Below are positions 1 through 64,000 of a stretch of DNA of 64,000 bases, piece by piece. Made by a program: the position numbers and the translations under genes. Source of the DNA: a bacterium. GTDB lineage: Bacteria; Patescibacteriota; Minisyncoccia; Phycocordibacterales; UBA9973. The notes below the pieces were generated by a model. The model ran no database searches and had not been told where the DNA came from. It saw only the letters and a list, made by a program, of their open reading frames with translations. The stretch is from positions 37,641 through 101,640 of the forward strand of contig JBAXSP010000001.1 of the NCBI GenBank assembly GCA_037130655.1, given 5' to 3'. How positions within the stretch are numbered: the first letter of the stretch is position 1; the number at the start of each line of letters is the position of its first letter.

Positions 1-1
1 G

Positions 2-1303
2 AAAAAATCTACCGAAGAACATCCACTCCTCATCATCGGCACACCGAGTGCGGTTTGTTTCGATAGAAATGACACCGCATATATTGTCATCGAACACGAA
101 CGTTCTCGTGCATACAAAACATTATCATATCCATATATAGACTTGCGACTAGTACTCGAAGCCTATGCGCGCAAAGCTCATATCCCGTGTATCATCGGCG
201 ACTCATTGCTTCGCACCGAAACAATTGCTGAACGTGACAACTACGGACACATCGGACAAACATCACTTCGTCTGCCAGATTTATCAGAAATCAAAATTGA
301 AAGCCTGCGTGATGAAAACGACAAATTCAGTTTGATTTCAAAACCACTCAAAAAAGCACTCGGCCGTGTACAAGAAAATAACGAACATCTTATGTTGTTT
401 GTTCCACGCAAAGGACTGGCACCGATTACGGTCTGTAATGATTGCGGGACCACTGTTCGCTGTACGGGGTGTGATGCACCGCTCGTGCTCTATATGAAAG
501 GCAAAGACAATCGTATCTATAGCTGTAATCGTTGTGGTAATACCGAAGACGCAACAAAATCTTGTACACACTGTACCGGCTGGAATTTGGTCCCACTCGG
601 CATCGGCACAGAAACAGTCAAAGAATTTTTGAGTGATAGTTGCAAAGATGTACCGATTACTATTTTGGACAAAGATCATATCAGTTCAAAAAAAGATGGG
701 CAAAAAATAATAGAAGATTTTTATGCTTCACCATGTGGTATTTTGATTGCGACCGAATATGCGATTCCACTCATGCGTCAACCAATCGACAAAATCGCCA
801 TCGTTACGATGGATACGCTTTTTTCAATTCCACATTTTCGAATGGATGAAAGTATTGTTGGACTCATCATCGCATTGTCAGAACGAGCCAAAGCACCACT
901 TCTTATTCAAACAGACAAAATAGATGCAAAACTATTGTCACACATCAAAAGCGGTAACCTGACTGGTTGGCAAAGAGAAATTGTCGACGAACGAAAAATG
1001 CTAAGCTATCCACCATTCGTACATCTGATTACGATCAGACATCAAGGAAACAAAGTAGATACACAAAAATATAAGACATTGATCGAACGAGAATTTACTG
1101 ATTACAATCCGTACATTCACACCGTAACACTTTCAAAAGTAAAAGAATTGTACGAAACAACCGTCTTGATGAAAATAAAACGCAGTGAATGGCCGTCACT
1201 GACGAATGCAAAAGAAGATTTGCGTGAATTTCCCTTTTACCAAAAAGTCCAAGCCTTTACTCCTGCATACAAAGTAGAAATCAATCCGGATAGCATATTA
1301 TAA
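2..1303 (+). CDS. priA: primosomal protein N' (PriA helicase), 5'-truncated at window edge
   Basis: Frame 2 is open from nt 2 to the stop at 1301-1303. It has the Cys-rich zinc-binding cluster (CNDCGTTVRCTGCDAPL...CNRCGN...CTHC) and the helicase C-terminal region typical of PriA. Confidence 0.85.
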   Translation, partial: KKSTEEHPLLIIGTPSAVCFDRNDTAYIVIEHERSRAYKTLSYPYIDLRLVLEAYARKAHIPCIIGDSLLRTETIAERDNYGHIGQTSLRLPDLSEIKIESLRDENDKFSLISKPLKKALGRVQENNEHLMLFVPRKGLAPITVCNDCGTTVRCTGCDAPLVLYMKGKDNRIYSCNRCGNTEDATKSCTHCTGWNLVPLGIGTETVKEFLSDSCKDVPITILDKDHISSKKDGQKIIEDFYASPCGILIATEYAIPLMRQPIDKIAIVTMDTLFSIPHFRMDESIVGLIIALSERAKAPLLIQTDKIDAKLLSHIKSGNLTGWQREIVDERKMLSYPPFVHLITIRHQGNKVDTQKYKTLIEREFTDYNPYIHTVTLSKVKELYETTVLMKIKRSEWPSLTNAKEDLREFPFYQKVQAFTPAYKVEINPDSIL

Positions 1304-1410
1304 TGACCAATTACTAATGACCGATGACCAATATTCGGAAAACACAGTCGGTTTTGCGAAGTAAAACCGACTGTGTTTTATTAGTCATTAGTCACTGGTC
1401 ACTAGTCATT
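1304..1410. repeat. inverted arrays of tandem 7-nt repeats (TGACCAA/TTAGTCA type) flanking the priA terminator hairpin
   Basis: Left arm 1304-1332 (tgaccaa ttactaa tgaccga tgaccaa), right arm 1380-1410 (ttagtca ttagtca ctggtca ctagtca). The arms are imperfect reverse complements of each other. Confidence 0.7.
1339..1379 (+). terminator. rho-independent terminator after priA (17-bp perfect stem AAAACACAGTCGGTTTT / AAAACCGACTGTGTTTT)
   Basis: Perfect inverted repeat with a 7-nt loop and flanking A/T runs, seen directly in the sequence. Confidence 0.7.
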
Positions 1411-1453
1411 ATTTTTATTTGCACAAAATCCCATTTTGTGATATAAAAATCAT

Positions 1454-1690
1454 ATGGCAATAACAAATGTTGAAATAAAGAAAAATAACAACGAGAACGG
1501 AACAAGTACTATCCGTCGCTTTACTCGTAAAATGCAAGAAACAGAAATTGTAAAACTAGTAAAATCTCGTCGTTATGCGACTCGAAAGCCCTCTAAGCTT
1601 TCACTCAAGGATGGAGCTCTTAAGAAGATTGCAAAACGTGCAGTATATCAAAAGATGCAAAAATTGGGCAAAGTCATTCCAAAAAAATAA
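1454..1690 (+). CDS. rpsU: 30S ribosomal protein S21
   Basis: 78-aa basic protein with the ...RRF.RK....EIVKLVKSRRYATRKPSKLSLKD...KR S21 signature. Confidence 0.85.
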   Translation: MAITNVEIKKNNNENGTSTIRRFTRKMQETEIVKLVKSRRYATRKPSKLSLKDGALKKIAKRAVYQKMQKLGKVIPKK

Positions 1691-1695
1691 AGACA

Positions 1696-2109
1696 ATGGA
1701 TACGATTACGACTAACAACTTAGAAGTAATACGAATGACAAAAGGCAAGCTTCCCCGCTTGCCTTTTGCTAGTTTCAAGGAAAAAATCTTGGGCAAAAAA
1801 TATTCACTCACGATTGTTTTTGCAACACCGACACATATCCAAAACCTGAACAAACAATATCGACAAAAAGAATATGTTCCAAACGTACTTGCTTTTCCAC
1901 TCGATACAAATGCTGGAGAATTATATTTGTCACTCGGCACCATTCGCAAAGAAGCACAAAAACACGACTACACATACGAACAATTCATTGCATATTTACT
2001 TATCCACGGACTTCTTCATTTGAAAGGATACGATCACGGTAGTACAATGGATAACGAAGAGAATAAATTCAAAAAATTCTTCAACGTCACAGAGAAGTCG
2101 AAAAACTAA
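1696..2109 (+). CDS. ybeY: rRNA maturation endoribonuclease YbeY
   Basis: HGLLHLKGYDH zinc-binding motif (H-x3-H-x5-H) near the C-terminus; 137 aa. Confidence 0.85.
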   Translation: MDTITTNNLEVIRMTKGKLPRLPFASFKEKILGKKYSLTIVFATPTHIQNLNKQYRQKEYVPNVLAFPLDTNAGELYLSLGTIRKEAQKHDYTYEQFIAYLLIHGLLHLKGYDHGSTMDNEENKFKKFFNVTEKSKN

Positions 2110-2164
2110 TTAACCTTTTTACAAGCAAGAATTACATCACTTTTGTAATTCCTAACAAAATCAT

Positions 2165-3328
2165 TTGATGAAGCAACTAATTGTCGGTATTGATATTGGA
2201 ACACATCTCACTCGTGTGACGGTATCCGCTACAACACGCGAAAATCCAGTACCACAGATCATTGGTTTCGGACAAGCTGAATCAAAAGGACTTCGTCACG
2301 GCTATATCGTCAATCCGCAAGATGCAACAATGAGCATCAAACAAGCGGTCTTGAATGCCGAAGAAAACACGAGTATCAAAATCAAAAAAGCTATCATTTC
2401 AATTGGTGGTATTAGTTTGTCGTCTGAATACGCAGTTGGTAGTGCTATCATCTCTCGTGCCGACAAAGAGATCTCTCCTATCGATATCAGTAATGCAATC
2501 AATGACAGTGAACAAAATTTGATTCTCACCAACAAACGTATTCTTCACCGTGTTCCGGTTGCTTACAAAGTTGATGGCAAATTGATTTCTGCGCGACCAG
2601 ATGGATTGAAAGGTATCAAACTCGAAGCAAAAGTATTGTTCGTCACTTGTTTGTCACAACACCTTGATGACTTACTTTCTGCAGTAACCAATGCTGGTAT
2701 TGAAGTAATGGACGTTGTCGCGAGTCCATTTGCAGCATCTTCTGTCACTCTTTCTTCAAAACAACGTACTGTCGGTAGTGTGCTCGTAGATATCGGATCT
2801 GAAACAGTGTCGATTGTGGTGTTTGAAAACGACATTCCTCTCACACTCCAAGTCTTCGGTATCGGCGGAGCTGAAATCACCAAAGACATTGCGCTCGGAT
2901 TCAAGATTCCATATGACGAAGCAGAAGGAATCAAAACAGGTTCTATTATGAGTGACCTGTCTCGCAAAAAATTGGATGAAATTATCCAAGCTCGACTCAC
3001 TGATATTTTTGAATTAGTCGATGCTCATTTGAAGAAAAATAAATGTAGCGGATTACTTGCGGGCGGTGCGGTGATTATGGGAGGTGGTGCACAATATCCA
3101 TACATCGAACAATTGGGCAAAGATATTTTGCGATTACCAGTCAAACTCGCTGATCCGGATATTTGGGGTAGTTCAAAAAATAGATTACGCGATTCATCGT
3201 GGTTTATCTCTGCAGGACTTTGTACTGGAATGTTTGGAAGTGGTGTAGATATGGAAGTAGACAATACTTCATTTATCCAAACAATCAAAAAGTTGTGGAA
3301 GAATGTTGTGCATCAGTTGATGCCATAA
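2165..3328 (+). CDS. ftsA: cell division protein FtsA
   Basis: Actin-like ATPase with N-terminal GIDIGT motif; 387 aa, immediately upstream of ftsZ. Confidence 0.9.
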   Translation: MMKQLIVGIDIGTHLTRVTVSATTRENPVPQIIGFGQAESKGLRHGYIVNPQDATMSIKQAVLNAEENTSIKIKKAIISIGGISLSSEYAVGSAIISRADKEISPIDISNAINDSEQNLILTNKRILHRVPVAYKVDGKLISARPDGLKGIKLEAKVLFVTCLSQHLDDLLSAVTNAGIEVMDVVASPFAASSVTLSSKQRTVGSVLVDIGSETVSIVVFENDIPLTLQVFGIGGAEITKDIALGFKIPYDEAEGIKTGSIMSDLSRKKLDEIIQARLTDIFELVDAHLKKNKCSGLLAGGAVIMGGGAQYPYIEQLGKDILRLPVKLADPDIWGSSKNRLRDSSWFISAGLCTGMFGSGVDMEVDNTSFIQTIKKLWKNVVHQLMP

Positions 3329-3372
3329 AACAAAAGAGGCGGAACACTTCGTGTTCCGCCTCTTTTGTTTTT
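3327..3372 (+). terminator. terminator after ftsA (21-bp stem; core GGCGGAACACTTCGTGTTCCGCC)
   Basis: Long perfect hairpin followed by a T-run. The identical 23-nt core recurs at 5829-5863. Confidence 0.7.
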
Positions 3373-3519
3373 ACTACACCTTAGCATCAAGAAGTGTTGT
3401 TTGGCCGATTTTTATATGATAAAAATCGGCCCTGTCAACATTGTTCCATTTTCTCTGGCGTTGGTATATACTCTCTTTGCACATGCCCTGTGCCTTACCC
3501 GTAATCTATATAAGAATGT

Positions 3520-4719
3520 ATGCCTAGACTAAACCCAGACGTAGAATCATTCATCCGAATCAAAGTGATCGGTGTTGGTGGTTCTGGAAAAAACGCATTG
3601 AACCATATGATCAATTCCAAAATCAAAGGAGTTGACTTCATTGCGATGAACACTGATACCCAAGACCTTCACAACTCACTCGCTGAAGCCAAAATTCATA
3701 TCGGGAAAAACTTGACCAAAGGACAAGGTGCCGGAATGAATCCAGATGTTGGACGCCGAGCAGCCGAAGAAACCAAAGCTGAAATTCAAGATGTCATCAA
3801 AGGTGCACATATGGTATTTATCGCTTCTGGTATGGGAGGTGGAACCGGAACAGGCGCAGCACCAATCGTTGCAAAAGCAGCAAAAGAACAGGGCATTCTC
3901 ACTGTGGCTGTTGTCACAAAACCATTTTCATTCGAAGGTAATCAAAGAATGAGACTCGCAGAACAAGGTATTGCAGAACTCGAAAAAGAAGTTGATGCAA
4001 TCATTGTTATTCCAAACGACCGATTGCTTTCAATCGCTTCAAAAGATATGGGATTCAAACAAGCATTTGCTATGTGTGATGAAGTGCTTCGACAAGCAGT
4101 TGAAGGTATTTCTGACCTCATTACAATTCCTGGTCAATTGAACCTCGACTTCGCTGATATCTGTGCAGTCCTTCGTGACGCAGGAACAGCACTCATTGGT
4201 GTTGGTACTGCTGGTGGTGAAGACCGCGCACGCAAAGCCGCACTTGATGCGATCAATTCCCCACTCCTTGATATTTCTATCAACGGTGCACGTGGTGTAT
4301 TGCTTTCTATTGCAGGTGGCGACGATCTAGGAATTCTCGAAATCAATGAGGCAGCCAAAATCGTTACTGAATCTGTCGACAAAGATGCGAAAGTTATCTT
4401 CGGTACAACATTTGATGATCGTTTGAAAAAAGGCGAAATCAAAATCACTGTCATCGCAACTGGTTTTCCAGTAGACACTCCTCGCAAATCTTTGTTTGAA
4501 AGAAATGCAAGTCCTGTGCAACAACAGCAACAACCTGTTCAAAAAGTAGAACAACGTACAGAAAGTACTTTCCCTATCAAAAAAGAAATTCACGAAACAG
4601 CTCCAACAGAAGGACTTCTTCGCAAAGCAGACAATGAAATTCCAACAGAAGAAACTGATGAAATCACTGACGAAGATGACTGGGGAACAATTCCAGCATT
4701 TCTCCGAAGAAAGAAGTAG
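3520..4719 (+). CDS. ftsZ: cell division GTPase FtsZ
   Basis: GVGGSGKNA N-terminal motif and GMGGGTGTGAAP tubulin signature; acidic C-terminal tail. Confidence 0.95.
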   Translation: MPRLNPDVESFIRIKVIGVGGSGKNALNHMINSKIKGVDFIAMNTDTQDLHNSLAEAKIHIGKNLTKGQGAGMNPDVGRRAAEETKAEIQDVIKGAHMVFIASGMGGGTGTGAAPIVAKAAKEQGILTVAVVTKPFSFEGNQRMRLAEQGIAELEKEVDAIIVIPNDRLLSIASKDMGFKQAFAMCDEVLRQAVEGISDLITIPGQLNLDFADICAVLRDAGTALIGVGTAGGEDRARKAALDAINSPLLDISINGARGVLLSIAGGDDLGILEINEAAKIVTESVDKDAKVIFGTTFDDRLKKGEIKITVIATGFPVDTPRKSLFERNASPVQQQQQPVQKVEQRTESTFPIKKEIHETAPTEGLLRKADNEIPTEETDEITDEDDWGTIPAFLRRKK

Positions 4720-4720
4720 A

Positions 4721-4842
4721 AGCTAGCTACTAGCATTTAGCTTCTAGCGACTAGCTAAAACAAAAAGAGCGACAACCGAAGGTTGTCGCTCTTTTTGTTT
4801 CGATACACTAGCAACTAGTCACTAGAAACTAGAACCTAAAAA
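4721..4842. repeat. CTAG-type tandem heptamer arrays flanking the ftsZ terminator
   Basis: Left arm agctagc tactagc atttagc ttctagc gactagc. Right arm acactagcaactagtcactagaaactagaacctaaa, which is nearly identical to 50238-50272. Confidence 0.7.
4757..4800 (+). terminator. terminator after ftsZ (20-bp perfect stem AAACAAAAAGAGCGACAACC / GGTTGTCGCTCTTTTTGTTT)
   Basis: Perfect inverted repeat seen directly. Flanked by heptamer-repeat arms at 4721-4755 and 4806-4842. Confidence 0.75.
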
Positions 4843-4863
4843 TTTCGTGCTATAATTTTTTCT

Positions 4864-5817
4864 ATGCAAACAAACACTACTACAAATACAACTATCTATG
4901 ACTTAGCCATTGTCGGTGGCGGACCTGCTGGTTGTGCAGGTGCAGTATATGCAGCCCGTAAACGGCTCAAAACAGTCTTTCTAACGTCAGAATGGGGCGG
5001 ACAGTCTGTTGTATCCGAAGGTATCGAAAACTGGATAGGAACGCCAGTTATTTCAGGTGCCGACTTGGCCAAAAGTCTCCGTGAACACGTAGAAAAATAC
5101 GATGGCGACTATTTACACATCGTCTCACCTACTTGGGTCAAAACAATTTCAAAAACAGACGGAGGTTTCCAAATTGAACACTCAAAGGGCGAGATTATCA
5201 CTGCCAAAAGTATTTTGATTGCTACTGGTTCAGGGCGTCGCAAACTCGAAGCCAAAGGTGCAGATATATTTGAACACAAAGGACTGACCTATTGCGCAAG
5301 TTGTGACGGGCCACTCTTTGCTGATCAACCAGTTGCGGTCCTCGGCGGAGGAAATGCCGCATTCGAATCCGCAGCTCAGTTGCTCGCCTACTGCTCGCAT
5401 GTATATCTGATCCACCGAAGCAATGACTTCCGTGCTGATCAAATCACGATTGATAAATTGAAGACCAATCCAAAACTCACCATCATCACCAATGCCGATG
5501 TGACTGAAATCACTGGCGACAAATTTGTTGAAGGATTGTCATATCTCGACAAGACGACAAACGAACAAAAAGAACTCACGGTCTCTGGAGTGTTCGTAGA
5601 AATCGGCCAAATTCCAAATACTGATATTGTGAAGGGGTTAGTCGACATCGACAGTCACGGAAAAATCGTCATTGATCCGTGGACTGGCATGTCATCAGTT
5701 GCAGGTATCTGGGGCGCGGGAGATTGTACCAACATCCGCTATCACCAAAACAACATTGCCACAGGTGAAGCGGTCAAAGCTTTAGAAGATATCTATCAGT
5801 GGTTGCATAAGCAGTAA
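4864..5817 (+). CDS. trxB: thioredoxin-disulfide reductase
   Basis: FAD-binding GGGPAG, redox-active CASCDG and NADPH-binding GGGNAAFE motifs; 317 aa. Confidence 0.85.
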   Translation: MQTNTTTNTTIYDLAIVGGGPAGCAGAVYAARKRLKTVFLTSEWGGQSVVSEGIENWIGTPVISGADLAKSLREHVEKYDGDYLHIVSPTWVKTISKTDGGFQIEHSKGEIITAKSILIATGSGRRKLEAKGADIFEHKGLTYCASCDGPLFADQPVAVLGGGNAAFESAAQLLAYCSHVYLIHRSNDFRADQITIDKLKTNPKLTIITNADVTEITGDKFVEGLSYLDKTTNEQKELTVSGVFVEIGQIPNTDIVKGLVDIDSHGKIVIDPWTGMSSVAGIWGAGDCTNIRYHQNNIATGEAVKALEDIYQWLHKQ

Positions 5818-5828
5818 ATACAAATAGT

Positions 5829-5863
5829 TAAGCGGCGGAACACTTCGTGTTCCGCCGCTTTTA
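5829..5863 (+). terminator. terminator after trxB (shares the GGCGGAACACTTCGTGTTCCGCC core with 3327-3372)
   Basis: Hairpin followed by a T-run, seen directly. Confidence 0.7.
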
Positions 5864-5923
5864 TTGTCAGGCAACACTTTTTATGTTACAGTGTTTCCGG
5901 AATAAAAATTAAATATAATACAT

Positions 5924-6421
5924 ATGTTTTACGCAATAGACAAAACAACTGGCGTCATCAGAAAAATGAACGACAAGAAAGAATTTGCTCCGTTTGATCA
6001 ATACAAAAATAATGTAAATGAAAATACTGTATTGGTTTCAGTGGTTGGTAAAAATAAACTCGCAAAGGTTATGCAAAATGTCATCGAAATACATGCGTAT
6101 GACCTCAAGGCATCGCAACGCATGATGCATCTTATTATTACCATTGGCGAGGAAAGATTCATCAAATTCAATACGAACTTGAAAATGATTCCCTCAAGCG
6201 AGGCCTTGGATTTACTGCTTCCCAATATGGAACCGTTACATTTTCTCAAAATGCTTTGCGATATTGAAAAAGAATATTCGGCAGATGAAAAGATTGACCA
6301 TACTCCGTGGTTGGAAGGTTTCCTCGAAAGACAACATCAAAACTCAAAAATAAAAACTTGGGGAAATGTTATAGGAAAAACACCACAGATGTTTAACGAT
6401 TCGAAAAACGACGCCGATTAA
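5924..6421 (+). CDS. hypothetical protein
   Basis: 165-aa ORF with a plausible promoter-distal context and a terminator at 6426-6455. No recognisable domain. Confidence 0.5.
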   Translation: MFYAIDKTTGVIRKMNDKKEFAPFDQYKNNVNENTVLVSVVGKNKLAKVMQNVIEIHAYDLKASQRMMHLIITIGEERFIKFNTNLKMIPSSEALDLLLPNMEPLHFLKMLCDIEKEYSADEKIDHTPWLEGFLERQHQNSKIKTWGNVIGKTPQMFNDSKNDAD

Positions 6422-6467
6422 AACAAAAAAAACTCCCTTAAAAAAGGAGTTTTTATTTTTTAGATAT

Positions 6468-6496
6468 TTGCAAAAATTGGGAAAAATGTTATATTA
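6468..6496 (+). promoter_or_regulatory. sigma70-like promoter for tRNA-Glu (TTGCAA-17-ATATTA)
   Basis: -35 TTGCAA at 6468-6473 and -10 ATATTA at 6491-6496, about 25 nt upstream of the tRNA. Confidence 0.5.
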
Positions 6497-6522
6497 TCTT
6501 TGTTATTTTAACGACAAAAGAC

Positions 6523-6597
6523 GGCCCCATCGTCTAATGGTTAGGACAACGGGTTTTCAATCCGTTAACCGGAGTTCGACTCTCCGTGGGGTCACCA
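6523..6597 (+). tRNA. tRNA-Glu (anticodon TTC), CCA encoded
   Basis: Hand-folded cloverleaf: acceptor GGCCCCA/TGGGGTC, anticodon stem ACGGG/TCCGT, anticodon loop TTTTCAA, T-loop TTCGACT, 3' CCA. Confidence 0.9.
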
Positions 6598-6633
6598 CGA
6601 CAAAAAATCCCAACTGCTTGGGATTTTTTGCTA

Positions 6634-6760
6634 CGTGGTGAAGGCGCAGTGTTGCGTTTTGGAGCACTACGACAAAATGCCACGAGCCGGGGTCGCGAAC
6701 ACTTATGTCCACGCAGTTTACAGAGTAAACGAGTAGACTTAGTGATTCGTGACACAACAG
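6634..6760 (+). ncRNA. tRNA-3'-linked conserved structured element, copy A (putative ncRNA or tRNA 3'-trailer RNA; function unknown)
   Basis: Homologous to 16671-16840 and 46590-46757 (minus). Shares the blocks UACGA(C/U), GAGCCGGGGUCGCGA and ACUUAGU.AUUCGUGAC. The CGAACAC/GUGAUUCG helix shows compensatory changes relative to the other copies. Confidence 0.45.
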
Positions 6761-6804
6761 ATAAAAAAGAGTAGAATTACTTTTATAAAATTATTTTTAG
6801 AAAA

Positions 6805-7452
6805 ATGAGTCCAACAGAAGTATTTAAATCAATAGGATCTTTAAAAATATCTCACCCTTTTCGAGATATTATTGTTCTTATATATGGCATCGGCGCAATT
6901 TTAATATTTCAATATTTATCTATTTTTCAAACATCTGATTATATTCCTAAAAATTTAAATAGAATAGAGTTTGATTTATTTTTTTTAGTTATCGGGTTTA
7001 TTTTAGGTAAACTACTACTAATAATAAGTGATTTAATTTTTTCTATTGAATCAAAAATATTAAGACTACTTTCATCAAACCCCAAAATAGATAAAAAAAC
7101 CTTAAGTAGTCTAAAAATAAACATATTTCGTATTTTAAATAATTTTTTGATTGACAAAAAATATGAAAATATTAGACAAACAGATGTTGAGCACGAAATT
7201 ACAATAGCTGATAAAGCCGAATTAATTCAAAAATATCCTGATTTACACCATGAGTCAGAAAGAATTATTTATTTATTATTTTTTATAAGAATTGCAGTAG
7301 CTGTAACTTTGTTTATCTCCTTTTTTTATTCCTGGAAATTTATTTACTTATTTTTAATCTTTCTGTTGATTTGGCATAAAAACAAAAATGAGCTTATTTA
7401 TAATGATCATTTAATGTATAGATCTATTGTAAAGTCTAAAATAGTAAAATAA
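6805..7452 (+). CDS. hypothetical integral membrane protein (very AT-rich gene)
   Basis: 215-aa ORF with multiple hydrophobic segments. Local composition is markedly more AT-rich than the flanking genes. Confidence 0.45.
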   Translation: MSPTEVFKSIGSLKISHPFRDIIVLIYGIGAILIFQYLSIFQTSDYIPKNLNRIEFDLFFLVIGFILGKLLLIISDLIFSIESKILRLLSSNPKIDKKTLSSLKINIFRILNNFLIDKKYENIRQTDVEHEITIADKAELIQKYPDLHHESERIIYLLFFIRIAVAVTLFISFFYSWKFIYLFLIFLLIWHKNKNELIYNDHLMYRSIVKSKIVK

Positions 7453-7459
7453 TTACGTT

Positions 7460-8317
7460 ATGAAAAAATGGTCTCGAAAAATTGGAATGGCAGTCGTTTT
7501 GGTATTTGCCGTAATCGGTATCGTCTTTACGGCGGTTTTTGTCGGCATGCAATTGGGACTAACCAATGTCCGCGGTAGTAGCAAAGATCGCAATGCATCA
7601 TTTGGCAAAGTGCCGACTATCACCACAGAAAACGAATGTATTAAAAATGACGCCGGCAAAGCTCCGCTTGCTTGTGCGTGGAACGAAACGACTGAATGGG
7701 AAGTCGTCAAAGGCGGATTGACCAAAGATGAATTGGTTATCAAAAAAGTCGCCGAACAAACCGGTGTGAATCCGCGAATGATTGCATCAGTGGTCACTCC
7801 TGAACAACTACGCTATTTCACCGCCAACAGAGAAAGTTTCAAAAAATATTTTGAACCACTCAAGATTTTGAGTTCCCTCACCAAATTCTCTTTGGGTATT
7901 TCTGGTATCAAACAAGATACTGCTCGTGATATCGAGAATTTCGCCAATGACCCTACTTCAGATTTTTATCCAGGAGAAGGAATGGCAGATTTGATTGCAT
8001 ATGACGCAGGTGCAAACAAAGACCAGGTCTTGTACGACCGTCTGACCAATTCACACGATCACTACTATTCATATCTCTACACCGCACTCTTCATCAAAGA
8101 AATCGAAGCACAGTGGGCAAAAGCCGGATTTGATATCAAAGACAATCCAGAAGTCGTCGTAACGTTATTCAACATCGGATTCAAGGCATCACATCCAAAT
8201 GCAGATCCGAAAATTGCTGGCTCAACTATTACCATCGGTGGAACCAATTATTCTTTTGGCAAACTCGGCACACTCTTTTATCGCAGTGATGAATTAACCG
8301 ACATTTTCCCACGTTAA
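7460..8317 (+). CDS. hypothetical secreted/membrane-anchored protein
   Basis: 285 aa with an N-terminal TM/signal segment. Terminator hairpin at 8328-8358. Confidence 0.55.
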   Translation: MKKWSRKIGMAVVLVFAVIGIVFTAVFVGMQLGLTNVRGSSKDRNASFGKVPTITTENECIKNDAGKAPLACAWNETTEWEVVKGGLTKDELVIKKVAEQTGVNPRMIASVVTPEQLRYFTANRESFKKYFEPLKILSSLTKFSLGISGIKQDTARDIENFANDPTSDFYPGEGMADLIAYDAGANKDQVLYDRLTNSHDHYYSYLYTALFIKEIEAQWAKAGFDIKDNPEVVVTLFNIGFKASHPNADPKIAGSTITIGGTNYSFGKLGTLFYRSDELTDIFPR

Positions 8318-8327
8318 ATTTGAGCAA

Positions 8328-8358
8328 AGAAAAAGCCCCTGTTGGGGCTTTAGTTTTG
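8328..8358 (+). terminator. rho-independent terminator (AGCCCCTGTTGGGGCT + T-run)
   Basis: Hairpin plus T-run directly after the stop of 7460..8317. Confidence 0.65.
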
Positions 8359-8775
8359 TGCAACCGGATTTTGATTAGGTAATTGAAAATAAAACGGAAT
8401 TTCTTCGTCGCCAGTACTTTCATCAAAAAATGATCCGTATACATCATACTGATCAAGTAAATTTATTTTTTTTACCAATGATGTTATTTCATCTTCAAAA
8501 AATGGATGAAAAGAAAATACAACCGAATTGATTTTTTCTTCCTCAAAAAATGACTGTATTTCTGATTCAAAGTATTTGATATCCTTCATCCATTTATCTA
8601 TCTTTTTATCAAAAGAAGCGTAATCTAAATAATAAAAATCAATACTTTTTTTCTCGATTTCCGATTCAATAATACCTTTTATTCTGTTATCAATCATACA
8701 AAGTATTGAACAAGAATTTGTAAGGAAATCAGGGACAATGTCGAGCATTGGACAGAGTAATATTATTTTTTTCAT
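8350..8775 (-). CDS. hypothetical protein (AT-rich)
   Basis: 141-aa acidic ORF on the minus strand. No recognisable domain. Confidence 0.4.
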   Translation of the reverse strand: MKKIILLCPMLDIVPDFLTNSCSILCMIDNRIKGIIESEIEKKSIDFYYLDYASFDKKIDKWMKDIKYFESEIQSFFEEEKINSVVFSFHPFFEDEITSLVKKINLLDQYDVYGSFFDESTGDEEIPFYFQLPNQNPVAQN

Positions 8776-8930
8776 TGAGCCTATATGTTTTAAACCTTAC
8801 TAACAATACTCCTTTTTAATAAAATTGTCACATCTTCCAAAAATCAGCTTTTTGAGGTATTATTTTGATGTTGCATTATCGCGCAACAAAGCGAGTGATT
8901 ATGCTGTTTTGGTAGATAACGTAATAGAGC

Positions 8931-9003
8931 GAGCGATTAGCTCAGTTGGTAGAGCGTCTCATTGACGTTGAGAAGGCCACAGATTCGAATTCTGTATCGC
9001 TCA
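8931..9003 (+). tRNA. tRNA-Val (anticodon GAC), no encoded CCA
   Basis: Acceptor GAGCGAT/ATCGCTC, D-arm GCTC-AGTTGGTA-GAGC, anticodon loop TTGACGT, T-loop TTCGAAT. Confidence 0.88.
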
Positions 9004-9004
9004 C

Positions 9005-9036
9005 AAAAAAAAACCACCCTATACAGGGTGGTTTTG
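9005..9036. terminator. bidirectional terminator (CCACCCTATACAGGGTGG with A-run and T-run) shared by tRNA-Val and gmk
   Basis: Hairpin flanked by A9 and T4. Overlaps the gmk stop codon. Confidence 0.7.
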
Positions 9037-9639
9037 CATTTTTACAAAATCAGTAATGATTTTTTCAAATTCGTCTTTTGCTTGTTCGAGCATACCGGCT
9101 TTGTTTCTAACAGAAACATCAAATTTTCTTCTTTCGTGTAATTCTCTTGTTGCCAAAGCGAGTCTTAATTTGATCTCTTCAGGATTGTCTCGTCCACGTT
9201 TTTTGATACGAGTTTCAAGCTCATCGAGATCAGCAAACACAAAAACACTTTTGATTTGATCAGGATATCTTGCTTTTAAAGCAAGTGCTCCGTTTACATC
9301 ACAAACATGAATCGGAATTTTTCCTTTTCTTACACAACCGCGTAACTCTAAAAAAGTAAGTCCGTAAAAAGTTCCGGACTTTGCTAAATCATTTGTTTCA
9401 ATGAATTCATTAGCAGTAACTCTTTTTTGAAATTCTTCTTTTGTTAAGAAAAAGTAATCAACACCATTTGTTTCAGTTTGACCTGGTTCACGTGTTGTAC
9501 AAGTCACTGTTTTAACAAAAGCAGGATTTCTAGCAATAATAGCTTCAACGATCGTTGTTTTACCAACACCACAAGAAGGGCCGGTGAGGACAATCATTTT
9601 GAATGACGGGTCATCGAAAGGGTTTATTAGATTATTCAT
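9019..9639 (-). CDS. gmk: guanylate kinase
   Basis: P-loop GPSCGVGKTT and conserved TTREPR(P)GE-like guanylate kinase core; 206 aa. Confidence 0.9.
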   Translation of the reverse strand: MNNLINPFDDPSFKMIVLTGPSCGVGKTTIVEAIIARNPAFVKTVTCTTREPGQTETNGVDYFFLTKEEFQKRVTANEFIETNDLAKSGTFYGLTFLELRGCVRKGKIPIHVCDVNGALALKARYPDQIKSVFVFADLDELETRIKKRGRDNPEEIKLRLALATRELHERRKFDVSVRNKAGMLEQAKDEFEKIITDFVKMQNHPV

Positions 9640-9725
9640 TACTACTATTTATTTTTTTATTCCAAATATACAATAGTGTAAAAAAGTGTATTTGTCAAAT
9701 TAATCAATTGTGATACGATACCTAT

Positions 9726-10928
9726 ATGAAAATTCTCTCTGTCGAAACAAGTTGTGACGAAACAGCCATTTCAATACTCGAATGTAGTGGTGATTTGAAT
9801 TCGCCCAATTTTTCTATTCTCGGAAACGTTGTCGCCTCACAAGCAGAATTACACGCACAATACGGCGGTGTCTTCCCTGCTATGGCCAAACGCGAACACG
9901 CAAAAAATATTTGGCCGGTGTGTAGCGAAGTTTTGAAGCAATCAAAACTTTTTCATACACAAGAAGTAACCGCTCTTTCCGAAGATAAACAAAATCAACT
10001 CAAAGAAATTCTTGCTCGGGAAGAAAACCTTTACGAAATTTTTATCAATGAAATTTCACTCTTAGAAAAACCTGATATCGATTATATCGGAGTCACAACT
10101 GGTCCAGGACTTGAACCAGCGCTGTGGGTTGGTATTTCTTTTGCCAAAGCACTTGGTGTGCTGTGGGATATTCCAGTATTACCAGTCAATCACATGGAAG
10201 GACACATTCTCTCTGTATTACTTGCACCAGATGCTCGTGAAGTAACTTTTCCTGCACTATCACTCCTCATTTCTGGTGGACACACAGAACTTGTTTTGAT
10301 CAAAAGCTGGGGTGATTATACAAAAATCGGCCACACGCTCGATGACGCAATCGGTGAAGCGTTCGACAAAGTCGCCCGTATTCTCGGGCTCCCATACCCA
10401 GGCGGTCCACACATTTCCCGTCTCGCAAAAATGCACCGAGAACAATTCCCACAATTTGAACCCGTCAAAAAACTTCCTCGTCCAATGATCCACACCAAAG
10501 ATTTTGATTTTTCTTTTTCAGGTATCAAAACAGCCGTACTCTATACAGTAAACGGACAAACACAAAATCCAGGAATGACTCATGATTTTGTATTGGACGA
10601 GCAAACCAAACAAGCAATCGCTCGCGATTTCGAAGATGCGGTTACTGAAGTATTGGTACACAAAACAATGCGAGCTATGCAAGAATACGGATGCGAAACG
10701 TTGATTGTCGGAGGCGGAGTTTCTGCAAACACCTACATCAAAGCAGTACTAACAAAAAAAGTATTGGACTTGAACGAAAACGCAAAAGTATATTTTCCCG
10801 AACAAGAACTCTCAACCGACAATTCTTTGATGATCGGTATTGCGACGTATTTCACTATTCTCAAACAAAAAACCGCCCCAAGCGAACAAGATACTAATCT
10901 TGTCGCTCGTGGCGGGTGGTCACTCTAG
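9726..10928 (+). CDS. tsaD: tRNA N6-adenosine threonylcarbamoyltransferase TsaD (Kae1/Gcp family), with a ~50-aa lineage-specific insertion
   Basis: MKILSVETSCDETA N-terminus, metal-binding HMEGH motif and GG.SAN C-terminal motif. 400 aa against a typical ~340. Confidence 0.85.
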   Translation: MKILSVETSCDETAISILECSGDLNSPNFSILGNVVASQAELHAQYGGVFPAMAKREHAKNIWPVCSEVLKQSKLFHTQEVTALSEDKQNQLKEILAREENLYEIFINEISLLEKPDIDYIGVTTGPGLEPALWVGISFAKALGVLWDIPVLPVNHMEGHILSVLLAPDAREVTFPALSLLISGGHTELVLIKSWGDYTKIGHTLDDAIGEAFDKVARILGLPYPGGPHISRLAKMHREQFPQFEPVKKLPRPMIHTKDFDFSFSGIKTAVLYTVNGQTQNPGMTHDFVLDEQTKQAIARDFEDAVTEVLVHKTMRAMQEYGCETLIVGGGVSANTYIKAVLTKKVLDLNENAKVYFPEQELSTDNSLMIGIATYFTILKQKTAPSEQDTNLVARGGWSL

Positions 10929-11605
10929 CAATCTCCATGACCTGGTGCTATAAGAGTACCTGATCCAGTAGAATACTTTTTAGGTACTTTAGCGAGTAAA
11001 AACGGAGCGAGTCGAACTTCAAGAGATTCCTGAAATCCTTCCTTGCTATACACATTATTTTCTATGTGAATATTAGCAAGTTTAATTGTTTCAGCTAAGT
11101 TCAATAGCCAAGGTTCTGGTGCACATTCTTTGTAATCAAGATCAATAAACTGCTCAAGTGTTTTGATATTGTCAGTAAGAGTTCCTCTTTTCTTTGCCCA
11201 TTCAAAACGATGTTCTGCCTGTGCTGTTACTGAAATCAATAAACCATTTTGATTACTGATATATCTTGCTTCATCAACACGGCGAACAGAATCAATAATC
11301 AAAATTTCCCTTTTTTCAACATATGCTCTTGAGTGAAAATTTTTACAATAGACATCACCACCAAAACGTTCGGTGTATTCATTTGAAAATTTACTCAAAG
11401 CAGGTCTGTCGAGCAAATCTATTTGTCTTTGCTCTTTCTCAGCGACATGTTTTGCAATCGCGAGAATCTCTTCTCTTGTATTGATGTATTGAATACTGTA
11501 ATTAGAAAAACGACGTTGAATATATTTACTTAATGCACTTTTTCCTGCACAATTTTCACCGGTAATACCGATAATAAAAACAGTTGTTTCCATGTATATA
11601 TACAT
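10925..11605 (-). CDS. P-loop nucleotide/nucleoside kinase-like protein (dephospho-CoA-kinase-like fold)
   Basis: Walker A GITGENCAGKS close to the N-terminus when started at the internal Met (MYIYMETTVFIIG). The longer ORF-track N-terminus is unlikely. Confidence 0.45.
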   Translation of the reverse strand: MYIYMETTVFIIGITGENCAGKSALSKYIQRRFSNYSIQYINTREEILAIAKHVAEKEQRQIDLLDRPALSKFSNEYTERFGGDVYCKNFHSRAYVEKREILIIDSVRRVDEARYISNQNGLLISVTAQAEHRFEWAKKRGTLTDNIKTLEQFIDLDYKECAPEPWLLNLAETIKLANIHIENNVYSKEGFQESLEVRLAPFLLAKVPKKYSTGSGTLIAPGHGDC

Positions 11606-11654
11606 TTTTAATCCGAAAAAACTATACCACAAATAAACAAAAAGAAAAACCGTC

Positions 11655-12269
11655 CTAAGACGGTTTTGATAACACAGTAGACATTCCAAGAATATCAACT
11701 GCTAAATAATTTTTAACAGAAACATTCCCCTTACTATCAGGTAAATCGAACGCCTGACAAAAATGGTGTAAATCATCATTTTTGTCATAAGCATCATTCC
11801 ATGCCCTTCTGATTAAATGATTTTCGTTCGCCAACTCTTTGAGCTTAAACAAAAAAGCAGTTAAGCCTGGAGTCACCGTTGGACGGAGATTTTCATACAA
11901 AAACACTTCTTTCCACGAAACAAAAAATTCTCTTCTTCCGTTTTCAAAAGGAATAAAGGCGTTTTTTAGTCGAGAAATCAAAAAATAATGAGTCATTTTT
12001 TGATTCTCATCATCATCTCGTTTTTTAACAATCTCATAAAAAACTGTTTTGTTACCAAGTGTTAACTTTGAAGCAGAAGGAACCTCTTCATCAAACTCTC
12101 TCTCGAATGTTTTAATCATTGAACCAGCATCCACCTTGGCCTCTTTTCCTCCAGGAAAGCCGATTGTTCCATCATTGTTTCTAACAAGTAGAATTTTTAA
12201 TTCTCCTTCCTTTAAAACGTACACAATACCTGAAACGGTATATGTGTTGATAAAATCTTTTACTACCAT
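11655..12269 (-). CDS. NUDIX hydrolase
   Basis: Nudix box GFPGGKEAKVDAGSMIKTFEREFDEEV (G-x5-E-x7-REUxEExGU pattern). Confidence 0.8.
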   Translation of the reverse strand: MVVKDFINTYTVSGIVYVLKEGELKILLVRNNDGTIGFPGGKEAKVDAGSMIKTFEREFDEEVPSASKLTLGNKTVFYEIVKKRDDDENQKMTHYFLISRLKNAFIPFENGRREFFVSWKEVFLYENLRPTVTPGLTAFLFKLKELANENHLIRRAWNDAYDKNDDLHHFCQAFDLPDSKGNVSVKNYLAVDILGMSTVLSKPS

Positions 12270-12366
12270 AATACTATATTTTGTTTTTTAAAATGCCGTT
12301 TTTATCATACTGTATTTTATATGTTATGTCAAATACTACATCCAGCACTGTCAAATATCTTTAAAA

Positions 12367-14637
12367 ATGTTATATTCTATAGATATTATGAAGCCAGAAT
12401 ATCAAGAACCAAATATTGACCCGAAACTATTAGCACCATACAACCCGACTGAAACAGAACGTCGGATTTACAAGATGTGGGAAGACTCTGGATTGTTCAA
12501 TCCGGATATTTGTGTTGAAAAGGGTTACACTGCCCCGGATGCAAAACCATACAGTATCATTATGCCTCCACCGAATGCGACAGGTACACTACATATGGGA
12601 CACGCACTTGGCTTAACAGTTCAAGATATTTTTACTCGTTACAAAAGAATGAATGGTTTTCGTACACTACTTCTTCCGGGAACAGACCATGCATCTATAG
12701 CAACACAATCAAAAGTTGAAAAAGAAATTCAAAAAAATGAAAAGAAAAGTCGTCACGATTTGGGACGAGAAGAAATGCTTCGTCGTATCGATGAATTTGT
12801 AGCAGGTAGTCGCAAAACTATTACCGAGCAAACCAAAATTATTGGAACTTCTTGTGATTGGAGTCGTGAAGCTTTTACGCTCGACAAAGAACGAAATATT
12901 GCGGTCAATACATTGTTCAAAAAAATGTATGATGATGGACTTATTTATCGCGGACACCGCATCGTCAACTGGGATCCAAAAGGACAAACAACTATTGCTG
13001 ATGACGAAATTGTTTACGAGGAACGCAAAGCAAAACTTTATACATTCAAATACAGCAAAGACTTCCCTATTGCTATTTCAACAACTCGACCAGAAACAAA
13101 AATTGGTGACACTGCCGTTGCTGTTAATCCAGACGACACTCGTTACAAAGACCTTGTTGGCAAAGAATATGATTTGGAGTTTTGTGGTGTACAAATACAC
13201 ATCAAAATAATCGCTGACAAAGAAGTTGATATGGAGTTTGGTACTGGAGCACTCGGAGTGACACCTGCTCACTCAATCATTGACTGGGAAATTGCTGACA
13301 GACACAATCTTCCTCGCCCACAAGTAATCAACGAGTACGCAAAAATGATGCTCGGTGACGAACGATTACTTGGTAAAAAAACAACTGAAGCACGCGAAAT
13401 TATTGTGGAATGGCTTCGCTCTGAAAGTCTATTAGAAAAAGAAGAAGACATCACTCAAAATATCAGTACCGCTGAACGAACAGGTGGTATTGTTGAACCA
13501 CTACCGAAACTGCAATGGTTCGTCGCGGTAAACAAAAAAATTCCAGGCAAAGGTAAGACATTAAAAGATATTATGCGTGAAGCAGTAGCTGATAAAAAAA
13601 TTACTATCCTACCTGAACACTTCGAAAAGACTTATTTCCACTGGATAGAAAACTTACGCGACTGGTGTATTTCTCGACAAATTTGGTACGGACATCGAAT
13701 TCCTGTGTGGTACCGTTCGACTGACGCTCACGGCAGACAAAACGGTAAGTCGAGTGAAATCGAGACTTATTGTGGAACAACTGCTCCCGAAGGTGAAGGA
13801 TGGGAACAAGATGCTGACACACTCGACACATGGTTCTCTTCTGGAACATGGACATTCTCAACACTTGGATGGCCAAATCAAACCAAAGACTTAGAAACAT
13901 ACCATCCGACAAGTTTAATGATTCACGCGTATGAAATCTTGTTCTTTTGGAGCGCGAGAATGATTCTTATGACAGGTTATGTACTAGATACGGTTCCATT
14001 CCATACACTCTATTTGACCGGTGTTATCCGTGACAACCAAGGAAGAAAGTTTTCAAAATCACTTGGTAACGGCATTGATCCAATAGAAATTGCAGAAAAG
14101 TTTGGTAGTGATGCAGGACGCATGGCGCTTATTATTGGTGCGGCAGCGGGCACCGATAGTAAAATCGATGAAAACAAAATCAAAGGCTACAAAAACTTCG
14201 CCAACAAACTTTGGAACATCACTCGCTTTATTTTGTCATACCAAGAAGGTAATGACGCACAGGCAGACTTCTCACAATCAGTTTATGAAAAAGAACAATA
14301 CGAAGCGTGGCAAGCAACACTTGCTGATGTGACAACTGATATCGAAAACTTCCGCCTCCACCTTGCATCAGAAAAACTCTATCATTACAGCTGGCACACC
14401 TTTGCCGATATTCTTCTTGAAGATGCAAAAGCAGTATTTTTGAGTGACGATCAACATGCAAAAAATATTCGTTTCCAGTTCCTGATAACTCTATGGAAAG
14501 AAGTTATCACCGCATTGCACCCGTTTATTCCATTTGTTACTGAAGAGATTTGGAGCTTGTTACCAAAAGACGAACAAGAAAAAGATGCTATACTTATGGT
14601 ATCAGTATGGCCATCACAGCGTATCAACAAACAATAA
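12367..14637 (+). CDS. valS: valine--tRNA ligase (short form lacking the long C-terminal coiled coil)
   Basis: HIGH-region PPPNATGTLHMGHAL and KMSKS-like KFSKSLGN; editing domain present; 756 aa. Start ambiguous between 12367 and 12388. Confidence 0.85.
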   Translation: MLYSIDIMKPEYQEPNIDPKLLAPYNPTETERRIYKMWEDSGLFNPDICVEKGYTAPDAKPYSIIMPPPNATGTLHMGHALGLTVQDIFTRYKRMNGFRTLLLPGTDHASIATQSKVEKEIQKNEKKSRHDLGREEMLRRIDEFVAGSRKTITEQTKIIGTSCDWSREAFTLDKERNIAVNTLFKKMYDDGLIYRGHRIVNWDPKGQTTIADDEIVYEERKAKLYTFKYSKDFPIAISTTRPETKIGDTAVAVNPDDTRYKDLVGKEYDLEFCGVQIHIKIIADKEVDMEFGTGALGVTPAHSIIDWEIADRHNLPRPQVINEYAKMMLGDERLLGKKTTEAREIIVEWLRSESLLEKEEDITQNISTAERTGGIVEPLPKLQWFVAVNKKIPGKGKTLKDIMREAVADKKITILPEHFEKTYFHWIENLRDWCISRQIWYGHRIPVWYRSTDAHGRQNGKSSEIETYCGTTAPEGEGWEQDADTLDTWFSSGTWTFSTLGWPNQTKDLETYHPTSLMIHAYEILFFWSARMILMTGYVLDTVPFHTLYLTGVIRDNQGRKFSKSLGNGIDPIEIAEKFGSDAGRMALIIGAAAGTDSKIDENKIKGYKNFANKLWNITRFILSYQEGNDAQADFSQSVYEKEQYEAWQATLADVTTDIENFRLHLASEKLYHYSWHTFADILLEDAKAVFLSDDQHAKNIRFQFLITLWKEVITALHPFIPFVTEEIWSLLPKDEQEKDAILMVSVWPSQRINKQ

Positions 14638-15299
14638 TCATTGCTGTATTATCTGGTGTTATTCCAACACTACTGTGGTTACGTTTTTGGCTTAATGAAG
14701 ACAGAGAAAGAAGTGAACCCCGTGTTCTTATCTTTCTCTGTTTTTTAGTTGGAGGACTTGGTGTATTACTTGCTACCCCACTTGAAAAATTTGTCGCAAC
14801 AATCATCACTGACCGAACAACTTCTATTGCTATTTGGGCAGGAATCGAAGAAGTCATCAAATATTTTTCTGTTGCAATTATCGCTTTTGGTACCAGCGCA
14901 CTTGATGAACCGATTGATTATCCGATGTATCTGATTGCTGGAGCACTTGGTTTTGCTGCAGTTGAAAATACGTTTTTCTTAATCAAACCTATTCTCGCAG
15001 GACAAGCAACAATTTCTTTCATTACTAGCAACTTACGTTTTCTTGGCTCAACATTATTGCACGCAGTTGCAAGTGCGTTGATTGGTATATTCCTCGGTCT
15101 AGCGTTCTACGAAACAAAAGCGGTACGCAAAATTTATTTTTTATTTGGAATGATTGGAGCTATTGCATTGCATACTGTGTTTAATTTTTTTATAATAGAT
15201 AACGAGAACAAAAACATGTGGAACGTATTTGGTTTTCTTTGGGTGATTGGAATTATTGTTGTTCTCTTGCTTGAAAAACTAAAGCGTATGCGTGAATAA
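14607..15299 (+). CDS. PrsW-family intramembrane protease-like membrane protein
   Basis: Multi-TM protein with EEVIKYF, AVENTFF and HAVASA/HTVFN motifs that resemble the PrsW EExxK / FxxxE / HxxxN set. Start moved to the internal Met; the 5' end overlaps the valS 3' end. Confidence 0.55.
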   Translation: MAITAYQQTIIIAVLSGVIPTLLWLRFWLNEDRERSEPRVLIFLCFLVGGLGVLLATPLEKFVATIITDRTTSIAIWAGIEEVIKYFSVAIIAFGTSALDEPIDYPMYLIAGALGFAAVENTFFLIKPILAGQATISFITSNLRFLGSTLLHAVASALIGIFLGLAFYETKAVRKIYFLFGMIGAIALHTVFNFFIIDNENKNMWNVFGFLWVIGIIVVLLLEKLKRMRE

Positions 15300-15322
15300 T
15301 ATTTATTAAATAATTTTTATAT

Positions 15323-15850
15323 ATGTTAAAAAAAAGATCTTTCTTCGAACGACTCACTGGTGGTATCAGACTTGAAGACGAAGTCCAACCAAAACCAAAC
15401 ACACAACCAACAAAAAGTCCTGCAATGGAAATGCCGGCAATGAAAAAGTCTGTGACAATTACACCGAAAGAAGCTGAGAATTTCTCAAAACCGATTGAAA
15501 TCAAAGAACCAGAAGTAGAAGAAGGTCAACTCACTGTTGATGTATATCAAACAACCACCGAAATCATCGTACAAACAATGGTGGCGGGTGTACGACCAGA
15601 AGATCTACAAATCAACATTACCCGTGACCAAGTCACTATTCGTGGTAAACGTGAAGAAAACAAAACAATCACCGATGAACAATTTTTCATCAAAGAACTT
15701 TATTGGGGTGCATTCTCTCGAACAGTTCTACTGCCACAAGAAGTAGAACCCGATATGGCAGAAGCCATCGAAAAACACGGACTCCTTATCATTAAGATTC
15801 CAAAGATTGATAAGAGTAAACAAACTACGTTGAAAGTAAAATCGATCTAA
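15323..15850 (+). CDS. Hsp20/alpha-crystallin family small heat shock protein
   Basis: Alpha-crystallin domain (DVYQT..EIIVQ..VAGVRPEDLQINI..VTIRGKRE...F.R...LP) with an N-terminal Pro/Thr-rich region. Confidence 0.8.
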   Translation: MLKKRSFFERLTGGIRLEDEVQPKPNTQPTKSPAMEMPAMKKSVTITPKEAENFSKPIEIKEPEVEEGQLTVDVYQTTTEIIVQTMVAGVRPEDLQINITRDQVTIRGKREENKTITDEQFFIKELYWGAFSRTVLLPQEVEPDMAEAIEKHGLLIIKIPKIDKSKQTTLKVKSI

Positions 15851-15853
15851 AAT

Positions 15854-15881
15854 AAAAAAACCACCAACTGGTGGTTTTTTT
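15854..15881 (+). terminator. rho-independent terminator after the hsp20 gene
   Basis: AAAAAAACCACCAACTGGTGGTTTTTTT. Confidence 0.7.
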
Positions 15882-15942
15882 ATTTTGACTTACACATCAT
15901 TGTCTGTTATATTTCGTAAGGCGTTATTTAAAAAAATACATA

Positions 15943-16347
15943 ATGAAAACCTCCACACTCCACATATTGCTGGCAGTATTCTCGTTTTTTATTACCTTGT
16001 CTTTTTCACAAGTTAAAAAACAAGTTTCGTTCACACCTGAAAAATTCGAAGCAATACTCTTCGATAGTTCGGATGAGCACTTTAGTGCTGAAATAGTCCT
16101 TGATCCATTGAGAGACAGATATATCATACTGATCGAAGGTGTTGGCACAAAAACAAAAGAAGCCAAAGCCACATTCGAACATTTCCTTGAAACAGGAATA
16201 AAAGATATGATCGTCACAATCAACTCAAAAGAAAAAATTAGTGTCTGGAAAGTTATCCGCGAAACTAAAAAACCGCAAACATCTTCTGGACGTATTACTC
16301 CTGAAATGATGCAATTGTTATTCAGTGGCCCTTGGAGCCACAACTAA
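15943..16347 (+). CDS. hypothetical secreted protein
   Basis: 134 aa with an N-terminal signal-like hydrophobic segment. Terminator at 16347-16376. Confidence 0.5.
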   Translation: MKTSTLHILLAVFSFFITLSFSQVKKQVSFTPEKFEAILFDSSDEHFSAEIVLDPLRDRYIILIEGVGTKTKEAKATFEHFLETGIKDMIVTINSKEKISVWKVIRETKKPQTSSGRITPEMMQLLFSGPWSHN

Positions 16348-16442
16348 TCCCCTAACTCAATCGGGGATTTTTTTTATTTCACCTAGTATACCAGAAGAGC
16401 CATTCTGATGAATGAGCAGTGTGTGTGTCGGATAAACCTATA

Positions 16443-16471
16443 TTGAAAAAATGGAACAAATAAGCTATAAT
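16443..16471 (+). promoter_or_regulatory. consensus sigma70 promoter (TTGAAA-17 nt-TATAAT) upstream of tRNA-Phe
   Basis: -35 TTGAAA at 16443-16448, a 17-nt spacer, then -10 TATAAT at 16466-16471. Read directly from the sequence. Confidence 0.6.
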
Positions 16472-16564
16472 CAAAAAAGTGCATATATTGCTTGGATAGT
16501 TATTTTGGTAGGTATACGCAACGGAAAAAATCTGATATTATTGAAACCATTGAAATACACATAT

Positions 16565-16640
16565 GCTTGGATAGCTCAGTTGGTAGAGCGCTCCCCTGAA
16601 GAGGGATAGGTCCCCAGTTCGAGCCTGGGTCCAAGCACCA
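16565..16640 (+). tRNA. tRNA-Phe (anticodon GAA), CCA encoded
   Basis: Acceptor GCTTGGA/TCCAAGC, D-arm GCTC-AGTTGGTA-GAGC, anticodon loop CTGAAGA, T-arm CCCAG-TTCGAGC-CTGGG, 3' ACCA. Confidence 0.9.
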
Positions 16641-16670
16641 TATAAAAACCACGGAATTCCCGTGGTTTTT

Positions 16671-16840
16671 ATATGGTGCTTGGAAAGTAAATGAACTGCT
16701 TCATTTACGACAGACTCGAAAGACGGAGACATGGTTTTCGTTAGAAAACAGTCGAGTCGGGGTCGAGAGTACTTAGCAGAATTCGAACAAAGTGAAGAAT
16801 TCTAGTTAGTAACTCGTGACCGAGCCTGGGTTCCAAGCAC
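16671..16840 (+). ncRNA. tRNA-3'-linked conserved structured element, copy B
   Basis: Blocks UUACGAC, GAGUCGGGGUCGAGAGUACUUAG and UUAGUAACUCGUGAC. Terminal helix GUGCUUGGAA/UUCCAAGCAC. Ends with an 18/19-nt copy of the tRNA-Phe 3' end. Confidence 0.45.
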
Positions 16841-16847
16841 AAATAAT

Positions 16848-16871
16848 AAAACCTCCGATATCGGAGGTTTT
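16848..16871. terminator. bidirectional terminator (AAAACCTCCGATATCGGAGGTTTT)
   Basis: Perfect hairpin with an A-run and a T-run, between element B and the convergent gene 16877..17194. Confidence 0.7.
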
Positions 16872-16876
16872 ATTAT

Positions 16877-17194
16877 TTATTTATACAAATCGATCAGTGA
16901 TTTCAAATGATTGACATCAGGAATACCCCCAGTACCCACACCTGTTCCACCGGTATACAAATTGAGTAAACTACCCAAATATGGCTGTAAGAAGTAGAAA
17001 GAGCCGAATCCGAGACCGATAATTACAATCCAGTAAAAAATTCTAGTAATTTGTGCGATTTGTTGTCCTCGTCGTACTTTACGAACAATGACCGTATTTT
17101 CTTTTATCAATCCGATTAATTCGTCAATTTTTTGAGACAAATCATTATTTGAATTATTTTGACCATTTAGTTGATTTTGTAAATTTGGTTCCAT
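16877..17194 (-). CDS. hypothetical small membrane protein (Q/N-rich N-terminus, Gly-rich C-terminus)
   Basis: 105-aa ORF with one TM segment. Confidence 0.45.
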   Translation of the reverse strand: MEPNLQNQLNGQNNSNNDLSQKIDELIGLIKENTVIVRKVRRGQQIAQITRIFYWIVIIGLGFGSFYFLQPYLGSLLNLYTGGTGVGTGGIPDVNHLKSLIDLYK

Positions 17195-17229
17195 GGATAT
17201 ATTTTAACATATTTTAAATAATTTCTTTG

Positions 17230-17302
17230 TGTCTTCACTTGGAATCGAACCAAGATTTACTCCTTAGGACGGAGTTGTTCTATCCATTGAACTACGAAGA
17301 CA
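17230..17302 (-). tRNA. tRNA-Arg (anticodon CCT), no encoded CCA
   Basis: Reverse complement folds as acceptor GTCTTCG/TGAAGAC, D-arm GTTC-AATGGATA-GAAC, anticodon stem ACTCC/GGAGT with loop GTCCTAA, T-loop TTCGATT. Confidence 0.8.
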
Positions 17303-17351
17303 TTGTTTCTTATTATACACAAAAGACCCTTTCGGGTCTTTTGTTGTTTTA

Positions 17352-17597
17352 TTATTTTATATCCAATGCCTCTTTCATCAAATCTTCTCTAAATCCGATC
17401 ATGATACCGTATCCTTCTACTTCGATAACTGGCACACCCATTTGACCAGTTTTTTCTACCATTTCTTTTCTTTTCTCAATATCAGCAGCAACGTCGATAT
17501 CAGTAAAAGGAATGTGGTGTTCAGTCAAAAAATCCTTTGCGAGGTGGCAAAAATGACAGCTTGGAGTACTGTAGATTGTTATGTTCTTTGTGTTCAT
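17352..17597 (-). CDS. glutaredoxin-like protein (NrdH/YruB-like thioredoxin fold)
   Basis: 81 aa with a CHFC active-site CxxC after beta-1 (ITIYSTPSCHFC) and a GVPVIEV motif. Confidence 0.75.
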   Translation of the reverse strand: MNTKNITIYSTPSCHFCHLAKDFLTEHHIPFTDIDVAADIEKRKEMVEKTGQMGVPVIEVEGYGIMIGFREDLMKEALDIK

Positions 17598-17677
17598 AAT
17601 ATTTATTAGTTAATGCCTATATAATCATATTATACACCTGATTATTTAAAAATAAAAATAGTTAATTCTTCTTACTA

Positions 17678-17709
17678 TTTAGTCATTAGTAATTGGTCAT
17701 TAGTCATTA
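17678..17709. repeat. tandem heptamer array (tttagtc attagta attggtc attagtc att)
   Basis: Same TAGTCAT repeat family as at 1380-1410, directly abutting the stop of 17714..18100. Confidence 0.65.
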
Positions 17710-17713
17710 TTTT

Positions 17714-18100
17714 CTATTTTTTCTTTCCAAAAACCTTTTTGAGAAAACCGACAAACGCATTATCTTTTTCAGTCACCGGTGTAGGCAATGGTTCATCAAC
17801 AATCATAATCACTTTCTCACCCTCTTTTGCTACTGGATAATGCTCACGGATCACTGTCTCAACACCTCTATCTGTATTCAAATCTCCTAATGTTTTTCGG
17901 AGTTCAATTTCGTGTTTTTGCAAATCGGCATATTCAGCCTCAGATGCACGTTTATTGGAAATAGCCAGTGACATCTTACCCAACACATCAATCACTGAGA
18001 GTAATAAAAGAATTGTAATAACGATACAAAAAACAAGCACTGGTGTCTTCAAAAAAAAGGATTGTACTGGCTTTTTGTGTTGTTGCATTCTTTCATCCAT
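17714..18100 (-). CDS. septum formation initiator family protein (FtsB/DivIC-like)
   Basis: Single N-terminal TM, a coiled-coil segment and the C-terminal IREHYPVAKEGEKVI motif typical of FtsB/DivIC. Confidence 0.6.
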   Translation of the reverse strand: MDERMQQHKKPVQSFFLKTPVLVFCIVITILLLLSVIDVLGKMSLAISNKRASEAEYADLQKHEIELRKTLGDLNTDRGVETVIREHYPVAKEGEKVIMIVDEPLPTPVTEKDNAFVGFLKKVFGKKK

Positions 18101-18270
18101 AGATGTATATTATATCGTATATGTTTTGGAATCCTAAGCACAAAAAGAGAATTGCACTGATTTGGAAGATTATCTGCCTTTTGGTGGTAATCAGTATGAT
18201 TATGTTGTACATTCCGTCATTACTTAGATAGTCAGTATTTTAGATTATAGAGTATAGACAATTCAAGATA

Positions 18271-18300
18271 CAGGACGACCTTCGGTCGTCCTGTATTTTT
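18271..18300 (+). terminator. orphan plus-strand-oriented terminator (CAGGACGACCTTCGGTCGTCCTG + T7)
   Basis: Hairpin with a UUCG loop followed by a T-run on the plus strand only. No plus-strand gene lies upstream. Confidence 0.45.
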
Positions 18301-18337
18301 TATATTCTGAAATACTATACTCTTATATACTTTTTCC

Positions 18338-20137
18338 CTATTCCCCACTTCGCATCATCTTGATGAAAACCTCTTGCGGAATATTCACTTTCCCTCGTTC
18401 TTTCATTTTCTTCTTTCCTTTCTTTTGTTTTTCGCGGAGCTTCATTTTTCGAGTAATGTCACCGCCATACATATGCTGTGTCACATCTTTCATAAAAGCT
18501 TGTACTGTTCTCGATGAAATGATTCGTCCGTTTCCATATCCTTGGATCTTCATTGCAAACATTTGTCTCGGCAACACTTTGTGCAATTTTTCTACGGTCT
18601 TTTCTGCTTCTTCTTCAACTTGGCGTTTTGAAATAACTTTGGTAAACGCTGGGACGATTTCATCCGCAACCAAAATATCTAGTCGCGTTACTTCTGCATG
18701 ACGCAAATCACCGATTTCATACGAGACTGAAGCATAGCCTGAAGTATTACTCTTCAAATCATCAAAAAAGTTTCGCATCAATTCACGTAGTGGCATATCG
18801 AGCAATATTTGTGAACGGTTGTCACCAAAATTTTCAACTCCCATTACTTCAGCTTCATGTTCATAGAAAAATGGCATCAAGTTCGAAACATAATCCATCG
18901 GCGTGATAATAGACACGGTCACCCATGGTTCCATTACTTCTGCAATCAAACCATCATCTGGAAAAAGGTGCGGCGAATAAACGGTGACTTGTTCACCATT
19001 TCGCATTTTTACTTCATAAGTAATAGATGGTGAAGTCACCACCAATTCCAGATTAAACTCACGATGAAGTCGTTCGGTAATGATTTCCAAGTGGAGCATT
19101 CCAAGGAATCCCACACGAAAACCGCGTCCCAGAAGCCCTGAAGCTTCTTCTTCATATGAGAACGCAGAATCCGACAATCGGAGGCGTCCTAGGGCCATTT
19201 TCAGCTCATTAAAGTCATCTTGTGCCTCTGGATAGATCGAAGCCCAGACCACCGGACGAGGTTGCATATACCCAGGAATTGCCGGCAATGGTTTCTTTGC
19301 AGAGACGATGGTGTCTCCGACAGATGCAATACCTGGTTTCTTGATACCAGTTACAATATAACCGATTTGCCCAGCGGTAATTTCTTCGGTCGGTGACTCA
19401 GTTGGCATAAACGCACCAACTTCAAGTGCGATAAATTTCTCTTCTGCAATTGCAAAAAGCAGTTGTTCATTTTTCTTCACACTACCATCGAGTACACGCA
19501 CGAACACAATTACACCTTTGTGGTTGTCATATTTGAAATCAAAGACAAGTCCACGAAAAACATCTTTGTCGACTTCTTGCGTTTGCGGTGCTGGGATTCG
19601 TTTGATAACTTCTGCCAACAATTCAGGCACTCCTTCACCAGTTTTTCCCGACACGGTGAGAATACTATCAATATCGCAATCGAGTAATTTGGCAACTTCC
19701 AACTTAATATCATCAACACGCGCAAGTGGTGAATCAATTTTTGAAAGCACTGGAATGATAACGAGTCCTGATTCACGCGCCATTTGTAATGTGGTCAGTG
19801 TTTGCGCTTGCACACCTTGTGTTGCGTCAACGAGCAGAATCGAACCTTCAACCGCTTTGAGTGCACGAGAAACTTCATAAGAAAAGTCGATGTGACCTGG
19901 TGTGTCAATCAAATTCATTTGATATCCCACACCTTCATATTTGTATTCCATTCGAACTGGTTGCATTTTGATGGTAATACCACGTTCACGTTCAAGCTCC
20001 ATCGAGTCGAGAACCTGATCTTTCATCTTTCTTTTCTCGATAGTATTTGTCACCTCCAAAAGCCGGTCAGCCAAAGTGGACTTCCCGTGGTCAATGTGAG
20101 CGATAATACTAAAGTTTCGAATATGTTTGAGTTCCAT
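18338..20137 (-). CDS. lepA: elongation factor 4 (LepA)
   Basis: NFSIIAHIDHGKSTLADR G1 motif, DTPGHIDF, and the LepA-specific C-terminal domain; 599 aa. Confidence 0.95.
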   Translation of the reverse strand: MELKHIRNFSIIAHIDHGKSTLADRLLEVTNTIEKRKMKDQVLDSMELERERGITIKMQPVRMEYKYEGVGYQMNLIDTPGHIDFSYEVSRALKAVEGSILLVDATQGVQAQTLTTLQMARESGLVIIPVLSKIDSPLARVDDIKLEVAKLLDCDIDSILTVSGKTGEGVPELLAEVIKRIPAPQTQEVDKDVFRGLVFDFKYDNHKGVIVFVRVLDGSVKKNEQLLFAIAEEKFIALEVGAFMPTESPTEEITAGQIGYIVTGIKKPGIASVGDTIVSAKKPLPAIPGYMQPRPVVWASIYPEAQDDFNELKMALGRLRLSDSAFSYEEEASGLLGRGFRVGFLGMLHLEIITERLHREFNLELVVTSPSITYEVKMRNGEQVTVYSPHLFPDDGLIAEVMEPWVTVSIITPMDYVSNLMPFFYEHEAEVMGVENFGDNRSQILLDMPLRELMRNFFDDLKSNTSGYASVSYEIGDLRHAEVTRLDILVADEIVPAFTKVISKRQVEEEAEKTVEKLHKVLPRQMFAMKIQGYGNGRIISSRTVQAFMKDVTQHMYGGDITRKMKLREKQKKGKKKMKERGKVNIPQEVFIKMMRSGE

Positions 20138-20177
20138 TTATGTGCCTATACTAGCAAAAATAAGCTATTTTTGCACG

Positions 20178-20208
20178 AAAAAAGCCCCGTTTGTGACAGG
20201 GCTTTATA
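20178..20208 (-). terminator. terminator downstream of murJ
   Basis: AAAGCCCC...GGGCTTT hairpin preceded on the plus strand by an A-run, which is a T-run on the minus strand. Confidence 0.5.
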
Positions 20209-20364
20209 TATTTTAGAAACGAGAGGGCTTGATTGCATGTAAGTGCCTCAATTTATTGATTTTAAGAAGATGTGTGCCTTTACCCCAAAATTCTATGGCC
20301 ATAGTCTTCCACCAATTGTTTCTAGAAATAGTGTATCATATATAAAATTATCTGTCAAGCAAAT

Positions 20365-22044
20365 CTATTGTTCCTCAGCCACCACTTCCTGTTTCCAAAA
20401 CTTCTTCGAAATTGAACGAGTGACTGACAAAAATTCTTCTGTTTTAAATAGTGAATGAATCATCCCCCACACAATCAGTCCACCAATTCCAGCGACAAAC
20501 CCTTGGATAAATATTCCGATACCTGTTGAGCGTTCAATGTGCGGAGACAGAATTTGCAATAATTTGTACATGACAAAACTCATAATGATAGACGCTCCGA
20601 GATTTTTGATAAATGGTTTAAATAACACACTTGGTTCACCTTTCATAAAATCGTTTCGGAAGAGCAACCACAGCGCAACTCCGTTCAAGAGTGTCCCGAC
20701 AGCATAACCAAGTGACAACATCAACAAGACTGTCCCGTGCACTCCTTGTACTCGAAGCAATGATTCAATCGTATGTGCAAATACTGGTACGGTTTTGAAT
20801 AAATGAATAAAAAGATATGCAAACAAAATTTCAGATCCAGTAAAAATGAGATTCACGACGAGTGGTCTGCGAGTTTTACCAGCGGCATAATACGCACGAA
20901 CAAATAAAATGATGAAACATTGTCCGACAATAGCAATGGTAAAGAGCGCGAGTGACGCAGCAGTCAGTCGTGTGTGGTCCCAATTGAAGGCTCCTGTTCC
21001 CAAAATGACACGGACGATATGAGCACGCAATATCACAAACAATGAAATCACTGGCAATGAAAAGAAAAGAATTTGTTTGGCAGTACTGATGATAGTGTCT
21101 TTGTACAAATCCATATTACCTTCTGAAAATGCTTTTGACAGCACCGGAAATGCCGCTACTCCGTACGATAACCCGATGATTGCAATCGGCACTGATTGTA
21201 AGTTGAATGACAGATTAAAAAGTGAAATAGCACCTGTGTTAAGTTTTGACGCAAGTGCAGTAAGTACGAGCAACGCAAAACTATTGAGCGACAACGCAAG
21301 TGTTCGCGGAAGAGAAAGAAGAAAAACATTGCCCACATTTTTCCATTCGATTTTTGAACTCGCAACAAGTGTTGGGGTATTTTTTGAACGAGCAAGTACC
21401 GGCAAATTGATTGCCATATGCAAAAATGCACCGAGTAATACTCCGATAGCTAATCCATAAATACCACACACCGGCCACAAGAAATAAATCCCAATGATTA
21501 TTCCAAGGTTATAGAAAATTGGTGACAATGCGTAGACAAAAAACTTATGTTGCATTTGTGTTATCGAGCCGAACAAGTTCGATAGTCCGAGTAATATTGG
21601 TGACAACAACATCAAACGACTTACGTTCACCAACGTGTGTTGCATATCACCAGTAAACCCTGGTACAACATATCCAACCAAATACGGCATCAGAAGAAAT
21701 AATATTCCTGAAAGAATGATCATTCCGTACATAAACACCGTAAACATTTGTGATAAGAAATTTCGCACACCCTCATTCCCTTTTTCTTGTAGAATCTTGA
21801 CCAAAAATGGAAGTAGCACGGTCACCGATACCAAAGTAGAAACACTATTGAACATCAAATCTGGAATACGAAACGATGCATAGTAGATATCGAGTGATTG
21901 TGACGGACCAACAATTGAAGCAAAAGACCGGTCACGGACCAATCCAAGTAGTTGAGAAAGGAGCGCAGAAATCCCCAGCAAAAAAGCCGCATTATGAATA
22001 TTACTAAATTCTCTATGTACCATTTTCAGAATTCGATCAACCAT
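20365..22044 (-). CDS. murJ: lipid II flippase MurJ (MviN)
   Basis: 559-aa polytopic membrane protein. The N-terminal region (LLGLVRDR...FG..............FRIP) matches the MurJ family. Confidence 0.85.
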   Translation of the reverse strand: MVDRILKMVHREFSNIHNAAFLLGISALLSQLLGLVRDRSFASIVGPSQSLDIYYASFRIPDLMFNSVSTLVSVTVLLPFLVKILQEKGNEGVRNFLSQMFTVFMYGMIILSGILFLLMPYLVGYVVPGFTGDMQHTLVNVSRLMLLSPILLGLSNLFGSITQMQHKFFVYALSPIFYNLGIIIGIYFLWPVCGIYGLAIGVLLGAFLHMAINLPVLARSKNTPTLVASSKIEWKNVGNVFLLSLPRTLALSLNSFALLVLTALASKLNTGAISLFNLSFNLQSVPIAIIGLSYGVAAFPVLSKAFSEGNMDLYKDTIISTAKQILFFSLPVISLFVILRAHIVRVILGTGAFNWDHTRLTAASLALFTIAIVGQCFIILFVRAYYAAGKTRRPLVVNLIFTGSEILFAYLFIHLFKTVPVFAHTIESLLRVQGVHGTVLLMLSLGYAVGTLLNGVALWLLFRNDFMKGEPSVLFKPFIKNLGASIIMSFVMYKLLQILSPHIERSTGIGIFIQGFVAGIGGLIVWGMIHSLFKTEEFLSVTRSISKKFWKQEVVAEEQ

Positions 22045-22062
22045 ACAGTATGTTAAATAAGA

Positions 22063-24378
22063 TTATTTTTTAGTTGTTTTTGTTGTCTTATTTGAATCAA
22101 CAACTGGAGCAGGTGCTTGTTTTGTACCCAAATCAAGCGTATCAATAGCCTTTAACATTTCCTGGTTACCAACGAATGCAGTTCTGAGTGAACTTAGGAG
22201 TTTGTTTGAGTCATCATTATTACCAGTCTTTCTATATGCTCGCACCAACAATCCAGCTGTTTCCAATGAACTATTGTCGTACACAAAAGAGTTTTGCAAA
22301 TACACTACCGCACGCGCATTCAAACCAAGATCAAGTGCAACAGAACCAGCAACACGCAACGCTGTTGCATTTGTTGGGTAATAATACGCGATTGCATCCA
22401 AACTTTTTACCGCTTCATCATCTTTGTTTTGTGCATGATTAATTCGAGCAAGTAACACATACGCATCAGCATAATTATTTTTCAAAACCAAGGCACTACT
22501 AATATGTTCCACTGCTTTTGCATAGTTTTGGTTGGCGTATTCAAGTTGCGCAAAAGACAATTCACTTATCGGATTTTTGGGATCACGTTGTTTTGCCATC
22601 TCATATGCTTTGGCTGCATAATTGTATGCTTCTGTATTTTTGAGATTCAATCCGATTACATAAATATCACCCAGCGCTCTCCAGTTTTCCGCAGATGTTA
22701 TATCAGTAACATTTACCGCACCATCAGCATATGATCTCGCCAATTCATATGACTGCTGAATAGCTTTTGTATCTGGATTTTGAGATGAAATTGATGTATT
22801 AAACTGACTCAAATAAAACGAAGAGAGTGTTTTGTAGAATAGTTCATTTTTTGAATCCAAAGAAACTGCACGTAATAAATATTTCTCTGTCGTTGCCGGA
22901 GTTGGTGAAGTCACTCCTTTGCCGAACGAATATAGAGAAATATATTTTTCTGTAATTAGATACATCCCAGAAAGAGATGCGACGAGCAAGACAACGATAA
23001 GACTGATACCAAAGAAGCTTTTTCGTGGGTCATCCAAATAAGTAATATTCTTTTCACCGATTAGTTGTTGCTCTCGCAATGTTGCGACAAACAATGCAGT
23101 GAACAAGAACGTTAGCATCATTATTGAAAGCGACGGAGAATAAATCAAACAACAAAACCATAGATACAATGCACCGAGGAATGAACTAGTGACCCAAAAA
23201 TTAAAATCTTTTTCTCTCAAATTTCTAAAAACAAGACGGATACCGGTCAATACAAACACTACAACAAAAAGTACGATTGTTATCAATCCCAAAATACCAC
23301 CAGTCACCGCTAGACTTGGAAGAAATCCATAACCACTACTAAATGGAGTGTTCCAAAAATCAGTTTGATTGATAGACACAGGATGATACAACGCCCAAGC
23401 ACTTGAGAATCTGTTTGGACCGAAGCCAAAAACAGCATGAACTGAACCTGTTGTAACTGTTTTTGCAAACACGGTAGCAGTAGAAGAGAGTGATGGCTTC
23501 ACATCAACACTACTAAAACCTGTTTGTCTTGCAATAAAACCACTAACAAGATTGTTTCCAAGTAAAAACAATAAACAGACGATAATCACACAAAACGGCG
23601 CCATTGGTATTTTTCTTTGAGTGTTGCCTGTCTCATCCGCAGGAGAAAAAGTCAAAATATACACAAAAACAAGGAGTGCAAAAACACCGAGAATCAACCA
23701 AATAGTAGTGAAGTTAATCAAAGCCAAAACAGCCAATATCAAAACCAGCAACGCATTAAGTACGATTTTTTTGAATTTAGAAATCTGTGTTGTGTAGAGC
23801 GCCAACAATACAATCATTCCAATACCACCAGAAAAAATTGCCAAGTCATTCCAAGAACCAGCAAAACTTGTATTCGAAGAAACTCCAAACAATGAAGTGA
23901 ATTTTGTATTAGCAAAGAAGAAACCTGTAAAAGAAAGGAGGGTTGTTATGACAAAAGAAATGAGTAATCGTTTGTAGAGTTTTTTGACCAATGCTATTTC
24001 TTGCAGATATTGAATTGCCAAAAATCCATACATCGCCAACATAATCACACTAAAAGCTGTACCGAATTCAAAACCATTGCCCCAAAATGATTTGTGAACA
24101 ACAGGAGAAATCAATGCAGATAGGGTGAAAGAAAGGGCAAACCACCCCATATTTTTGATAATAGGAGTTTTAGGTATCGCAATATTTGCATCAATCAACC
24201 GAGCAAGCAACCAACAAACGAATGAAGCAAGTACAACAAAAGAAAAAACAAATCCTTTTATTGCTTCAATACTTACGGGTACTTTTGGTAAAAAGAGGAA
24301 TGGTAACACAATGGTTACACTCAAGAAAAGAAACTTGGCTATCTTTTCTATTTTGATGAAATGTTTTGATGGGTTCAT
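22063..24378 (-). CDS. large membrane protein: O-antigen-ligase-like (Wzy_C-type) polytopic domain fused to C-terminal TPR repeats
   Basis: About 12 TM segments in the N-terminal 450 aa. C-terminal repeats carry TPR-like AYxxAAxAYEMAxxRDPxN / YAKAVEHISSAL / ADAYVLLARI patterns. Confidence 0.65.
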   Translation of the reverse strand: MNPSKHFIKIEKIAKFLFLSVTIVLPFLFLPKVPVSIEAIKGFVFSFVVLASFVCWLLARLIDANIAIPKTPIIKNMGWFALSFTLSALISPVVHKSFWGNGFEFGTAFSVIMLAMYGFLAIQYLQEIALVKKLYKRLLISFVITTLLSFTGFFFANTKFTSLFGVSSNTSFAGSWNDLAIFSGGIGMIVLLALYTTQISKFKKIVLNALLVLILAVLALINFTTIWLILGVFALLVFVYILTFSPADETGNTQRKIPMAPFCVIIVCLLFLLGNNLVSGFIARQTGFSSVDVKPSLSSTATVFAKTVTTGSVHAVFGFGPNRFSSAWALYHPVSINQTDFWNTPFSSGYGFLPSLAVTGGILGLITIVLFVVVFVLTGIRLVFRNLREKDFNFWVTSSFLGALYLWFCCLIYSPSLSIMMLTFLFTALFVATLREQQLIGEKNITYLDDPRKSFFGISLIVVLLVASLSGMYLITEKYISLYSFGKGVTSPTPATTEKYLLRAVSLDSKNELFYKTLSSFYLSQFNTSISSQNPDTKAIQQSYELARSYADGAVNVTDITSAENWRALGDIYVIGLNLKNTEAYNYAAKAYEMAKQRDPKNPISELSFAQLEYANQNYAKAVEHISSALVLKNNYADAYVLLARINHAQNKDDEAVKSLDAIAYYYPTNATALRVAGSVALDLGLNARAVVYLQNSFVYDNSSLETAGLLVRAYRKTGNNDDSNKLLSSLRTAFVGNQEMLKAIDTLDLGTKQAPAPVVDSNKTTKTTKK

Positions 24379-24446
24379 AGTTATTGGTAAATTAATAATC
24401 CGTTATAGATTAGATTATACCAACAAACAAGCTTTTTTAGAGTGGA

Positions 24447-26897
24447 TTACAGAACAATGCTCACCAGCTTCCCTTTGACGTAGATTGTTTTTTTGATTTC
24501 CTTACTCTCTATCCATGGCAAGATTTTTTCATTTGTAACAGCGAGTTTGATGACTTCAGCTTCTTCGATATCAACTGGTACCAATAATTCTGCACGAACT
24601 TTGCCGTTGATTTGTACAACAACTGTAATCTCATCATCTTGTGTAAGTGATTCGTCGTATTTCGGCCATGTTGAAAGGTGAATACTAGAGCTTTCTCCAA
24701 GTTCATGCCACAATTGCTCAGTCATGTGTGGTGCAAATGGAGCAAGGAGTTGCAAGAAGATTTTATAAGAATAAATAGGAACAACTTCTTCTTTTTCCCA
24801 AAAATTTAAAAGTATCATCATCCCAGAAATTGCAGTATTAAATTTAAATTTTTCTATATCTTCACTCACTTTTTCTATAGTCTTATGAAGTAATACAGGT
24901 GTTTTTGTTTGATAGTTTACATCTTTTACTTTTTCTTTTAGTCTCCATACTCGCTCCAAGAATCGACGCACACCCACAACACCATTTGGATCCCACGGAT
25001 AATTTGTTGTTACTCCATATGGCCCCATAAACGCCAAATACATACGCACCGTATCAGCACCGAGTAATTGCACAATTTCATCAGGGTCAATCACATTCCC
25101 CTTTGATTTTGACATCTTGTTTCCATCAGGACCGAGGATCAATCCACGGTTGCGACGAATAATAAATTCTTCAGTGTTATTCACTAGTCCAATATCTTTC
25201 AAAGCCTTAGTCCAGAAACGTGAATACAACACATGCATTGTTGTGTGTTCAGCTCCACCCATATACAAATCAATCGGTAGCCATTTATTCATTTTCTCCT
25301 TGTCACAAAAAGCTTCAGTGTTTTTCGGATCAAGATAGCGATAGAAGTACCAAGAAGAATCAACGAATGTATCCATCGTTTCTACTTCCGGTTTCCAACC
25401 TGCACCAAAAATCTTTTCTGTTCGTTCAAACAATTCCTTACTTCGAGCAAGTGGTGAAGTCCCATCTGGTGTATGGTCGACATCTGTCGGCAAAAGCCAT
25501 GGCAAATGTTCTTTTGGGATTGGATGTGCGTTACCTTCCGGATCATAGACAATCGGAATCGGAACCCCCCAATATCGCTGACGAGAAATTCCCCAATCAC
25601 GTAAACGATAGGTCTTTACCAATTTTCCGCCGACAAATTCTGTGATTTTTGTTCGAGCTTCTTGAGAAGATATGTTATTAAAATCACCGGAATTCATTAA
25701 TGGACCGTCTTCTGTAAAACAAAAATCTTTTGCGGTTACAATATTTTTGAGATAGTGACTCGGATCATTTCGATATTCTGTAGGAACATTACCGTGATTT
25801 GTATTGCCACCAATAACTCTTTTTATTGAAAGATTGTATTTTCTAGCAAATTCAAAATCGCGTTCATCATGCGCAGGCACTGCCATCACTGCACCAGTTC
25901 CATATCCTGCAAGCACATAGTCGGCAATCCACACTGGCACATCTTCACCATTTGCCGGATTAATAGCAAAAACCCCCTCGAGACGTACTCCGGTTTTTTC
26001 TTTGTTTTGCTGACGGTCGAGTTCTGATTTCTTTTTTGACTCATCGATATATGAAAAAATGTCCGCTTGATTTTTTACGTTCAAAGAAAGCACTTCAACA
26101 AGCGGGTGTTCAGGAGCAAGTACTACATACGTCACACCAAAAAGCGTATCTGCACGAGTGGTAAATACTTTTATTTTTGCTTCACTATCTTTTATTTGAA
26201 ATTCAATTTCACTTCCTTCACTTCGTCCAATCCAATTTTTTTGTGCAGATTTGATTTCTTCTGGCCAATTCAACTCTTTTAGATCATCAATCAATGCATC
26301 GGCATATTTAGTAATACGAAGCATCCATTGTGCCTGGTCTTTTTGAACAACTTCACTTCCGCAACGTTCACACTTACCATCATGTACTTGTTCGTTAGCA
26401 AGCACGGTCATATCTTTTGGACACCAGTTCACCTTGGTCATTGCTCGGTATGCCAAATCATTTTTCAAAAATTCAGTAAACATCCATTGTGTCCATTTGT
26501 AGTATGCAGGGTCACAAGATACAACCTCACGAGACCAATCAAACATTGCTCCCATCGAACGAAGTTGATTGCGCATTGTTTCCATATGTTCATATGTCCA
26601 CACTTTTGGGTCACGCCCCAATTTGATTGCCGCGTTTTCTGCCGGCAATCCAAAGGCATCAAAACCCATCGGATACATCACATTGTATCCTTGCATTCTT
26701 TTGTAACGTGCAAAAATATCTGGCACCGCAAAAGCGTACCAGTGTCCGACGTGCAAATTTCCTGACGGATATGAAAACTCAACAAGTGCCATATAGTTTT
26801 CCTTTCCAGGAACCTCATCAGAAACTTTATAAATTCCCTTTTCTTCCCAGTCCTTTTGCCACTTTTGCTCTATATCTTTGTGATTGTATGGATTCAT
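24447..26897 (-). CDS. leuS: leucine--tRNA ligase
   Basis: HIGH-region HVGHWY and KMSKSKGN; 816 aa. Confidence 0.95.
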   Translation of the reverse strand: MNPYNHKDIEQKWQKDWEEKGIYKVSDEVPGKENYMALVEFSYPSGNLHVGHWYAFAVPDIFARYKRMQGYNVMYPMGFDAFGLPAENAAIKLGRDPKVWTYEHMETMRNQLRSMGAMFDWSREVVSCDPAYYKWTQWMFTEFLKNDLAYRAMTKVNWCPKDMTVLANEQVHDGKCERCGSEVVQKDQAQWMLRITKYADALIDDLKELNWPEEIKSAQKNWIGRSEGSEIEFQIKDSEAKIKVFTTRADTLFGVTYVVLAPEHPLVEVLSLNVKNQADIFSYIDESKKKSELDRQQNKEKTGVRLEGVFAINPANGEDVPVWIADYVLAGYGTGAVMAVPAHDERDFEFARKYNLSIKRVIGGNTNHGNVPTEYRNDPSHYLKNIVTAKDFCFTEDGPLMNSGDFNNISSQEARTKITEFVGGKLVKTYRLRDWGISRQRYWGVPIPIVYDPEGNAHPIPKEHLPWLLPTDVDHTPDGTSPLARSKELFERTEKIFGAGWKPEVETMDTFVDSSWYFYRYLDPKNTEAFCDKEKMNKWLPIDLYMGGAEHTTMHVLYSRFWTKALKDIGLVNNTEEFIIRRNRGLILGPDGNKMSKSKGNVIDPDEIVQLLGADTVRMYLAFMGPYGVTTNYPWDPNGVVGVRRFLERVWRLKEKVKDVNYQTKTPVLLHKTIEKVSEDIEKFKFNTAISGMMILLNFWEKEEVVPIYSYKIFLQLLAPFAPHMTEQLWHELGESSSIHLSTWPKYDESLTQDDEITVVVQINGKVRAELLVPVDIEEAEVIKLAVTNEKILPWIESKEIKKTIYVKGKLVSIVL

Positions 26898-26990
26898 AGT
26901 ATTTCAACAGTATAGTCCAAAATCGACTTTTTTTCCATAAGAAAACCCCCAGAAAATTCTGAGGGTTTTGGACCTAAGTCCTAATGTCTT

Positions 26991-27254
26991 TTATGCATGA
27001 GCAAGCTCGTGTTGCTCATCGCACAGTTCTTCTGGTTTAGTTTTAGGTTGAAACCCTAAAACAATAATTACCGATCCAATGATTCCTGAAAATATTCCAG
27101 CACCGAGTATTTGTTCGATTTGACTGTCTTTCAGATTTGGTACTGATAACAAGAAGTACATAGTGATAGCGGCACCGATAAGGATGGTAAATCCAATAAC
27201 TAAAGTGATTATTTTATTCATTTTTTTAAATATTATTTGGTGGTCAAAAGACAT
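26991..27254 (-). CDS. hypothetical small membrane protein
   Basis: 87 aa with two hydrophobic segments. Confidence 0.4.
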   Translation of the reverse strand: MSFDHQIIFKKMNKIITLVIGFTILIGAAITMYFLLSVPNLKDSQIEQILGAGIFSGIIGSVIIVLGFQPKTKPEELCDEQHELAHA

Positions 27255-27451
27255 ATCTCGTATAACCTTTGATCACCAAACAATATCTAAGAACTTTTCT
27301 ACATTAGTATTATAGCACAATATATAGTATTTTGTCAATAGCTGTGTACTCCGTACTACATCTACCCAATATGAGACGCCTGAAGGGGTATTTTCTTACA
27401 GAACATCAAAAAAGACCGAAAACCTTGAGGTTTTCGGTCTTTTTCTTTGAC

Positions 27452-28012
27452 TTATTCTGTAAACCTCTTAATTGCTACATAGATAAGCGCAATTAAGGCT
27501 ATTCCCAATATCACCACTCTCAAGATACTTGTCGCAGTCCCCCAGTATCGCATTGAAGCAATGATATATGAGAGTACTCCAGCCCAAGTAAACGCCGGTG
27601 AAAGAATCGGGTGACGTCGCACGATTCCCAATATGGTCAGTGCGATTCCAGCTACGATTAGAGTGACAAATACGTTCAGCTCATAAGCTTTGCGTTTTGT
27701 ATCGTAGTCTTTTTGTTTGGTGTAGTTTGGATCACAGTACCCTTTGCTCACGTCTTGTTTTTTTGGAGCAGTTTTCAACTCAGTATCATAGTTAGTATTC
27801 TCACTCCATTGTCCACCAACAGAGAGACAACTTTCTTTTGTTGTATACGATTCAACAACTTGCGGTTGTGCAAAATAATTTGCATACACCGGTTCTTTGT
27901 ATACAACCGACAATGTATAGTTCAAAAAGAGATTGATAACAATAACGAGACCAACAACAAGTGCAACGCGAACGAATTTATTTGAAGTATTTGTATTATT
28001 TGTTTCCATCAT
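27452..28012 (-). CDS. hypothetical membrane protein
   Basis: 186 aa with N- and C-terminal TM segments flanking a Cys-containing extracytoplasmic segment. Confidence 0.5.
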   Translation of the reverse strand: MMETNNTNTSNKFVRVALVVGLVIVINLFLNYTLSVVYKEPVYANYFAQPQVVESYTTKESCLSVGGQWSENTNYDTELKTAPKKQDVSKGYCDPNYTKQKDYDTKRKAYELNVFVTLIVAGIALTILGIVRRHPILSPAFTWAGVLSYIIASMRYWGTATSILRVVILGIALIALIYVAIKRFTE

Positions 28013-28080
28013 AGATACATTATACCAAATTTACTGTTTTAAACATATTATTTTTTGTCTATGTCTAGTACAATGAATAT

Positions 28081-28686
28081 ATGCAAAAACCAATGGAGTA
28101 CAACACAAAAAGTGGACAACGAATTGAAGTTCTTGCAATTCGTGCGACACGTTGGATTGGCTCTGTTTCTTCTATCGTATTTCACACAATTATCTTCATT
28201 CTTTGTTTCGTATTAATTCTCCTTGGCGCACCGACAGACAAAGTATTACTGACACTGACGACCATTGTCTCACTTGAAGCGATTTACCTCTCAATCTTTA
28301 TTCAAATGTCAGTCAATCGTTCAAACAGACGGTTGGTCGCTGTTCGTAAAGACTTGGAAGACATTCAAGAAGGAGTGGAAGAAATCGGGGAAGACATCGA
28401 ACACATTGAAGAAGATATTGGAGAAATCCAAAAAGACGTCGAAGAAATTCAAGGTGAAGTCGGAGAAATTAGTGATGACATTGAAGACATTCAGGAAGAC
28501 GTCAAAGAACTCGGCGAAGAAGTCGAAGACATCGGAGAAGAAATGGATGAAGATGACGAAGAAGGCAAGGCTCGCGATGCGATGATTATGGCAAAAATGG
28601 AAGTGAAGCTCGAAGAGTTACTCCAAGAAATTGCTGTCCTCAAAGAACAAACTGCAAAGAAAAAACCAACAAAGAAATCTGAATAA
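28081..28686 (+). CDS. DUF1003-like membrane protein with an acidic tandem-repeat domain
   Basis: N-terminal RIEVLAIRATRWIGSVSSIVFHTIIFILCFVLILL resembles the DUF1003 core. It is followed by degenerate ~9-10-aa acidic repeats (EDIQEGVEEIGEDIEHIEEDIGEIQKDVEEIQGEVGEISDDIEDIQEDVKELGEEVEDIGEE). Confidence 0.55.
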   Translation: MQKPMEYNTKSGQRIEVLAIRATRWIGSVSSIVFHTIIFILCFVLILLGAPTDKVLLTLTTIVSLEAIYLSIFIQMSVNRSNRRLVAVRKDLEDIQEGVEEIGEDIEHIEEDIGEIQKDVEEIQGEVGEISDDIEDIQEDVKELGEEVEDIGEEMDEDDEEGKARDAMIMAKMEVKLEELLQEIAVLKEQTAKKKPTKKSE

Positions 28687-28715
28687 AAAAACAGCATCCG
28701 AAAGGATGCTGTTTG
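28685..28715. terminator. bidirectional terminator (AAACAGCATCC-GAAA-GGATGCTGTTT)
   Basis: Perfect hairpin with a GAAA loop, between convergent genes. Confidence 0.7.
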
Positions 28716-28719
28716 CATT

Positions 28720-29133
28720 TTAAACATCTGAATCAATTGCATCGATTTTATTTTTTTTATGTTCTAAACATAACCTAACAATCAACACAACACTCAAAAT
28801 ACCACCGAAGACCATTTGAATAATAAATACTCTATTGAACGCATTTGATGATAATCCAATAGACCAATCCAGAACCAAAAATATAAGAAGAAGCGTTGTA
28901 TTGAATACTTTCAAGTATTTGTCATATCTTGAAATGATATCTTTTTCCTTGAAAGATATGCAGTAAAAAAAGAAAAGCTCCATAACCACAATCTTTAAGT
29001 GAAAGGAATTTCCTTTGTAAAATGGAATACTAGGCAGACTAAACGGAAGATCAACAGGAAAAAGAGACACGACAAAAATCAACGAGATTACTCCGAAAAT
29101 AAACATCAGAGTTTTGAATAAATTTGCTTTCAT
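28720..29133 (-). CDS. hypothetical membrane protein
   Basis: 137 aa with four hydrophobic segments. Confidence 0.45.
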   Translation of the reverse strand: MKANLFKTLMFIFGVISLIFVVSLFPVDLPFSLPSIPFYKGNSFHLKIVVMELFFFYCISFKEKDIISRYDKYLKVFNTTLLLIFLVLDWSIGLSSNAFNRVFIIQMVFGGILSVVLIVRLCLEHKKNKIDAIDSDV

Positions 29134-29325
29134 TATTATATATTTTATTTAAAAGATACCTTTTATATAATACTACTTTAAAATATAAAAGTCAATATAT
29201 CTATATTAATACTTCTGCCGTAAAGCACTTCTGTATGGGTGGTAGAAACATGCCACAAGCAATCGAGAATATCGAAAAGATTTTGAGAAAGATAAAATAA
29301 AAAATCCCGCAAAAGCGGGATTTTA

Positions 29326-29607
29326 TTATTTTTTCTCTGCATCTAATTTAAAGCCAACAGGCGTCATTTCATTGTTTCCATAAAAAGAGCTCTGTATTGA
29401 TTGTGATGCCAAAAAAGCATATGCTTCTTTCAATTCATCACTCGTACACCCGGTAAATTTTTCTAATTCTCCTAAAAGATTTCTAAACTTCTCTGGGGAG
29501 GCAGGCATTCCAGATATCATACTTTGATGTATCACTATTTTACCTAAGACTATATAAAGTCTATTATTTTTTTTATTTTGCATAACATTACAATTGTCCG
29601 ATAACAA
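29326..29607 (-). CDS. hypothetical protein
   Basis: 93-aa ORF. Start uncertain; the alternative Met is at 29583. Confidence 0.35.
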   Translation of the reverse strand: MLSDNCNVMQNKKNNRLYIVLGKIVIHQSMISGMPASPEKFRNLLGELEKFTGCTSDELKEAYAFLASQSIQSSFYGNNEMTPVGFKLDAEKK

Positions 29608-29723
29608 AATAACATTATTTTAATTTATTGTCAAAAAATTGATTTTAAAAGTCTTTTTTACTATTTATAGATATCTTATACTTTACATGTTAAAGTAATT
29701 AAGGAAAATTAAATGTACAAAAA

Positions 29724-30104
29724 ATGAAAGATACAAAAGCATCGTTGCGACGCTTTGCAAGAAATGTATTTTACTTCCACTTAGGCTGGATTCTAATGGT
29801 ATTCATTGGAACATTGGTGGAAACATTCTATCGTCCGTATGCCCATGTCCAAATTTGGATTATCATTGGTACTGCATTATTCCAACTGTTGGGACAAGGT
29901 CATTGCCCACTGACATATCTAGAAAACTCACTACTAGAAAAATCAGCTCCTGAGAAAGTCTATTGGGATCAAAAAACACACGAAGCATCTTTTGTTCGGT
30001 ACTGTCTAAAGAAATTTTTAGGCATTAGCGCACCCAAAGGAACCACGACCATTTCACTAATTGTGATATTAATTATCAGTACTTTAATTCTTTTATTTGA
30101 ATAA
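29724..30104 (+). CDS. DUF2784-like small membrane protein
   Basis: Two TM segments and a GQGHCPLTYLENSL motif, which is the CPLT signature of the DUF2784 family. Confidence 0.5.
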   Translation: MKDTKASLRRFARNVFYFHLGWILMVFIGTLVETFYRPYAHVQIWIIIGTALFQLLGQGHCPLTYLENSLLEKSAPEKVYWDQKTHEASFVRYCLKKFLGISAPKGTTTISLIVILIISTLILLFE

Positions 30105-30110
30105 CAATCT

Positions 30111-30138
30111 AAAAAAGATGCTTACGCATCTTTTTTTT
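30111..30138 (+). terminator. rho-independent terminator (AAAAAAGATGCTTACGCATCTTTTTTTT)
   Basis: Hairpin plus T8, seen directly. Confidence 0.75.
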
Positions 30139-30231
30139 ATTTCCTAAATTTTAAACTCAATTGCTTCGGAAATTGGTTTGTGGCCAATTTCCGACATCTC
30201 CGAATTCAAAATATAAATAAGTTTTACTTAT

Positions 30232-31338
30232 TTATATTTTGAATTCTACGACGTCGCCGTCTTTGACGATGTATTCCTTCCCTTCAGTTCGTACTAATCC
30301 TTTCGAACGAGCTTCCCCCATAGAACCTGCATCAAGCAAGTCTTTCCAAAAAACTACTTCTGCACGAATGAATTTATCTTTGAAATCTGTATGAATCGCC
30401 ATACCCGCAACTGGAGCAGTGCTTCCCTTTTTGATTGTCCATGCACGAGTTTCTTCTACACCAGTAGTGAAGTATGTTTCAAGTCCGAGCAATTTGTAAC
30501 AGCCACCAATCAAATCATTGATACCGTCATGTTCGCCACCCATTTCTTTGCGGAACATATCTTTTTCTTCACCTTCGAAATCTTTCAATTCATCTTCGAT
30601 TTTTGCATCAATCAAAATAAATTGTGAACCATCTTTCAAAATTTGTTCAGTCAATTGTTTGAAATATTCAGGTTTTTCTTCATCAAGATTTTTGACACCA
30701 GCTTTTTTATTGAGCCCGTAAATCATTGGCTTACTCGTAAGCAAGTTCAACATTTTTACTTTTTTCAATTCTTCTTCAGTATATGAAATACTGTTTGCCA
30801 ATTTTCCCTCTTCCAATACTTTTTCTACTCGTTTCAAAAGCACTTCTTCAAACAACGCTTCTTTGTCGCCTTTCTTTGTATCTTTTTGTAGATTGTTAAT
30901 CCGCTTCGTCACTGTTTCAAAATCTGCCAAAATAAGTTCAAGATTGATTACTCCGATATCACGAAGAGGATCAACATTGCCATACACATGGGCAATTTCT
31001 TTATCACCACCAGAGAGTGGAAATAGTCGGACCATATGGAGTATTGCGTCAGTCTCACGAATGTTTGCAAGGAATTTGTTTCCAAGTCCTTCACCCTTAC
31101 TTGCACCTTCAACCAGACCAGCAATATCAACGAATTCGATAGCGGCTGGAATCGTACGATTTGTTTTTGAAAAGTCTGCCAATTTGTAGAGACGGTCATC
31201 AGGCACCGCAACAATACCAACTGATGGATCAATCGTACAAAATGGATAATTTTCTGCAGGCACCCCCTTTTTGGTCAACGCATTAAAAAGCGTCGATTTG
31301 CCGACGTTTGGGAGACCAACAATTCCGATAGATAAACT
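30232..31338 (-). CDS. ychF: ribosome-binding ATPase YchF
   Basis: IGIVGLPNVGKSTLFNALT G1 motif, and the TGS domain at the C-terminus. Start set at MSLSIGIVG. Confidence 0.9.
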   Translation of the reverse strand, partial: SLSIGIVGLPNVGKSTLFNALTKKGVPAENYPFCTIDPSVGIVAVPDDRLYKLADFSKTNRTIPAAIEFVDIAGLVEGASKGEGLGNKFLANIRETDAILHMVRLFPLSGGDKEIAHVYGNVDPLRDIGVINLELILADFETVTKRINNLQKDTKKGDKEALFEEVLLKRVEKVLEEGKLANSISYTEEELKKVKMLNLLTSKPMIYGLNKKAGVKNLDEEKPEYFKQLTEQILKDGSQFILIDAKIEDELKDFEGEEKDMFRKEMGGEHDGINDLIGGCYKLLGLETYFTTGVEETRAWTIKKGSTAPVAGMAIHTDFKDKFIRAEVVFWKDLLDAGSMGEARSKGLVRTEGKEYIVKDGDVVEFKI

Positions 31339-31393
31339 CATATAAATACAACTATAACAAAAAATCACCGTTCTGGGAACGGTGATTTTTTGT

Positions 31394-31699
31394 TTACTTA
31401 TTCATCATTACTTGCATGATCGGAGCAAGGACATCTTTGTGTTTAGCAATTTCTGCTTTGTATTTTCCTGCTACCAGCATTCCGGCATACATTTCATTCA
31501 TTCCTTCTTTCTTTTTTTCCTCCACTTCTTTTTGAATCTTTTCAAACAATTCTTTAACTTCTTTGTTTGAGTCCAATGCTTTCAAGGCATTGACCATTTC
31601 TGGATTAGATTCCAATTGTTCTGCAATACGTTCAGCATCTTCTTTCGAAGACCCTTTCATTCGCAATGCACTTTTCATTAAAAATTTCTTCATTCCCAT
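31394..31699 (-). CDS. hypothetical small protein
   Basis: 101-aa charged helical ORF. Terminator at 31358-31391. Confidence 0.4.
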   Translation of the reverse strand: MGMKKFLMKSALRMKGSSKEDAERIAEQLESNPEMVNALKALDSNKEVKELFEKIQKEVEEKKKEGMNEMYAGMLVAGKYKAEIAKHKDVLAPIMQVMMNK

Positions 31700-31773
31700 A
31701 TGACGATTGTAGCAAAAATAAACACCCTATTCAACAGTATAAATATACCAAAATACCTGATATACTAACCAGT

Positions 31774-32457
31774 ATGGAAGAAGCAAAATTTGAAATAATC
31801 AAAAGATACGTTGAATCGAAAGAAGAAAAAGCCCTTAACGAGTGTTTGGAGCGACTAATTGAACGATCTGAAAGTATTGGTCTTGGTGGTAATGCAGAAG
31901 TGTTTGGTCTTAATGATCCTCACTTTGGGGAACTTTGCGTCAAAAAAATCCACAAAATACCTCAGATGAGATGTAATGACGAAGAAACTGAATTTGAATA
32001 TCAAGAAGAAATTGGAGAGCTTGGTGTCCGAGTACCAGCACTTATTGCTTATATTCAAAATGAAGAAACGAAAGATAAGTACATTATTATGGAACGCATT
32101 ATGGGGCCTTCTTTTGAAGACATTATCGAAAGAAATGTTGCACTACCCGAAAACTATAATCACACGGCGTTTTGGAAAGAACTCAACCGACAACTGAAAT
32201 TAATGCACGATGCAAATATCTATCACAGAGACCTTCATAAAGGTAACATTATGATAGACAAAGATGGCGGTCCTGCAATTATTGACTTTGGTACAGCTGG
32301 AAGATCTTGGGGTTCTGAAGAAAACCCGTATAAAGACGCTGTCCCTATGTTAAACAGTAAAACAGGTCGATATGATATGGCTTCTGGTTATTTTCAACGA
32401 GATGAAAGTAAGGCCGAATGGATACGAGGTGAAATAGCCAAAAAGTTGCAAAATTAA
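31774..32457 (+). CDS. small protein-kinase-fold protein (eukaryotic-like kinase motifs)
   Basis: Gly-rich loop LGGNAEVFGL, VAIK-like CVKKI, catalytic loop IYHRDLHKGNIMID and IIDFGTAG (DFG). Short C-lobe without an APE motif. Start set at the internal Met MEEAKFEII. Confidence 0.55.
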   Translation: MEEAKFEIIKRYVESKEEKALNECLERLIERSESIGLGGNAEVFGLNDPHFGELCVKKIHKIPQMRCNDEETEFEYQEEIGELGVRVPALIAYIQNEETKDKYIIMERIMGPSFEDIIERNVALPENYNHTAFWKELNRQLKLMHDANIYHRDLHKGNIMIDKDGGPAIIDFGTAGRSWGSEENPYKDAVPMLNSKTGRYDMASGYFQRDESKAEWIRGEIAKKLQN

Positions 32458-32498
32458 TTATATATGTTATAATTTAGAAAATTAATTAGTTCCCTATT

Positions 32499-32711
32499 AT
32501 GTCTATAAAAACAAGTAACGTTTTCAAGAAAAGCGTAGAGAAAAAAGCAAAAGAAATGATTGAGCAAGATATAACTTCTGCGGAACTAGGAATAGCTCCT
32601 TTTACGAAGTTACTCATATCTATCAACATAAAACCTGAAATAGTTTTTATGGAATTCACTTTTGATGATATTCCTGGCAAAACAATCTATATCGAAGGTC
32701 CTTCTGCTTAA
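32499..32711 (+). CDS. hypothetical small protein
   Basis: 70-aa ORF followed by a terminator at 32712-32741. Confidence 0.35.
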   Translation: MSIKTSNVFKKSVEKKAKEMIEQDITSAELGIAPFTKLLISINIKPEIVFMEFTFDDIPGKTIYIEGPSA

Positions 32712-32732
32712 TAAAATAACCACCATTGGTGG

Positions 32733-33503
32733 TTATTTTTTTAATTCAACACACATAAACATCGGAAATTCCTTACGAGCAACGTCTTCTGCAGATTTCC
32801 GTGGACCAATTCCACTTTCTTTGTGAGAAATCCATTCTTCAAGACCGACAACTGAAAGTCCGGTCTTTTTGAATAATTTGAAATACCATTGCAGTGGTCG
32901 GTGATACGACGTTGTGGTAATTTTCTTAGCTGTTTTTTGTCCAGGATGAGCATCAATCGCGTACGCAACCTCTTTCATATACAAATCAGTTCTTCGGTAT
33001 TGCACTTTTTTTGCTTCGTCATATCCCCAGTCACTATCTTTTGGAATACGGAAACATGGATGCATCAGTACGATATGCAAACTACCACCATCTATCAATA
33101 CACGTTTTGCTTCAGTGAGCACACCGAGCACGTTATCCATATTTTCAAGTGCAAGTACGATTACCGCTTTATCTTGTGATAAATCTGTCACACCCGACAT
33201 TTTGTCAGCACTGTGAATCAAATACTTGATATCTGTAGACTTTTCTTTTGCAGTAGCAATGAGCGATTTTGAACTATCAATACCAACAACTTGTGCGCCA
33301 CTGAGTGCAAACAATCGACTAAAATATCCTTGCCCACAAGCAATATCAACAATTCTATCTCCTTTCTTGGGACTCAAAAGGCGAATCAAGTTCGGAGCAA
33401 TAACTTTTGCTTGCAAAGTGTCTTCACTTTTTTCTAGATAATCATCGTACCAAGTAGAAACCTTTTCCCATGAAGTATCTTTTTTGTAATTTTTATTAGT
33501 CAT
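32733..33503 (-). CDS. class I SAM-dependent methyltransferase
   Basis: Motif I VDIACGQGYFS, and post-I acidic residue motif VVGIDSS. Confidence 0.75.
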   Translation of the reverse strand: MTNKNYKKDTSWEKVSTWYDDYLEKSEDTLQAKVIAPNLIRLLSPKKGDRIVDIACGQGYFSRLFALSGAQVVGIDSSKSLIATAKEKSTDIKYLIHSADKMSGVTDLSQDKAVIVLALENMDNVLGVLTEAKRVLIDGGSLHIVLMHPCFRIPKDSDWGYDEAKKVQYRRTDLYMKEVAYAIDAHPGQKTAKKITTTSYHRPLQWYFKLFKKTGLSVVGLEEWISHKESGIGPRKSAEDVARKEFPMFMCVELKK

Positions 33504-33530
33504 TGGTCATTAGTAATTAGTCATTACTTA
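33496..33530. repeat. tandem heptamer array (cattggt cattagt aattagt cattact)
   Basis: TAGTCAT family. Spans the methyltransferase start codon and the ndh stop codon. Confidence 0.6.
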
Positions 33531-34750
33531 TTATATTCTTTCAAATTATTTTCCTTTCGATACTTGCGTCCATCTAACCAAAGCCCTATAACCTTACCAA
33601 ATGGCATCCAGCCAGCAAAAAACTTCAAATCGATAACATGTCTCATAAAATATGCAAAACGTCCGTACAGCTTAAATTTGCCCATAGAAAAGACCGCCCA
33701 ATTATCTCCGATTGGAATCGCATATCCAACAGACTGTGCCTTGTATTCTTTGTATGACTTATTGCGAAGTGAATTATTGATCACAGTTGCAACATATGTA
33801 CCATCAAACATCGCTGTTTGTGCGAGTCCTGTGTATTGTGTCTGAGCACAGTCACCAACAATAAAGATTTCTCGGTGCGCCGGCACCCGAAGATATTCAT
33901 CAACAACAACTCTTCTTCGTGGAGAAAGTTCGACACCCGACATACTACTTGCCAATGAATTTATTTTTGTCCCCGCAGTCCAAATGACTGTCTTTGCTTT
34001 CATTGACATATCTCTAAGATAGACTTGCTCAACATCTTCTTTCATCAAGGTACGATTCAAGAAAATATTCACCCCCATACTTTGTAATTTCTTCAATACT
34101 TTTGCAGAAACATCAGCTGGTAATGATGGTAATACTTTTCCGGCCCCTTCAATCAAATCAACGGTCACCAGTGACGGGTCAACTTTCATTTTTCGAGCAA
34201 TACGCTTCATGAATGACACAATGTCACCTGCAATTTCAACTCCTGACGGACCAGCACCAACAATAACGACATGGTAATGCGACACACGTTCTTCTTCACT
34301 TGGATGCATATGTTCTTCAAACAATCCATAAATATGATTTTTGATTCGAAGTGCATCATTGGTTGATTTGAAAGAAAACGCCAACTCAGACACACCAGGA
34401 ATATCAAAATAGTTTGCTTCACTGCCGAGTGCAAAAACCAAATTGTCATAGTGATACACAATACCGTCTTGCCCGTGAACCTCTTTGTTTTCTGGAACGA
34501 TTTTTGTCACCACATCTTTCATTATTTTTACCCGCTCTGGAAGGACATCTTCAAGGGGTACACAAACCTCAATCGGAGAAGCGCAAGTCACCACACGATA
34601 AAGCGCTGGGTAATACTCAAAGTATGATTTATTTGAAATAAGAATAATTTCTGCAAAACTAGGTGCCTTTTTCGCCAGTTCTCGAGCACAAGAAATACCA
34701 GCGAATCCCCCACCAATAATGACAATTTTATGTTTTTTCTCTGAATTCAT
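33524..34750 (-). CDS. ndh: type II NADH:quinone oxidoreductase (NDH-2) / FAD-dependent pyridine nucleotide-disulfide oxidoreductase
   Basis: KIVIIGGGFAG FAD-binding fold, and a second GAGPSGVE NAD(P)-binding fold. Confidence 0.8.
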   Translation of the reverse strand: MNSEKKHKIVIIGGGFAGISCARELAKKAPSFAEIILISNKSYFEYYPALYRVVTCASPIEVCVPLEDVLPERVKIMKDVVTKIVPENKEVHGQDGIVYHYDNLVFALGSEANYFDIPGVSELAFSFKSTNDALRIKNHIYGLFEEHMHPSEEERVSHYHVVIVGAGPSGVEIAGDIVSFMKRIARKMKVDPSLVTVDLIEGAGKVLPSLPADVSAKVLKKLQSMGVNIFLNRTLMKEDVEQVYLRDMSMKAKTVIWTAGTKINSLASSMSGVELSPRRRVVVDEYLRVPAHREIFIVGDCAQTQYTGLAQTAMFDGTYVATVINNSLRNKSYKEYKAQSVGYAIPIGDNWAVFSMGKFKLYGRFAYFMRHVIDLKFFAGWMPFGKVIGLWLDGRKYRKENNLKEYNK

Positions 34751-34862
34751 ATATTCATAATATCACTATTTGACGATATTCTATAGCAAAAACAAGGTAA
34801 AAACCGTATACTTTAAAGAGCGGTATTTCCCTGTAATATATGGGATTCATATACGTCTATAA

Positions 34863-35384
34863 TTGATGAATAGCGAAGATTCCACAAACCAAGAAAAAGC
34901 CTTCCTCGATTGCTATGAAAAGTATAGTGATGCTATTTTTCGCTTCTGTTATTACAAAACTGGCGACCGTGAACTATCGCTCGACCTGACCCAAGAAACC
35001 TTTATTAAAACCTGGGAATATATCAGATCGGGCAAAAGTGTTGGAAACCTCCGTGCCTTTTTATACAAAATAGCCGGTAATGCGGTAATCGACTTTTATC
35101 GAAAGAAAAAAGCATTATCACTCGACCAGCTCGGAGAAGTAGGTTTCGACCCCACAGATACTCACTATACAGACAAAACAACACACCAACGAGAGGTAGA
35201 AGAGGTCAAGAAAGTTATCGACACTCTTGATCCAAAATATAGAGATGTGTTGTATTTCAAACTAATCGAAGAATTATCAATTAGTGAGATAGCGGATTCA
35301 ATAGGAATAAGCGAAAACGCCACGTCAGTACGAATCCACCGAGGTATCAAATTATTACAAGACAAACTCAATTATGAAAATTAA
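34863..35384 (+). CDS. ECF-family RNA polymerase sigma factor
   Basis: Sigma70 region 2 (LTQETFIKTWEYI...FLYKIAGNAVIDFYRKK) and region 4 (ELSISEIADSIGISENATSVRIHRGIKLL). Confidence 0.85.
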   Translation: MMNSEDSTNQEKAFLDCYEKYSDAIFRFCYYKTGDRELSLDLTQETFIKTWEYIRSGKSVGNLRAFLYKIAGNAVIDFYRKKKALSLDQLGEVGFDPTDTHYTDKTTHQREVEEVKKVIDTLDPKYRDVLYFKLIEELSISEIADSIGISENATSVRIHRGIKLLQDKLNYEN

Positions 35385-36189
35385 CAATTCACAATGGAAA
35401 AATGTTCGAATGAGCGATTCAGAAAAATCGCTTATTCGTGCACGTCTTGTACAATCTCTCCACACTGCACCAGTCCTTTCTCCTTATCACCCACGTCACA
35501 TCTTTTCTTCTTTTGGAATGGTTGGCAAAGCGGTAGTCGCCTTTTCTTTCATTTTTGTACTTGTTGGCGGTGGTTCTATTGCAAACAACGCACTTCCTGG
35601 TGACATACTCTACCCATTCAAAGTTGGAGTAATCGAAGAAATCAAATCATCAACTTATCGCACTCCTGCCCAAAAGATTGTTTGGCAAAAAACTCGTGTA
35701 GAAAACCGCCTCAAAGAGCTCGAAACATTGAGTACCAACGGAGATCTCACCCCTGAAAACAAAATCTTGGTTGAAAATCAAATCAACACACAACTGACAA
35801 CATTGAATGAGCAGATGACTGTTGCCAAGGCAAACCCGACACAAGAATCAAAAGATGCTGTTATTGAAGTAGCTAAACTTGAACAAACAATCGAGGATCA
35901 CAAGGAAGTCCTTTCGACACTCACGACAAACGTAGAACCAGCGATTGAAACACCAACAACACTTACAGCAATTGCAAGTTCAACAGAAATAATCAAGAAG
36001 GAAGTCGTAGAAACACCTATACTCAAGCTTTCAAGTACCCTTCAACAAATAACCAATACAATTGAACAAGCAAAAACGACAGCCGAAGAGATAGACAGTG
36101 TTATCAACGGAGCACCTGCTCACGACATTGTTTCTCCAGAAGATTTTTCTCAAGCCGTTACAACAACAGCTACTACAACAAAGAAATAA
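35374..36189 (+). CDS. putative anti-sigma factor / DUF5667-domain membrane protein
   Basis: Overlaps the sigma-factor gene by 11 nt. Has a single TM and a LPGDILYPFKVGVIEEIK motif typical of DUF5667. Confidence 0.6.
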   Translation: MKINNSQWKNVRMSDSEKSLIRARLVQSLHTAPVLSPYHPRHIFSSFGMVGKAVVAFSFIFVLVGGGSIANNALPGDILYPFKVGVIEEIKSSTYRTPAQKIVWQKTRVENRLKELETLSTNGDLTPENKILVENQINTQLTTLNEQMTVAKANPTQESKDAVIEVAKLEQTIEDHKEVLSTLTTNVEPAIETPTTLTAIASSTEIIKKEVVETPILKLSSTLQQITNTIEQAKTTAEEIDSVINGAPAHDIVSPEDFSQAVTTTATTTKK

Positions 36190-36192
36190 AAA

Positions 36193-37578
36193 TCATTCAT
36201 CTATCAAAGAAAACTCATCAACAGATGGGTTTTCTTTTTTCTTGGAATACATTACAAAAGCACCGACAAAAACAAAAACTACTAAGGCGAGTATGATTAA
36301 CCATGAAGGAATTGTGGTACCAGCATCAGAAGCATTGGCACCAAGCGAATCGGTATCAATAGCATTCAAATCAATACTATTATTATCAATAACACTTGCC
36401 CGTTGAATAGATTTACTACTATGATCTTCAACAACATAAGTATTCGCACTTACTTCAGCTATTTGTGGTACTTCAATCGGCGCAATTGAGGCCAATAAAA
36501 CACCTTCTCGTGATACTAATAATGGTGATACAAAAGAAAATCCAGTAACTGTTTGTGTTATTGGTATTTCAGCTTTTGAAACAATTTTCATTCCGAATGG
36601 AAAAACAAAGATATTATCATTGTCGACAATCTTACTTTGTGACAAATCAACGTCATCTTCACCGGTATTTTTAATAAGCAACACATTATTGTCTTTGGTT
36701 ATCGAAAGGGTGTTTTTTGATACCGTAATCGTACTTGATCCGATATATGTTGGTTCTGGTTGATATTGCGATACAAAATAAGACAGCGAGACATTATACA
36801 CACCAGCTCGTTCATAATGATATGCCAACTTATCAAGATAATTTGTTGTAAAAGATTTTCCATCCCCCATACTCCATACAAAATATCCAGTCGTAATATT
36901 TTCACTCCACGAACCAAACACTTTGGCTGACAATTTGATTGGCAAATTAACACTGATTGATTTTGGTACGGAAATCAAAACAACTTCTTTTGGTAACACC
37001 GGTTCTTTTTTCACCGCAACACTCGTGTTTGGAGCAACCAAACCACCACCAGTATTGGTAGTCGTAGTGTTTGTTGTTATTGATGATGATTGACTGGTGC
37101 CACCAGCTTTTGGTGTAGCACTTGCGGTGATCCATACACCACCACTTTTCTGCATTGTATCTTTGGTACTAACATCACCAGCCGGCCAACCACTTGTATA
37201 GTTGAGTGATTCGATTGTATTACCGGCATCATTTTTCAAATACAGTGTTTCTCCAGCATTCGAAAGTCCGTGACCGAACGTTGCAATCAAATCAGCTGGC
37301 ACATTTGCAACAGAATCATCATCAGTTCGCTCAATCAAATAATATCCTTTTGCGGAAATAGTACCTGATAGATTGATAGAAATATTATTATCTTCAGAAA
37401 CAATTTTCCATCCATCCAAATTCTGACTTTGATCACCATCGTTAAACAATTCAATCCATTCATTGGTCGACGAGACCGTTGTACCCATCCAAGCTATCTC
37501 AGAGAAAAAGACAGTAGCCGAGACATTTTTTGTCATTAAAAGAAACAAAATAATGCTGTAGACTACCGCCTTTTTCAT
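36193..37578 (-). CDS. secreted lamin-tail-domain (LTD) protein with C-terminal TM anchor
   Basis: Signal peptide; LTD signature EIAWMGTT...NEWIELFN...GWKI...GETLYLKN; Thr-rich linker; C-terminal hydrophobic anchor. Confidence 0.7.
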   Translation of the reverse strand: MKKAVVYSIILFLLMTKNVSATVFFSEIAWMGTTVSSTNEWIELFNDGDQSQNLDGWKIVSEDNNISINLSGTISAKGYYLIERTDDDSVANVPADLIATFGHGLSNAGETLYLKNDAGNTIESLNYTSGWPAGDVSTKDTMQKSGGVWITASATPKAGGTSQSSSITTNTTTTNTGGGLVAPNTSVAVKKEPVLPKEVVLISVPKSISVNLPIKLSAKVFGSWSENITTGYFVWSMGDGKSFTTNYLDKLAYHYERAGVYNVSLSYFVSQYQPEPTYIGSSTITVSKNTLSITKDNNVLLIKNTGEDDVDLSQSKIVDNDNIFVFPFGMKIVSKAEIPITQTVTGFSFVSPLLVSREGVLLASIAPIEVPQIAEVSANTYVVEDHSSKSIQRASVIDNNSIDLNAIDTDSLGANASDAGTTIPSWLIILALVVFVFVGAFVMYSKKKENPSVDEFSLIDE

Positions 37579-37581
37579 ATG

Positions 37582-39567
37582 CTATTCATCCAAAAGTTTA
37601 CGGAGAACATCTTCTGGAACTTCTTTGTTTGTATCACTTTTTTGCGACTCTTTTTTCTCATCAGCAACATGAGGAGTTATCGGTCTTGCTGGAGCTGGAG
37701 CCGGTGCCGGTTTTGGAGCTTGCGATTTCGAAGCTTCCCCTTGTGCACTGTGCGAGACTTTCATCAATGCTTCTTTGAGTGAAGAAACTTTTTCAGCCGA
37801 AGCTGATTTGTCTTTTGTTAGTGATGAAAGTGAGAGTCCTTTTTTAGGTTCATCTTCTTTGTTGTTGATATTTCTTTCAAGCTCATCAACACCTTCTAAT
37901 TCACGAAGGATGTGGTGCATTTTTGAAGAAAAAGTATTTTTTTGAACAACAGGTTGCGGTGTTACTTCTTTTTGTATGACTTGTTCTGGTGCTCGATATG
38001 CTGTTTTTTTCTGTTCAAATACTTTCTTTTCAATTGTTTGCAGTACTTCTTTGACTGCTTGTTTTTCAGGTAAAATATTTTTGAAAGCTTCTTTAATTTT
38101 ATTTACCGGAGCAGGGAAGTTTGGTTTTTGGTTTTGAGTACCTGCATTTGTTGGTCCTTTTGTAGTGTAACTAGATGGGGAAGTCGGTTTAAATGAAGAC
38201 GATTGTTCTTTTGTATTCCCTGCTGGAGAAAATTTTTCTTTTTGAGAAAAATCGCCTTCTTTTTTACGTTCTGGAGCCTTTGTGGCTTCGAGAGAAATAC
38301 CAATTGCCTTTTCAACTTCTGCACGAGGTTTTGCGTACTGCTCTCTCGAACGTTCAATTACCCTATCCCTGTATGGTTGTGGCTCATTGACCGGCAAAAT
38401 AGTTCGAGCTGAAAACGGACGTGATTCTTGCCCATCAATCATCAAGCGAAGATATACTTGTGCGAAGCCCAGGTTCACCAAATCTTGATTCACAAACACT
38501 GGTGAGAATTGTTTTTCAAAAATATCAGCATCATCGGGGCCAATACGGAACGAAATCATCGTTCCAACGTTACCCAAAATAGCATCGCGAACTTCTTCAG
38601 TCATCTGTGCGACATATTGATTCGCAACAGTTAGTGCCAATTTGTATTTTCGAGATTCAGACAAAATTTGTGCAAATGCTTCGTTGGCAAAGTTTTGAAA
38701 TTCGTCCACATAGAAATAAAATGGCGCGGCTTTGTCCAATTGATCGCGACTCATTTCTGCGCGTTCCATCGCAGCCAAATAGATTTTGGTAATAATCGTA
38801 CCACCCAAAAGACTCATACTTTGCTCACCAATACGTCCTTTTGAAAGGTTAGCGATGAAGATTTTTTTCTTATCCATGATTTCTCGGAAATCGAACGATG
38901 ACGTTGGTTGTCCGATAATATTTCGAATAACTGGATTGGTAGTGAATTGTCCAATTTTGTTTTGAATCGCAGGTGTAGCTTCTTGAGCAAAACGGTCCGT
39001 ATATTTAGCAAATTCATCTACCCAAAAAGACTTCACCGCAGGGTCAGTGATGTGCGCGACAACTTGATTACGAAATTCTTTATCGGCAAACATTTTGTTG
39101 ATGAGCATCAACGTTGAACCCGGGTATTCGAGCAGTGCCAAAATCGTATTGTTCAGCATGTGTTCCATACGAGCAGAGAAAGAGTCTGGCCAAATCTTTT
39201 TGAAGGTACTCATGAGTCCTGATGCGACCAAGTGACGTTTGTCTGGGCCAATATTTTCCATGACATTGAAGGCGATTGGATATTCCAAATCAAACGGCGC
39301 AAAATACACCACATCATCAATACGGTGTGCAGGAATATATTCCAAAATTCGTTCCGCGAAAGAACCGTGAGGGTCAATAATTGCAAGCCCTTCGCCATTG
39401 TTCACGTCTTGGATTGCCAACGTTTCAAGGAGTGTTGATTTTCCAGTTCCAGTTTTTCCAATGATGTACGTGTGACGTGCACGATCTTTTTCTTTGATAC
39501 CAAAACGAACATTGCGATTGCGATGATCGGTTTCTCCAAAGTATGTGATGTGAGGATTTTCTGCCAT
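37582..39567 (-). CDS. TraD/VirD4-family (type IV coupling protein-like) P-loop ATPase with ~250-aa disordered K/P/E/S-rich C-terminal tail
   Basis: Walker A IIGKTGTGKSTLL...IDPHG, and Walker B/TraG-D_C-like FYVDEFQNF...ESRKYKLALTVANQ. Start moved to MAENPHITY. Confidence 0.65.
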   Translation of the reverse strand: MAENPHITYFGETDHRNRNVRFGIKEKDRARHTYIIGKTGTGKSTLLETLAIQDVNNGEGLAIIDPHGSFAERILEYIPAHRIDDVVYFAPFDLEYPIAFNVMENIGPDKRHLVASGLMSTFKKIWPDSFSARMEHMLNNTILALLEYPGSTLMLINKMFADKEFRNQVVAHITDPAVKSFWVDEFAKYTDRFAQEATPAIQNKIGQFTTNPVIRNIIGQPTSSFDFREIMDKKKIFIANLSKGRIGEQSMSLLGGTIITKIYLAAMERAEMSRDQLDKAAPFYFYVDEFQNFANEAFAQILSESRKYKLALTVANQYVAQMTEEVRDAILGNVGTMISFRIGPDDADIFEKQFSPVFVNQDLVNLGFAQVYLRLMIDGQESRPFSARTILPVNEPQPYRDRVIERSREQYAKPRAEVEKAIGISLEATKAPERKKEGDFSQKEKFSPAGNTKEQSSSFKPTSPSSYTTKGPTNAGTQNQKPNFPAPVNKIKEAFKNILPEKQAVKEVLQTIEKKVFEQKKTAYRAPEQVIQKEVTPQPVVQKNTFSSKMHHILRELEGVDELERNINNKEDEPKKGLSLSSLTKDKSASAEKVSSLKEALMKVSHSAQGEASKSQAPKPAPAPAPARPITPHVADEKKESQKSDTNKEVPEDVLRKLLDE

Positions 39568-39652
39568 ATTGATTACAGTATAGCAAGAAGTATGAGGATA
39601 AAGTATGAGGATAAAAAACTCTCTATTAAAATAGAGAGTTACATTCGATTTA

Positions 39653-40246
39653 CTATTTAATTTTGTACAGATCAAACTGTATAATAGCTTGAACCATTTC
39701 GTGATTTACAAAATGTTCTTTCTTATGAAAAGAATATTTTCTAGAGTCCTCCTTACTAATTCCGTTCAATACCATAAAATCAGTCCCGGCAACCTTCATT
39801 GCCCAATCATCCATATCGATAGTTGAAGGAAATGGTTCAGTAAAAGCATCTTTGATAACTATTTGATGTGTAGGTCCATTAACTTGATTGCCGGCATTTG
39901 GAGAAAGGCGTGAAAAATCTATACAAAAGGCATTTAAATTATTATCCTTCATATACTTATTTCTCAGATTAACATACTTGGCCGGAGCCTCTCGAAACAT
40001 TTTTTTCTGAAAAGCCTGCCATACAGCAAACAGTTCTTTGGTTTTTATTTTCTTTTCATCTGACAAAACTTCATAATTTCCATCAATAATCCGAGAAATA
40101 AAATCACGATTTTTCTGTTCTTGAACCTTTTCTTCTTGATCAATATCGGCAAGATTCTGCTTCTTGTTTTTGTTTTTAATATATAAAAAATGTATTAAAA
40201 TCCATAATAATACAGCACCGCCGACTATGTACACTAAAATATCCAT
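39653..40246 (-). CDS. hypothetical membrane-anchored protein (first gene of the TraD-like operon)
   Basis: 197 aa with an N-terminal TM segment; co-directional and tightly spaced with the next two genes. Confidence 0.5.
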   Translation of the reverse strand: MDILVYIVGGAVLLWILIHFLYIKNKNKKQNLADIDQEEKVQEQKNRDFISRIIDGNYEVLSDEKKIKTKELFAVWQAFQKKMFREAPAKYVNLRNKYMKDNNLNAFCIDFSRLSPNAGNQVNGPTHQIVIKDAFTEPFPSTIDMDDWAMKVAGTDFMVLNGISKEDSRKYSFHKKEHFVNHEMVQAIIQFDLYKIK

Positions 40247-40299
40247 ATTTGTTTATTTTTTAATCCGAAATCACTATACACATATGATGTCATTATGTC

Positions 40300-40331
40300 A
40301 AAAGAGCGCAACCTTCGGTTGCGCTCTTTTG
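40300..40331. terminator. terminator (AGAGCGCAACC-TTCG-GTTGCGCTCT)
   Basis: Perfect hairpin with a UUCG loop downstream of rlmB. Confidence 0.7.
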
Positions 40332-40352
40332 AATTTCATTATTAATTCGTAA

Positions 40353-41096
40353 TTAAATAAAGTTTTGTTTACTCCATTCCCAAATCAATACAGCAGATGA
40401 GACTGATGCGTTCAAAGAATCAACGCCTGACTTCATTGGAATACGTACCAAGATATCACAAATTTCTGTCGTCTTTTGCGCAATACCGTGTTCTTCATTT
40501 CCAATAATAAAAACTGAAGGGGAGTCAAAAGTAATTTCAGACAGGGAAGTCGTAGCTTTTTCAGAAAGTCCGTATGTCCAAAATCCTTCATCTTTCAATG
40601 TACGCAATGTTTGATTGATATTCCCTATTTGCACCAAGGGAATCTGCGTTACTGTTCCAGCTGATGTTTTATACACAGCACCAGTAATTCCCGCTTGATT
40701 ATCCTTAGGTATCAATACCCCAGACACCCCCAATGCACACGCAGAACGAATAACTGCTCCAACATTGTGTGGATCAGTCAGTTCATCCAATATAACCAAA
40801 CTCGGATTCTTTGTTTTATCAAGTGTCTTCAAAAAATCTCCAAGCATCAACATTTTTGGCGGATTAATTTCTGCCATCACACCTTGGTGGACGGCATCAC
40901 GAACACGCTCGCGAAAAGGAGCATCGTTCATACAAATTTCCACGGGGATTTGCGCACGATGTGCTATCGCGACAATTTTGTTCATTTCTTTTTGTGTACT
41001 TGTTTTCTTGACCCAGATCTTTTTGATCTCTTTTGGGCTTACAGAAATAGTTTCAAGTACTGGATGAATTCCATAGATATAGAGTGTTTTTGCCAT
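40353..41096 (-). CDS. rlmB: 23S rRNA (guanosine-2'-O)-methyltransferase RlmB (SpoU/TrmH family)
   Basis: SpoU substrate-binding N-domain, and the VILDELTDPHNVGAVIRSA / IGNEEHGI / LNASVSSAV SPOUT motifs. Confidence 0.85.
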   Translation of the reverse strand: MAKTLYIYGIHPVLETISVSPKEIKKIWVKKTSTQKEMNKIVAIAHRAQIPVEICMNDAPFRERVRDAVHQGVMAEINPPKMLMLGDFLKTLDKTKNPSLVILDELTDPHNVGAVIRSACALGVSGVLIPKDNQAGITGAVYKTSAGTVTQIPLVQIGNINQTLRTLKDEGFWTYGLSEKATTSLSEITFDSPSVFIIGNEEHGIAQKTTEICDILVRIPMKSGVDSLNASVSSAVLIWEWSKQNFI

Positions 41097-41298
41097 ATCC
41101 CTACCCTATCATTTTTTTTGACTTTTTGCAATATATGTTTCAAAATAAAGTTTCTTCGCTGGGAATTTGAGATATTACATACACTCGCTTCTTTCGTACT
41201 TTGTCAGAGTAAAATCCCGCGATACTAACCTTTGTTTCGTCTTCGACTCGGACGATGTGAAAGTAACGACACTTTCAGACGCTCCTCGCTCGACGAAA

Positions 41299-41325
41299 TA
41301 AAAAAAATCCCGAAAATTTCGGGAT
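41299..41325 (-). terminator. terminator of 41325..41801 (ATCCCGAAAATTTCGGGAT with an A8/T8 run)
   Basis: Hairpin overlapping the stop codon. Confidence 0.65.
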
Positions 41326-41801
41326 TAGATTGCAACGGTCAGTTGAGGCATGAGATACACTTCTTGCGTCTTACCTTTTATCAAAATAACTTCTTCAAGT
41401 AATTTTGGTGCATAAAAAAGTTTACGCAACCCATTCTCCATAAAAATAAAACCTGCATTGTAAAAATCTTTTGACAATGCAACGCCGTACTCTTTCGGAA
41501 TAACGATAACTAACTCTTCTTCTGAAGAAACGGCGGGACGTTGTGCAACGAGGTGTTTCTTTCCAGATGTCATCCTGACTTCATAAAAAGCGATATCATA
41601 AATTATTTTTTTATAATCACCATCTATCCATTTTTTGAATGAGTAGGCAGGTGGACGATGTTCACTAAAAAGAATTTTTGATTTTTCTGAAGCAGTATTC
41701 CCCATCAAAAGATATGGGACTTTGACAAAAGAACCATCTGGATCGTGAGCAACAATTCCGGGAACGATTCCCGTACCAGGAACAAAGGTATATGCTTTCA
41801 T
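41325..41801 (-). CDS. hypothetical protein
   Basis: 158-aa ORF. No recognised domain. Confidence 0.45.
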   Translation of the reverse strand: MKAYTFVPGTGIVPGIVAHDPDGSFVKVPYLLMGNTASEKSKILFSEHRPPAYSFKKWIDGDYKKIIYDIAFYEVRMTSGKKHLVAQRPAVSSEEELVIVIPKEYGVALSKDFYNAGFIFMENGLRKLFYAPKLLEEVILIKGKTQEVYLMPQLTVAI

Positions 41802-41917
41802 TTTTGTCTGTATAGTATAAATTCCATATAAACTAAACCATATTTATAAACAAAAAGCAATATTTCTAAGTTTATCGAAAAATGTATGAAATAAAAAAAC
41901 CGTTTAATAAAACGGTT

Positions 41918-42181
41918 TTAAAAATCTTGAAATCCCCTTTCGTGAGCTATTTTTCTTCGGCGTGCCAAATCATTGAAATACCATTCTTGTTGTTTTTTGT
42001 TCATCGTTTCTAATGCGTCAATATCTAGACTTAATGAACCATGATGAAATTCATCTTTGCGAACATATAAACGTGACCAGAAAAGTCTCATTCGGCTTCG
42101 TGTAAACTTACAGAAAAACTGTATAGAGGACGATATCCTGTATAACAAATACTGCAACTGTGGGAGTATATTCTTTTTCAT
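41918..42181 (-). CDS. hypothetical small basic protein (questionable)
   Basis: 87-aa ORF ending in a terminator hairpin at 41893-41919. Arg-rich; could be spurious. Confidence 0.3.
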   Translation of the reverse strand: MKKNILPQLQYLLYRISSSIQFFCKFTRSRMRLFWSRLYVRKDEFHHGSLSLDIDALETMNKKQQEWYFNDLARRRKIAHERGFQDF

Positions 42182-42286
42182 ACTATTATAAAGTGCTTTT
42201 TACCAAGGTCTTTATACCACAATAAAAAATAATTAGAAAGGTTTTCAACGCACCGGAAAAAGGAAGCTATTTTTAACAATTTTTAT

Positions 42287-42919
42287 TTAGAAATGATTTT
42301 TAATATACTCTTCAAGATGAGTAGTTGTATCAACAATTGCAATAAGATTTTCATAAATACCCTCTTCAAAATATTCTCTCGGATGGACTCCCCATGTTAC
42401 TGCAATTGTTGGTAATCCAACCTCTCTCGCTTCTTTAATATCACCAATCGTATCAGTAATAAAAATCATATTTTCAATTTTCTGATTGAATTTTTCTGCA
42501 ATGATCTTAAATTTTTCAACCTTACTCGTATGCACCTCCTTTGTTGCAATAAAAGAAAATAATTCGGTAATTCCTTCTCTGTCAAACAAGGGTATACAAT
42601 TTGGTAAAATTGCAGAACTATTTACTACAAGTGTGCATATGTCAGCAAGATGATGCAAGAGCTCTTTTATTCCTTCATACATCGGAGCATTCGCCTTATT
42701 CTTGGTATATGTTTCTGTTCTCTCTTTACGCTCTTCTTCTGTTTCTTCTTTCATGAGATGAGTAATTTTACTTATCTCTTCAAAAATATTACCAGTATGT
42801 AAATCTCTTATCTCTTTATCTGATAAGGTCGGATATCTTACCTTTGTATCTTGATGCATCAATTCTACAGAATCAAACAAAACACCATCAACATCAAAAA
42901 TTACTACTTTTTTATTCAT
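42287..42919 (-). CDS. HAD-superfamily hydrolase
   Basis: Motif I VVIFDVDGVLFDS, and motif III/IV (K...GD/ITDT). Confidence 0.75.
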   Translation of the reverse strand: MNKKVVIFDVDGVLFDSVELMHQDTKVRYPTLSDKEIRDLHTGNIFEEISKITHLMKEETEEERKERTETYTKNKANAPMYEGIKELLHHLADICTLVVNSSAILPNCIPLFDREGITELFSFIATKEVHTSKVEKFKIIAEKFNQKIENMIFITDTIGDIKEAREVGLPTIAVTWGVHPREYFEEGIYENLIAIVDTTTHLEEYIKNHF

Positions 42920-42960
42920 ACTATTGATTATACCAAAAAACCTCCTTTCGGAGGTTTTTA

Positions 42961-43344
42961 TTATAGATTAACTGGAGCAGTAACTGCTTGTAACTTGTGG
43001 TAATACTTATATGAAATCGCAAGGATGACAAATGCGACAGCCGGAATCAAAAGCATTGGACCAAATCCTGCTACTGCCCAAATACTCCAAAAGGCGCAAA
43101 TGAAATCAATTCCAAATCCTGCATATGCCCATTCCTTCATATTCTTCGGGAACTTCGGAACAATGAGCACAATTGCCCCTGCAACTTTGAATACTGTCAG
43201 CATGGTAACGAAATATAGTGGATAACCAAGGTTAGTAATACCATCGATAGACATTTGACTTTGTGAAGTCAAAGCTGGCATCACCCCTTCGAATAAAAAG
43301 ATAATTGTTGTCGTAATCCAAAAAATGATTTTATGTTTTTTCAT
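42961..43344 (-). CDS. DoxX-family membrane protein
   Basis: 127 aa with four TM segments and a DoxX-like pattern. Confidence 0.55.
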   Translation of the reverse strand: MKKHKIIFWITTTIIFLFEGVMPALTSQSQMSIDGITNLGYPLYFVTMLTVFKVAGAIVLIVPKFPKNMKEWAYAGFGIDFICAFWSIWAVAGFGPMLLIPAVAFVILAISYKYYHKLQAVTAPVNL

Positions 43345-43408
43345 ATAGGAGTATTATAACAAGTAATTATAAAAAATAAAAAAGGCTTTTAAAGCCTTTT
43401 TTGATTAG

Positions 43409-43750
43409 TTATTCTACTTTCCAATTAATTTTTACTACACTAGAACCAGCCAGTTGGTTAATTTTCGTTACGATAAAAAAATCAGAATCGTATTTTACAA
43501 AATAAACAGTACCAAAATCCTCAACATAAACTTTCACCGCTGTTTTATTATCATTACTGTAACCAGCAACTGCTGCACCAAGTTGAATCATTACATCAAT
43601 GAAACTTACGAGCAGCGGATCGGACTGAAGCTTACCTTTAGTAACCTCAGCAATAACACTGTCACCATATGTTCCGGTAGGATAGGTATAATATTCCACC
43701 AATGTTTTTCTACTAGTCAGAATAGTGTCTAAAATTTCTTTATGTATCAT
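43409..43750 (-). CDS. hypothetical protein
   Basis: 113-aa ORF. Confidence 0.4.
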   Translation of the reverse strand: MIHKEILDTILTSRKTLVEYYTYPTGTYGDSVIAEVTKGKLQSDPLLVSFIDVMIQLGAAVAGYSNDNKTAVKVYVEDFGTVYFVKYDSDFFIVTKINQLAGSSVVKINWKVE

Positions 43751-43849
43751 TTTATTTACTTATTTATTTCCATTTTCAACAATAGCACATTAAATTGGTA
43801 TTGTAAATATCAATAAAAAAACTTCCTTTTCGGGAAGTTTTTTTATTAC

Positions 43850-44257
43850 TTATTTAAACCAAGCACTTTGCCATCCTTTCATCATTTCAATCTCTTTTGT
43901 TTGAGCCGAAATAATGTCATTTGCAAGTTTGATCAATTCAGGTCGTTTTGATGTTGCAAGGACTTGCTTTGCCATGACTACCGCCCCTTCGTGGTGCATA
44001 ATCATCTCTGACAAAAACGCTTTATCAAAATCATCACCTGATTTTCCTTCCAAAGAAGCACTCATTCCTTTCATCATACTCTCCATATCCATTCCAGTAT
44101 TACTCATCATACTTCCGTCGGGCATTTGATGCATCATAGCTCGTTCATTTCTTTCGTTCCAGTTTCTGTGTGAACCAAACGAAGTAAACGCACCCATGAT
44201 AAGCAATCCGGCAAGTAATCCAATCACTCCATACAGTACATTTTTGTTTTCCATCAT
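43850..44257 (-). CDS. DUF305-domain protein
   Basis: N-terminal TM, Met-rich segment, and FDKAFLSEMIMHHEGAVVMAK...HPELIKLANDIISAQTKEIEMMKGW, the DUF305 signature. Confidence 0.7.
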   Translation of the reverse strand: MMENKNVLYGVIGLLAGLLIMGAFTSFGSHRNWNERNERAMMHQMPDGSMMSNTGMDMESMMKGMSASLEGKSGDDFDKAFLSEMIMHHEGAVVMAKQVLATSKRPELIKLANDIISAQTKEIEMMKGWQSAWFK

Positions 44258-44593
44258 ATTTTTTGAGTTAGTAGTAATACTACAAGTATATCATTTTACA
44301 AAGAAAGGATAATTAGGTGTAATCAGATATGTGTGTCATAACACAATTTAGCTTGCTTTATGTCAATATTAAGCACATACTATCTCTGGTGAACGGTATC
44401 TAATGACCGATACATAAAAACAGACTTGTTAATCTTAAAAATCGACTGCGAAGTATTCCTAACCTGATTCGCAATAGAAATCTCTTATGGTGTGTAATTT
44501 AGAAATCGATTTACTTCAAGAATATCGAATTCTCGAATTAATCGTCTAAAACAAGTATTTAAAAAATATATTTGTTTTAGTAAAAAAAATAGT

Positions 44594-45265
44594 ATGGCTA
44601 ATAAAATCGTTTCTTCATTGAAGAAAAATCTTTTAACTGGAACAGCCTTGGCTCTTATCATTATCCCCGCACTTTCTTCTGCTGATACACTAACTCGTTA
44701 TTTACAACTTGGTGCAAAAGGAGCTGATGTTACATCATTGCAAAGTTTCCTTGCTGGAGATAACACTATCTACCCTCAAGGCAAAGTAACTGGCTACTTT
44801 GGATCTCTGACAAAATCAGCAGTTTCAAATTACCAAGTTCGAAACAATATCCCAACTCCAAATGGTGTTGGTGCAGGACGTGTTGGTCCATCAACAATGG
44901 CGAGTATCAACGGACAAATGAATGCTGGTGGAATAAACAATGGTGCAAATGTTGACGCAGCGATTATATCATTAGTATCTGTAGCAACAACAAATAATAA
45001 TGCATACGTATCTTGGAATACAAATGAACTAGCAAAAGGAGTTGTGTACTACAGTACATACCCACTTTCTCTAACAAATGAGACTTTGAACTCAATTGAT
45101 ATTTCAGGAAGTGTTGCTCAAAATGACAACGCATTGCGCACTTCACAAAGTATTAATCTTTCAGGTCTACAAGCAAATACTACATACTACTATGCGATCT
45201 ACACAACAGACGCCGCAGGAAATGTTAGTATGACTTGGCCTACAAGTTTCAAAACTTCAAACTAG
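44594..45265 (+). CDS. secreted protein with a peptidoglycan-binding (PGBD-like) domain and a C-terminal beta-rich domain
   Basis: Signal peptide. LQLGAKGADVTSLQSFLAG...GYFGSLTKSAVSNYQ matches PG_binding_1. Confidence 0.6.
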   Translation: MANKIVSSLKKNLLTGTALALIIIPALSSADTLTRYLQLGAKGADVTSLQSFLAGDNTIYPQGKVTGYFGSLTKSAVSNYQVRNNIPTPNGVGAGRVGPSTMASINGQMNAGGINNGANVDAAIISLVSVATTNNNAYVSWNTNELAKGVVYYSTYPLSLTNETLNSIDISGSVAQNDNALRTSQSINLSGLQANTTYYYAIYTTDAAGNVSMTWPTSFKTSN

Positions 45266-45277
45266 TATTCAACTAAG

Positions 45278-45430
45278 ATGCTTACAAACATTGCACTCGT
45301 CTTGTTGATTATCTGGCTCCTTGGATTTTTTGGATTACACCTCGTCGGAGGATTCATCCATATACTCCTTGTAGTCGCAGTAGCACTCTTTCTCATCAGA
45401 ATTATTCGCGGAGAAAATCCACTGACATAA
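45278..45430 (+). CDS. lmo0937-family small membrane protein (50 aa; not in the ORF track)
   Basis: Translates to MLTNIALVLLIIWLLGFFGLHLVGGFIHILLVVAVALFLIRIIRGENPLT, matching the lmo0937 family pattern (W.LGF......GG.IH.LLV.A...L.I). Followed by a terminator at 45444-45473. Confidence 0.6.
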   Translation: MLTNIALVLLIIWLLGFFGLHLVGGFIHILLVVAVALFLIRIIRGENPLT

Positions 45431-45443
45431 AAGAAGTAAAAAC

Positions 45444-45473
45444 AAAAAAATCACCCCGATAGGTGATTTTTTT
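45444..45473. terminator. bidirectional terminator (AAAAAAATCACCCCGATAGGTGATTTTTTT)
   Basis: Perfect hairpin with an A7 run and a T7 run between convergent small genes. Confidence 0.75.
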
Positions 45474-45477
45474 GTTT

Positions 45478-45606
45478 TTACTTCTTCTTCCCTTTTACTA
45501 CCTTTTTTCTTGAAGCAAGTAGTGCGATCTTCTTTGCTACACGAGCTGCTGGCTTATGTGCTTTGACGAACTTTAGTTTACTGATTGAATTTTTTCTTTT
45601 TGCCAT
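45478..45606 (-). CDS. hypothetical 42-aa highly basic protein (not in the ORF track)
   Basis: Minus-strand ORF MAKRKNSISKLKFVKAHKPAARVAKKIALLASRKKVVKGKKK. It ends at the bidirectional terminator and is ribosomal-protein-like in composition, but no family was recognised. Confidence 0.35.
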   Translation of the reverse strand: MAKRKNSISKLKFVKAHKPAARVAKKIALLASRKKVVKGKKK

Positions 45607-45706
45607 ATATGTTGATTGTATAATAATTTAGAGCTTTATACACCCTACTATACACAATTTACAGCTTACTGTAAATAAAAAACCATTGGTTTGATATACT
45701 ACCCTT

Positions 45707-54004: not shown

Positions 54005-55492
54005 TTACTTCAATAACTCTTTCAATGTCTCAATTACCAATTGCGGATTTGCAGAACCATTTGATTCTTTGATCACCTTACCGACGAGTGCCATAATGGC
54101 GTTTTCTTTGCCACCTTTGTAAGTTGCTACAACATCAGGATTTTCGTCGAGAATTTTTTGCGCAAGTATTTTGAGTCCTTCGGTATCGTTACTTTGGAAG
54201 AGATTCTTTTCTTCAGCTATTTTCGCAGGGCTTTCATCGTTTACGACAATCATTGCAAGAATATCTTTTGCTGTACGAGAAGAGATTTTGTTTTCACTAA
54301 AGAGTATGACTAATTCTGCAAAGTGAGCAGTGGTTGGAAGTTTTGATTCAGGAATTGTTTTCTTGATGCCAACATAATCAGAAGTCAGAAAGTTTGATGC
54401 GGTTTGAATGTATCTTTTATCAGTAAGCAACGGAACAACTTGCTCGAAATAATCTCCGAGTTCTTTGTCATTGATATAACTTTCTGTGTCTTCGGCTTTG
54501 ATACCGAATTCGTTCAAAAAACGTGCACGTCGTCCAGACGGAAGTTCTGGTAATCCAGCTTTCAAGTTGTTCAAATCAAACAAACTATGTAAATAGAATT
54601 TTGGAATATCTGGTTCAGGGAAATAGCGATAGTCGTGAGCGTCTTCTTTTGCTCGCTGTGAGAAAGTTGATTGTTTGATTTCATCCCAGCCACGAGTTTC
54701 TTGCACGAGTTCGTCAGCTTTTCCTGCTTCAATCATTTCTTTCATTCGATTGAGTTCAAACAATACTGCGCGTTCAACACTGCGGAATGAGTTTAGATTC
54801 TTCACTTCAGTTTTGGTACCAAGTGCACCTTTGTATTTTGACAGATCAAGTCGTCCGACGATTGCTGGTACACCTTTTCCATCCAACTTACTTTTTTGGG
54901 CAAGAGAAATATTTGCTTCCACACGCATTTCACCTTTTTCCATATTTGCTTCACCAACACCGAGGTATTGCAGAAGTAGTTGCAATTCACGTCCGAAGTT
55001 CCCTGTCGCCTTAGACGCTCCTTCAAATGAATCAAACATATGCGCTTCGGTTACAAGCTCCATGAGTGGCACCCCTGCGCGATTGTAGTCAATCAAAGAA
55101 AAGTCTCCGCGGTCATGCTTTGAGTTGGCAGTGTCTTCTTCCAAGTGAATACGAGTAATATCAAAATCCGCCAAGTGTCCATTTGAAACGATTGGATATT
55201 TGTATTGTGTGATCTGATAGCCTTTTGGAATATCAGGATAGAAATAGTTTTTGCGATCGAATTCAGAAAAGTCTGCAATATCAGCACCTATTGCAAGGCC
55301 GACTTTGATGACATTTTCAATTGCCTTTTTGTTTGGTACTGGAAGTGTGCCCGGATGCGCCATACAGACCGGACAAATGTTCACATTCGGACGAGTTTCG
55401 TCTGCGTCGTTTTTGCACGAACAAAACATCTTCGAATTGGTTTTCAATTCTGCGTGTACTTCGATTCCGATGACTGGGTAATATTCGTTCAT
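54005..55492 (-). CDS. gatB: Asp-tRNA(Asn)/Glu-tRNA(Gln) amidotransferase subunit B
   Basis: N-terminal IGIEVHAEL...SCKNDADETRPNVN, and C-terminal GatB/YqeY domain; 495 aa. Confidence 0.95.
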   Translation of the reverse strand: MNEYYPVIGIEVHAELKTNSKMFCSCKNDADETRPNVNICPVCMAHPGTLPVPNKKAIENVIKVGLAIGADIADFSEFDRKNYFYPDIPKGYQITQYKYPIVSNGHLADFDITRIHLEEDTANSKHDRGDFSLIDYNRAGVPLMELVTEAHMFDSFEGASKATGNFGRELQLLLQYLGVGEANMEKGEMRVEANISLAQKSKLDGKGVPAIVGRLDLSKYKGALGTKTEVKNLNSFRSVERAVLFELNRMKEMIEAGKADELVQETRGWDEIKQSTFSQRAKEDAHDYRYFPEPDIPKFYLHSLFDLNNLKAGLPELPSGRRARFLNEFGIKAEDTESYINDKELGDYFEQVVPLLTDKRYIQTASNFLTSDYVGIKKTIPESKLPTTAHFAELVILFSENKISSRTAKDILAMIVVNDESPAKIAEEKNLFQSNDTEGLKILAQKILDENPDVVATYKGGKENAIMALVGKVIKESNGSANPQLVIETLKELLK

Positions 55493-55574
55493 AATTTATA
55501 GAGAAATTATAGCAAAGAAAATGGTTTTTGGCTTTGTTTGACAAATAATTATAATACTATATAATATATACAGT

Positions 55575-55626
55575 GTTTAATTGGTTATTTTTATTCCTTT
55601 ATGGGACTAAAAATAACCAATTAAAC
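55575..55626. promoter_or_regulatory. perfect 19-bp inverted repeat with 14-nt spacer (GTTTAATTGGTTATTTTTA ...N14... TAAAAATAACCAATTAAAC)
   Basis: Exact reverse complementarity of 55575-55593 and 55608-55626, about 12 nt upstream of the start of 55638..55958. Confidence 0.6.
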
Positions 55627-55637
55627 TAAAGTACATT

Positions 55638-55958
55638 ATGCATTTATTAGAAATTTTAAAAACGAACGGAACAGGTCTATTACAAGGACTCTGCCGTCCA
55701 AAAGAATATGATTCTTTTCCAGAAATTCCCAAATTGTTAACAGGAAATCAAAATACTGACCCTGCAAATATACAATTTTCCCTTAATGAGAAATACTTAG
55801 GAGAGTGTGAAGTTAAATTTACAGCACTCCATAGTGATGATTTAGGTGCTGTAGCAATATCTACAGATGAAAAAATTTCTTTTGATTTTACATGGGAAAA
55901 CGATTGTAGTGATCATTGTTACTTTAAAGCAACACTGTCTCAATCAAATAGAAATTAA
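55638..55958 (+). CDS. hypothetical protein
   Basis: 106-aa ORF followed by a terminator at 55974-56004. Confidence 0.45.
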   Translation: MHLLEILKTNGTGLLQGLCRPKEYDSFPEIPKLLTGNQNTDPANIQFSLNEKYLGECEVKFTALHSDDLGAVAISTDEKISFDFTWENDCSDHCYFKATLSQSNRN

Positions 55959-55973
55959 TATAATCCCATATTT

Positions 55974-56004
55974 AAAAGCCCGCCGAATGCGACGGGCTTT
56001 TTTT
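55974..56004. terminator. bidirectional terminator (AAAAGCCCGCCGAATGCGACGGGCTTTTTTT)
   Basis: Hairpin with an A-run and a T-run between convergent genes. Confidence 0.7.
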
Positions 56005-56006
56005 AT

Positions 56007-56981
56007 TTATCCATTTTTTCTTAAAACACCGATCAGTTCGTCAGAGAATTTTTTGACTGATTCGTCATCAAAGAGTGACACAACAAATACTGGTTTGCCG
56101 AGCTTTGAAAATTCTTTTTCAGTACTCTTGATTGTCGCTTCATCGGTCACGTCAGTTTTTGTTAGAAGAATTATTTCATCTTTTGCATCAAGTCCGTTTG
56201 CGTATTGTTCCAATTCTTTACGAATCTGTTTGTATGTTTCCATCATATGTTCGTTTTCGAAAGAAACAAGGTGTACCAACATTTTTGTGCGTTTGATATG
56301 GCGGAGGAATTTTGTTCCAAGTCCTTTCCCTTCTGAAGCACCTTCAATCAATCCTGGAATATCTGCAAGAATGTATCCATAGAAATCTCCCAAGTTCGGA
56401 TCAAGTGTCGTAAATTGGTATGAACCAATTTTTGCTTTGGCATTAGTTAGTGCATTCAAAAGAGATGATTTGCCAGCATTTGGTAATCCAACAAAACCAA
56501 CATCAGCAAAAAGTTCAAGTTCAATATGAAAATCTGCTTCGTCACCTTCTCGTCCAGGAGTTGCACGTTCGGGAGTAGTGTTGGTTGATGATTTGAAATG
56601 TTCATTTCCGAGTCCGCCTTGCCCACCACGAAGCACGATAACTTTTTCATTTTCTTTGAGTACGGTAAAAGAGAAACTGGTTGTCTTGTTGGTCACAATA
56701 GAACCGACTGGCACATCGATAATGCAGTCTGCCCCATCAGAACCATGTTTACTACCACCCATTCCAGCTTCACCGTTTTCTGCTTCAAAACTACGCTTGG
56801 CTTTGTAACGAGCGAGAATGCTAACATCGCGAATACCGCGAATATAGACATCACCTCCACGTCCACCATCACCACCGTTTGGTCCACCTTTGTCGATGTA
56901 TTTTTCTTGACGCCAACGAACAACACCGTTTCCTCCGGTTCCCGCTTTGGCACTAATTGTTACTTCGTCGATCAATTGCAT
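56007..56981 (-). CDS. obg: GTPase Obg/CgtA
   Basis: Obg fold N-domain (Gly-rich GGDGG repeats), G1 GLPNAGKSSLL, and G3 DIPGLIEGAS. Confidence 0.95.
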   Translation of the reverse strand: MQLIDEVTISAKAGTGGNGVVRWRQEKYIDKGGPNGGDGGRGGDVYIRGIRDVSILARYKAKRSFEAENGEAGMGGSKHGSDGADCIIDVPVGSIVTNKTTSFSFTVLKENEKVIVLRGGQGGLGNEHFKSSTNTTPERATPGREGDEADFHIELELFADVGFVGLPNAGKSSLLNALTNAKAKIGSYQFTTLDPNLGDFYGYILADIPGLIEGASEGKGLGTKFLRHIKRTKMLVHLVSFENEHMMETYKQIRKELEQYANGLDAKDEIILLTKTDVTDEATIKSTEKEFSKLGKPVFVVSLFDDESVKKFSDELIGVLRKNG

Positions 56982-57031
56982 AGTTTAAAGTCGTTAGTCT
57001 ATTAGTCACTTAGTCGTTAGAATGTGAAAAT

Positions 57032-57388
57032 CTATTTGCTTGTGTTTTTTATTAATACTCTAAGTATCTTAAGGATTTCAGTAAGAAGATTTTCAACATT
57101 TTCATACTTTTCTATATTACCATATTTTAATCTTTTTGCAATAGTAAGATGTGTTTCAATTTCTGCACCTGAAGCGAATGCGATTAATAAAAATCGTTTA
57201 AACTCAACTTCTCCTCCTCTCATCCTACCTTCTGCAATGTTTGCAGAAATAGAAACAGCAGCTCTTCTTGTCTGAGAAATCAATCCATATCTTTCATCTT
57301 CTGGAAAATCTTTGAGGAGCTCATAGACAGCAATAACAAGGTCTATACTTTTTTGCCAAACAATGAGATTCTTATAATTTTCATTCAT
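57032..57388 (-). CDS. four-helix-bundle protein (23S rRNA IVS protein / Avd-like family), paralog 2
   Basis: NLIVWQKSIDLV...RRAAVSISANIAEGRMRGGEVEFKRFLLIAFASGAEIETHL. Flanked by inverted heptamer arms at 56984-57024 and 57399-57432. Confidence 0.8.
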   Translation of the reverse strand: MNENYKNLIVWQKSIDLVIAVYELLKDFPEDERYGLISQTRRAAVSISANIAEGRMRGGEVEFKRFLLIAFASGAEIETHLTIAKRLKYGNIEKYENVENLLTEILKILRVLIKNTSK

Positions 57389-57420
57389 ATGTTTTTCTAT
57401 ATGACTAAGCGACTAACAGA

Positions 57421-58329
57421 CTAATTGACTCCTATAAGTGCCTTAGTTGCTATCTGCATCGCACTTTCTTTTGTTTTGGTCACACATAAAAATCTGCAGT
57501 TGTGACAGAAAACAACATCAGAAACACCTGTCGTTTGTTCGAGTTCTTTTTCTTTCAAACCTGCCCAACTTTCAGGAAACTTTTTACGCGGAGTAAATTC
57601 ATTATTTGAATCCTTAATAGTCTCTACTCGCCACCCTCCTCCTGTACCACTTCTCGGAAGCACCACAAACAACACTTCTGGTTTTTCAAGAAGCACTGAA
57701 TTCAAATCATATCGCGAGACATATTCATCGAGTACCAAGATGCTTTTTTCTGGACTTGATTCAAACACAGACAAAATCATTTGTTTTTTTGTAATAAAAC
57801 TGGTGGCTTTGCGAATTTCACCAGAGAGAATTTCTTGTGCGAGCGAAACTGCATTCATAAATGCTTTATATTTCTCTTTGTCTGTGGCAGTATCCAATGC
57901 TTCAATACTAGAGAGCACATCATTGATTGTGTATGGGAAAATACTTGCTTCTTTGATACAACTCATTCCATTGTCGATTGCATCGATCGGAAAAACGAGT
58001 CGCTGTTCAATCATACTTGCAACCTCTTCGTTTCCATTACACACAGATACTCCGTACTCTTTCCATACCAGACCAAACGATGCATACGGAATCGTATTTG
58101 TTCGAACACCTGCACCGCCAATTTGATGATGATCAAAACGGTTAATAGAAGCATCATACACACCACCGACATCAATTACGAAATCTGCTTTGTCTATTTC
58201 TTTTTGATCACGCGTACGAATGACACGAATAGCACCTTTCAAAAAAAGTGAAAGTGTGGCGCAAGCAAAAACATCATCTGCGTGATAACTACCATTGTGC
58301 ACCGCGATTGTTTTTTTCAGAAACCACAT
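57421..58329 (-). CDS. MYG1/UPF0160-family metal-dependent hydrolase
   Basis: N-terminal HNGSYHADDVFA, and conserved His cluster RFDHHQ; 302 aa. Confidence 0.7.
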   Translation of the reverse strand: MWFLKKTIAVHNGSYHADDVFACATLSLFLKGAIRVIRTRDQKEIDKADFVIDVGGVYDASINRFDHHQIGGAGVRTNTIPYASFGLVWKEYGVSVCNGNEEVASMIEQRLVFPIDAIDNGMSCIKEASIFPYTINDVLSSIEALDTATDKEKYKAFMNAVSLAQEILSGEIRKATSFITKKQMILSVFESSPEKSILVLDEYVSRYDLNSVLLEKPEVLFVVLPRSGTGGGWRVETIKDSNNEFTPRKKFPESWAGLKEKELEQTTGVSDVVFCHNCRFLCVTKTKESAMQIATKALIGVN

Positions 58330-58386
58330 AATTTATTATACGTATCATAACATAAAAAATACGGAACCTCTCGGGTCCGTATTTTG

Positions 58387-58992
58387 TTACTCATTATTTC
58401 TCCATTCTGCAATTGCTTTTGCCAAAGAAATGAGTAATCTTTGGACAATGATAAACAAGACGATGAAGAGTAGTACAAAAATAATAATTTTCCTGAAGTC
58501 ATGACTGATATTCATTGCTGTGTAGGAGAAAAAATACCCAATTCCAAACAATCCAAAAGCCCAAACAAATAATGAAGAGAAATCAGCTTTCAGTACTTTT
58601 TTGAATGGAATTTTTGAATAGCCTGAAAAAATAAGGGTGAACATATGCAGTCCGAGTGTAAAAAATCGTGCTGCAAAAATAGACCAAAATGGCTTCCTTT
58701 CAAATCGCGGGAGAAAATAATCGATTCGCTTTTTGATCACCATAAAAAATCGATGCGCACCAAACTTACGCACCAGAAGAGACCCAATACCATATCCCAA
58801 AAAGAGTTTTGCAATTCCACCTAAAATAATGACAGCGAGTGTTACCGGAACTGAAATCGCACCCAAATGAGAAAGTGCGCCGGCAACAAGCACGATCACA
58901 TCACCCTCTATAATGATACCGAGAACAATAACCGCGTAAGTAAAAAATTGGTGCGAACCAACAAGTGAAGTAAATTCGAACAAATGATGCAT
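58387..58992 (-). CDS. DedA-family membrane protein
   Basis: DedA/SNARE-associated pattern (F...LGIIIEGDVIVLVAG...G..K with multiple TMs). Start chosen at the internal Met to abut the upstream gene. Confidence 0.55.
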   Translation of the reverse strand: MHHLFEFTSLVGSHQFFTYAVIVLGIIIEGDVIVLVAGALSHLGAISVPVTLAVIILGGIAKLFLGYGIGSLLVRKFGAHRFFMVIKKRIDYFLPRFERKPFWSIFAARFFTLGLHMFTLIFSGYSKIPFKKVLKADFSSLFVWAFGLFGIGYFFSYTAMNISHDFRKIIIFVLLFIVLFIIVQRLLISLAKAIAEWRNNE

Positions 58993-58993
58993 A

Positions 58994-59338
58994 TTATTCA
59001 CTATCACCAAAAATCTTTCCACCCAACCAGTTCACCACAGAGACAACGAGCGCACCCAAAATCGCAGCAGTGAATGTTGCAACAACAAACCCTGGAATGT
59101 ATTTTGAAAGCAACCAAAAGATTGCACCATTAATGACAATACCAAAAAGTCCGAGTGTGAGTAAATTGATTGGCAATGTCAGTAGATTGATAATTGGTTT
59201 GATTACGGTATTGATAACAAACAAACATGCACCAACAATGAACGCAACCCAAAATGGATTAACGGTGACACCTTTGATGATGTATGGGGTTACAAAAACC
59301 GCGATTGATAATAGAAGAAAGTGTTTTAAGATACGCAT
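58994..59338 (-). CDS. DUF360 / phage-holin-4-like family membrane protein
   Basis: 114 aa with four TMs. VINTVIKPIINLLTLPINLLTLGLFGIVINGAIFWL matches the DUF360 pattern. Confidence 0.6.
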   Translation of the reverse strand: MRILKHFLLLSIAVFVTPYIIKGVTVNPFWVAFIVGACLFVINTVIKPIINLLTLPINLLTLGLFGIVINGAIFWLLSKYIPGFVVATFTAAILGALVVSVVNWLGGKIFGDSE

Positions 59339-59510
59339 AGCTAAAAAATTATACGAATAATGAATCGATGACTACTCTTATTATACATAAATATAATATT
59401 AATGCTTAAAATTTGAATGAAATTCAATGAAAAAATAAGTAATTTTGCGAGGCGTATATGACATACGGCGAACAAAAGACGAAATTTTTGAAGCAGAAGT
59501 TCGTCAAATT

Positions 59511-59966
59511 TTAAGCATTAAACAAACCGTCTATCACCTCCTTAACGGTACTGCCGTCTGCTTTACCTTTGAGCTCTACCATAACTTCTTTCATCAACAA
59601 TCCTTTTTTAGTTGGATCAATCTCGCCCAGCTTTGTCATAATAGCTTTGACCTGTTGTTCAACTTCTTCTTTACTCATCATTGTTGGTAAAAATACTTCG
59701 AGCACTTTCAATTGTGCTTCTTCTTCAACAACCAAATCCATTCGTCCTCCTTTGGTAAATTGTTCGATGGAATCTTTGCGTTGTTTTGCAAGACGAGTAA
59801 TTACTTTCAAACACTCTTCATCTGATAACTCTTCTTGTGGTTTTCTACCAGTTGCTACAAGTTCATTAGTAAAAGCAGATGACAACCCACGCATTACATC
59901 AAGACGGACTTGATCTTTTGCTTTCATTGCCTCCTTTATGTTGTTTTTTATATCTTCAAAAATCAT
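59511..59966 (-). CDS. yqeY: GatB/YqeY-domain protein
   Basis: YqeY motifs (IKEAMKAKD..RLDVMRGL, KQRKDSIEQF.KGGRMDLV.EE, GKADG..VKEVI); about 150 aa from the internal Met. Confidence 0.75.
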   Translation of the reverse strand: MIFEDIKNNIKEAMKAKDQVRLDVMRGLSSAFTNELVATGRKPQEELSDEECLKVITRLAKQRKDSIEQFTKGGRMDLVVEEEAQLKVLEVFLPTMMSKEEVEQQVKAIMTKLGEIDPTKKGLLMKEVMVELKGKADGSTVKEVIDGLFNA

Positions 59967-60006
59967 ATAGAAAAGTATATCAGAATATAGATAAACAGAG
60001 TATAGA

Positions 60007-60363
60007 CTAGCGATTTCGCTCAATTAATTTATTTAACATTCTCATTATTTCTGATAATTTTTCATATAGTTCGATTTCCTCTTTTTTAGAAACATATTTT
60101 AATCTTTCAGCTATTTTTATTTGAGTATCTAGTTCAGCCAAAGACCCTAGTGACATAGTTAAAAAATGAGCGAAATCTTTTTGAGTATTACGACGACTTC
60201 CTTCAGCAATATTTGAAGGTACTGAAATTACAGCTCTTCGTATTTGAGATGTAAGTGCATAATCTTCATTCTTAGGAAATTTTTTAGTAATCTCGTAAAC
60301 AAATATGACAAAATCCATACTCTTTTGCCAAACAACCAATTTTTCATAATCATGCATCTGCAT
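60007..60363 (-). CDS. four-helix-bundle protein (23S rRNA IVS protein / Avd-like family), paralog 3
   Basis: KLVVWQKSMDFV...RRAVISVPSNIAEGSRRNTQKDFAHFLTMSLGSLAELDTQI. Flanked by TATAC-type inverted arms at 59975-60011 and 60381-60412. Confidence 0.8.
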   Translation of the reverse strand: MQMHDYEKLVVWQKSMDFVIFVYEITKKFPKNEDYALTSQIRRAVISVPSNIAEGSRRNTQKDFAHFLTMSLGSLAELDTQIKIAERLKYVSKKEEIELYEKLSEIMRMLNKLIERNR

Positions 60364-60422
60364 ATATACATATTGTATCCTCTATATTCTAAAATACTAT
60401 ACTCTGATATACTTTGTTTTAT

Positions 60423-61136
60423 ATGAATCTTATCTTTTTGGACACCGAAACAACCGGCATCGGACCCGATGATTATCTCTGCCAATTGGCATATAAGCAT
60501 AATGACGAAGTTTTTTGCGAACTCTACAATCCTGGCAAGAAAATTCCTCCAGAAGCAAGTGCGGTGACACACATTTCAAATAAAATGATCGAGGGAAAAC
60601 CCTCTTTTCGAGAAAGTGCCGACTATCAAAGAATAAAAAGTTTGCTTGAAAATCCTGAGAATATTTTTGTTGCTCACAATGCAAAATTTGATCTGATGAT
60701 GATCAACAAAGAAGATATCATTCCCGCAAATGTGATCTGTACATTGCGTGTTGCTCGATATCTTGATCCGGAACACAAAATTCCACAGCACAAATTGCAA
60801 TTCTTGCGATATTATTTGGAAATTGAAATCGAAGCACAAGCCCACGACGCACTCGGTGACGTACTAGTACTCGAACAACTTTTCCCTCGTTTGTATAAAA
60901 AAATCGCCGAAGAAGTTGGCGAAGAAAAAGCGTTGGAAAAAATGATTGAGGTCTCATCGCGACCATCAATGATGTATTCATTCTCTTTTGGTAAGCATCT
61001 TGGCAGAACAGTAGCTGAAGTTGCACAGATTGATCGTGGTTATTTGGAATGGCTGCTCGCTTCAAAAGAAAAAGATGCACCAGACGATGAAGACTGGATT
61101 TACACCCTGCGTCACCATTTAGGAAAATTAGTATAA
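60423..61136 (+). CDS. DnaQ-like 3'-5' exonuclease (DEDDh) with C-terminal DUF3820/ExoX-C-like domain
   Basis: Exo I FLDTETTG, Exo II HNAKFDL and Exo III HDALGD motifs. C-terminal FSFGKHLGRTVAEVAQIDRGYLEWL. Confidence 0.8.
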   Translation: MNLIFLDTETTGIGPDDYLCQLAYKHNDEVFCELYNPGKKIPPEASAVTHISNKMIEGKPSFRESADYQRIKSLLENPENIFVAHNAKFDLMMINKEDIIPANVICTLRVARYLDPEHKIPQHKLQFLRYYLEIEIEAQAHDALGDVLVLEQLFPRLYKKIAEEVGEEKALEKMIEVSSRPSMMYSFSFGKHLGRTVAEVAQIDRGYLEWLLASKEKDAPDDEDWIYTLRHHLGKLV

Positions 61137-61142
61137 AAAAAT

Positions 61143-61169
61143 AAAAATCCTGTTTTCACAGGATTTTTT
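61143..61169. terminator. bidirectional terminator (AAAAATCCTGTTTTCACAGGATTTTTT)
   Basis: Hairpin with an A-run and a T-run between convergent genes. Confidence 0.7.
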
Positions 61170-61175
61170 GGGAAT

Positions 61176-61772
61176 TTACTCTTCCCATAGAATGTTGTTT
61201 TCTTCTTCGCGAATATAGGCATTGCCTAGTTTTTTCTTTTGTTTCAGTGGAAGATTTTCTTTAACGGTAATAATATTACCTGGACTTTTTATAACCAAAA
61301 GGTTCTTTAAATCCATATTGATAATTTTATTAAATACACGCTTGGCTTTTGCCATCCTTTCTTCATCCTCTTTCTTTTGACTCTCCTCGCCTTTTGGATA
61401 TGTTTTCAATACACGAAGATTAAAATCAACAGCATACCAACTAATCCTTGTTTTAGTATAATCTGCAAACAGTGAATCTGTAAATAAAATTTTTGCAGTA
61501 TATGAATGACAAGGGACCTTAATTTCAACCTCTTCTTCATTATCATACTCAACAGAAAAATCATTATTATTTTCAACCGGAATAGTGACTTCCATCGCCC
61601 TCGGTACAAACACATAATCCTGTGGAGACTCACGTTTTACCACTGGTTTCTTTTCTATTTGAGAAGAATCCACTGTTGTTTGATTTTCAGGTTCCTTGTT
61701 TTCTGAATTACAAGAAAAAAGGGATATTGTCAGCACTGATGCTAGTACCAATAAGAATAGTATATTTTTCAT
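61176..61772 (-). CDS. hypothetical lipoprotein
   Basis: Signal peptide with a lipobox (LTISLFSC); 198 aa. Confidence 0.55.
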   Translation of the reverse strand: MKNILFLLVLASVLTISLFSCNSENKEPENQTTVDSSQIEKKPVVKRESPQDYVFVPRAMEVTIPVENNNDFSVEYDNEEEVEIKVPCHSYTAKILFTDSLFADYTKTRISWYAVDFNLRVLKTYPKGEESQKKEDEERMAKAKRVFNKIINMDLKNLLVIKSPGNIITVKENLPLKQKKKLGNAYIREEENNILWEE

Positions 61773-61862
61773 TTTTAATAACTTTTTACCGGTATCAATT
61801 TATCATATAAAACTTGTTTTGTCAACAAAAAAATCCCCCGCCATCATGGCAAGGGATACTAC

Positions 61863-62381
61863 TTAGTTTTCAGGGAGAATTTCTAAGAAAAGATATTCGT
61901 CGTTGTATTGTTGTTCAAAATTTGATTTGTACACAGTACCGATGGAATCACCTTCTTCAAAAATTACAATTGGAATGGTTAGATTTTCATAACCATCCTC
62001 CTCCAACATTGAAATCTCGTTCAACAAAACAATCTTTTGATTTTTAGGAAAAAGAACAATATTCAGATCTTCTAGTTGCCTGAATTCATCAATCGAAAAA
62101 AATAGTGAGTTTCTCCGCTTTGAAAAAACAAGTGCATCATTAGCAGGAATAAAATGTTCTTTTTTAATTTTCAAAAAATTACATTGATATGATTTACCGG
62201 GTATCAATTTGGGTTTTAATTGAGGAAAAATTGAATCTAATTTAATAAAAAGACCCAAAGATCTTCCTATGATACCAATTTGATTTCCTGGTATTTCAAT
62301 TTTTTGACTCAAAAACACTTCAAATCCTGAATGAATCAAGTCAACTGACTCAGGTATAAAAGATTTATCTTCTTTTATCAT
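61863..62381 (-). CDS. hypothetical protein (weak dUTPase/dCTP-deaminase-like hint only)
   Basis: 172-aa ORF. IGIIGRSLGL loosely resembles the dUTPase RS(G/S)L motif. Not confidently assignable. Confidence 0.4.
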   Translation of the reverse strand: MIKEDKSFIPESVDLIHSGFEVFLSQKIEIPGNQIGIIGRSLGLFIKLDSIFPQLKPKLIPGKSYQCNFLKIKKEHFIPANDALVFSKRRNSLFFSIDEFRQLEDLNIVLFPKNQKIVLLNEISMLEEDGYENLTIPIVIFEEGDSIGTVYKSNFEQQYNDEYLFLEILPEN

Positions 62382-62450
62382 TTTTTATATACAATAATTA
62401 TCCGATATATTTATAAACTAAATATATGAATTTGTCAATAAATTAGATAT

Positions 62451-63317
62451 TTATTTCAGGTAGGTATTTACAACTGTGTTGATTTGCTCTTCAGTAAACG
62501 TCGTTGCATTCTTATCAATCGGCAGATTTTTCCATGGAGATTTTACTTTGTAATCATATTCACCAAAAATAATTACCGGCGTGCCGTTTTTGGCTACAGA
62601 TTGTTTGTCAGACGAAAGCACCCATTGATCAGCCCAATTGTAAAAGAAGAGTGCATCTTCTTCACGCAAACGTACGCACGAATGACTGGCCGCATAACCC
62701 GGAAGTTCGTATTGGTGCATCGAAATTCCTTCGAGGTTTTGAAGGTTGAAATACCATGGCATTATCCATGTTGGATCAACAGTACTCGTAACTGACTTCC
62801 CTTTCCAATTCGTATGATACAACGCTGGCGGTGTCGGAGTAGATTTCTTGCCAGTACTAACTGGACCCCATCGAACAAGTACGCCGTTTTCATATACACC
62901 AAATGCTTGAATTTTTTGTGAGACTAAAATAATTTTTGGCACTACTTGCAGTGATTCCATCTTTTTTGGAAATGGTGAATACTCCATCCAATCAGTAAAA
63001 CTATCCGGAACAGTGATTGTCATTCCTTTGCGGATGAATTTTTTATCAATGCGATTGAGTCCGAGTACAGTGATGAGATTTTCTTTGCCGACAACTGCAG
63101 TCAGTTCAGCCAGCGGTTTATCAGTCGCCAAAACAAGCGAATGATAGGTGATATCTTTTGGGATTTCTGGAACAACAATCGGTGCAGGAGTTTCAACTAC
63201 TGATGAATTTGATTTTATCGTAGTTGGAGTATTTTTATAAAAAACAAAAAATCCACCGACAACAAGTGCGATGGCAGTAATTATTAAAATAGATTTCAAA
63301 TGTGATTTCATTTTCAC
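62451..63317 (-). CDS. L,D-transpeptidase (YkuD domain) with N-terminal membrane anchor
   Basis: Catalytic motif HQYELPGYAASHSCVRL (His...Ser-His-x-Cys-V-R-L). Confidence 0.8.
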   Translation of the reverse strand: MKMKSHLKSILIITAIALVVGGFFVFYKNTPTTIKSNSSVVETPAPIVVPEIPKDITYHSLVLATDKPLAELTAVVGKENLITVLGLNRIDKKFIRKGMTITVPDSFTDWMEYSPFPKKMESLQVVPKIILVSQKIQAFGVYENGVLVRWGPVSTGKKSTPTPPALYHTNWKGKSVTSTVDPTWIMPWYFNLQNLEGISMHQYELPGYAASHSCVRLREEDALFFYNWADQWVLSSDKQSVAKNGTPVIIFGEYDYKVKSPWKNLPIDKNATTFTEEQINTVVNTYLK

Positions 63318-63359
63318 TTACTATAATGGAATAGAAAAATAAAGACAAGAAAAAGCGGT

Positions 63360-63638
63360 TCATTTCTGAAACCGCTTAAAGCCTGATGGTCTTGTACCCA
63401 ATAAAGTAATTTTCTTTTGCACTGAAGATGATTGACTTAAATATTCCTTCTTAAAACCATCGTTAGACTGATTCTGTTTATTCGTATTTAAATAAAACCA
63501 TACAACTAGAAATAAAGGTACTCCGATGTACAGTAGCTCGAAAAAACTCTCTAAACGACGACCGCCTATTTCATCTTCTCTGTACCAACGATCATATTCT
63601 TCTAGCCTTCTTTTTTCCATTTCTTCTTCTTTTGTCAT
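63360..63638 (-). CDS. hypothetical small membrane protein
   Basis: Likely starts at MTKEEEMEKRR; one TM segment. Confidence 0.35.
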   Translation of the reverse strand: MTKEEEMEKRRLEEYDRWYREDEIGGRRLESFFELLYIGVPLFLVVWFYLNTNKQNQSNDGFKKEYLSQSSSVQKKITLLGTRPSGFKRFQK

Positions 63639-63789
63639 TTTTATATAAATTAATTTGGTTGCTTCAAATTCCGTAAAGAAACTGAAGTAACCAATTAATC
63701 TATAATTCAAAGAACTTTCTACTCCTACATAATAACATATTATATGTACATTTGTCAATAGTAAAAGACCCTTATAACAAAGGGTCTTT

Positions 63790-64000
63790 TACTATTGCTT
63801 TCTTATATTATTTACTGAGATACTTCCCCATAAATTCCTCCTTGAATTCTATAAATCGATCTTCCAAAATCGCTTGGCGCATATCGGCAACGAGATGGTT
63901 GATGAAGTAGAGATTGTGAAGTGAGCCCAAAATTCCAGCTAGCATTTCTTTGCTGTGATACAAGTGAGAAATATATGCTCTCGTATATCCCGTGCGAGCC
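63790..64000 (-). CDS. tgt: queuine tRNA-ribosyltransferase, C-terminal fragment (gene continues beyond window end)
   Basis: Minus-strand frame is open to the window edge. It translates ...ARTGYTRAYISHLYHSKEMLAGILGSLHNLYFINHLVADMRQAILEDRFIEFKEEFMGKYLSK, which is the conserved Tgt C-terminus. Confidence 0.75.

Follow-up and report, generated by a model that had tools for sequence, protein, structure and literature searches.

Tandem heptamer arrays between genes

The 64-kb stretch of DNA analysed here, referred to as the window, belongs to a bacterium of the CPR (Paceibacteria/Nomurabacteria) and carries eight intergenic loci built of tandem units with a period of seven nucleotides. Three are pairs of arrays around genes for four-helix-bundle (4HB) proteins of the S23p family (cassettes 1 to 3), three are pairs around terminator-like hairpins without an ORF (L1 to L3), and two are solo arrays, as follows (minus strand stated where a strand applies).

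1301-1333: left arm of L1; family A, (TAATGAC/CAATTAC)n; first unit formed by the priA stop codon TAA at 1301-1303
1339-1379: central perfect hairpin of L1; 17-bp stem (1339-1355/1363-1379), 7-nt loop, A4 and T4 at the stem ends
1380-1411: right arm of L1; family A, (ATTAGTC)n; pairs with 1301-1333
4717-4757: left arm of L2; family B, (NNNCTAG)x6; the first TAG is the ftsZ stop codon
4758-4800: central perfect hairpin of L2; 20-bp stem (4758-4777/4781-4800), 3-nt loop, terminator-like
4806-4842: right arm of L2; family B; ACTAGTCACTAGAAACTAG..AACCTAAA in common with the arm at 50241-50275
17679-17711: solo array; family A; 3 nt downstream of the stop codon of a DivIC-like gene (17714-18100, minus strand)
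18235-18263: left arm of L3; family D (TATAG type)
18265-18299: central hairpin of L3; ~16 bp, then a T-run; terminator-like in the terminator scan
18296-18333: right arm of L3; family D; lepA stop codon 5 nt away
33495-33530: solo array; family A; fills the 20-nt spacer between an ndh-like gene (33524-34750, minus strand) and a methyltransferase gene (32733-33503, minus strand)
49822-49855, minus strand: downstream arm of cassette 1 (in gene orientation); family B; ends 10 nt before the start of an M50 peptidase (rseP-like) gene
49861-50226, minus strand: 4HB gene 1; 121 aa; TIGR02436 E=1.3e-32
50241-50275, minus strand: upstream arm of cassette 1; GGTTTAG GTTCTAG TAGCTAG TTTCTAG TGACTAG on the gene strand; includes the frr stop codon (50269-50271)
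56984-57022, minus strand: downstream arm of cassette 2; family C (TTAGTCG/N, period 7-8); 3 nt separate its end from the obg start codon
57032-57388, minus strand: 4HB gene 2; 118 aa; TIGR02436 E=9e-34
57399-57432, minus strand: upstream arm of cassette 2; family C (period 7-8); includes the MYG1 stop codon (57421-57423)
59972-60005, minus strand: downstream arm of cassette 3; family D; adjoins the probable yqeY start at ~59968
60007-60363, minus strand: 4HB gene 3; 118 aa; TIGR02436 E=2e-40
60375-60412, minus strand: upstream arm of cassette 3; family D; adjoins a divergent RNase T-like exonuclease gene (60414-61136, plus strand)

Self-similarity of the arrays at lag 7 stands far above that at the other lags among 4-12, and the pattern TAG(N4)TAG(N4)TAG occurs 19 times in the window against 0.17 expected from shuffles. 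The degenerate heptamer arrays that an earlier note on this DNA had described are thus all present, far above chance, as intergenic tandem repeats with at least three copies of a 7-nt unit at eight loci in 64 kb. Although coding sequence makes up 85.5% of the window, none of the arrays falls within it. At five loci the stop codon of the upstream gene is itself an array unit, and the proposed overlap with gene ends is borne out for priA (TAA), ftsZ (TAG), frr (TAG), MYG1 and ndh, whose stop codons all lie within arrays; the solo array at 33495-33530 also takes in the longest-ORF start of the methyltransferase. The right arm of L2 is followed 3' by TGCTATAAT and then by the trxB ATG at 4864. At the gathering threshold, the sole Rfam matches in the window were five tRNAs, with no rRNA.

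The long perfect hairpins reported between arms were found, with stems of 17 bp (L1), 20 bp (L2) and ~16 bp (L3). These central hairpins have the GC-containing stem and T-run of intrinsic terminators. That of L3 was called by the terminator scan, and the stems of L1 and L2, which are absent from the scan list, end in A4/T4 and T5, as do the other terminators of the window. Judged by its sequence, the L1 hairpin looks like a bidirectional intrinsic terminator.

Arm families and pairing

The arrays fall into four sequence families, with units ATTAGTC (A), NNNCTAG (B), TTAGTCG (C) and TATAGAG (D), and both arms of a pair belong to the same family in inverted orientation, as had been claimed for arms around a hairpin or a gene. 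Paired arms are 74-91% complementary and are predicted to anneal, with duplex energies of -17 to -43 kcal/mol (z-scores -3 to -9), and a cross-matrix of arm duplexes showed that pairing is specific to the family. In these predicted duplexes, terminal inverted repeats form a long stem around the cargo; where the cargo is a terminator stem, the arms extend it, giving a whole-element MFE of -37 to -63 kcal/mol (z -7 to -13). The arm types of L1 are arranged opposite to those of every other paired element.

Cassettes and ORF-less elements have families in common, namely B in L2 and cassette 1, and D in L3 and cassette 3, the right arm of L3 being 94% identical to the arm at 60383-60415 over 33 nt. 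It is only through such shared arm families that the five loci without an ORF count as S23p/4HB derivatives.

Unit-by-unit register is weak: in-register unit identity is 5.85 of 7 compared to 5.67 for permuted unit order (p=0.008), with no single cassette significant, indicating that it is mainly the unit type that is conserved. Recognition by a protein, or concerted homogenisation, accounts for conservation of unit type no less well than selection for a precise stem does. With so weak a signal from unit-order permutation, we make no claim of precise hairpin complementarity or compensatory covariation.

As regards the strand of action, G.U versus C.A mismatches give a mixed picture, in which the antisense strand (relative to the flanking genes) folds better by 7-9 kcal/mol in L1 and L2, and cassettes lean slightly to the coding strand, whose RNA is the better-pairing of the two in 39 of 61 cassettes (p=0.03). 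GC skew may contribute to strand differences in arm folding.

4HB genes and heptamer arms beyond the window

Each of the three cassettes holds an ORF of PF05635/TIGR02436 between its arms, from a family described as 'functionally uncharacterized' (10.1101/2024.02.27.582315). The product of 4HB gene 1 is homologous to PDB 2GSC (E=7e-18), and the deposits of the homologues 2GSC and 2RLD contain five chains each. A PADLOC defence-system search with the 4HB proteins gave nothing meaningful.

The association of 4HB genes with heptamer arms is general. At 80 unrelated metagenomic 4HB loci, with GC contents of 29-68%, a heptamer array lies upstream of the gene and its reverse complement downstream. 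Lag 7 scored best in 52 of the 77 upstream flanks and 41 of the 74 downstream ones, with lag 8 best in a further 15 and 13, respectively; the mean best match at lag 7 was 17.2 of 28 upstream and 15.7 downstream, compared to ~11-12 at other lags. Under a stricter score, the number of flanks with a period-7 array was 26 of 77 upstream and 19 of 74 downstream; among control windows it was 12 of 630. The metagenomic arrays have a median of 4.6 units (mode 4-5), the upstream array ending 13 nt before the ATG and the downstream arm beginning 6 nt past the stop codon. Tandem heptamers directly upstream of the ORF are found in the three window cassettes and 78 others, and AG is the top phased dinucleotide in 4HB upstream arms (35 of 78 loci), TAG and CAG being dominant.

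Heptamer arms also accompany 4HB genes on viral contigs and on plasmids of Nostoc punctiforme, Nostoc PCC 7120 and Riemerella; plasmid-borne 4HB genes are mostly from Nostocales. In Xanthomonas campestris, a 4HB gene between accB and accC has (GGGAATC)n upstream and (CCCATTC)n downstream, and these arms are the genome's own dispersed GGGAATC repeat, which has been reported from ~186 sites in each Xanthomonas genome, with convergent pairs at 70-75 of these (PMC4692102). Heptamer repeats and the S23p family are found together in one fixed arrangement, with a heptamer arm on one side of the 4HB gene and an inverted heptamer arm on the other, in Patescibacteria, Cyanobacteriota, Bacteroidota, Xanthomonas, high-GC metagenomic lineages and viral contigs. 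Elements of the intervening-sequence (IVS) type are present in housekeeping operons (frr-rseP, MYG1-obg, accB-accC) as well as in rRNA genes. In the prior literature, we found the heptamer-4HB link only for a single Coxiella 23S-rRNA IVS.

Orthologous sites in relatives

The window's own FtsZ has a single record, a 3.4-kb Logan contig. The ftsZ-trxB spacer of related Paceibacteria shows the same kind of architecture in 5 clear cases among 68 delimitable spacers (~14 at most by eye), built from other heptamers than those of the window. With like architecture also around 4HB genes in many phyla, the description of the arrays as genome-specific does not hold; what the earlier note saw as a dispersed, palindromic, REP-like class is nevertheless real, lies flush with gene ends and is tied to 4HB genes. 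The suggestion that the arrays mark where 4HB cassettes insert is likewise unsupported, as they form the cassettes' own arms; they may be either earlier targets or scars of such insertion.

In most relatives, the frr-rseP junction is free of arrays, with the stop and start codons a few nucleotides apart; one relative (L052) carries an array and a 4HB gene there, and another (L040) carries a solo array that almost matches part of the window's arm. Identity between L052 and the window is 82% for the 4HB protein (that of cassette 1), compared to 69% for FtsZ and 65% for Frr. 4HB genes are patchy in their frequency, with 3 in the 64-kb window and 1 in 1.2 Mb of relatives. In several relatives, a terminator and a promoter are located between the arms, so that a single transcript would contain both arms only on read-through.

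Proposed explanation as IVS-like palindromic cassettes

We see about an even chance that the heptamer arrays are the arms of IVS-like palindromic cassettes of the S23p/4HB type that lie outside rRNA, together with ORF-less derivatives of these. The anatomy itself is shown: each arm consists of ~4-6 tandem 7-nt (occasionally 8-nt) units with a YAG(T) core in common, its partner is the reverse complement, and between them lies a 4HB (TIGR02436/PF05635) gene or, as the other kind of cargo, an intrinsic-terminator-like hairpin. The elements sit inside or between operons, flush with the upstream stop codon and the downstream start codon or promoter. Once transcribed, the arms would anneal into an imperfect duplex of 30-45 bp enclosing the cargo. 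On the model of the Coxiella 23S IVS, the arms probably form RNase III-type stems and the duplex is most likely a processing site, where a cut would part the neighbouring cistrons and free the cargo RNA. We further infer that the pentameric 4HB protein probably binds the arrays, as a likely trans-acting reader of its own heptamer family; Avd, a family relative, is a pentameric barrel that binds DGR RNA (10.1101/2023.10.23.563531), and the X. campestris S23p structure is a homopentamer, as cited in PMC4990558. Stop codons in several frames would be a by-product of the UAG core in an AT-rich genome, closing frames here and not forming a general selected property.

Among the closest known systems is the IVS of Coxiella burnetii, which combines 3-4 GACAGAT heptamers upstream of S23p with a 28-bp terminal stem and is cleaved by RNase III at the first repeat (Warrier et al. 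2016, PMC4990558). Like it, the window cassettes hold an S23p/4HB ORF within terminal inverted repeats forming a long stem, have tandem heptamers immediately 5' of the ORF start and lack a good Shine-Dalgarno sequence. Unlike it, they lie between protein-coding genes and not in 23S rRNA helix 25 or 45, have heptamer arrays as both arms, and are accompanied by ORF-less versions with terminator hairpins; RNase III cleavage would here follow by analogy.

Counting against the cassette reading are the better antisense folding of L1 and L2, the reversed arm types of L1, the weak register and the need for read-through in relatives, as well as the doubt of the Coxiella authors that S23p is translated in Coxiella (PMC4990558). 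A signature-motif scan for an RNase III gene gave no match, which is uninformative, as the sequence scanned is a small part of any genome.

Alternative readings of the arrays

Heptamer repeats, among them cyanobacterial STRRs, GGGAATC of Xanthomonas and TAACTGA of Beggiatoaceae, have been catalogued for decades without a mechanism. Tentatively, and as a conjecture that may well prove wrong, we suggest that S23p/4HB pentamers are sequence-specific readers of heptamer arrays, much as TRAP or HutP read their sites, each subunit taking about one 7-nt unit and each paralogue having a heptamer code of its own. Dispersed arrays (STRR, GGGAATC, TAACTGA-like and those of the window) would then be the cis sites of a widespread, hitherto unrecognised system, post-transcriptional or at the DNA level, with its sites on either side of terminators and gene boundaries. 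If true, such a model would explain what bacterial heptamer repeats, a puzzle since 1990, and the S23p/IVS family are for. The 4HB-heptamer hypothesis can now be tested in culturable organisms.

The elements could instead be a selfish system of the REPIN/RAYT kind, with the 4HB cassette as master, the ORF-less elements and solo arrays as non-autonomous progeny, and the arrays as terminal repeats for DNA mobilisation by the 4HB protein beside a host enzyme, with no host function; we consider this unlikely. As in REP/REPIN systems with RAYT, the elements are dispersed intergenic palindromes, their families are particular to a genome or paralogue, and inverted copies of the repeat flank one associated gene while also occurring ORF-less elsewhere, which is the defining layout of RAYT-REPIN systems (Bertels & Rainey 2011, PMC3116915). 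The patchiness of the 4HB genes and the mostly empty frr-rseP junction point the same way, and the high identity of the L052 4HB protein fits horizontal transfer or homing. The repeat here is, however, a tandem array and not a single hairpin, and the protein is a four-helix bundle without an HUH/Y1 motif, from a family not known to act as a nuclease or recombinase. Among the window proteins scanned (~25 of ~70 ORFs), there was no Y1_Tnp match and no transposase beside the elements, and no target-site duplications or direct repeats were visible by eye outside the arms of the three cassettes. The 4HB proteins of the window, at 42-43% mutual identity, are old paralogues rather than recent copies, and Xanthomonas arrays are positionally conserved across species, in unusually stable regions (PMC4692102).

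A riboregulatory role resembling that of HutP or TRAP, which we regard as decidedly unlikely, would have a ring-shaped 4HB pentamer bind single-stranded (NNNNYAG)n, one unit per subunit, and control formation of the terminator or long stem, resulting in antitermination, attenuation or autoregulation. The likeness is to the sites in the Bacillus subtilis hut terminator, where HutP, a symmetric oligomer specific for A and G, reads NAG triplets with 4-nt spacers (period 7), at least three per cluster, in two clusters on either side of a GC-rich terminator stem (Gopinath et al. 2008, PMC2425495). An arrangement of this kind, with UAG at period 7 on both sides of the terminator hairpin in the same RNA, is present by sequence in L2 (4717-4842); L1 and L3 have UAG in only one arm per strand. 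The phased AG of 4HB upstream arms, the modal 4-5 units per array, which match a pentamer, and the better conservation of unit type than of pairing register are in line with such binding. Arrays nevertheless have anything from 3 to more than 12 units, and the 3' arm is mostly the complement (CUR), leaving no second YAG array on that RNA. No HutP homologue was identified (~25 of ~70 window ORFs scanned), and we claim no sequence or fold kinship of 4HB with HutP or TRAP; the likeness concerns a possible mode of working and not membership.

The earlier note had proposed that the period of 7 rotates stop codons through the frames of both strands, and that the arrays plausibly serve as combined insulators of transcription and translation. 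Six-frame closure was found in 6 of the 14 window arms, comprising all those of CTAG and TTAGTCG type, compared to 0.6% of the other intergenic 34-mers of the window, and the claim fails for the other eight arms, including the hand-checked array 1380-1411, in which only two of the three plus-strand frames are closed; taken whole, L1 (1301-1411) and L2 (4717-4842) are closed in all six. Sense-strand stops are always present in the arm adjoining the upstream gene, which, with the array units that double as stop codons, speaks for insulation. In 4HB cassettes elsewhere, however, six-frame closure is seen in just 7 of the 45 upstream arms and 5 of the 41 downstream ones, the GC-rich arms GGGAATC, CAGCGTA and GGGTGTT contain no stop codon at all, a repeat with period 4 (CTAG or TTAA) could close every frame in less sequence, and the majority of the window's terminators have no arrays. 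Stop usage in arms (TAG 18, TAA 3, TGA 1) is not what pure stop selection predicts and indicates that the conserved feature is the YAG(T) core, not stop codons as such. Selection for stop codons is set aside as a general rationale in view of these counts and of the stop-free arms, and selected insulation is, in our judgement, very improbable for the arrays as a class.

Neutral simple-sequence repeats arising by polymerase slippage and tolerated only between genes have next to no chance of being the explanation, as the slippage view, despite heptanucleotides being the commonest long SSR class in many bacteria, with slippage as proposed origin (Mrazek 2007, as cited in PMC4679880), and despite copy-number differences among Coxiella strains (PMC4990558), is already contradicted by arm pairing and the 4HB association, and leaves unexplained the inverted same-family pairs, the fixed placement around 4HB genes in many phyla and the conserved YAG core.

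Relation to other dispersed heptamer repeats

A G-quadruplex reading of the window arrays is ruled out, as the units ATTAGTC, NNNCTAG, TTAGTCG and TATAGAG contain no tract of at least three Gs. Tandem heptanucleotides of the STRR type were reportedly described in cyanobacteria by Mazel and colleagues in 1990, and the ATTGGTC units in family A of the window are a rotation of STRR2 (TTGGTCA). Like STRR and the TAACTGA repeats of Beggiatoaceae, Cyanobacteria and Bacteroidetes (MacGregor 2015, PMC4679880), the window arrays are dispersed intergenic tandem heptanucleotides, frequently directly 5' of start codons without a Shine-Dalgarno sequence. They differ in that their host belongs to a CPR phylum, and the descriptions of those repeats did not emphasise pairing of inverted arrays, terminator hairpins or an associated protein family.

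The GGGAATC repeats of Xanthomonas and the GGGGA(C/T)T repeats of Anabaena (Rehm et al. 2015, PMC4692102) are likewise intergenic tandem heptamers, often in close convergent pairs, but they are G-rich and have been read as G-quadruplex formers, whereas the window units are AT-rich with a TAG core. That report does not mention S23p or 4HB; the flanking of a Xanthomonas 4HB gene by GGGAATC is shown here.

Heptamer arrays flank 4HB genes and terminator-like hairpins

Inspection of the sequence confirmed the tandem heptamer arrays at the positions where the earlier note had placed them. In self-similarity scans, 53 windows reached at least 16/21 matches at lag 7 versus 0–20 at lags 4–12, Tandem Repeats Finder returned period-7 arrays of 4.4–5.1 copies at each locus, and TAG-N4-TAG-N4-TAG occurred 19 times in the window against 0.17 expected from dinucleotide shuffles. 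All arrays were intergenic, with none inside genes, on a crude gene map that counts 85.5% of the window as coding, in keeping with the intergenic placement proposed before. They form four sequence families (A–D), and at all paired loci the two arms are inverted and belong to one family. Three pairs enclose small minus-strand genes of TIGR02436, 'four helix bundle protein' (4HB; E = 1e-32 to 2e-40), and three ORF-less pairs (L1–L3) enclose terminator-like hairpins with perfect stems.

Array loci of the window
1301–1411: ORF-less pair L1, after priA; family A (ATTAGTC/ATTGGTC); hairpin 1339–1355/1363–1379, 17 bp, perfect
4717–4842: ORF-less pair L2, after ftsZ; family B (NNNCTAG); hairpin 4758–4777/4781–4800, 20 bp, perfect
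18235–18333: ORF-less pair L3, after lepA; family D (TATAG type); hairpin 18265–18299, about 16 bp, perfect
49861–50226 (−): 4HB gene of cassette 1, between frr and M50 peptidase; family B
57032–57388 (−): 4HB gene of cassette 2, between MYG1 and obg; family C (TTAGTCG/N)
60007–60363 (−): 4HB gene of cassette 3, adjoining yqeY; family D
Two solo arrays: after the stops of a DivIC-like and an ndh-like gene; family A

It is well supported that these arrays form the arms of S23p/4HB cassettes and of derivatives without an ORF. Two ORF-less elements share near-identical stretches with cassette arms, one of 19–20 nt (100% identity) and one of 33 nt (94%); the copies are therefore dispersed rather than independent products of slippage. 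The 4HB proteins show weak similarity to DGR Avd, and they have homologues in the PDB, 2GSC (XCC0516 of X. campestris) and 2RLD, both with five chains in the deposition.

Arms lie flush with ORF boundaries, as had been claimed, and at five loci the upstream stop codon is itself an array unit. The proposal that the arrays close all six frames held for 6 of 14 arms (CTAG-type and TTAGTCG-type) but not for the others, and in the array originally checked by hand (1380–1411) two of three plus-strand frames are closed, not all. The enrichment is large, since six-frame closure is found in just 0.6% of the remaining intergenic 34-mers; among upstream arms of metagenomic 4HB loci, only 7/45 show it. 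Selection for stop-codon insulation explains a genuine feature of these loci but does not hold up as the general reason for the arrays.

Family A has no 4HB gene within the window, and its three post-gene arrays (3/3) have a sense strand of (TAATGAC)n units, starting at or within 4 nt of the gene's stop codon. The arm types of L1 are reversed relative to L2, L3 and the three cassettes, with the ACNA/CTA-type arm 5' and the TAG-type arm 3'. The longest yqeY ORF (59511–60023) overlaps the 3' end of the third 4HB gene by 17 nt; translation of yqeY probably begins at an ATG near 59968, immediately beyond the downstream arm.

Heptamer arms surround 4HB genes across phyla

Scanning metagenome contigs with a 4HB alignment yielded 80 diverse loci (GC 29–68%). 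Lag 7 was the best period in 52/77 upstream and 41/74 downstream flanks, and lag 8 in another 15/77 and 13/74; the mean best match at lag 7 was 17.2/28 upstream and 15.7/28 downstream, with other lags at about 11–12. On a stricter score, period-7 arrays were present in 26/77 upstream and 19/74 downstream flanks versus 12/630 control windows drawn from these loci. Read along the coding strand, upstream arms are rich in G and T, and downstream arms are complementary to them. The median array length is 4.6 units; upstream arrays stop 13 nt short of the ATG, and downstream ones begin 6 nt past the stop. The phased core is AG in 35/78 loci; counted by arms, the triplets are TAG (18), CAG (8), TAA (3) and TGA (1). 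Within the 143 kb surrounding these genes lay 34 further period-7 arrays, 12 of which belong to the family of the local cassette. Three 4HB-bearing contigs (L099, L127, L139) carry many different array families inside 5 kb, with as many as eight arrays in L139, which suggests genomes with multiple coexisting array and 4HB families.

The pattern also occurs in viral contigs, and 4HB arms read (GGAGTCA)n in Nostoc punctiforme, (CCTCTGC)n in Nostoc PCC 7120 and (GGTTTAA)n/(CCTTGAA)n in Riemerella. The X. campestris 4HB gene, between accB and accC, has (GGGAATC)n upstream and (CCCATTC)n downstream, and in that locus a convergent GGGAATC pair accompanied by a small hairpin is found between groES and groEL. 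Rehm et al. reported GGGAATC at about 186 sites per Xanthomonas genome, 70–75 as convergent pairs, with function unknown and without mention of S23p (PMC4692102).

Arrays at ftsZ–trxB and frr–rseP in related species

In 1.2 Mb around ftsZ from 80 related species, period-7 arrays were about sixfold rarer than in the window and just one 4HB gene was found. Comparison at the orthologous ftsZ–trxB site, as the earlier note had suggested, showed arrays at both edges in a minority of relatives: five clear cases, drawn from the seven of 68 delimitable spacers that meet a strict criterion, or as many as about 14 when judged by eye. Most instead have a stop, a hairpin, (TGn)TATAAT and then ATG. Where present, the heptamers vary by species yet agree between arms (GGTTCTAG/CTAGAACC, TTAGTCT/AGACTAA, AAGTAGN/CTACTTT).

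At the frr–rseP junction, the site of cassette 1, stop and start codons lie a few nucleotides apart in most relatives. One relative (L052) carries a family-B array together with a 69-aa ORF and a 4HB gene that shares 82% identity with cassette 1, and another (L040) a solo array almost identical to part of a window arm. The 69-aa ORF, membrane-protein-like by eye, sits between arm and 4HB gene (66–275, reverse-complemented frr–4HB region), so cassette cargo can exceed the 4HB gene alone.

The junction is also an insertion hot spot in L003, L009, L021, L026, L029, L043 and L051. Inserts comprise a GNAT-like ORF (identified by scan in L026), similar candidate ORFs (L043, L051), an F420-ligase-like ORF (L009), ORFs of 151 aa (L003) and 498 aa (L021), and an ORF that weakly matches Y1_Tnp (IS200/RAYT-like; L029; E = 0.002) and has palindromes GGTCCTAAGC(A/T)TTGCTTAGGA on both sides.

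At trxB, the (TGn)TATAAT box ends 6–9 nt before the ATG in the window (4847–4866) and most relatives (L002–L081), with no Shine–Dalgarno sequence, suggesting that these Paceibacteria commonly use leaderless mRNAs. In many relatives the ftsZ–trxB spacer contains a structured, conserved element about 95 nt long (..AAAGGGGCTTTGGAGCTCGACGGAGCGAGAACCGAGCAAATTTTTAG..CCCTTTGA..; L017, about 11185–11290; L012, L019, L021, L022, L028, L032, L034, L057, L058, L061, L064, L071), and four carry it in reverse orientation at other sites (L016, L030, L035, L060). The L017 copy matched no Rfam family at E ≤ 0.01; the element may be an undescribed small RNA or mobile palindrome.

Possible function of the arms

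The only published heptamer–S23p link found in the searchable literature is the Coxiella 23S rRNA intervening sequence (IVS), which has 3–4 GACAGAT heptamers upstream of S23p and a 28-bp terminal stem cut by RNase III at the first of these repeats; its authors also cite the S23p structure of X. campestris, a homopentameric toroid (PMC4990558). By analogy, we favour an IVS-like mechanism and infer that, once transcribed, the two arms would pair as a long, imperfect duplex to be processed by RNase III, and that the pentameric 4HB protein probably reads the heptamer family of its own cassette. A broader and more novel hypothesis, with 4HB proteins as sequence-specific readers of heptamer arrays in general, we consider less likely than not. 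Avd, a pentameric barrel resembling S23 proteins, contacts DGR RNA (10.1101/2023.10.23.563531).

Folding of whole elements gives −37 to −63 kcal/mol (z −7 to −13), the arms prolonging the terminator stem; arm–arm duplexes reach −17 to −43 kcal/mol, with family-specific pairing in a cross-matrix. Across cassettes, the coding strand has a slight advantage in pairing (39 vs 22, p = 0.03). Against a simple stem stand the weak unit-by-unit register between cassette arms (5.85 vs 5.67 of 7; overall p = 0.008, with significance in no individual cassette), better folding of the antisense strand in L1 and L2, the reversed L1 arms, and the terminator and promoter between the arms in several relatives.

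Less likely rivals to the IVS-like reading are a selfish system like REPIN/RAYT, selected stop-codon insulation, neutral slippage, and riboregulation like that of HutP, a protein that recognises XAG triplets with 4-nt spacers in two sites either side of a terminator stem (PMC2425495).

Tandem heptamers, convergent heptamer pairs and Coxiella IVS heptamers were each known separately. TAACTGA repeats were reported without mechanism (PMC4679880), as were Nostoc heptamers, whose binding partner was 'yet to be identified', and 23S_rRNA_IVP ORFs inside rRNA insertions of CPR bacteria were termed functionally uncharacterised (10.1101/2024.02.27.582315). New, as far as the searchable literature goes, are their union in one architecture linked to the 4HB family across phyla, its presence within protein-coding operons of a CPR genome, and the ORF-less versions surrounding terminators.

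Genomic context of the window

FtsZ relatives of the window are all Candidatus Nomurabacteria/Paceibacteria MAGs (≤72% identity), so the host is a CPR bacterium; by the same comparison its species is not among GTDB representatives. Cumulative GC skew drops almost monotonically over 1–64000, the plus strand being C-rich; the priA–ftsZ–trxB block is on the plus strand, and from 17 kb on most genes are on the minus strand. An ORF at 28081–28686 (+) contains a 42-nt-period tandem repeat (28349–28553; 4.4 copies, 21-nt sub-repeats; Tandem Repeats Finder), whose consensus, read by eye in the ORF frame, abounds in acidic codons.

Follow-up and report, generated by a model that had tools for sequence, protein, structure and literature searches.

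Structured RNA Elements Framed by Copies of the Local tRNA behind Patescibacteria tRNA Genes: Possible ORF-less Insertion Elements

Three tRNA genes in the window, by which we mean the whole 64-kb stretch of DNA analyzed here, are followed by widespread non-coding elements of about 100-170 nt whose conserved center, the type I core, is an undescribed structured RNA family under selection. We read these elements, with a probability of about 40%, as ORF-less, RNA-structured insertion elements that target the T-loop or the acceptor end of a tRNA gene and restore the gene. Gain/loss polymorphism, relics, tandem copies and the sharing of cores by different tRNAs all favor an insertion element over a sponge or regulatory RNA. 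All sequence data are from MAGs.

ARAGORN found five tRNAs in the window. Co-oriented segments lie behind tRNA-Glu, tRNA-Phe and tRNA-Asn (ARAGORN, Rfam tRNA), just where the original prediction had placed them. The box GAGYCGGGGTCGMGARYACTTA occurs exactly three times in the 64-kb window (0.00 expected from shuffles), as does the box ACTTAGTRAYTCGTGAC (0.08 expected). A covariance model for the type I element (R1), built from 70 relatives, matched only the three copies A, B and C (78-107 bits). The same scan of the window gave no match behind tRNA-Val or tRNA-Arg, the two genes said to lack a segment. The copies share a mean column identity of 65%, and the GC content of the elements is 0.46-0.54, compared with 0.37 for the entire window. 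Their general layout runs from the tRNA, with its 3' part X1, through a terminator-like hairpin, X', the core and X2, often to a second terminator:

6523..6597, plus strand: tRNA-Glu(UUC), host of copy A (ARAGORN; Rfam tRNA 61.5 bits)
6592-6599, plus strand: copy A X1, the last tRNA-Glu nt and 2 nt of trailer, TCACCACG; partner of X'
6601..6630, plus strand: copy A terminator-like hairpin with CUGC tetraloop, CAAAAAATCCCAA[CTGC]TTGGGATTTTTTG; belongs to the element
6634..6641, plus strand: copy A X' CGTGGTGA, reverse complement of tRNA-Glu nt 71-76 plus CG; class 2 (acceptor-end) frame
6642..6753, plus strand: copy A type I core, ending in GTGAC (R1 match 6630-6765, 78.0 bits; consensus structure, pair counts)
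6642-6649, plus strand: copy A box1 AGGCGCAG
6650-6682, plus strand: copy A P2 hairpin
6683-6692, plus strand: copy A CGAGCCGGGG
6693-6702 paired with 6742-6753, plus strand: copy A P3
6703-6741, plus strand: copy A internal loop and P4
6753..6757, plus strand: copy A X2 (CACAA), short direct repeat of the tRNA-Glu 3' end (CACCA)
16565..16640, plus strand: tRNA-Phe(GAA), host of copy B (ARAGORN; Rfam tRNA)
16620-16640, plus strand: copy B X1, tRNA-Phe nt 56-76, CGAGCCTGGGTCCAAGCACCA
16641..16673, plus strand: copy B terminator hairpin T1 (sequence; full-transcript fold)
16674..16684, plus strand: copy B X'a TGGTGCTTGGA, reverse complement of tRNA-Phe nt 66-76, 0 mismatches
16687..16708, plus strand: copy B inner hairpin with CUGC tetraloop, between X'a and X't
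16709..16720, plus strand: copy B X't GACAGACTCGAA, reverse complement of T-loop and T-stem 3' strand (nt 54-65), 2 mismatches
16721..16820, plus strand: copy B type I core, ending in GTGAC (R1 match 16709-16832, 107.5 bits)
16721-16728, plus strand: copy B box1 AGACGGAG
16729-16752, plus strand: copy B P2
16753-16772, plus strand: copy B CGAGTCGGGG and P3 5' strand
16773-16808, plus strand: copy B P4
16809-16820, plus strand: copy B P3 3' strand, GTGAC at its end
16821..16840, plus strand: copy B X2 CGAGCCTGGGTTCCAAGCAC, direct repeat of tRNA-Phe nt 56-74 with a 1-nt insertion
16841..16878, plus strand: copy B second terminator hairpin T2 AAATAATAAAACCTCCGATATCGGAGGTTTTATTATTT
46798..46870, minus strand: tRNA-Asn(GUU), host of copy C (ARAGORN; Rfam tRNA)
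46816 down to 46799, minus strand: copy C X1, tRNA-Asn nt 56-73
46760..46797, minus strand: copy C terminator hairpin T1 (sequence; fold)
46752..46759, minus strand: copy C X'a GCTCCCCG, reverse complement of the tRNA-Asn acceptor 3' strand
46729..46751, minus strand: copy C inner hairpin AGTGAGTGAT-AGTA-ATCACTCAC
46715..46728, minus strand: copy C X't GTGTAGGGATCGAA
46602..46714, minus strand: copy C type I core, from box1 variant AAGCGCAG through GTGAC (R1 match 46590-46726, 84.3 bits)
46593..46601, minus strand: copy C X2 CGATCCCTA, direct repeat of tRNA-Asn nt 56-64; remainder decayed

In copy A, the first C of X2 is common to X2 and GTGAC, and the 28-nt hairpin recurs at loci L040 (tRNA-Val) and L090 (tRNA-Tyr). 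T1 of copy B is the center of a perfect palindrome (25 + 25 nt) that takes in the tRNA 3' end, and T1 of copy C occupies the same place in a palindrome of ~26 bp. Terminator-type Rfam near-matches cover T2 of copy B on both strands. In copy C, X'a is without a partner in X2, and its X't is, over the final 12 nt, perfectly complementary to tRNA-Asn nt 54-65 (0 mismatches).

An exact-pattern scan added at least 119 loci, every one from a Patescibacteria MAG and most from Paceibacteria, as expected by the original prediction, which had anticipated many more copies. Their link to tRNA genes in this phylum also held, with 99 of 125 cores lying 56-380 nt behind a co-oriented tRNA (33 anticodons) and none in the opposite orientation. 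The location given earlier, immediately 3' of a tRNA, was right about the downstream position and incomplete in that the element is framed by copies of the local tRNA; the inverted (X') and direct (X2) copies that flank every core had been overlooked.

This frame is exact to the nucleotide. There are two classes. In class 1 the reverse-complemented tRNA 3' part that makes up X' starts from nt 54, within the T-loop; in class 2 it starts from nt 70, near the acceptor end. The direct repeat X2 sets in 2 nt further on, so that 54 elements have an X2 from nt 56 and about 24 have one from nt 72. The two extra nucleotides of X' agree with the tRNA in 51/54 class 1 and 22/24 class 2 elements, and class 2 X2 agrees with it at p, p+1 and p+2 in 24/24. 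Match scores are higher against the element's own tRNA than against another tRNA both for X2 (10.2 vs 4.0) and for X' (10.3 vs 5.5). Across the family, X'a usually stands 25-27 nt upstream of X't. We also considered whether P1, the helix between X' and X2, is kept by compensatory change. At 43 informative positions X' is Watson-Crick complementary to the tRNA in 37 cases and to X2 in 0; X' tracks the tRNA whereas X2 decays, which does not support this idea.

In the consensus structure, the tRNA-sense strand of the type I core forms a three-way junction. Paired cells amount to 95.7%, compared with 74.7% in shuffles and 29-40% in slid controls, and the covariation score of 0.518 (0.131 in shuffles) was matched by 0/500 shuffles. 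With values so far above the shuffles, the core is a selected structure and not a set of drifting duplicates, as had been proposed from the three copies. The helix first recognized, CGAACAC/GUG-a-UUCG (6696-6702 with 6742-6749) vs CGAGUAC/GUA-a-CUCG, is correct and forms part of the 11-bp P3. Its two covarying pairs are kept in the 70 sequences (G-C 52 / A-U 18 and U-A 42 / C-G 27), and the variable hairpin between the two ACUUAG boxes is present as P4. Two details have to be revised. The short helix CGA(C/U):GUCG around GAGYCGGG does not form, since GUCG instead pairs with the 3'-end UGAC at the base of P3, and this pairing is invariant in 70/70 sequences. The UACGAY block is not conserved across the family and sits in the variable P2 hairpin. 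The terminator-like hairpins had escaped notice, as had the pairing of box1 (AG-N-CG) with GAG-N'-CG, in which N:N' is C:G in 28 cases, G:C in 24, A:U in 22, U:A in 4, U:G in 2 and other in 3.

Cores measure 65-130 nt within elements of about 90-200 nt, and their 3' end is GUGAC in all copies. Given its invariant junction nucleotides, the core would be expected to have a specific partner or biochemical activity. In 87/93 elements the tRNA-sense strand is the stabler one, and it holds 186 G-U pairs, compared with 56 on the opposite strand, by which we can eliminate an RNA on the opposite strand that converges with the tRNA and shares a bidirectional terminator.

No recognized RNA class accounts for these segments, as the original prediction had stated. 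Among the 4227 models of Rfam 15, only tRNA matched at gathering thresholds in the window and 18 related loci, and the three regions searched at E<=10 gave only terminator-type or hairpin chance matches, so that a known family was rejected. At this relaxed threshold the three regions matched neither the group I intron core (P3-P9; Intron_gpI) nor the hammerhead, twister, twister-sister, pistol, hatchet and HDV-like models. The group I terminal G and P1 U-G wobble are also missing: the end is GUGAC, and the pre-junction nucleotide is Watson-Crick paired with X' (e.g., U55 with A). X' does cover p-2, p-1 and onward from p in the manner of a group I internal guide, an analogy of layout only. Group II introns are marked by domains V/VI, 5' GUGYG, 3' AY and a size of >600 nt. 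The elements measure 90-170 nt by comparison and gave no Intron_gpII match, which also speaks against class IIC, the terminator-targeting type; such introns are reported to be missing from Patescibacteria (PMC13011429). A T-box riboswitch is contradicted by the lack of an Rfam match, the position downstream of tRNA genes and the unrelated neighbors, and a tmRNA or tRNA-like gene by ARAGORN, which found five tRNAs only and no tmRNA. An IS200/IS605 omega-RNA or IS110 bridge RNA would come with an adjacent TnpB/IscB or IS110 recombinase gene and an Rfam motif match, and neither was found. By-eye comparison with K-turns, hammerheads, retron a1/a2 and T-boxes showed that their defining sequence features are absent. 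A full-text literature search found no account of such elements.

The evidence for insertion comes from comparing loci. Locus L137 has an empty site where the orthologous site of L153 is filled by an 86-nt element with a CAC duplication, L135 and L142 form a second empty and filled pair, and in L123 the site that is syntenic with copy A holds a relic. Tandem copies occur often; among the arrays inspected, several (L039, L053, L063, L023) have a visibly degenerate downstream copy. The cores of L057 (Trp) and L063 (Arg) are 92% identical, and this identity is confined to the stretch from box1 to GTGAC. The nearest-neighbor core sits at the same anticodon in only 7/93 cases, which does not support vertical inheritance of each core at its own tRNA. 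Restored 3' ends with displaced fragments, the hallmark of tRNA islands, are found here as X1/X2 direct repeats from nt 56 or 72 and as filled and empty sites.

From this layout we infer the footprint of an insertion that splits the tRNA sequence at nt 55/56 or at nt 71/72. The insert would bring a replacement 3' end and terminator (X1-T) that keep the tRNA gene whole, and the original 3' fragment, displaced, would persist as X2. The core would be the conserved moving part, near-identical at different tRNAs, with flanks that always fit the local tRNA. X' spans the junction, with 2 nt on its upstream side and 4 to >20 nt on its downstream side. It thus appears positioned to bring the two flanks of the insertion site into register, much as a group I intron does with its two exons by means of the internal guide sequence. 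We propose that the active agent is the element RNA itself, produced when transcription from the tRNA promoter reads through. It could be a ribozyme, or it could serve an enzyme encoded elsewhere as scaffold and guide. Spread among tRNA genes may use the conserved T-loop or 3'-end sequence as homology. Among the functions listed in the original prediction, the cis-element of an unknown tRNA-targeting system comes nearest to this anatomy; a plain stable 3'-trailer RNA fits less well, since the terminator-like hairpin between tRNA and element means that such an RNA needs read-through transcription.

Several observations count against the insertion reading. Our searches found neither an enzyme nor an autonomous copy: no protein gene is a conserved neighbor (even the largest cluster is limited to 9 of about 120 loci, at no fixed position), no core is interrupted by an ORF, and Pfam detected nothing mobile in the genes beside the window copies. 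Nor did 2.9 million viral contigs contain a match that would suggest phage origin. A mature-tRNA CCA signature, which would point to reverse transcription, is also lacking; encoded CCA is not enriched (22/149 vs 11/55, p = 0.39), and we rejected retro-origin from mature tRNA. The reported lack of group II introns in this phylum (PMC13011429) counts against the reading as well. The re-matching of X' and X1 to a new tRNA is without explanation, and empty sites could be precise X1-X2 deletions instead of unoccupied targets. The frame class by tRNA species and the high occupancy in small genomes fit old, retained and possibly useful elements, and the tracking of the tRNA by X' also fits cis-acting X':tRNA pairing or palindrome correction in replication.

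Some of these observations would be expected of a host cis-acting tRNA 3'-trailer module, old and vertically retained, that controls termination, processing (e.g., by RNase III, P, Z) or quality control of read-through precursors. We regard this explanation as doubtful, although it survives best among the alternatives. X' would lengthen the terminator hairpin and, on read-through, compete with the 5' strands of the tRNA for its 3' half, X2 and the folded core with its closing helix P1 would free it, and the cores would be homogenized or swapped by gene conversion. Consistent with such a role, decay of X2 is not accompanied by a loss of complementarity between X' and the tRNA. When the complete read-through transcripts of copies B and C are folded (MFE), the tRNA 3' half is sequestered and 0/7 acceptor pairs survive; in copy B, the tRNA 5' strand pairs with X2. 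A type-I-like core follows 115/206 tRNAs in the loci examined, more tRNAs have other cores, and very small genomes show high occupancy. Frame class tends to be constant for a given tRNA species across genomes, the junction nucleotides are highly conserved, and the mosaic similarity among cores suggests recombination. However, the orthologous tRNAs without element and the relics show that a trailer module would be dispensable, and the tandem arrays contain decayed copies. Several unrelated cores occupy the identical frame (types II and III beside type I). Since the terminator lies upstream, most transcripts would never hold the module, and the fixed 2-nt offset with a direct repeat from within the tRNA is a typical insertion footprint that a regulator does not need.

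A bolder form of the insertion reading, which we think unlikely, makes the element a protein-less mobile RNA of a new class, a "homing" ribozyme or guide RNA. The core would insert itself, or be inserted by a host enzyme, at nt 55/56 or 71/72 with X' aligning the target, the replacement 3' end and terminator would spare the essential single-copy tRNA gene, and types I, II and III would be independent users of the frame.

The alternative that the elements are non-autonomous DNA, either MITE-like or mini integrative, and mobilized by a recombinase, transposase or HUH enzyme whose gene lies elsewhere in the genome, seems to us improbable. That enzyme would recognize hairpins or the tRNA T-arm/acceptor end, and the RNA fold would be incidental or reflect single-stranded DNA. 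The direct repeats do start in the T-loop or acceptor end, which are tyrosine integrase sublocations (PMC4383910), X' and X2 surround the core like terminal inverted repeats, and there is no ORF within the element. The conserved CUGC-loop hairpins are possible protein sites; only two CTGC-loop hairpins with a stem of >=5 bp exist in the 64 kb, both within elements. Yet 33 anticodons with matched flanks go far past the specificity of any known integrase, and tRNA islands carry their own integrase with one tRNA per integrase, while these elements have no ORF and no candidate enzyme enriched nearby. MITEs and IS derivatives have their own terminal inverted repeats and a fixed duplication, whereas X' and X2 are copied from the local tRNA and the duplication varies from 3 to 47 nt. 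No element runs against its tRNA (99 co-oriented vs 0 opposite), and the G-U excess and strand asymmetry argue for selection at the RNA level.

Very improbable, finally, is a trans-acting small RNA from the tRNA 3' trailer that pairs with the tRNA 3' half or fragments as a sponge, chaperone, repair splint for T-loop/acceptor-end cleavage or tRNase decoy: X'a, the inner hairpin and X't do mimic a tRNA 5' half able to pair with nt 54-76, and the two junction positions may coincide with the cut sites of known tRNase toxins (CdiA-CT), but class 2 complementarity extends over only about 8 nt, X't is taken up by X2 in the folded element, and unwinding of a folded tRNA is energetically unlikely.

If the insertion reading is true, these elements represent a third way to inhabit a tRNA gene, beside integrase-borne islands and self-splicing introns, which needs neither a protein gene nor splicing. 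Certain bacterial genomes that rank among the smallest known have such an element at a large proportion of their tRNA genes. Type I is a new RNA family, and at least two further cores use the same frame. The flanks, re-templated for each local tRNA, and the nucleotide-exact junctions point to a base-pair-guided or copy-choice mechanism that is in principle retargetable. For tRNA biology, the read-through transcripts matter because they are predicted to sequester the tRNA 3' half. For annotation, displaced tRNA fragments and inverted copies can mislead tRNA annotation and island-finding tools in Patescibacteria.

Among known systems, tRNA islands moved by tyrosine integrases likewise insert in the 3' part of a tRNA. 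The crossover sublocations of these integrases reportedly include the T-loop and the acceptor 3' end (Williams 2002), corresponding to element classes 1 and 2. In islands a replacement 3' end keeps the gene whole and the displaced 3' fragment forms a direct repeat at the far end (PMC4383910), and both the restored 3' end and the far-end repeat are seen in our elements. Unlike islands, the elements are only about 90-200 nt long without integrase or other ORF, occur at >=33 tRNA species with flanks matched to each and an extra inverted copy X', and have a covarying conserved RNA structure as their core.

Group I introns occur in Patescibacteria tRNA genes (PMC13011429), and the elements resemble them in being ORF-less, RNA-structured and housed in tRNA genes of the same phylum. 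The complementarity of X' across the junction (2 nt upstream, >=4 nt downstream) compares with the guide that forms P1 and P10, and X1 and X2, the latter as downstream exon, can alternately pair with the same guide. The elements differ in that they lack an Intron_gpI match, end in C instead of the conserved terminal G and have no 5'-junction U-G wobble; the core has only 65-130 nt, the tRNA gene is whole without splicing, and a terminator lies inside the putative intron.

The omega-RNAs of IS200/IS605 (TnpB/IscB) and the bridge or seek RNAs of IS110/IS1111 combine a scaffold RNA with a site-matching guide. In the elements, too, a scaffold adjoins a stretch that matches its own insertion site and varies with it. 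No nuclease or recombinase gene is linked to them, however, IS605-orfB and HEARO gave no match, and X' is an inverted duplicate of upstream DNA, not a read-through flank or a short guide borne on a loop.

Bacterial MITEs and palindromic repeats (Correia, REP/BIME) often lie at gene ends, where they act as terminators or RNase III sites. They share with the elements small size, lack of ORFs, multiple copies and inverted repeats that give transcript hairpins. In contrast, the inverted repeats of the elements are derived from the target and differ at each locus, the duplication length is variable, the association and co-orientation with tRNAs are strict, and the three-way junction covaries. A last parallel is the class of 3'ETS sRNAs. 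3'ETS-leuZ is an sRNA from a tRNA 3' external transcribed spacer and, like the elements, a non-coding RNA directly behind a tRNA, possibly freed by tRNA processing. Those RNAs are unique spacers with no tRNA-derived copies and no intervening terminator, whereas the elements form a repeated family.

The window contains five tRNA genes, for which ARAGORN and Rfam are concordant. A covariance model of the type I element (a structured RNA core from box1 to GUGAC), built from 70 relatives, matches copies A, B and C and nothing else in the 64 kb. tRNA-Val and tRNA-Arg are therefore without a copy, just as the original prediction had it.

tRNA genes (ARAGORN and Rfam) and type I copies (covariance model) in the window
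6523-6597, plus strand: tRNA-Glu
6630-6765, plus strand: type I copy A, 78.0 bits
8931-9004, plus strand: tRNA-Val
16565-16640, plus strand: tRNA-Phe
16709-16832, plus strand: type I copy B, 107.5 bits
17229-17301, minus strand: tRNA-Arg
46590-46726, minus strand: type I copy C, 84.3 bits
46798-46870, minus strand: tRNA-Asn

The two long conserved boxes that had been singled out occur exactly three times each, in these copies (dinucleotide shuffles expect 0.00 and 0.08). The copies are as diverged as anticipated (column-wise identity 65%, against an estimate of about 60-70%) and locally GC-richer (0.46-0.54 vs 0.37 in the window). The suspicion that they belong to no known family also held: none of the three segments reaches the gathering score of any Rfam 15 family, and at E ≤ 10 the three regions give only tRNA and terminator-like or hairpin chance matches. 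The neighbours of the window copies encode a SET-domain protein, Hsp20, glutaredoxin and proteins without a Pfam match. The gene for the SET-domain protein (46919-47338, minus strand, 140 aa; PF00856, E = 1.4e-22), a domain uncommon among bacteria, comes directly before tRNA-Asn. A promoter-like site, GTGACA-17-TAGAAT (6749-6777, plus strand, 10/12 matches), lies 28 nt upstream of an ORF at 6805-7452; its -35 box is formed by the conserved GTGAC with which copy A ends.

From 94 anchored copies we derived the following core layout.

Layout of the type I core
box1: AG-N-C-R-N-AG (94 anchored copies)
P2: variable hairpin, two basal pairs covary
junction: CGAG-N'-CGGG(G)
P3: GUCG-M-GA-RY-AC with GU-R-a-Y-UCGUGAC, 11 bp, one bulged A, invariant G-U
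internal loop: 2x2, inside the two CUUAG boxes
P4: variable hairpin

The box1 G-N-C pairs with the junction G-N'-C (N:N' counts: C:G 28, G:C 24, A:U 22, U:A 4, U:G 2, other 3). The helix P3 with its two compensatory changes, first proposed from the window copies, recurs among the relatives (G-C 52, A-U 18; U-A 42, C-G 27). A second proposed helix, CGAY with GUCG, was rejected, since the partner of GUCG is UGAC. In an alignment of 70 sequences, standard pairs fill 95.7% of cells, compared with 74.7% in column shuffles and 29-40% in structures slid by 1-3 columns. The covariation score of 0.518 (shuffles, 0.131; slid controls, ≤0.094) was reached by none of 500 shuffles, which bears out the claim of a selected structure. 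The tRNA-sense strand is the more stable one in 87/93 elements (-40.6 vs -33.5 kcal/mol) and carries 186 G-U pairs vs 56 on the other strand. The folded strand is the tRNA-sense strand, and the RNA structure on it is under selection. Minimal elements of ~86 nt have neither P4 nor the CUUAG loops, so that the invariant part comes down to box1, the CGAGNCGGGGUCG junction and the terminal GUGAC.

Further copies had been expected beyond the window, and an exact-pattern scan (CGAGNCGGGGTCG-N30-60-TTAGTNNNTCGTGAC) across prokaryotes, each species represented by one genome, found at least 119 loci with a type I core. The listed loci all come from MAGs labelled Paceibacteria/Parcubacteria (Nomura-, Kaiser-, Yonath-, Campbell- and Wolfebacteria), Minisyncoccia, "Patescibacteria group" or "uncultured Ca. 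Saccharibacteria", apart from one with a Bacteroidota label. The latter (JBLHQB010000003.1, Patiriisocius sp.) bears five tRNA-linked type I elements and is probably DNA of Patescibacteria that was binned or labelled wrongly. Among the matches listed, a same-strand tRNA ends 56-380 nt upstream of 99/125 cores, an opposite-strand tRNA precedes 0/125, and the linked tRNAs have 33 different anticodons; most of the remaining cores lie at a locus edge. Element orientation strictly follows tRNA orientation. In 719 kb of listed loci the covariance model detects 136 copies (E ≤ 1e-3); in 380 kb of metagenomic relatives picked via an unrelated protein, whose loci contain 27 tRNAs, it detects 7. A search of 2.9 million viral contigs gave no type I match. 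Among neighbouring ORFs, no family is enriched or consistently placed (largest cluster, 9/~120 loci), and no ORF interrupts any of the cores.

Every core is flanked by sequence copied from its own tRNA, a frame that the original prediction had not noticed. A direct repeat of the tRNA (X2) follows immediately 3' of GUGAC, and the reverse complement of the same stretch (X') stands immediately 5' of box1. Since one or two hairpins separate the tRNA from X', the tRNA 3' part (X1), hairpin and X' form one long palindrome, which in copy B is perfect over 25 + 25 nt (16630-16686). Match scores are 10.2 to the own tRNA vs 4.0 to another tRNA for X2, and 10.3 vs 5.5 for X'. X2 has one of two starting points: nt 56, within the T-loop, defines class 1 (54 elements, copies B and C), and nt 72 defines class 2 (about 24 elements, copy A). 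As Williams is said to have reported in 2002, islands integrate at the same two tRNA sublocations. X' always starts 2 nt before X2, at nt 54 or nt 70. These two extra nucleotides fit the tRNA in 51/54 class 1 and 22/24 class 2 elements, being diverse dinucleotides in class 2, and the position beyond them matches in 0/78. The flanks are templated on the tRNA, one inverted and one direct, with junctions fixed to the nucleotide. X' is a Watson-Crick copy of the tRNA 3' strand and not a copy of its 5' strand, as is visible at G-U pairs in stems (locus L020). Encoded CCA is not enriched at element-bearing tRNAs (22/149 vs 11/55, p = 0.39), and there is thus no sign of X1 coming from mature tRNA.

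In class 1, an inner hairpin of ~25 nt often divides X' into an acceptor part (X'a) and a T-arm part (X't). A recurrent module of the elements, present in many loci, is a hairpin with a CUGC tetraloop (loop context AACUGCUU); in the window it is confined to copies A and B (6601-6630, 16687-16708). In class 2 it takes the place of the terminator-like hairpin, in class 1 that of the inner one. L040 and L090 carry the 28-nt hairpin of copy A unchanged. CCA is encoded in 33/204 tRNA genes of all loci; genes without it typically end in N73-CAA, so that the first trailer bases resemble a CCA end. Behind tRNA-Val(GAC) of L052, the last ~32 nt of the tRNA plus trailer (GTAGCTTTATGCAGAGGTTGGGTATCGCCCACC) form three tandem repeats directly behind the gene. 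L002 (spacer between tRNA-Gln UUG and element) and L076 (after tRNA-Val CAC) carry an extra partial direct copy of about tRNA nt 44-73, 30-40 nt behind the intact gene, resembling a further displaced fragment.

The two flanks differ in their upkeep. X2 identity to the tRNA falls from 94-100% at nt 56-61 to 80-91% at nt 62-65 and 60-76% at nt 66-73, and is at background beyond nt 73. X2 and tRNA differ at 43 positions within nt 56-65; X't is the Watson-Crick complement of the tRNA at 37 of these, and of X2 at none. In 28 elements with a decayed X2 acceptor part, X'a has on average 1.25 mismatches to the tRNA vs 2.5 to X2. X' therefore tracks the tRNA, and X2 behaves like a relic in decay, of which the proximal part survives. 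X' may owe its upkeep either to selection on pairing with the 3' half of the tRNA or to palindrome correction during replication. In minimum-free-energy folds of read-through transcripts, X' is predicted to sequester the tRNA 3' half in copies B and C (0/7 acceptor pairs kept), with the tRNA 5' strand paired to X2 in copy B; the tRNA of copy A is predicted to stay intact (6/7 kept). The behaviour of X', high occupancy and tRNA-specific frame classes fit the main rival to an insertion element, namely a cis-acting trailer module, old and retained, for which the pairing of X' with the tRNA is important.

Elements that are dispensable, relics and tandems, and multiple unrelated cores count against that module, which we consider less likely than an insertion element. 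An X't copy lies downstream of 100/206 tRNAs in the collected loci, and the frame also houses at least two core families other than type I. Type II (~69-90 nt; about 17 copies in the collected loci), a structured core unrelated to type I, comprises a long hairpin, GGGUACUGA and a small UGUAR-loop hairpin directly before X2; type III reads CAGGAAGGGGGUCGGGGAAAC...GUGGAGGAAGG...GGAGUGAGAU.

Other cores in related loci (about 10 more type II copies exist)
L109:6940-7034, plus strand: type II
L030, downstream of tRNA-Leu CAA: type II
L048:7582-7697, minus strand: type II
L110:4895-4988, plus strand: type II
L118:5371-5466, plus strand: type II
L142:1892-2005, plus strand: type II
L047, between tRNA-Gly UCC and its type I element: type III
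L068, after tRNA-Arg CCU: type III
L099, after tRNA-Thr GGU: type III

In all these cores X' ends at the complement of nt 54, and X2 starts at nt 56 where locatable (nt ~60 in the L047 type III copy); none of the other core types in the related loci matched Rfam. There are further variants, among them one at tRNA-Arg CCU (L112, L115) in which ...CUUGGC adjoins X2.

Occupancy varies between orthologous sites, relics and tandem copies occur, and different tRNAs can have cores in common. At the orthologous cluster tRNA-Ser(CGA)-tRNA-Val(GAC)-next gene, L137 has an empty site (...CGCAC|TATGAAAAAT...) and L153 a class 2 element of 86 nt with a duplicated CAC behind it; the tRNA-Val allele is identical in L135 (empty) and L142 (filled, other core type). 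L123, syntenic with copy A, retains only a relic behind tRNA-Glu (...GCTCGTGAC|CGATT). Head-to-tail tandem arrays are frequent, and in several inspected (L039, L053, L063, L023) the downstream copy is visibly degenerate. Near-identical cores at different tRNAs can have different flanks: the cores of L057 (Trp) and L063 (Arg), box1 to GTGAC, show 92% identity. L040 (Val) and L090 (Tyr), whose tRNAs both end in GGCGCAC, have core, hairpin and X' in common. Only 7/93 cores have their nearest neighbour at a tRNA with the same anticodon (3.1 expected at random), and both frame classes contain related cores.

We tentatively read type I as an insertion element with tRNA genes as its target, built on RNA structure and devoid of ORFs, with a probability of roughly 40%. 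The layout A-X1-T-X'-core-X2-B would be the expected residue of insertion between nt 55/56 or 71/72, provided that the insert brings along both a terminator and a tRNA 3' end of its own. X1 and X' might be matched to a new tRNA by template switching or gene conversion via the universally conserved sequence of the T-loop or 3' end. Together with fold-back copying at the hairpin, this conjecture would explain both tRNA-derived copies, inverted and direct, as well as the 47-nt duplication of X and the whole terminator in L017. An insertion element and a trailer module need not be mutually exclusive, self-splicing introns being an example of both readings being compatible.

A full-text literature search found no description of these elements, whose proposed mechanism is read from the anatomy of MAG sequences. 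The closest systems are tRNA-integrating islands, group I introns, guide-bearing insertion-sequence RNAs, MITEs and tRNA 3' external-transcribed-spacer sRNAs; each has one aspect in common with the elements, which lack its defining features. In tRNA-integrating islands the insert supplies a replacement tRNA 3' end (PMC4383910), much as the insert proposed here would bring its own. Group I introns are abundant in Patescibacteria tRNAs, at position 35/36 and without homing endonuclease genes (PMC13011429); unlike in group I or group II introns, every defining feature of these that was tested fails in the elements. X' nevertheless spans the junction (2 nt upstream, at least 4 nt downstream) and can pair alternately with X1 or X2, which makes it topologically like the group I internal guide sequence that forms P1 and P10.

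Follow-up and report, generated by a model that had tools for sequence, protein, structure and literature searches.

The window, the whole 64,000-nt stretch of DNA that was analysed, is part of a Patescibacteria chromosome with the housekeeping genes FtsA, FtsZ, LeuRS, MreB and TsaD. In a search of it with Rfam 15 only five tRNAs pass the gathering threshold, and an E-value search of 16400-17000, around tRNA-Phe, returned only weak sub-threshold hairpin or terminator noise. At the 3' end of tRNA-Phe lies an inverted repeat with arms 16630-16654 (TCCAAGCACCATATAAAAACCACGG) and 16660-16684 (CCGTGGTTTTTATATGGTGCTTGGA), which are 25 nt each, 100% complementary and separated by a 5-nt spacer, AATTC. 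The first-pass annotation had described a 54-bp palindrome overlapping this tRNA. The hairpin indeed exists, takes in the final 11 nt of the tRNA and has perfect 25-nt arms, but the right arm (placed at 16659-16683) and the AATT centre were one base off, so that the feature is a 55-nt hairpin and not a 54-bp palindrome. Its length by itself is ordinary, since this genome has many long perfect hairpins flanked by A/T (perfect palindromic hairpins of 17-25 nt are frequent, for example at 45431-45486, 3327-3371 and 4758-4800), and for the same reason the inner CCACGG/CCGTGG with its A and T runs looks like an ordinary terminator-style hairpin. An intrinsic terminator has a G+C-rich hairpin with a U-run behind it and, if bidirectional, an A-run in front. 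A scan for this consensus did not list 16644-16670, although it fits by eye, probably because the stem runs beyond the T-run, and a terminator could account for the inner part of the hairpin only. What sets the hairpin apart is the outer 14 bp, which consist of the tRNA 3' end (nt 66-76 and 4 trailer bases) and its antisense. What had looked like a recreated 5' acceptor strand in the second arm is simply this antisense of the 3' acceptor strand.

The second arm is also the start of a downstream element, as had been suggested: the antisense segment forms the 5' portion of a conserved element, of which the window has three copies, behind tRNA-Phe, tRNA-Asn and tRNA-Glu (Table 1). The analogous hairpins reported at tRNA-Glu (6592-6641) and tRNA-Asn (46753-46804) are both present. 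At tRNA-Glu the outer arm 6592-6599 (TCACCACG) pairs with 6634-6641 around an inner hairpin, while the arms at tRNA-Asn, 46753-46776 and 46781-46804, have 24 nt and are 92% complementary. The same design is found at these three element-bearing tRNAs only and is absent at tRNA-Val and tRNA-Arg, neither of which has a downstream complement to its 3' end longer than 6 nt. This difference extends to the related loci listed, where the longest antisense match to the tRNA 3' end downstream of the gene has a median of 10 nt for tRNAs with the element versus 6 nt for those without (p = 9e-8), and so such complementarity is longer behind element-bearing tRNAs than elsewhere, as the first-pass annotation would have it.

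Table 1. Positions in the window of tRNA-Phe, the hairpins behind it and the parts of the three elements. T(e), copy of the target 3' end; hp1 and hp2, hairpins; P0, P1, P1.1, P2 and P3, helices.
Feature	Positions	Strand	Description
tRNA-Phe (GAA)	16565-16640	+	ARAGORN, Rfam; nt 56-76 (16620-16640) would be T(e) in the proposed model
Phe, reported hairpin (stem P0)	16630-16684	+	tRNA nt 66-76 and 4 trailer nt, hp1, guide part a; forms in predicted folds
Phe, hp1	16644-16670	+	terminator-like hairpin, AAAAACCACGG-AATTC-CCGTGGTTTTT
Phe, guide part a	16671-16684	+	ATATGGTGCTTGGA
Phe, hp2	16687-16708	+	GTAAATGAA-CTGC-TTCATTTAC; splits guide at acceptor/T-stem boundary
Phe, guide part b	16709-16720	+	GACAGACTCG + AA; antisense of tRNA nt 54-65 with one mismatch
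Phe, core	16721-16820	+	three-way junction (P1.1, P2, GGG, P3), GUGAC end; covariance model R1, covariation
Phe, tail	16821-16839	+	slightly decayed displaced copy of tRNA-Phe nt 56-74 (CGAGCCTGGGTTCCAAGCA); pairs with guide as helix P1
Terminator hairpin after Phe tail	16841-16878	+	perfect, 19 bp
tRNA-Asn element	46602-46816	-	core ends in GUGAC at 46602
Asn, T(e)	46816-46798	-	tRNA nt 56 to 3' end
Asn, hp1	within 46753-46804	-	
Asn, hp2	46752-46729	-	
Asn, guide part a	46760-46753	-	TGCTCCCC
Asn, guide part b	46726-46715	-	GTAGGGATCGAA
Asn, tail	46592-46601	-	CGATCCCTAT, copy of tRNA-Asn nt 56-65
tRNA-Glu element	6593-6753	+	acceptor-end type; insertion point 6593/6594 (last acceptor pair or discriminator)
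Glu, hp1	6601-6630	+	
Glu, guide	6634-6641	+	8 nt, CGTGGTGA
Glu, core	6642-6753	+	GUGAC end
Glu, tail	6754-6769	+	decayed; ACAACAGATAAAAAAG, compare ACCACGACAAAAAATC after tRNA-Glu; read directly from sequence

The three copies share a core sequence, CGAGYCGGGGTCGMGARYACTTA and TTAGTRAYTCGTGAC on either side of a hairpin, which occurs in the window three times and only after these tRNAs. A covariance model built from relatives (R1) recovers these three copies and nothing else there, with matches at 16709-16832 (+; 101.8 bits, E ~1e-24), 46590-46726 (-; 71.0 bits) and 6630-6765 (+; 52.9 bits). All three have what characterises the family that we propose, namely the core fold ending in GUGAC, an antisense segment before it and a direct repeat after it. 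From 5' to 3' the order is a copy of the target 3' end (T(e)), hp1, the antisense guide (T'), the core with its terminal GUGAC and finally the displaced 3' end as a direct repeat (the tail). The elements are about 160-215 nt long and contain no ORF; the core takes up about 100 nt, the guide 8-25 nt and the target copy 20-55 nt. The guide is often split at the acceptor/T-stem boundary by hp2, a recurrent module of the family with a frequent CUGC loop, and is joined to the core by a one-base linker; many copies have an unsplit guide. At the Phe locus the direct repeat comprises 16620-16648 and 16821-16849 at a spacing of 201, the AA of guide part b pairs with U54-U55, upstream of the insertion point, and the hairpin at 16841-16878 is probably the original terminator of tRNA-Phe.

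The core consists of the 3-bp helix P1.1 (GxC:GyC), a GSA/GA internal loop, the hairpin P2 with a bulged A, the junction strand GGG and the long hairpin P3. The lower stem of P3, GUCG(M)GAG...CUCGUGAC, is near-invariant and contains a G.U pair, a bulged A and a U.U mismatch. Since it adjoins the junction and combines invariant sequence with a G.U pair and a bulge, an active site, or a handle for a protein, would most naturally be sought in this stem. The fold covaries. Among 24 hand-checked sequences 82.6% of cells pair, versus 35-43% in slid registers, and in an alignment of 144 copies, which was fitted to the model so that its covariation counts lean towards it, 87% of cells pair and 41 of the 43 pairs show compensatory changes, a result matched by none of 500 shuffles. 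P1.1 is paired in 98% and uses all four Watson-Crick pair types. In the same model-fitted alignment G.U and U.G pairs (204) outnumber A.C and C.A (122), with one invariant G.U pair in addition, and this excess modestly favours the gene-sense strand. Predicted 'free-form' folds of 16618-16820 and 46602-46818 contain the long T:T' arm together with P1.1/P2 and P3 (z-scores -11 and -13).

The element is widespread. An exact-pattern scan of species-representative genomes gave at least 120 loci and a metagenome scan at least 120 further loci, with at least 129 matches to the core motif in the genome loci listed and at least 126 in the metagenome loci listed (at least 255 together). Among the matches listed the hosts are almost all Patescibacteria and include Saccharibacteria, Paceibacteria/Parcubacteria, Kaiser-, Yonath-, Nomura-, Campbell-, Wolfe- and Zambryskibacteria and Minisyncoccia; the viral contigs scanned for the core contained no copy. 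A same-strand tRNA lies within 450 nt upstream in 96 of the 129 pattern matches in the genome loci listed, and out of 144 listed matches to the covariance model 100 sit directly behind a same-strand tRNA or tmRNA and 18 behind another copy. The element occupies three of the five tRNAs in the window and 98 of 155 tRNA or tmRNA genes in the loci set, which is biased. Among the loci listed every tRNA isotype is a target and tmRNA is targeted repeatedly. Two sublocations within tRNA genes are used, the T-loop at nt 55/56 (TT|CGA, as in tRNA-Phe and tRNA-Asn) and the last acceptor pair (as in tRNA-Glu and at tRNA-Trp sites elsewhere).

The targets also include protein genes, confirmed with Pfam: ftsZ in three species (L092, L119 and L011, the last with two tandem copies), rpsI (L026), rplB (L100) and rplL (L179, 18 codons ahead of the stop). 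At these sites the element lies within the last codons and the live end of the gene is upstream of it, so that 3' ends are replaced in protein genes as they are in RNA genes. The tails of the ftsZ and rpsI copies encode the same C-terminal residues as the live end in different synonymous codons (for example VPAFLRRSKLK* in L011), while the rplL tail matches in its first three residues and then decays. The earlier suggestion that the pairing affects RNase P/RNase Z processing of the tRNA or tethers a downstream RNA to it finds no support, since the identical architecture occurs inside the ends of ftsZ, rpsI, rplB and rplL and the element would therefore not be about tRNA maturation.

Guide and tail were compared with cognate and non-cognate tRNAs. 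In the loci listed, the longest exact antisense match of the guide has a median of 11 nt to its own tRNA and 5 nt to non-cognate ones, and the direct repeat of the tail a median of 8.5 nt versus 5 nt; from nt 56 onwards the tail reproduces the tRNA as far as its 3' end, and it diverges beyond that. At least 10 of the last 23 tRNA nucleotides pair with the guide in 61 of the 97 copies listed, and 98% of these pairs are Watson-Crick and 2% G.U. The specificity of the guide spans the junction, extending from -2 to +N around the insertion point. At the 26 non-T-loop sites listed, which have varied flanking dinucleotides, the guide complements target base -1 in 21 and base -2 in 23, and since the guide bases past +1 thus complement -1 and -2, the guide matches the uninterrupted target. 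Target base +1 is C in 65 of the 73 sites listed. Guide and tail are about equally conserved, with 0.96 and 1.48 differences from the tRNA per 10 nt, respectively (p = 0.11), so an in-situ RNA role for P1 is possible.

Tandem or same-genome copies are as divergent from one another as copies from different genomes (identity 0.633 within versus 0.629 between loci), the nearest-neighbour cores are found at other tRNA isotypes in 91 of 100 copies listed, and the tandem arrays are made of divergent copies. In two related genomes with flanks 88% identical the alignment ends at the 3' end of tRNA-Val. Behind this point a complete element together with remnants is present in one of them, and in the other there is no more than a hairpin and the remnant of a tail. 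No near-identical copies within a genome were found among the copies compared; recent intragenomic proliferation was thus not seen, and recent transposition is undemonstrated. Exact-protein look-ups for strain variants or an empty site found the organism in one sample only, and an all-against-all comparison of the loci yielded mostly identical duplicates, two related pairs with the element conserved and one informative pair, with neither an excised form nor an empty site in a close strain. Nor is a protein gene linked to the element. Clustering of the ORFs around the 240 loci listed produced nothing but housekeeping genes, none of them in more than 20 loci; there is no recurrent recombinase within 4 kb of the element in these loci, and no DEDD recombinase, TnpA, TnpB or homing endonuclease nearby. 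Pfam scans of 30 window proteins detected no recombinase, reverse transcriptase or transposase.

We propose that this is, on balance, probably a mobile, protein-less, nucleic-acid-guided insertion element which chooses its sites by base pairing. Insertion would take place between target bases -1 and +1, and the original 3' end would be pushed downstream as the decaying direct repeat seen as the tail. T(e) would be the element's own copy of the 3' part of the target, corresponding to tRNA nt 56-76 in the T-loop type and to the last acceptor base or bases plus trailer in the acceptor-end type, and since it would supply the 3' end after insertion the gene would stay intact. T' may then pair either with T(e), which forms P0 (the reported palindrome, capped by hp1), or with the tail, which forms P1. 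Because the target would be regenerated, repeated insertions would lead to tandem arrays. During insertion T' would serve as the guide, the active form presumably being the gene-sense read-through RNA from the host gene or an equivalent single-stranded DNA, and strand transfer at GUGAC|+1 may be the work of the core, or of an unlinked protein that belongs to the host or acts in trans. More tentatively, and with considerable doubt, one may regard the stand-alone ~200-nt RNA or single-stranded DNA as a programmable insertion device, in which the guide pairs with -2 to +N and the core joins the GUGAC-3' end to +1, acting as a ribozyme in the manner of reverse splicing or as a scaffold for an unlinked Patescibacteria protein. 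Essential genes would never be inactivated by such a device because it carries a spare copy of the 3' end.

What else could produce this arrangement? A conventional integrative mini-element or cassette seems unlikely to us, although it shares several features with what we see. The T(e)/T' palindrome and the core would in that case be a folded attachment site or protein-binding scaffold, and the mover would be an unlinked recombinase, or the cassette would spread passively by transformation and homologous recombination with the conserved gene and the tail as arms. Direct repeats of the gene 3' end flank the insert just as in tRNA- and tmRNA-targeting islands, and some of them hold the entire native terminator (47 nt in L021). 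The T-loop and the 3' end, both of which are used here, are reportedly the tRNA sublocations of integrase subfamilies. The near-purely Watson-Crick P0 could also be a homogenised DNA palindrome instead of the outcome of guide selection. However, the targets have no common sequence except the preference for C at +1 and comprise all tRNA isotypes, and the sites in ftsZ, rpsI, rplB and rplL are mutually unrelated, yet each copy has the matching junction-crossing antisense, which a core site set by a protein would not predict. For RecA-dependent recombination, homology arms of 20 nt are on the short side, and a passive cassette would have no need for a 100-nt core with covariation in nearly all of its pairs (41/43).

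The idea of a processing signal can be generalised to a host-serving cis RNA, in which read-through antisense pairs with the gene 3' end and controls 3'-end processing, stability or termination. The element does always lie on the same strand directly behind the gene (loci listed), its structure is strongly conserved, its guide still complements the gene copy in use even where the element is old and divergent, and its occupancy is high, in the window as in the biased loci set. We nevertheless consider this role quite improbable, as it leaves unexplained the duplicate of the 3' end downstream with its synonymous-codon differences, the arrangement of divergent copies in tandem, the uneven presence of the element across tRNAs and across related genomes and the failure of the cores to track tRNA identity. 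A regulatory RNA helix should, moreover, tolerate G.U pairs, of which P0 has the 2% given above, and judging from the sequences its 98% Watson-Crick pairing would be more in keeping with a guide matched to its target, or with upkeep as DNA; by the time the antisense is transcribed, the tRNA would also have folded. An ordinary bidirectional intrinsic terminator with a stem reaching into the tRNA by chance would agree with the abundance of long perfect A/T-flanked hairpins in this genome and with the terminator shape of the inner hp1 arms, but is effectively refuted by the 14-bp extension, which is tRNA-specific, present at all element-bearing genes and absent at tRNA-Val and tRNA-Arg, and by the extensive guide pairing in the 61 of 97 copies listed, for which non-cognate controls remain at chance level.

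If the guided-insertion proposal is correct, this would be a very compact mobile element without a protein gene, with its site choice written in a short antisense segment and with natural retargeting to more than 20 different tRNAs, tmRNA and at least four essential protein genes. Its hosts are bacteria with tiny genomes that are thought to be poor in mobile elements. The element would also account for assembly breaks and for odd 'tRNA fragments' behind Patescibacteria tRNA genes, and the covariance model can now be used for annotating it.

Our best reading is that this kind of element is undescribed in the literature and in Rfam as searched here. Rfam searches of the related loci gave nothing beyond tRNAs and tmRNAs, and the families of Rfam 15 without a match include twister, pistol, hatchet, HDV-like, group I/II intron, HEARO, IS605-orfB and T-box. 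In the literature searched there was no description of the element, only of unrelated group I introns in Patescibacteria tRNAs, which are located at position 35/36 in the anticodon loop (PMC13011429). Several further identities were considered and rejected. A retroviral-type primer-binding site does not fit, as the tRNA-Asn antisense follows the genomic trailer (GCAAAA) and not the added CCA, and runs through the T-loop. The hairpin-split guide suggested an H/ACA-like modification pocket, but many guides are unsplit, and U is not among the target bases left unpaired. The junction strands (AAA, GGG) mismatch by eye the core of a hammerhead, and no family of hammerhead or other small self-cleaving ribozymes scored in Rfam. 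Mimicry of an RNase P external guide or tRNA minihelix may be a by-product of guide-tail pairing at tRNA sites and is inapplicable at protein-gene sites.

Among known mobile elements, the R2-type retroelements similarly insert into a conserved RNA gene, depend on read-through transcription and include host sequence in the RNA fold, but they are eukaryotic, protein-encoding and reverse transcriptase-dependent, and they disrupt the host gene copy. Integron attC and CTX-phi attP(+) are, like our element, hairpins with conserved bulges or mismatches that are recognised as structures, with a folded strand that mimics a duplex target, and attC cassettes form tandem arrays. Here, however, there is by eye no R-box (GTTRRRY), the junction being GUGAC|C, there is no integron integrase nearby, and many targets are used as opposed to attI or dif. 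Closer in logic are the bridge (seek) RNA of IS110/IS1111 and the IS200/IS605 elements with their ORF-less derivatives (PATEs, omega-RNA-bearing ends), in which target choice is likewise encoded in the nucleic acid of the element, with a structured non-coding end of ~100-200 nt and short non-autonomous derivatives. IS110/IS1111 use two short guide loops, one binding the target and one the donor, and IS200/IS605 have subterminal hairpins and 4-nt DNA guides and do not duplicate the target, in contrast to the one guide of 8-25 nt plus target copy of 20-55 nt here. The three-way junction with a single guide and the absence of an adjacent DEDD recombinase or conserved ORF in the 240 loci listed set the element apart from IS110/IS1111, as do the target direct repeats of up to 47 nt and the lack of tnpA/tnpB nearby in the same loci from IS200/IS605 and PATEs.

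By analogy, the element also resembles a tRNA-targeting island, with the 3' end replaced and att-like repeats left behind. Islands and prophages that use tyrosine integrases insert at the T-loop or 3' end of tRNA and tmRNA genes, supply a new gene 3' end, leave the displaced 3' end as a direct repeat in the attL/attR manner and form tandem arrays at the regenerated site. The flanking direct repeat and the restored gene are found here as well, but the integrase gene that such an element carries is not: the element has ~200 nt without any gene and, unlike islands, an antisense copy of the target, a covarying single-strand fold and retargeting to unrelated sites in protein genes. Functionally its nearest counterpart would be an intron of group II or group I, with a junction-spanning internal guide. 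In these introns too a structured RNA selects its site via internal guides across the junction (EBS/IBS or the internal guide sequence), conserved genes are targeted and ORF-less copies exist. Group I introns have a P3-P9 core, an internal guide sequence that forms P1 with a U.G pair at the 5' splice site, and a terminal G, whereas the element ends in ...GUGAC, and it has no Rfam match to them. As compared to the six domains of ~400 nt or more in group II introns, its core has ~100 nt, without a match to Intron_gpII or a neighbouring reverse transcriptase, and while group II introns pair EBS1/2 with the 5' exon, the element pairs mainly downstream of the junction. It also needs no splicing, since a replacement 3' end, with the stop codon or the terminus of the tRNA, comes with it. 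The lower stem of P3, with its invariant G.U, C-G-C/A triplet and 3'-strand bulge next to the 3' end, loosely recalls domain V of group II introns, which we mention as a lead only. If the proposal holds, the element would represent a new kind of nucleic-acid-guided genome rearrangement, in the company of group II introns, bridge RNAs and the systems known as OMEGA and CRISPR-associated transposons.

The element superfamily exceeds what our covariance model of the canonical core (R1) detects. A divergent sub-family, whose copies end in CTGGAGAC or GAGAGTGAC, in contrast to the canonical TCGTGAC, stands in tandem with canonical copies at loci (L) matched by the core pattern in public genomes and metagenomes, and 16 of the 57 tRNAs counted as element-less are also followed by 9 nt or more that are complementary to their own 3' end; together these two observations place further members beyond the reach of the model.

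The element also occurs in arrays behind single genes, and at L016 only about 9 nt (CGCAGCGGG) remain of the hairpin between two cores, pointing to deletion of the long palindrome there. The regions downstream of orthologous tRNA-Val genes can be compared between two genomes (L238 and L085): in one of them what is left behind the tRNA is a hairpin reaching 7 nt into the gene and a tail remnant (..TTGTAC|CAAGTCC..), while in the other a complete element is followed by several more fragments that resemble tails and guides. Decayed element copies appear to have accumulated in these regions. L016 (Patiriisocius sp.) and L098 (Candidatus Magnetominusculus) are two element-bearing contigs that carry labels from outside Patescibacteria; on the L016 contig, at least, the neighbouring genes are Patescibacteria-like, and the probable explanation for both labels is mis-binning, not true spread beyond the phylum.

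Features in the window and at matched loci (locus coordinates for L entries)
Feature	Location	Position	Strand
Promoter-like site, TTGAAA-17-TATAAT	window	16443-16471	
Partial tRNA-Phe repeat	window	16489-16511	
Palindromic hairpin after gene	window	3327-3371	
Palindromic hairpin after gene	window	4758-4800	
Palindromic hairpin after gene	window	15849-15886	
Palindromic hairpin after gene	window	31356-31394	
Palindromic hairpin after gene	window	45431-45486	
697-aa protein	window	37582-39675	-
Array, 2-4 copies behind one tmRNA, ftsZ or tRNA gene	L064	3532-3918	
Array, as above	L011	6761-7062	
Array, as above	L068	7482-7750	
Array, as above	L016	1730-2612	
Divergent copy	L102	5869-5991	
Divergent copy, upstream of canonical	L089		
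Divergent copy, upstream of canonical	L104		
tRNA-Val downstream region	L238	11950-12100	
tRNA-Val downstream region	L085	6500-6900	

At tRNA-Phe itself, a public assembly built from short reads of this organism is broken on either side of the element, at about 16601 and about 16849 of the window (L121, L124), with one contig end inside the tRNA and the other within the terminator that follows. Assembly appears to have been disrupted by the palindrome or repeat. On the upstream side, offset from the live gene by exactly one tRNA length, a strong promoter-like site is closely followed by a copy (83%) of tRNA-Phe nt 1-23, which is also complementary (86%) to the tRNA 3' end and trailer. This copy may be the relic of an earlier rearrangement or may reflect leader-trailer pairing.

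Many window genes are followed by a perfect palindromic hairpin of 17-25 nt with long A and T runs (five examples are in the table), and it seems that this genome normally uses hairpins in the style of bidirectional terminators. Among the 30 window proteins scanned, the only one related to mobility or DNA transfer is the 697-aa protein, which matches TrwB/TraG-type coupling proteins and HerA-like ATPases.

Follow-up and report, generated by a model that had tools for sequence, protein, structure and literature searches.

Copy B and the tRNA genes of the window

The window (the whole 64,000-nt stretch of contig JBAXSP010000001.1 that was analysed) contains exactly three copies, A, B and C, of a structured element recognised by covariance model R1. 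Copy B lies behind the gene for tRNA-Phe. From 5' to 3' it consists of X, which is the last 21 nt of the tRNA gene, a terminator-like hairpin, an antisense segment (antiX), a conserved core of ~105 nt with two arms (P2 and P3) and the 3' terminus GTGAC, and X'. The covariance model match over the core extends from 16718 to 16822 (95.7 bits). The mapped features of copy B are as follows.

16565..16640, + strand: tRNA-Phe(GAA), host gene of copy B (ARAGORN; Rfam tRNA model 64.6 bits)
16620-16640, + strand: X, tRNA-Phe positions 56-76 with the CCA encoded (direct repeat D1)
16630..16684, + strand: 25-bp palindrome, 100% complementary, arms 16630-16654 and 16660-16684, loop AATTC (inverted repeat I1)
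16674..16684, + strand: antiX part 1, TGGTGCTTGGA, reverse complement of tRNA-Phe positions 66-76 (repeats; family-wide pattern)
16687..16708, + strand: hairpin P1a, GTAAATGAA / CTGC / TTCATTTAC, which splits antiX (inverted repeat I5; relatives)
16709..16720, + strand: antiX part 2, GACAGACTCGAA, complement of tRNA positions 54-65 at 9/12 (sequence; family pattern)
16722..16758, + strand: arm P2, GAC-GGA-GAC ... GTC-GA-GTC, whose 3x2 internal loop is conserved and whose tip varies (covariance model; covariation)
16759..16820, + strand: junction GGG and arm P3 (GTCGAGAGTACTTAG ... hairpin ... TTAGTAACTCGTGAC), with the terminus GTGAC as the right junction
16821..16840, + strand: X', displaced copy of tRNA-Phe positions 56-74, CGAGCCTGGGTTCCAAGCAC, 18/19 (direct repeat D1)
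16841..16878, + strand: second terminator-like hairpin, a perfect 19-bp palindrome (inverted repeat I2)

The left arm of the 25-bp palindrome comprises the acceptor 3' strand of the tRNA, the CCA and one arm of the terminator-like hairpin, and the palindrome as a whole is the distal portion of a stem, P1. The loop of P1a, AACTGCTT, is not confined to copy B: the copy A hairpin and many relatives have it too. The final two bases of antiX part 2 pair with T54 and T55, immediately 5' of the duplication boundary. P3 contains an invariant G.T/U pair. X' stands directly 3' of GTGAC, as it does family-wide, and has one extra T and no CCA. The hairpin behind it is read as the native trailer of tRNA-Phe, and X as cassette-borne.

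The original prediction described copy B as a conserved interior framed by tRNA-Phe ends, and these matches are real: the 5' acceptor strand of the tRNA is repeated at 10/11 positions (16564-16574 vs. 16677-16687) and its 3' end at 18/19, as direct repeat D1. The 3' match had been placed at 16822-16840; it begins one base earlier, at 16821, and includes one inserted T. Pairing between the two ends, also predicted, was recovered over 10 bp in the minimum-free-energy fold (z = -6.8 against shuffles). The 5' segment, with GGTGCTTGGAA at 16675-16685, had been taken for a copy of the tRNA 5' acceptor, but is better described as the reverse complement of the tRNA 3' end including CCA, within a 25-nt inverted repeat. 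It is followed by P1a and then by the second antisense piece, which matches the complement of the T-loop and T-stem.

Copies A and C have the same parts, behind two other tRNA genes.

6594..6790, + strand: copy A, behind tRNA-Glu (6523-6597) (covariance model 75.5 bits)
6593|6594, + strand: copy A junction, tRNA position 72|73; X = ACCACGAC... with CCA
6601-6630, + strand: copy A hairpin, loop CTGC
6634-6641, + strand: copy A antiX, CGTGGTGA
6639-6753, + strand: copy A core
6754 onward, + strand: copy A X', ACAACAGATAAAAAAG
46593..46817, - strand: copy C, behind tRNA-Asn (46870-46798) (covariance model 76.2 bits)
46796-46761, - strand: copy C hairpin
46759-46752, - strand: copy C antiX, GCTCCCCG
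46750-46729, - strand: copy C hairpin P1a
46726-46715, - strand: copy C antiX, GTAGGGATCGAA
46717-46602, - strand: copy C core
46601-46593, - strand: copy C X', CGATCCCTA, truncated (9 nt)

The tRNA-Asn ends reported earlier for copy C correspond to GCTCCCCG and CGATCCCTA. Within the window, CCA is encoded by tRNA-Glu (copy A) and tRNA-Phe (copy B) and not by tRNA-Asn (copy C), and it is absent from the native ends of the Val and Arg tRNAs and from the relic X' of both Phe and Glu. The CCA-bearing ends of the Glu and Phe tRNAs are read as cassette-borne. The ftsZ gene of the window is itself an empty site.

Family members and their target-matched ends

The core pattern matched at least 120 genome loci, nearly all from Patescibacteria or Paceibacteria, and the covariance model search that the original prediction had proposed recovered the three window copies and 149 copies in 100 Patescibacteria loci. 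Of 128 cores, 95 lie on the same strand as a tRNA, of whatever identity, and 80-310 nt 3' of it. The hosts of this one core include 40+ tRNA species, tmRNA (confirmed by Rfam in L065 and L086), ftsZ, rpsI, and rplB, and X, antiX and X' of each copy match its own upstream host gene. The terminal matches thus track the neighbouring gene and the core stays constant, which separates the two signals and argues against an intrinsic tRNA likeness of the element.

Searches against Rfam, at gathering threshold for the window and eight loci and at E <= 10 for positions 16300-17000, matched only tRNA and tmRNA; weaker matches (SpF25, Phe_leader and similar) are terminator look-alikes under their gathering scores. 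ARAGORN and the Rfam tRNA model (E <= 10) found the true tRNA-Phe only, the 3' copy in copy B starting at C56, in the middle of the T-loop. Literature searches on Patescibacteria RNA motifs, on ribozymes and on the exact core strings gave nothing relevant to the element. This is a small, gene-less cassette family, widespread in Patescibacteria and undescribed, with no Rfam family or literature match. At least three unrelated core families have the antiX/X' architecture in common.

At tRNA loci, X' copies positions 56-73, starting directly after GTGAC, and antiX is complementary to positions 73 to 54. For the 95 tRNA-linked members, the longest exact match to the 3' end of their own tRNA has a median length of 9 nt, inverted and direct alike, compared to 5 nt for the tRNAs of other members; a full 19-nt direct copy is present in 12 loci, against a control maximum of 11 nt. 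The target-matched repeats are therefore far above chance. Over the 12 bp adjoining the junction, antiX pairs with the upstream gene end at 91% Watson-Crick (56 loci), and its reach is X plus exactly two more gene bases, a rule that applies at ftsZ, rpsI and rplB as well as at tRNAs of three junction classes. Both junctions keep a fixed distance to the conserved core, and no nucleotides are conserved at the left junction. The flanking gene-derived repeats are 9-47 nt long, and the target differs at every locus. In all five protein-gene cases, joining the gene to X' past GTGAC preserves the frame and gives an identical C-terminus, with only synonymous differences in the X' of ftsZ. Among T-loop-class tRNA loci, ~60% have an X' that is shortened or degraded, copies B (the extra base) and C (9 nt) among them, and the same is seen in inner units of arrays.

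In 38 of 40 loci the trailers behind X and X' are unrelated. One subclass has a conserved CGTTAAGAAAA...TTTTTTAG hairpin in different genomes, and together these findings suggest that the hairpin moves along with the element. L021 and L005 have identical hairpins behind X and X' (over 47 nt and > 76 nt, respectively); these look like target duplication or gene conversion rather than a foreign hairpin.

Insertion history, core fold and candidate enzymes

Occupancy differs among relatives. The ftsZ-trxB spacer is 0-23 nt long in some and holds up to ~1.2 kb of elements in others, with family cores only where it is at least 300 nt, and one and the same isoacceptor tRNA can carry an element in one genome and lack it in another. 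Two pairs of loci allowed the history of X to be compared with that of its host gene. In L156/L181, the 500 nt of ftsZ 5' of the junction are 90% identical (29 of 100 codons differ), while identity within X drops to 66%, with synonymous changes in 10 of 13 codons; 3' of the array, the alignment again shows clear conservation of the flanks. In the second near-identical pair, L142/L235, identity is 0.89 upstream and 0.71 in X. In both pairs, the greater divergence of X from the remainder of ftsZ is purely synonymous. Genome pairs without a core have no identity drop at the gene end. X thus has a history separate from that of the host gene, i.e., it is element-borne, although these are the only two testable pairs.

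Arrays of two or three units with decaying distal copies occur at several places. In L010, the order is ftsZ with an intact X, core, intact X', core, and a frameshifted X''; 10 of the 12 codons of X' are changed, synonymously. The X' of ftsZ in L088 is intact too, differing only synonymously, although related genomes have a related element; either a recent insertion or selection acting on X' would be required to explain this.

For copy B, near-identical strains with occupied and empty alleles were not found: matches to both flanking proteins came from one sample only, and contigs are interrupted at the element. In metagenomes, the empty tRNA-Phe site that would be predicted had no match. No closely related occupied/empty allele pair was found, nor was an excision junction observed. 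Copies in the same genome are 48-85% identical (the best pair 85%), and with none near-identical, recent transposition is not demonstrated. The nearest-neighbour core has the same target in just 5 of 68 cases; cores do not cluster by target, and any signal for clustering by target or genome is weak, which fits poorly with an X-antiX-core combination that is fixed and moves to no other target. GC skew gave no clear switch.

The core has a conserved secondary structure that is supported by covariation beyond controls. In the aligned fold 96.1% of cells are paired, with 386 double-change cells compared to 117 +/- 11 in shuffles (0 of 500 shuffles equal this) and just 14 single-side changes. The covariation score is 0.465, against 0.133 +/- 0.007 for shuffles and <= 0.09 for slid controls, and covarying pairs include 6:77, 11:73 and 12:72 in arm P2. 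Folds are also much more stable than shuffles (z = -6.8, -6.9 and -3.1), and the top strand folds ~8 kcal/mol better than the bottom strand. Several statistics, the scarcity of single-side changes among them, hint that the folded molecule is single-stranded DNA rather than RNA. Outside the one invariant pair, G-U use in the variable stems has no strand asymmetry (tRNA control, 211 vs. 78). Loops include 42 C(GNA)G triloops, three GNRA and no UNCG, and GCGNAGC occurs 49 times in 9.8 kb, compared to ~2.4 expected; as DNA this motif is an extraordinarily stable mini-hairpin, but as RNA it is far less stable (PMC13037366).

The ~200 bp unit has no ORF and no integrase of its own. Among the 66 window ORFs, Pfam searches turned up neither a recombinase or transposase nor an HUH protein or reverse transcriptase. 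Scanning 3106 ORF-like stretches from 120 loci (0.9 Mb) for motifs yielded two Xer-like proteins and one DGR reverse transcriptase (in L049, unrelated to the element), none of them enriched, and no convincing HUH ORF. The window also encodes three Avd-like proteins, for which no homologue turned up close to another element. Around the elements examined, no transposase came to light, and group II introns appear to be absent from the phylum Patescibacteria.

Interpretation and related systems

Taken together, copy B is probably an ORF-less integrative cassette that carries a replacement gene end, with the native end displaced and an attL/attR-like frame around the insert. The tRNA-Phe frame would then be made up of antiX and of two sequences forming an attL/attR-like pair, X (16620-16640) and X' (16821-16840). 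Of the possibilities raised originally, attL/attR-like remnants of a tiny tRNA-targeting element came closest to the evidence: the 3' copy would be a displaced gene end and the upstream copy part of the insert, but the element is neither tRNA-specific, since the same core is found at tmRNA, ftsZ, rpsI and rplB ends, nor a mere remnant, since the core is strongly conserved and covarying.

The integrated unit, [X - terminator-like hairpin - antiX - P2 - P3...GTGAC], would be a cassette of ~150-250 bp inserted as a whole within a gene 3' end. X would replace the terminal segment of the gene, leaving it intact and with a terminator gained, and the native segment, X', would be shifted 3' of GTGAC and then decay. 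AntiX, X and two further gene bases would form the long hairpin P1, abutting the conserved core, and the core would take the shape of a three-way junction, with single-stranded DNA the most likely form. A recombinase or transposase acting in trans may read the antiX/X hairpin as a target copy or guide. Strand exchange, on the left at N-1|X and on the right at GTGAC|X', would give seamless insertion and excision as well as repeated insertion at the rebuilt gene end, by which the arrays would be explained. A broader proposal, put forward tentatively, is that such cassettes may form a programmable ORF-less class with at least three core families, in which a single-stranded DNA three-way junction is inserted into and excised from essential-gene 3' ends seamlessly by a trans-acting enzyme, the target being set by antiX/X and the gene provided with a spare end.

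Flanking direct repeats, with junctions in the T-loop (55|56) or the acceptor 3' end (70|71, 72|73), might also be left by larger integrase islands or prophages, the units being scars or satellites that are not mobile themselves and the core an attP-arm region remaining after loss of cargo. Tyrosine integrases use matching sublocations in tRNA and tmRNA genes, and there is a precedent for synonymously diverged replacement ends in phage 21 and e14 in icd. However, none of the 149 copies has a cargo-bearing full-length form, 2.9 million viral contigs gave no core-pattern match, there are just two Xer-like recombinases in 0.9 Mb, and one core for dozens of targets is not expected of integrase-specific attP arms. 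With the antiX/X' architecture shared by several unrelated core families as well, such an origin is improbable. An event at the tRNA itself, in which a tandem tRNA-Phe duplicate degenerated and had its D and anticodon arms replaced, would account for the presence of both a 7-nt 5' acceptor string and a 19-nt 3' end. It was among the original suggestions and can now hardly be maintained: the 5' string belongs to the inverted repeat antisense to the tRNA 3' end including CCA, tRNA models give no score, and the non-tRNA hosts refute it, as a core with matched ends and the same architecture is also found behind tmRNA and protein genes.

Two further explanations place the function in RNA. A structured non-coding RNA or 3'-UTR module serving the host, with a closing stem that co-evolves with the gene end or was copied from it, could be a stabiliser, an RNase P/Z processing signal (through the acceptor-like stem) or a protein-binding RNA. 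It would fit a core conserved and covarying across the whole class, always behind the gene and on its strand, with a fold far more stable than shuffles and better on the top strand, and it would fit the failure to find a mobility enzyme. It leaves unexplained why antiX pairs best with the functional gene end and with two bases beyond the repeat, a pairing that would unfold the tRNA, and also the coding-preserving copies at protein genes, the arrays with decaying distal copies, the patchy presence at syntenic sites and the excess divergence of X. In addition, a terminator-like hairpin separates the gene from the core, there is no space for a promoter, and T-loop and CCA are absent; this explanation is considered unlikely. 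The more specific form proposed originally, an RNA presenting a tRNA-like acceptor/T-arm end, is not supported either: copy B has no T-loop and no T-stem 5' strand, its X' lacks CCA and has an extra base, most relatives have a shortened or degraded X', and the stem and loop statistics are more DNA-like. The other RNA-level explanation is 3'-end replacement, with antiX-core-X' as a cis- or trans-splicing ribozyme or intron. AntiX would be an internal guide spanning the junction (2 nt of 5' exon plus 3' exon), the core would catalyse the reaction or bring in an enzyme, and X' would serve as the 3' exon joined to the body of the gene. Trans-splicing group I ribozymes have the same order of guide, core and 3' exon. 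The fixed distances of both junctions from the core are in keeping with this, and the preservation of frame and peptide in X', with synonymous changes in ftsZ, is what would be expected if X' were translated. Group I introns are abundant in Patescibacteria (PMC13011429), the ones described there being anticodon-loop introns and not elements of the copy B type. On the other side, the host gene is already complete unspliced, many copies of X' are truncated or decayed, no Rfam intron or ribozyme model matched even at E <= 10, the left junction lacks conserved nucleotides, and the core is just ~105 nt. The loop types and missing G-U intermediates speak against an RNA fold, and the sharp drop in identity at the L156/L181 junction shows a DNA-level exchange. 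Splicing is an improbable account.

Some other models were dropped on particular observations: snap-back copying from the terminator because the antiX of the L097 ftsZ copy spans only the start of X, simple target-site duplication because of the differing trailers and the separate history of X, and a DGR VR/TR pair because the differences are not adenine-specific. Kink-turn, hammerhead and hairpin ribozyme cores did not fit the sequences on inspection, and the geometry does not fit an archaeal bulge-helix-bulge intron.

The integrative cassette reading can be compared with several known systems. Gene-3'-end integrative elements (P4-like islands, and phage 21 and e14 in icd) are alike in the direct repeats of the gene's terminal segment that flank the insert, in junctions in the T-loop or acceptor 3' end, in tandem stacking at the rebuilt site, and in a replacement end that keeps the gene intact and may differ synonymously from the displaced one. 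The cassettes have the terminal-segment repeats around the insert and a gene restored by the proximal copy, as is characteristic of integrative elements. They differ from P4-like islands and phages in being 150-250 bp long with no integrase or ORF, in having an antisense target copy that forms a long hairpin with the target, and in a single core, a covarying three-way junction, that serves dozens of targets.

Integron attC sites and the CTX-phi attP(+) site used by XerCD are also variable-sequence hairpins of conserved geometry with a crossover near the stem base and strand-specific structure; in CTX-phi the hairpin rebuilds a duplex copy of the chromosomal site, and in arrays the newest unit adjoins the rebuilt site. 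The cassettes have neither the RYYYAAC/GTTRRRY boxes (P1 of copies A-C was read) nor a dif-like site. Their targets are gene ends of many sequences, and the conserved part is a separate two-arm core instead of the hairpin. There is also no platform as in integrons, and no integron integrase was found by Pfam in the window or by motif scans in the 120 loci.

IS200/IS605 elements and the ORF-less PATEs have strand-specific hairpin ends, internal base-pairing guides for the cleavage sites, seamless excision and insertion, and non-autonomous copies mobilised in trans. Their guides are 4 nt long and their target is a fixed tetra- or pentanucleotide, with no flanking repeats or replacement gene end, unlike the cassettes, around which Y1 transposase was not found (window and 120 loci). 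The bridge and seek RNAs of IS110/IS1111 and the guides of group I and II introns are similar in that a guide within the element spans the crossover, pairs with both sides and is in principle reprogrammable. The cassettes have no adjacent recombinase gene or ORF as IS110 does. Their guide is fully complementary to an element-borne target, giving a helix where bridge RNAs have an internal loop; the internal loops that are present are invariant and 3x2 nt, and the statistics favour DNA. Compared to introns and ribozymes, there is no detectable catalytic core (Rfam at gathering threshold and at E <= 10), and the host gene is complete upstream.

Viral TLS, mascRNA and the tRNA-like domain of tmRNA share with copy B a closing helix of acceptor stem and T stem sequence, but T-loop, D-arm and CCA are missing from copy B, and the likeness is absent at protein-gene hosts. 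The tRNA likeness of copy B is a by-product of target duplication. A MITE is also a poor match, as the ends of the cassettes are not inverted repeats of each other, the repeats are gene-derived (9-47 nt), and same-genome copies are well diverged.

For annotation, these elements account for structured inserts of 0.2-1.2 kb, devoid of genes, that follow many Patescibacteria genes for tRNA, tmRNA and housekeeping functions, are unnamed in databases and break assemblies. If confirmed, they would be among the smallest integrative elements known. They protect the host gene by bringing its last codons or the acceptor/T-arm strand, and they hold an antisense copy of the target beside a conserved folded core, a single core for dozens of targets; these features point to a guide-type choice of target by a candidate trans-acting enzyme. 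Should the guide really determine the target, the smallest bacterial genomes would contain a natural DNA-insertion system that can be retargeted. For the tRNA genes of these bacteria, it means that the 3' ends, encoded CCA included, can be swapped horizontally with the remainder of the gene untouched.

Copy B and its element family

Copy B, behind tRNA-Phe, is one of three family members in the window; copies A and C lie behind tRNA-Glu and tRNA-Asn. In the layout below, X is the host gene's terminal segment, antiX an antisense copy of it, and X' a displaced sense copy.

Features of copy B
16565-16640: tRNA-Phe(GAA), found by ARAGORN and the Rfam tRNA model
first item 3' of tRNA-Phe: terminator-like hairpin
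16674-16684: TGGTGCTTGGA, antiX piece following the first hairpin
16687-16708: 9-bp hairpin between the two antiX pieces
16709-16720: GACAGACTCGAA, complement of tRNA-Phe positions 54-65 (9/12)
16718-16822: conserved core
16821-16840: CGAGCCTGGGTTCCAAGCAC, X', direct repeat of tRNA-Phe positions 56-74 with one extra T
16841-16878: second terminator-like hairpin

All of the strings cited for copy B in the original prediction are present in the sequence. The heptamer taken there as a copy of the 5' acceptor strand does lie inside TGGTGCTTGGA, but is better read as part of a perfect 25-nt inverted repeat found by repeat search (arms 16630-16654 and 16660-16684), in which one arm includes TGGTGCTTGGA and the other consists of the 3' acceptor strand of the tRNA itself with CCA. 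This pairing with the tRNA 3' end, together with the GACAGACTCGAA complement, indicates that the element contains an antisense copy of the 21-23 nt at the tRNA 3' terminus, interrupted by a hairpin, with the sense copy at the far end. The region folds well above shuffled sequences (z = -6.8).

A motif common to copies A, B and C (CGAGYCGGGGTCGMGARYACTTA ... TTAGTRAYTCGTGAC) yielded a pattern matching at least 120 loci in the genome collection; among the matches listed, nearly all are from Patescibacteria, in Paceibacteria/Parcubacteria lineages. The same pattern had no matches in viral contigs, no Rfam family matches the element, and a literature search found no mention of the core motif. The core is a two-arm fold (P2 and P3) of about 105 nt, drawn here from an alignment of 84 cores, in which P2 has an invariant 3x2 internal loop and P3 an invariant G.U/T pair, with GTGAC at its end. 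Paired cells account for 96.1%, and double-sided changes number 386, against 117 ± 11 in shuffles (reached in none of 500); slid controls collapse. With the covariance model, the window has exactly three hits (B 95.7, C 76.2, A 75.5 bits) and the first 100 loci have 149, tandem arrays of two or three being frequent in the latter. At least two further, unrelated core families with the same antiX ... X' layout are located in the same arrays (L008, L028, L099, L020 downstream, and L005 at oriented positions 7160-7320). One starts GCCCGATTGAG ... CCAATTGGGGTACTG and has a small hairpin; the second spans about 160 nt, with the 3' end ACTCATGAC.

Other repeats are also found in the window. Three paralogous small genes of 118-121 aa (49861-50226, 57032-57388 and 60007-60363, all on the minus strand) belong to the 23S-rRNA-intervening-sequence/Avd-like four-helix-bundle family (PF05635, E ~1e-35). 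The first two are directly downstream of frr and of a UPF0160/MYG1-family gene, respectively, and are repeated at the DNA level as well (repeat families D4 and D6); none of the Avd-like genes of the window has a reverse transcriptase nearby. Arrays of short TAGTCATTAGT/CTAGC-type repeats recur between genes (1365-1417, 17663-17715, 33487-33539, 4720-4760 and 4800-4835) and adjoin terminators and gene starts. A 21-nt unit occurs seven times in frame at 28343-28572, within an ORF (28081-28686) encoding an acidic, coiled-coil-like product with only weak Pfam matches.

Element ends and the host gene

A tRNA gene lies 80-310 nt upstream on the same strand in 95 of 128 cores, with essentially every tRNA identity represented. 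In the commonest class, X' directly follows GTGAC and duplicates the stretch of the adjoining tRNA that runs from C56 through the discriminator (complete, at 19 nt, in 12 loci), and antiX is complementary to the tRNA from position 73 back to position 54. Matches to an element's own tRNA have a median length of 9 nt, compared to 5 nt for the tRNAs of other loci. The boundary falls at 70|71 or 72|73 in further classes, one of which includes copy A (X = ACCACGAC..., X' = ACAACAGAT...). Cores are also found 3' of tmRNA, confirmed by Rfam, and downstream of the stop-codon regions of ftsZ, rpsI and rplB. For the junctions that could be mapped exactly (three tRNA classes, ftsZ, rpsI and rplB), the pairing of antiX covers X and extends by exactly two bases beyond the repeat boundary on its upstream side, and P2 comes immediately after antiX; in a few loci of the T-loop class the extension reaches a third base. 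The right boundary is always directly after GTGAC. Since the ends match tRNAs of any identity, tmRNA and protein genes, the tRNA likeness of copy B belongs to the target and not to the element. The earlier interpretation holds in part: its attL/attR-like suggestion survives, while a tRNA mimic and degenerate tandem tRNAs do not.

Evidence for a probable insertion with a replacement gene end

Comparison of the 181 tRNAs in the fetched loci shows isoacceptors that hold an element in certain genomes and lack one in others. The ftsZ gene of the window (3520-4863) ends DDWGTIPAFLRRKK*, followed only by a terminator-like hairpin and then trxB, and relatives have one to several cassettes at this site (L010, L088, L097 and 13-17 metagenome loci). 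In a metagenome scan for the ftsZ C-terminus (120 loci), the trxB start was locatable in 85; synteny is kept in these, with spacers as short as 0-23 nt and as long as ~1.2 kb, and cores of the family are confined to spacers of at least 300 nt. In each of the five protein-gene cases, a fusion of the gene with the X' that follows GTGAC is in frame and has the same C-terminus. The ftsZ X and X' copies have synonymous differences only (2, 10 and 11 nt of 36); in L010, with two tandem units, the proximal and middle gene-end copies are intact and the distal one is frameshifted.

X has evolved apart from the rest of the gene in two pairs of close relatives. In the pair L156/L181, ftsZ identity over the 500 nt preceding the junction is 90% (29 of 100 codons changed), while X is just 66% identical, with 10 of 13 codons different and the peptide unchanged; beyond the insert, the alignment shows a clearly conserved downstream flank. 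A second pair has identities of 0.89 upstream and 0.71 in X, and pairs without a core show no such drop. Trailers following X and X' are unrelated in 38 of 40 loci, and a recognisably conserved hairpin is common to one subclass across different genomes; the hairpin after X thus appears, from these comparisons, to be part of the insert. CCA is encoded by the tRNA-Glu and tRNA-Phe of copies A and B and not by the tRNA-Asn of copy C, and is also absent from tRNA-Val, tRNA-Arg and the relic X' of Phe and Glu; the ends of tRNA-Glu, -Phe and -Asn are read as cassette-borne. The combined evidence fits placement of a unit X-hairpin-antiX-P2-P3 at N-1|X', with N-1|X and GTGAC|X' as left and right junctions, and copy B is probably an insertion cassette carrying a replacement gene end.

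Fold, possible mechanism and relation to known systems

Three statistics lean towards DNA as the form in which the fold matters. Covarying pairs are Watson-Crick swaps nearly without G-U intermediates (14 single-side versus 386 double-side cells). Outside the one invariant pair, G-U pairs number 52 in both sense and antisense, while tRNAs from the same loci give 211 and 78. Terminal loops are mainly triloops (42 C(GNA)G, 3 GNRA, no UNCG), and GCGNAGC occurs 49 times in 9.8 kb, with ~2.4 expected. GCGNAGC is an extraordinarily stable DNA mini-hairpin, much less stable as RNA (PMC13037366). The sense strand folds better than the antisense (-43.7 versus -35.9 kcal/mol), so the structure is strand-specific, and a single-stranded DNA form of the sense strand would fit. 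Precedents for single-stranded DNA include integron attC sites, the CTX-phi attachment hairpin and IS200/IS605 ends. A hairpin with a CTGC loop (AACTGCTT) recurs in the window (6614-6617, 16696-16699) and at many loci, including L008, L017, L032 and L099, in varying roles: it is the terminator-like hairpin in copy A and splits antiX in copy B. The conserved CTG in its loop may recall primase start sites on single-stranded DNA.

In a single-stranded-DNA guide mechanism, proposed with much lower confidence than the cassette reading, a trans-acting enzyme would bind the conserved three-way junction, with the antiX/X hairpin serving as its internal copy of, or guide to, the target, and would exchange strands at the two fixed junctions; the outcome would be seamless insertion, excision, and re-insertion at a rebuilt gene end. 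Several observations weaken this proposal: neither the window nor the surroundings of 120 elements yielded a candidate enzyme, no identical copies were found within one genome, cores are not clustered by target, and an occupied/empty allele pair within one species was sought and not found. Identical hairpins on both sides of a core (L005, oriented 6920-7160, where antiX is also identical, and L021, oriented 4055-4285) and a duplication of the whole unit in L238 point to local duplication or gene conversion, and insertion of a foreign unit alone does not account for them. The intact X' at the L088 ftsZ needs either recent insertion or selection on X', which keeps in play an account at the RNA level or by reversible excision. 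A TrwB/TraG-like type IV coupling-protein homologue is encoded in the window (37582-39675, minus strand; PF10412, E = 1e-8); such a DNA-transfer ATPase could matter for element spread. In L049, a diversity-generating retroelement (340-2341, minus strand), with a reverse transcriptase split over two ORFs and a pilin-like target gene, adjoins an occupied tRNA-Glu and is judged coincidental.

The behavior of the cassettes is that of integrative elements targeting gene 3' ends, such as phage 21 or e14 in icd and islands in tRNA genes, but the unit is 200 bp and gene-less. By the membership tests it does not belong with tRNA-like structures, integrase-bearing islands (it lacks an integrase), IS200/IS605/PATE, integron cassettes, bridge RNAs, introns and ribozymes, or MITEs. 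Copy B is therefore filed as an integrative element with a replacement gene end. That the family forms a new class of guide-bearing, ORF-less cassettes is a tentative suggestion, on the doubtful side; the interest of the family lies in its being abundant and unannotated.
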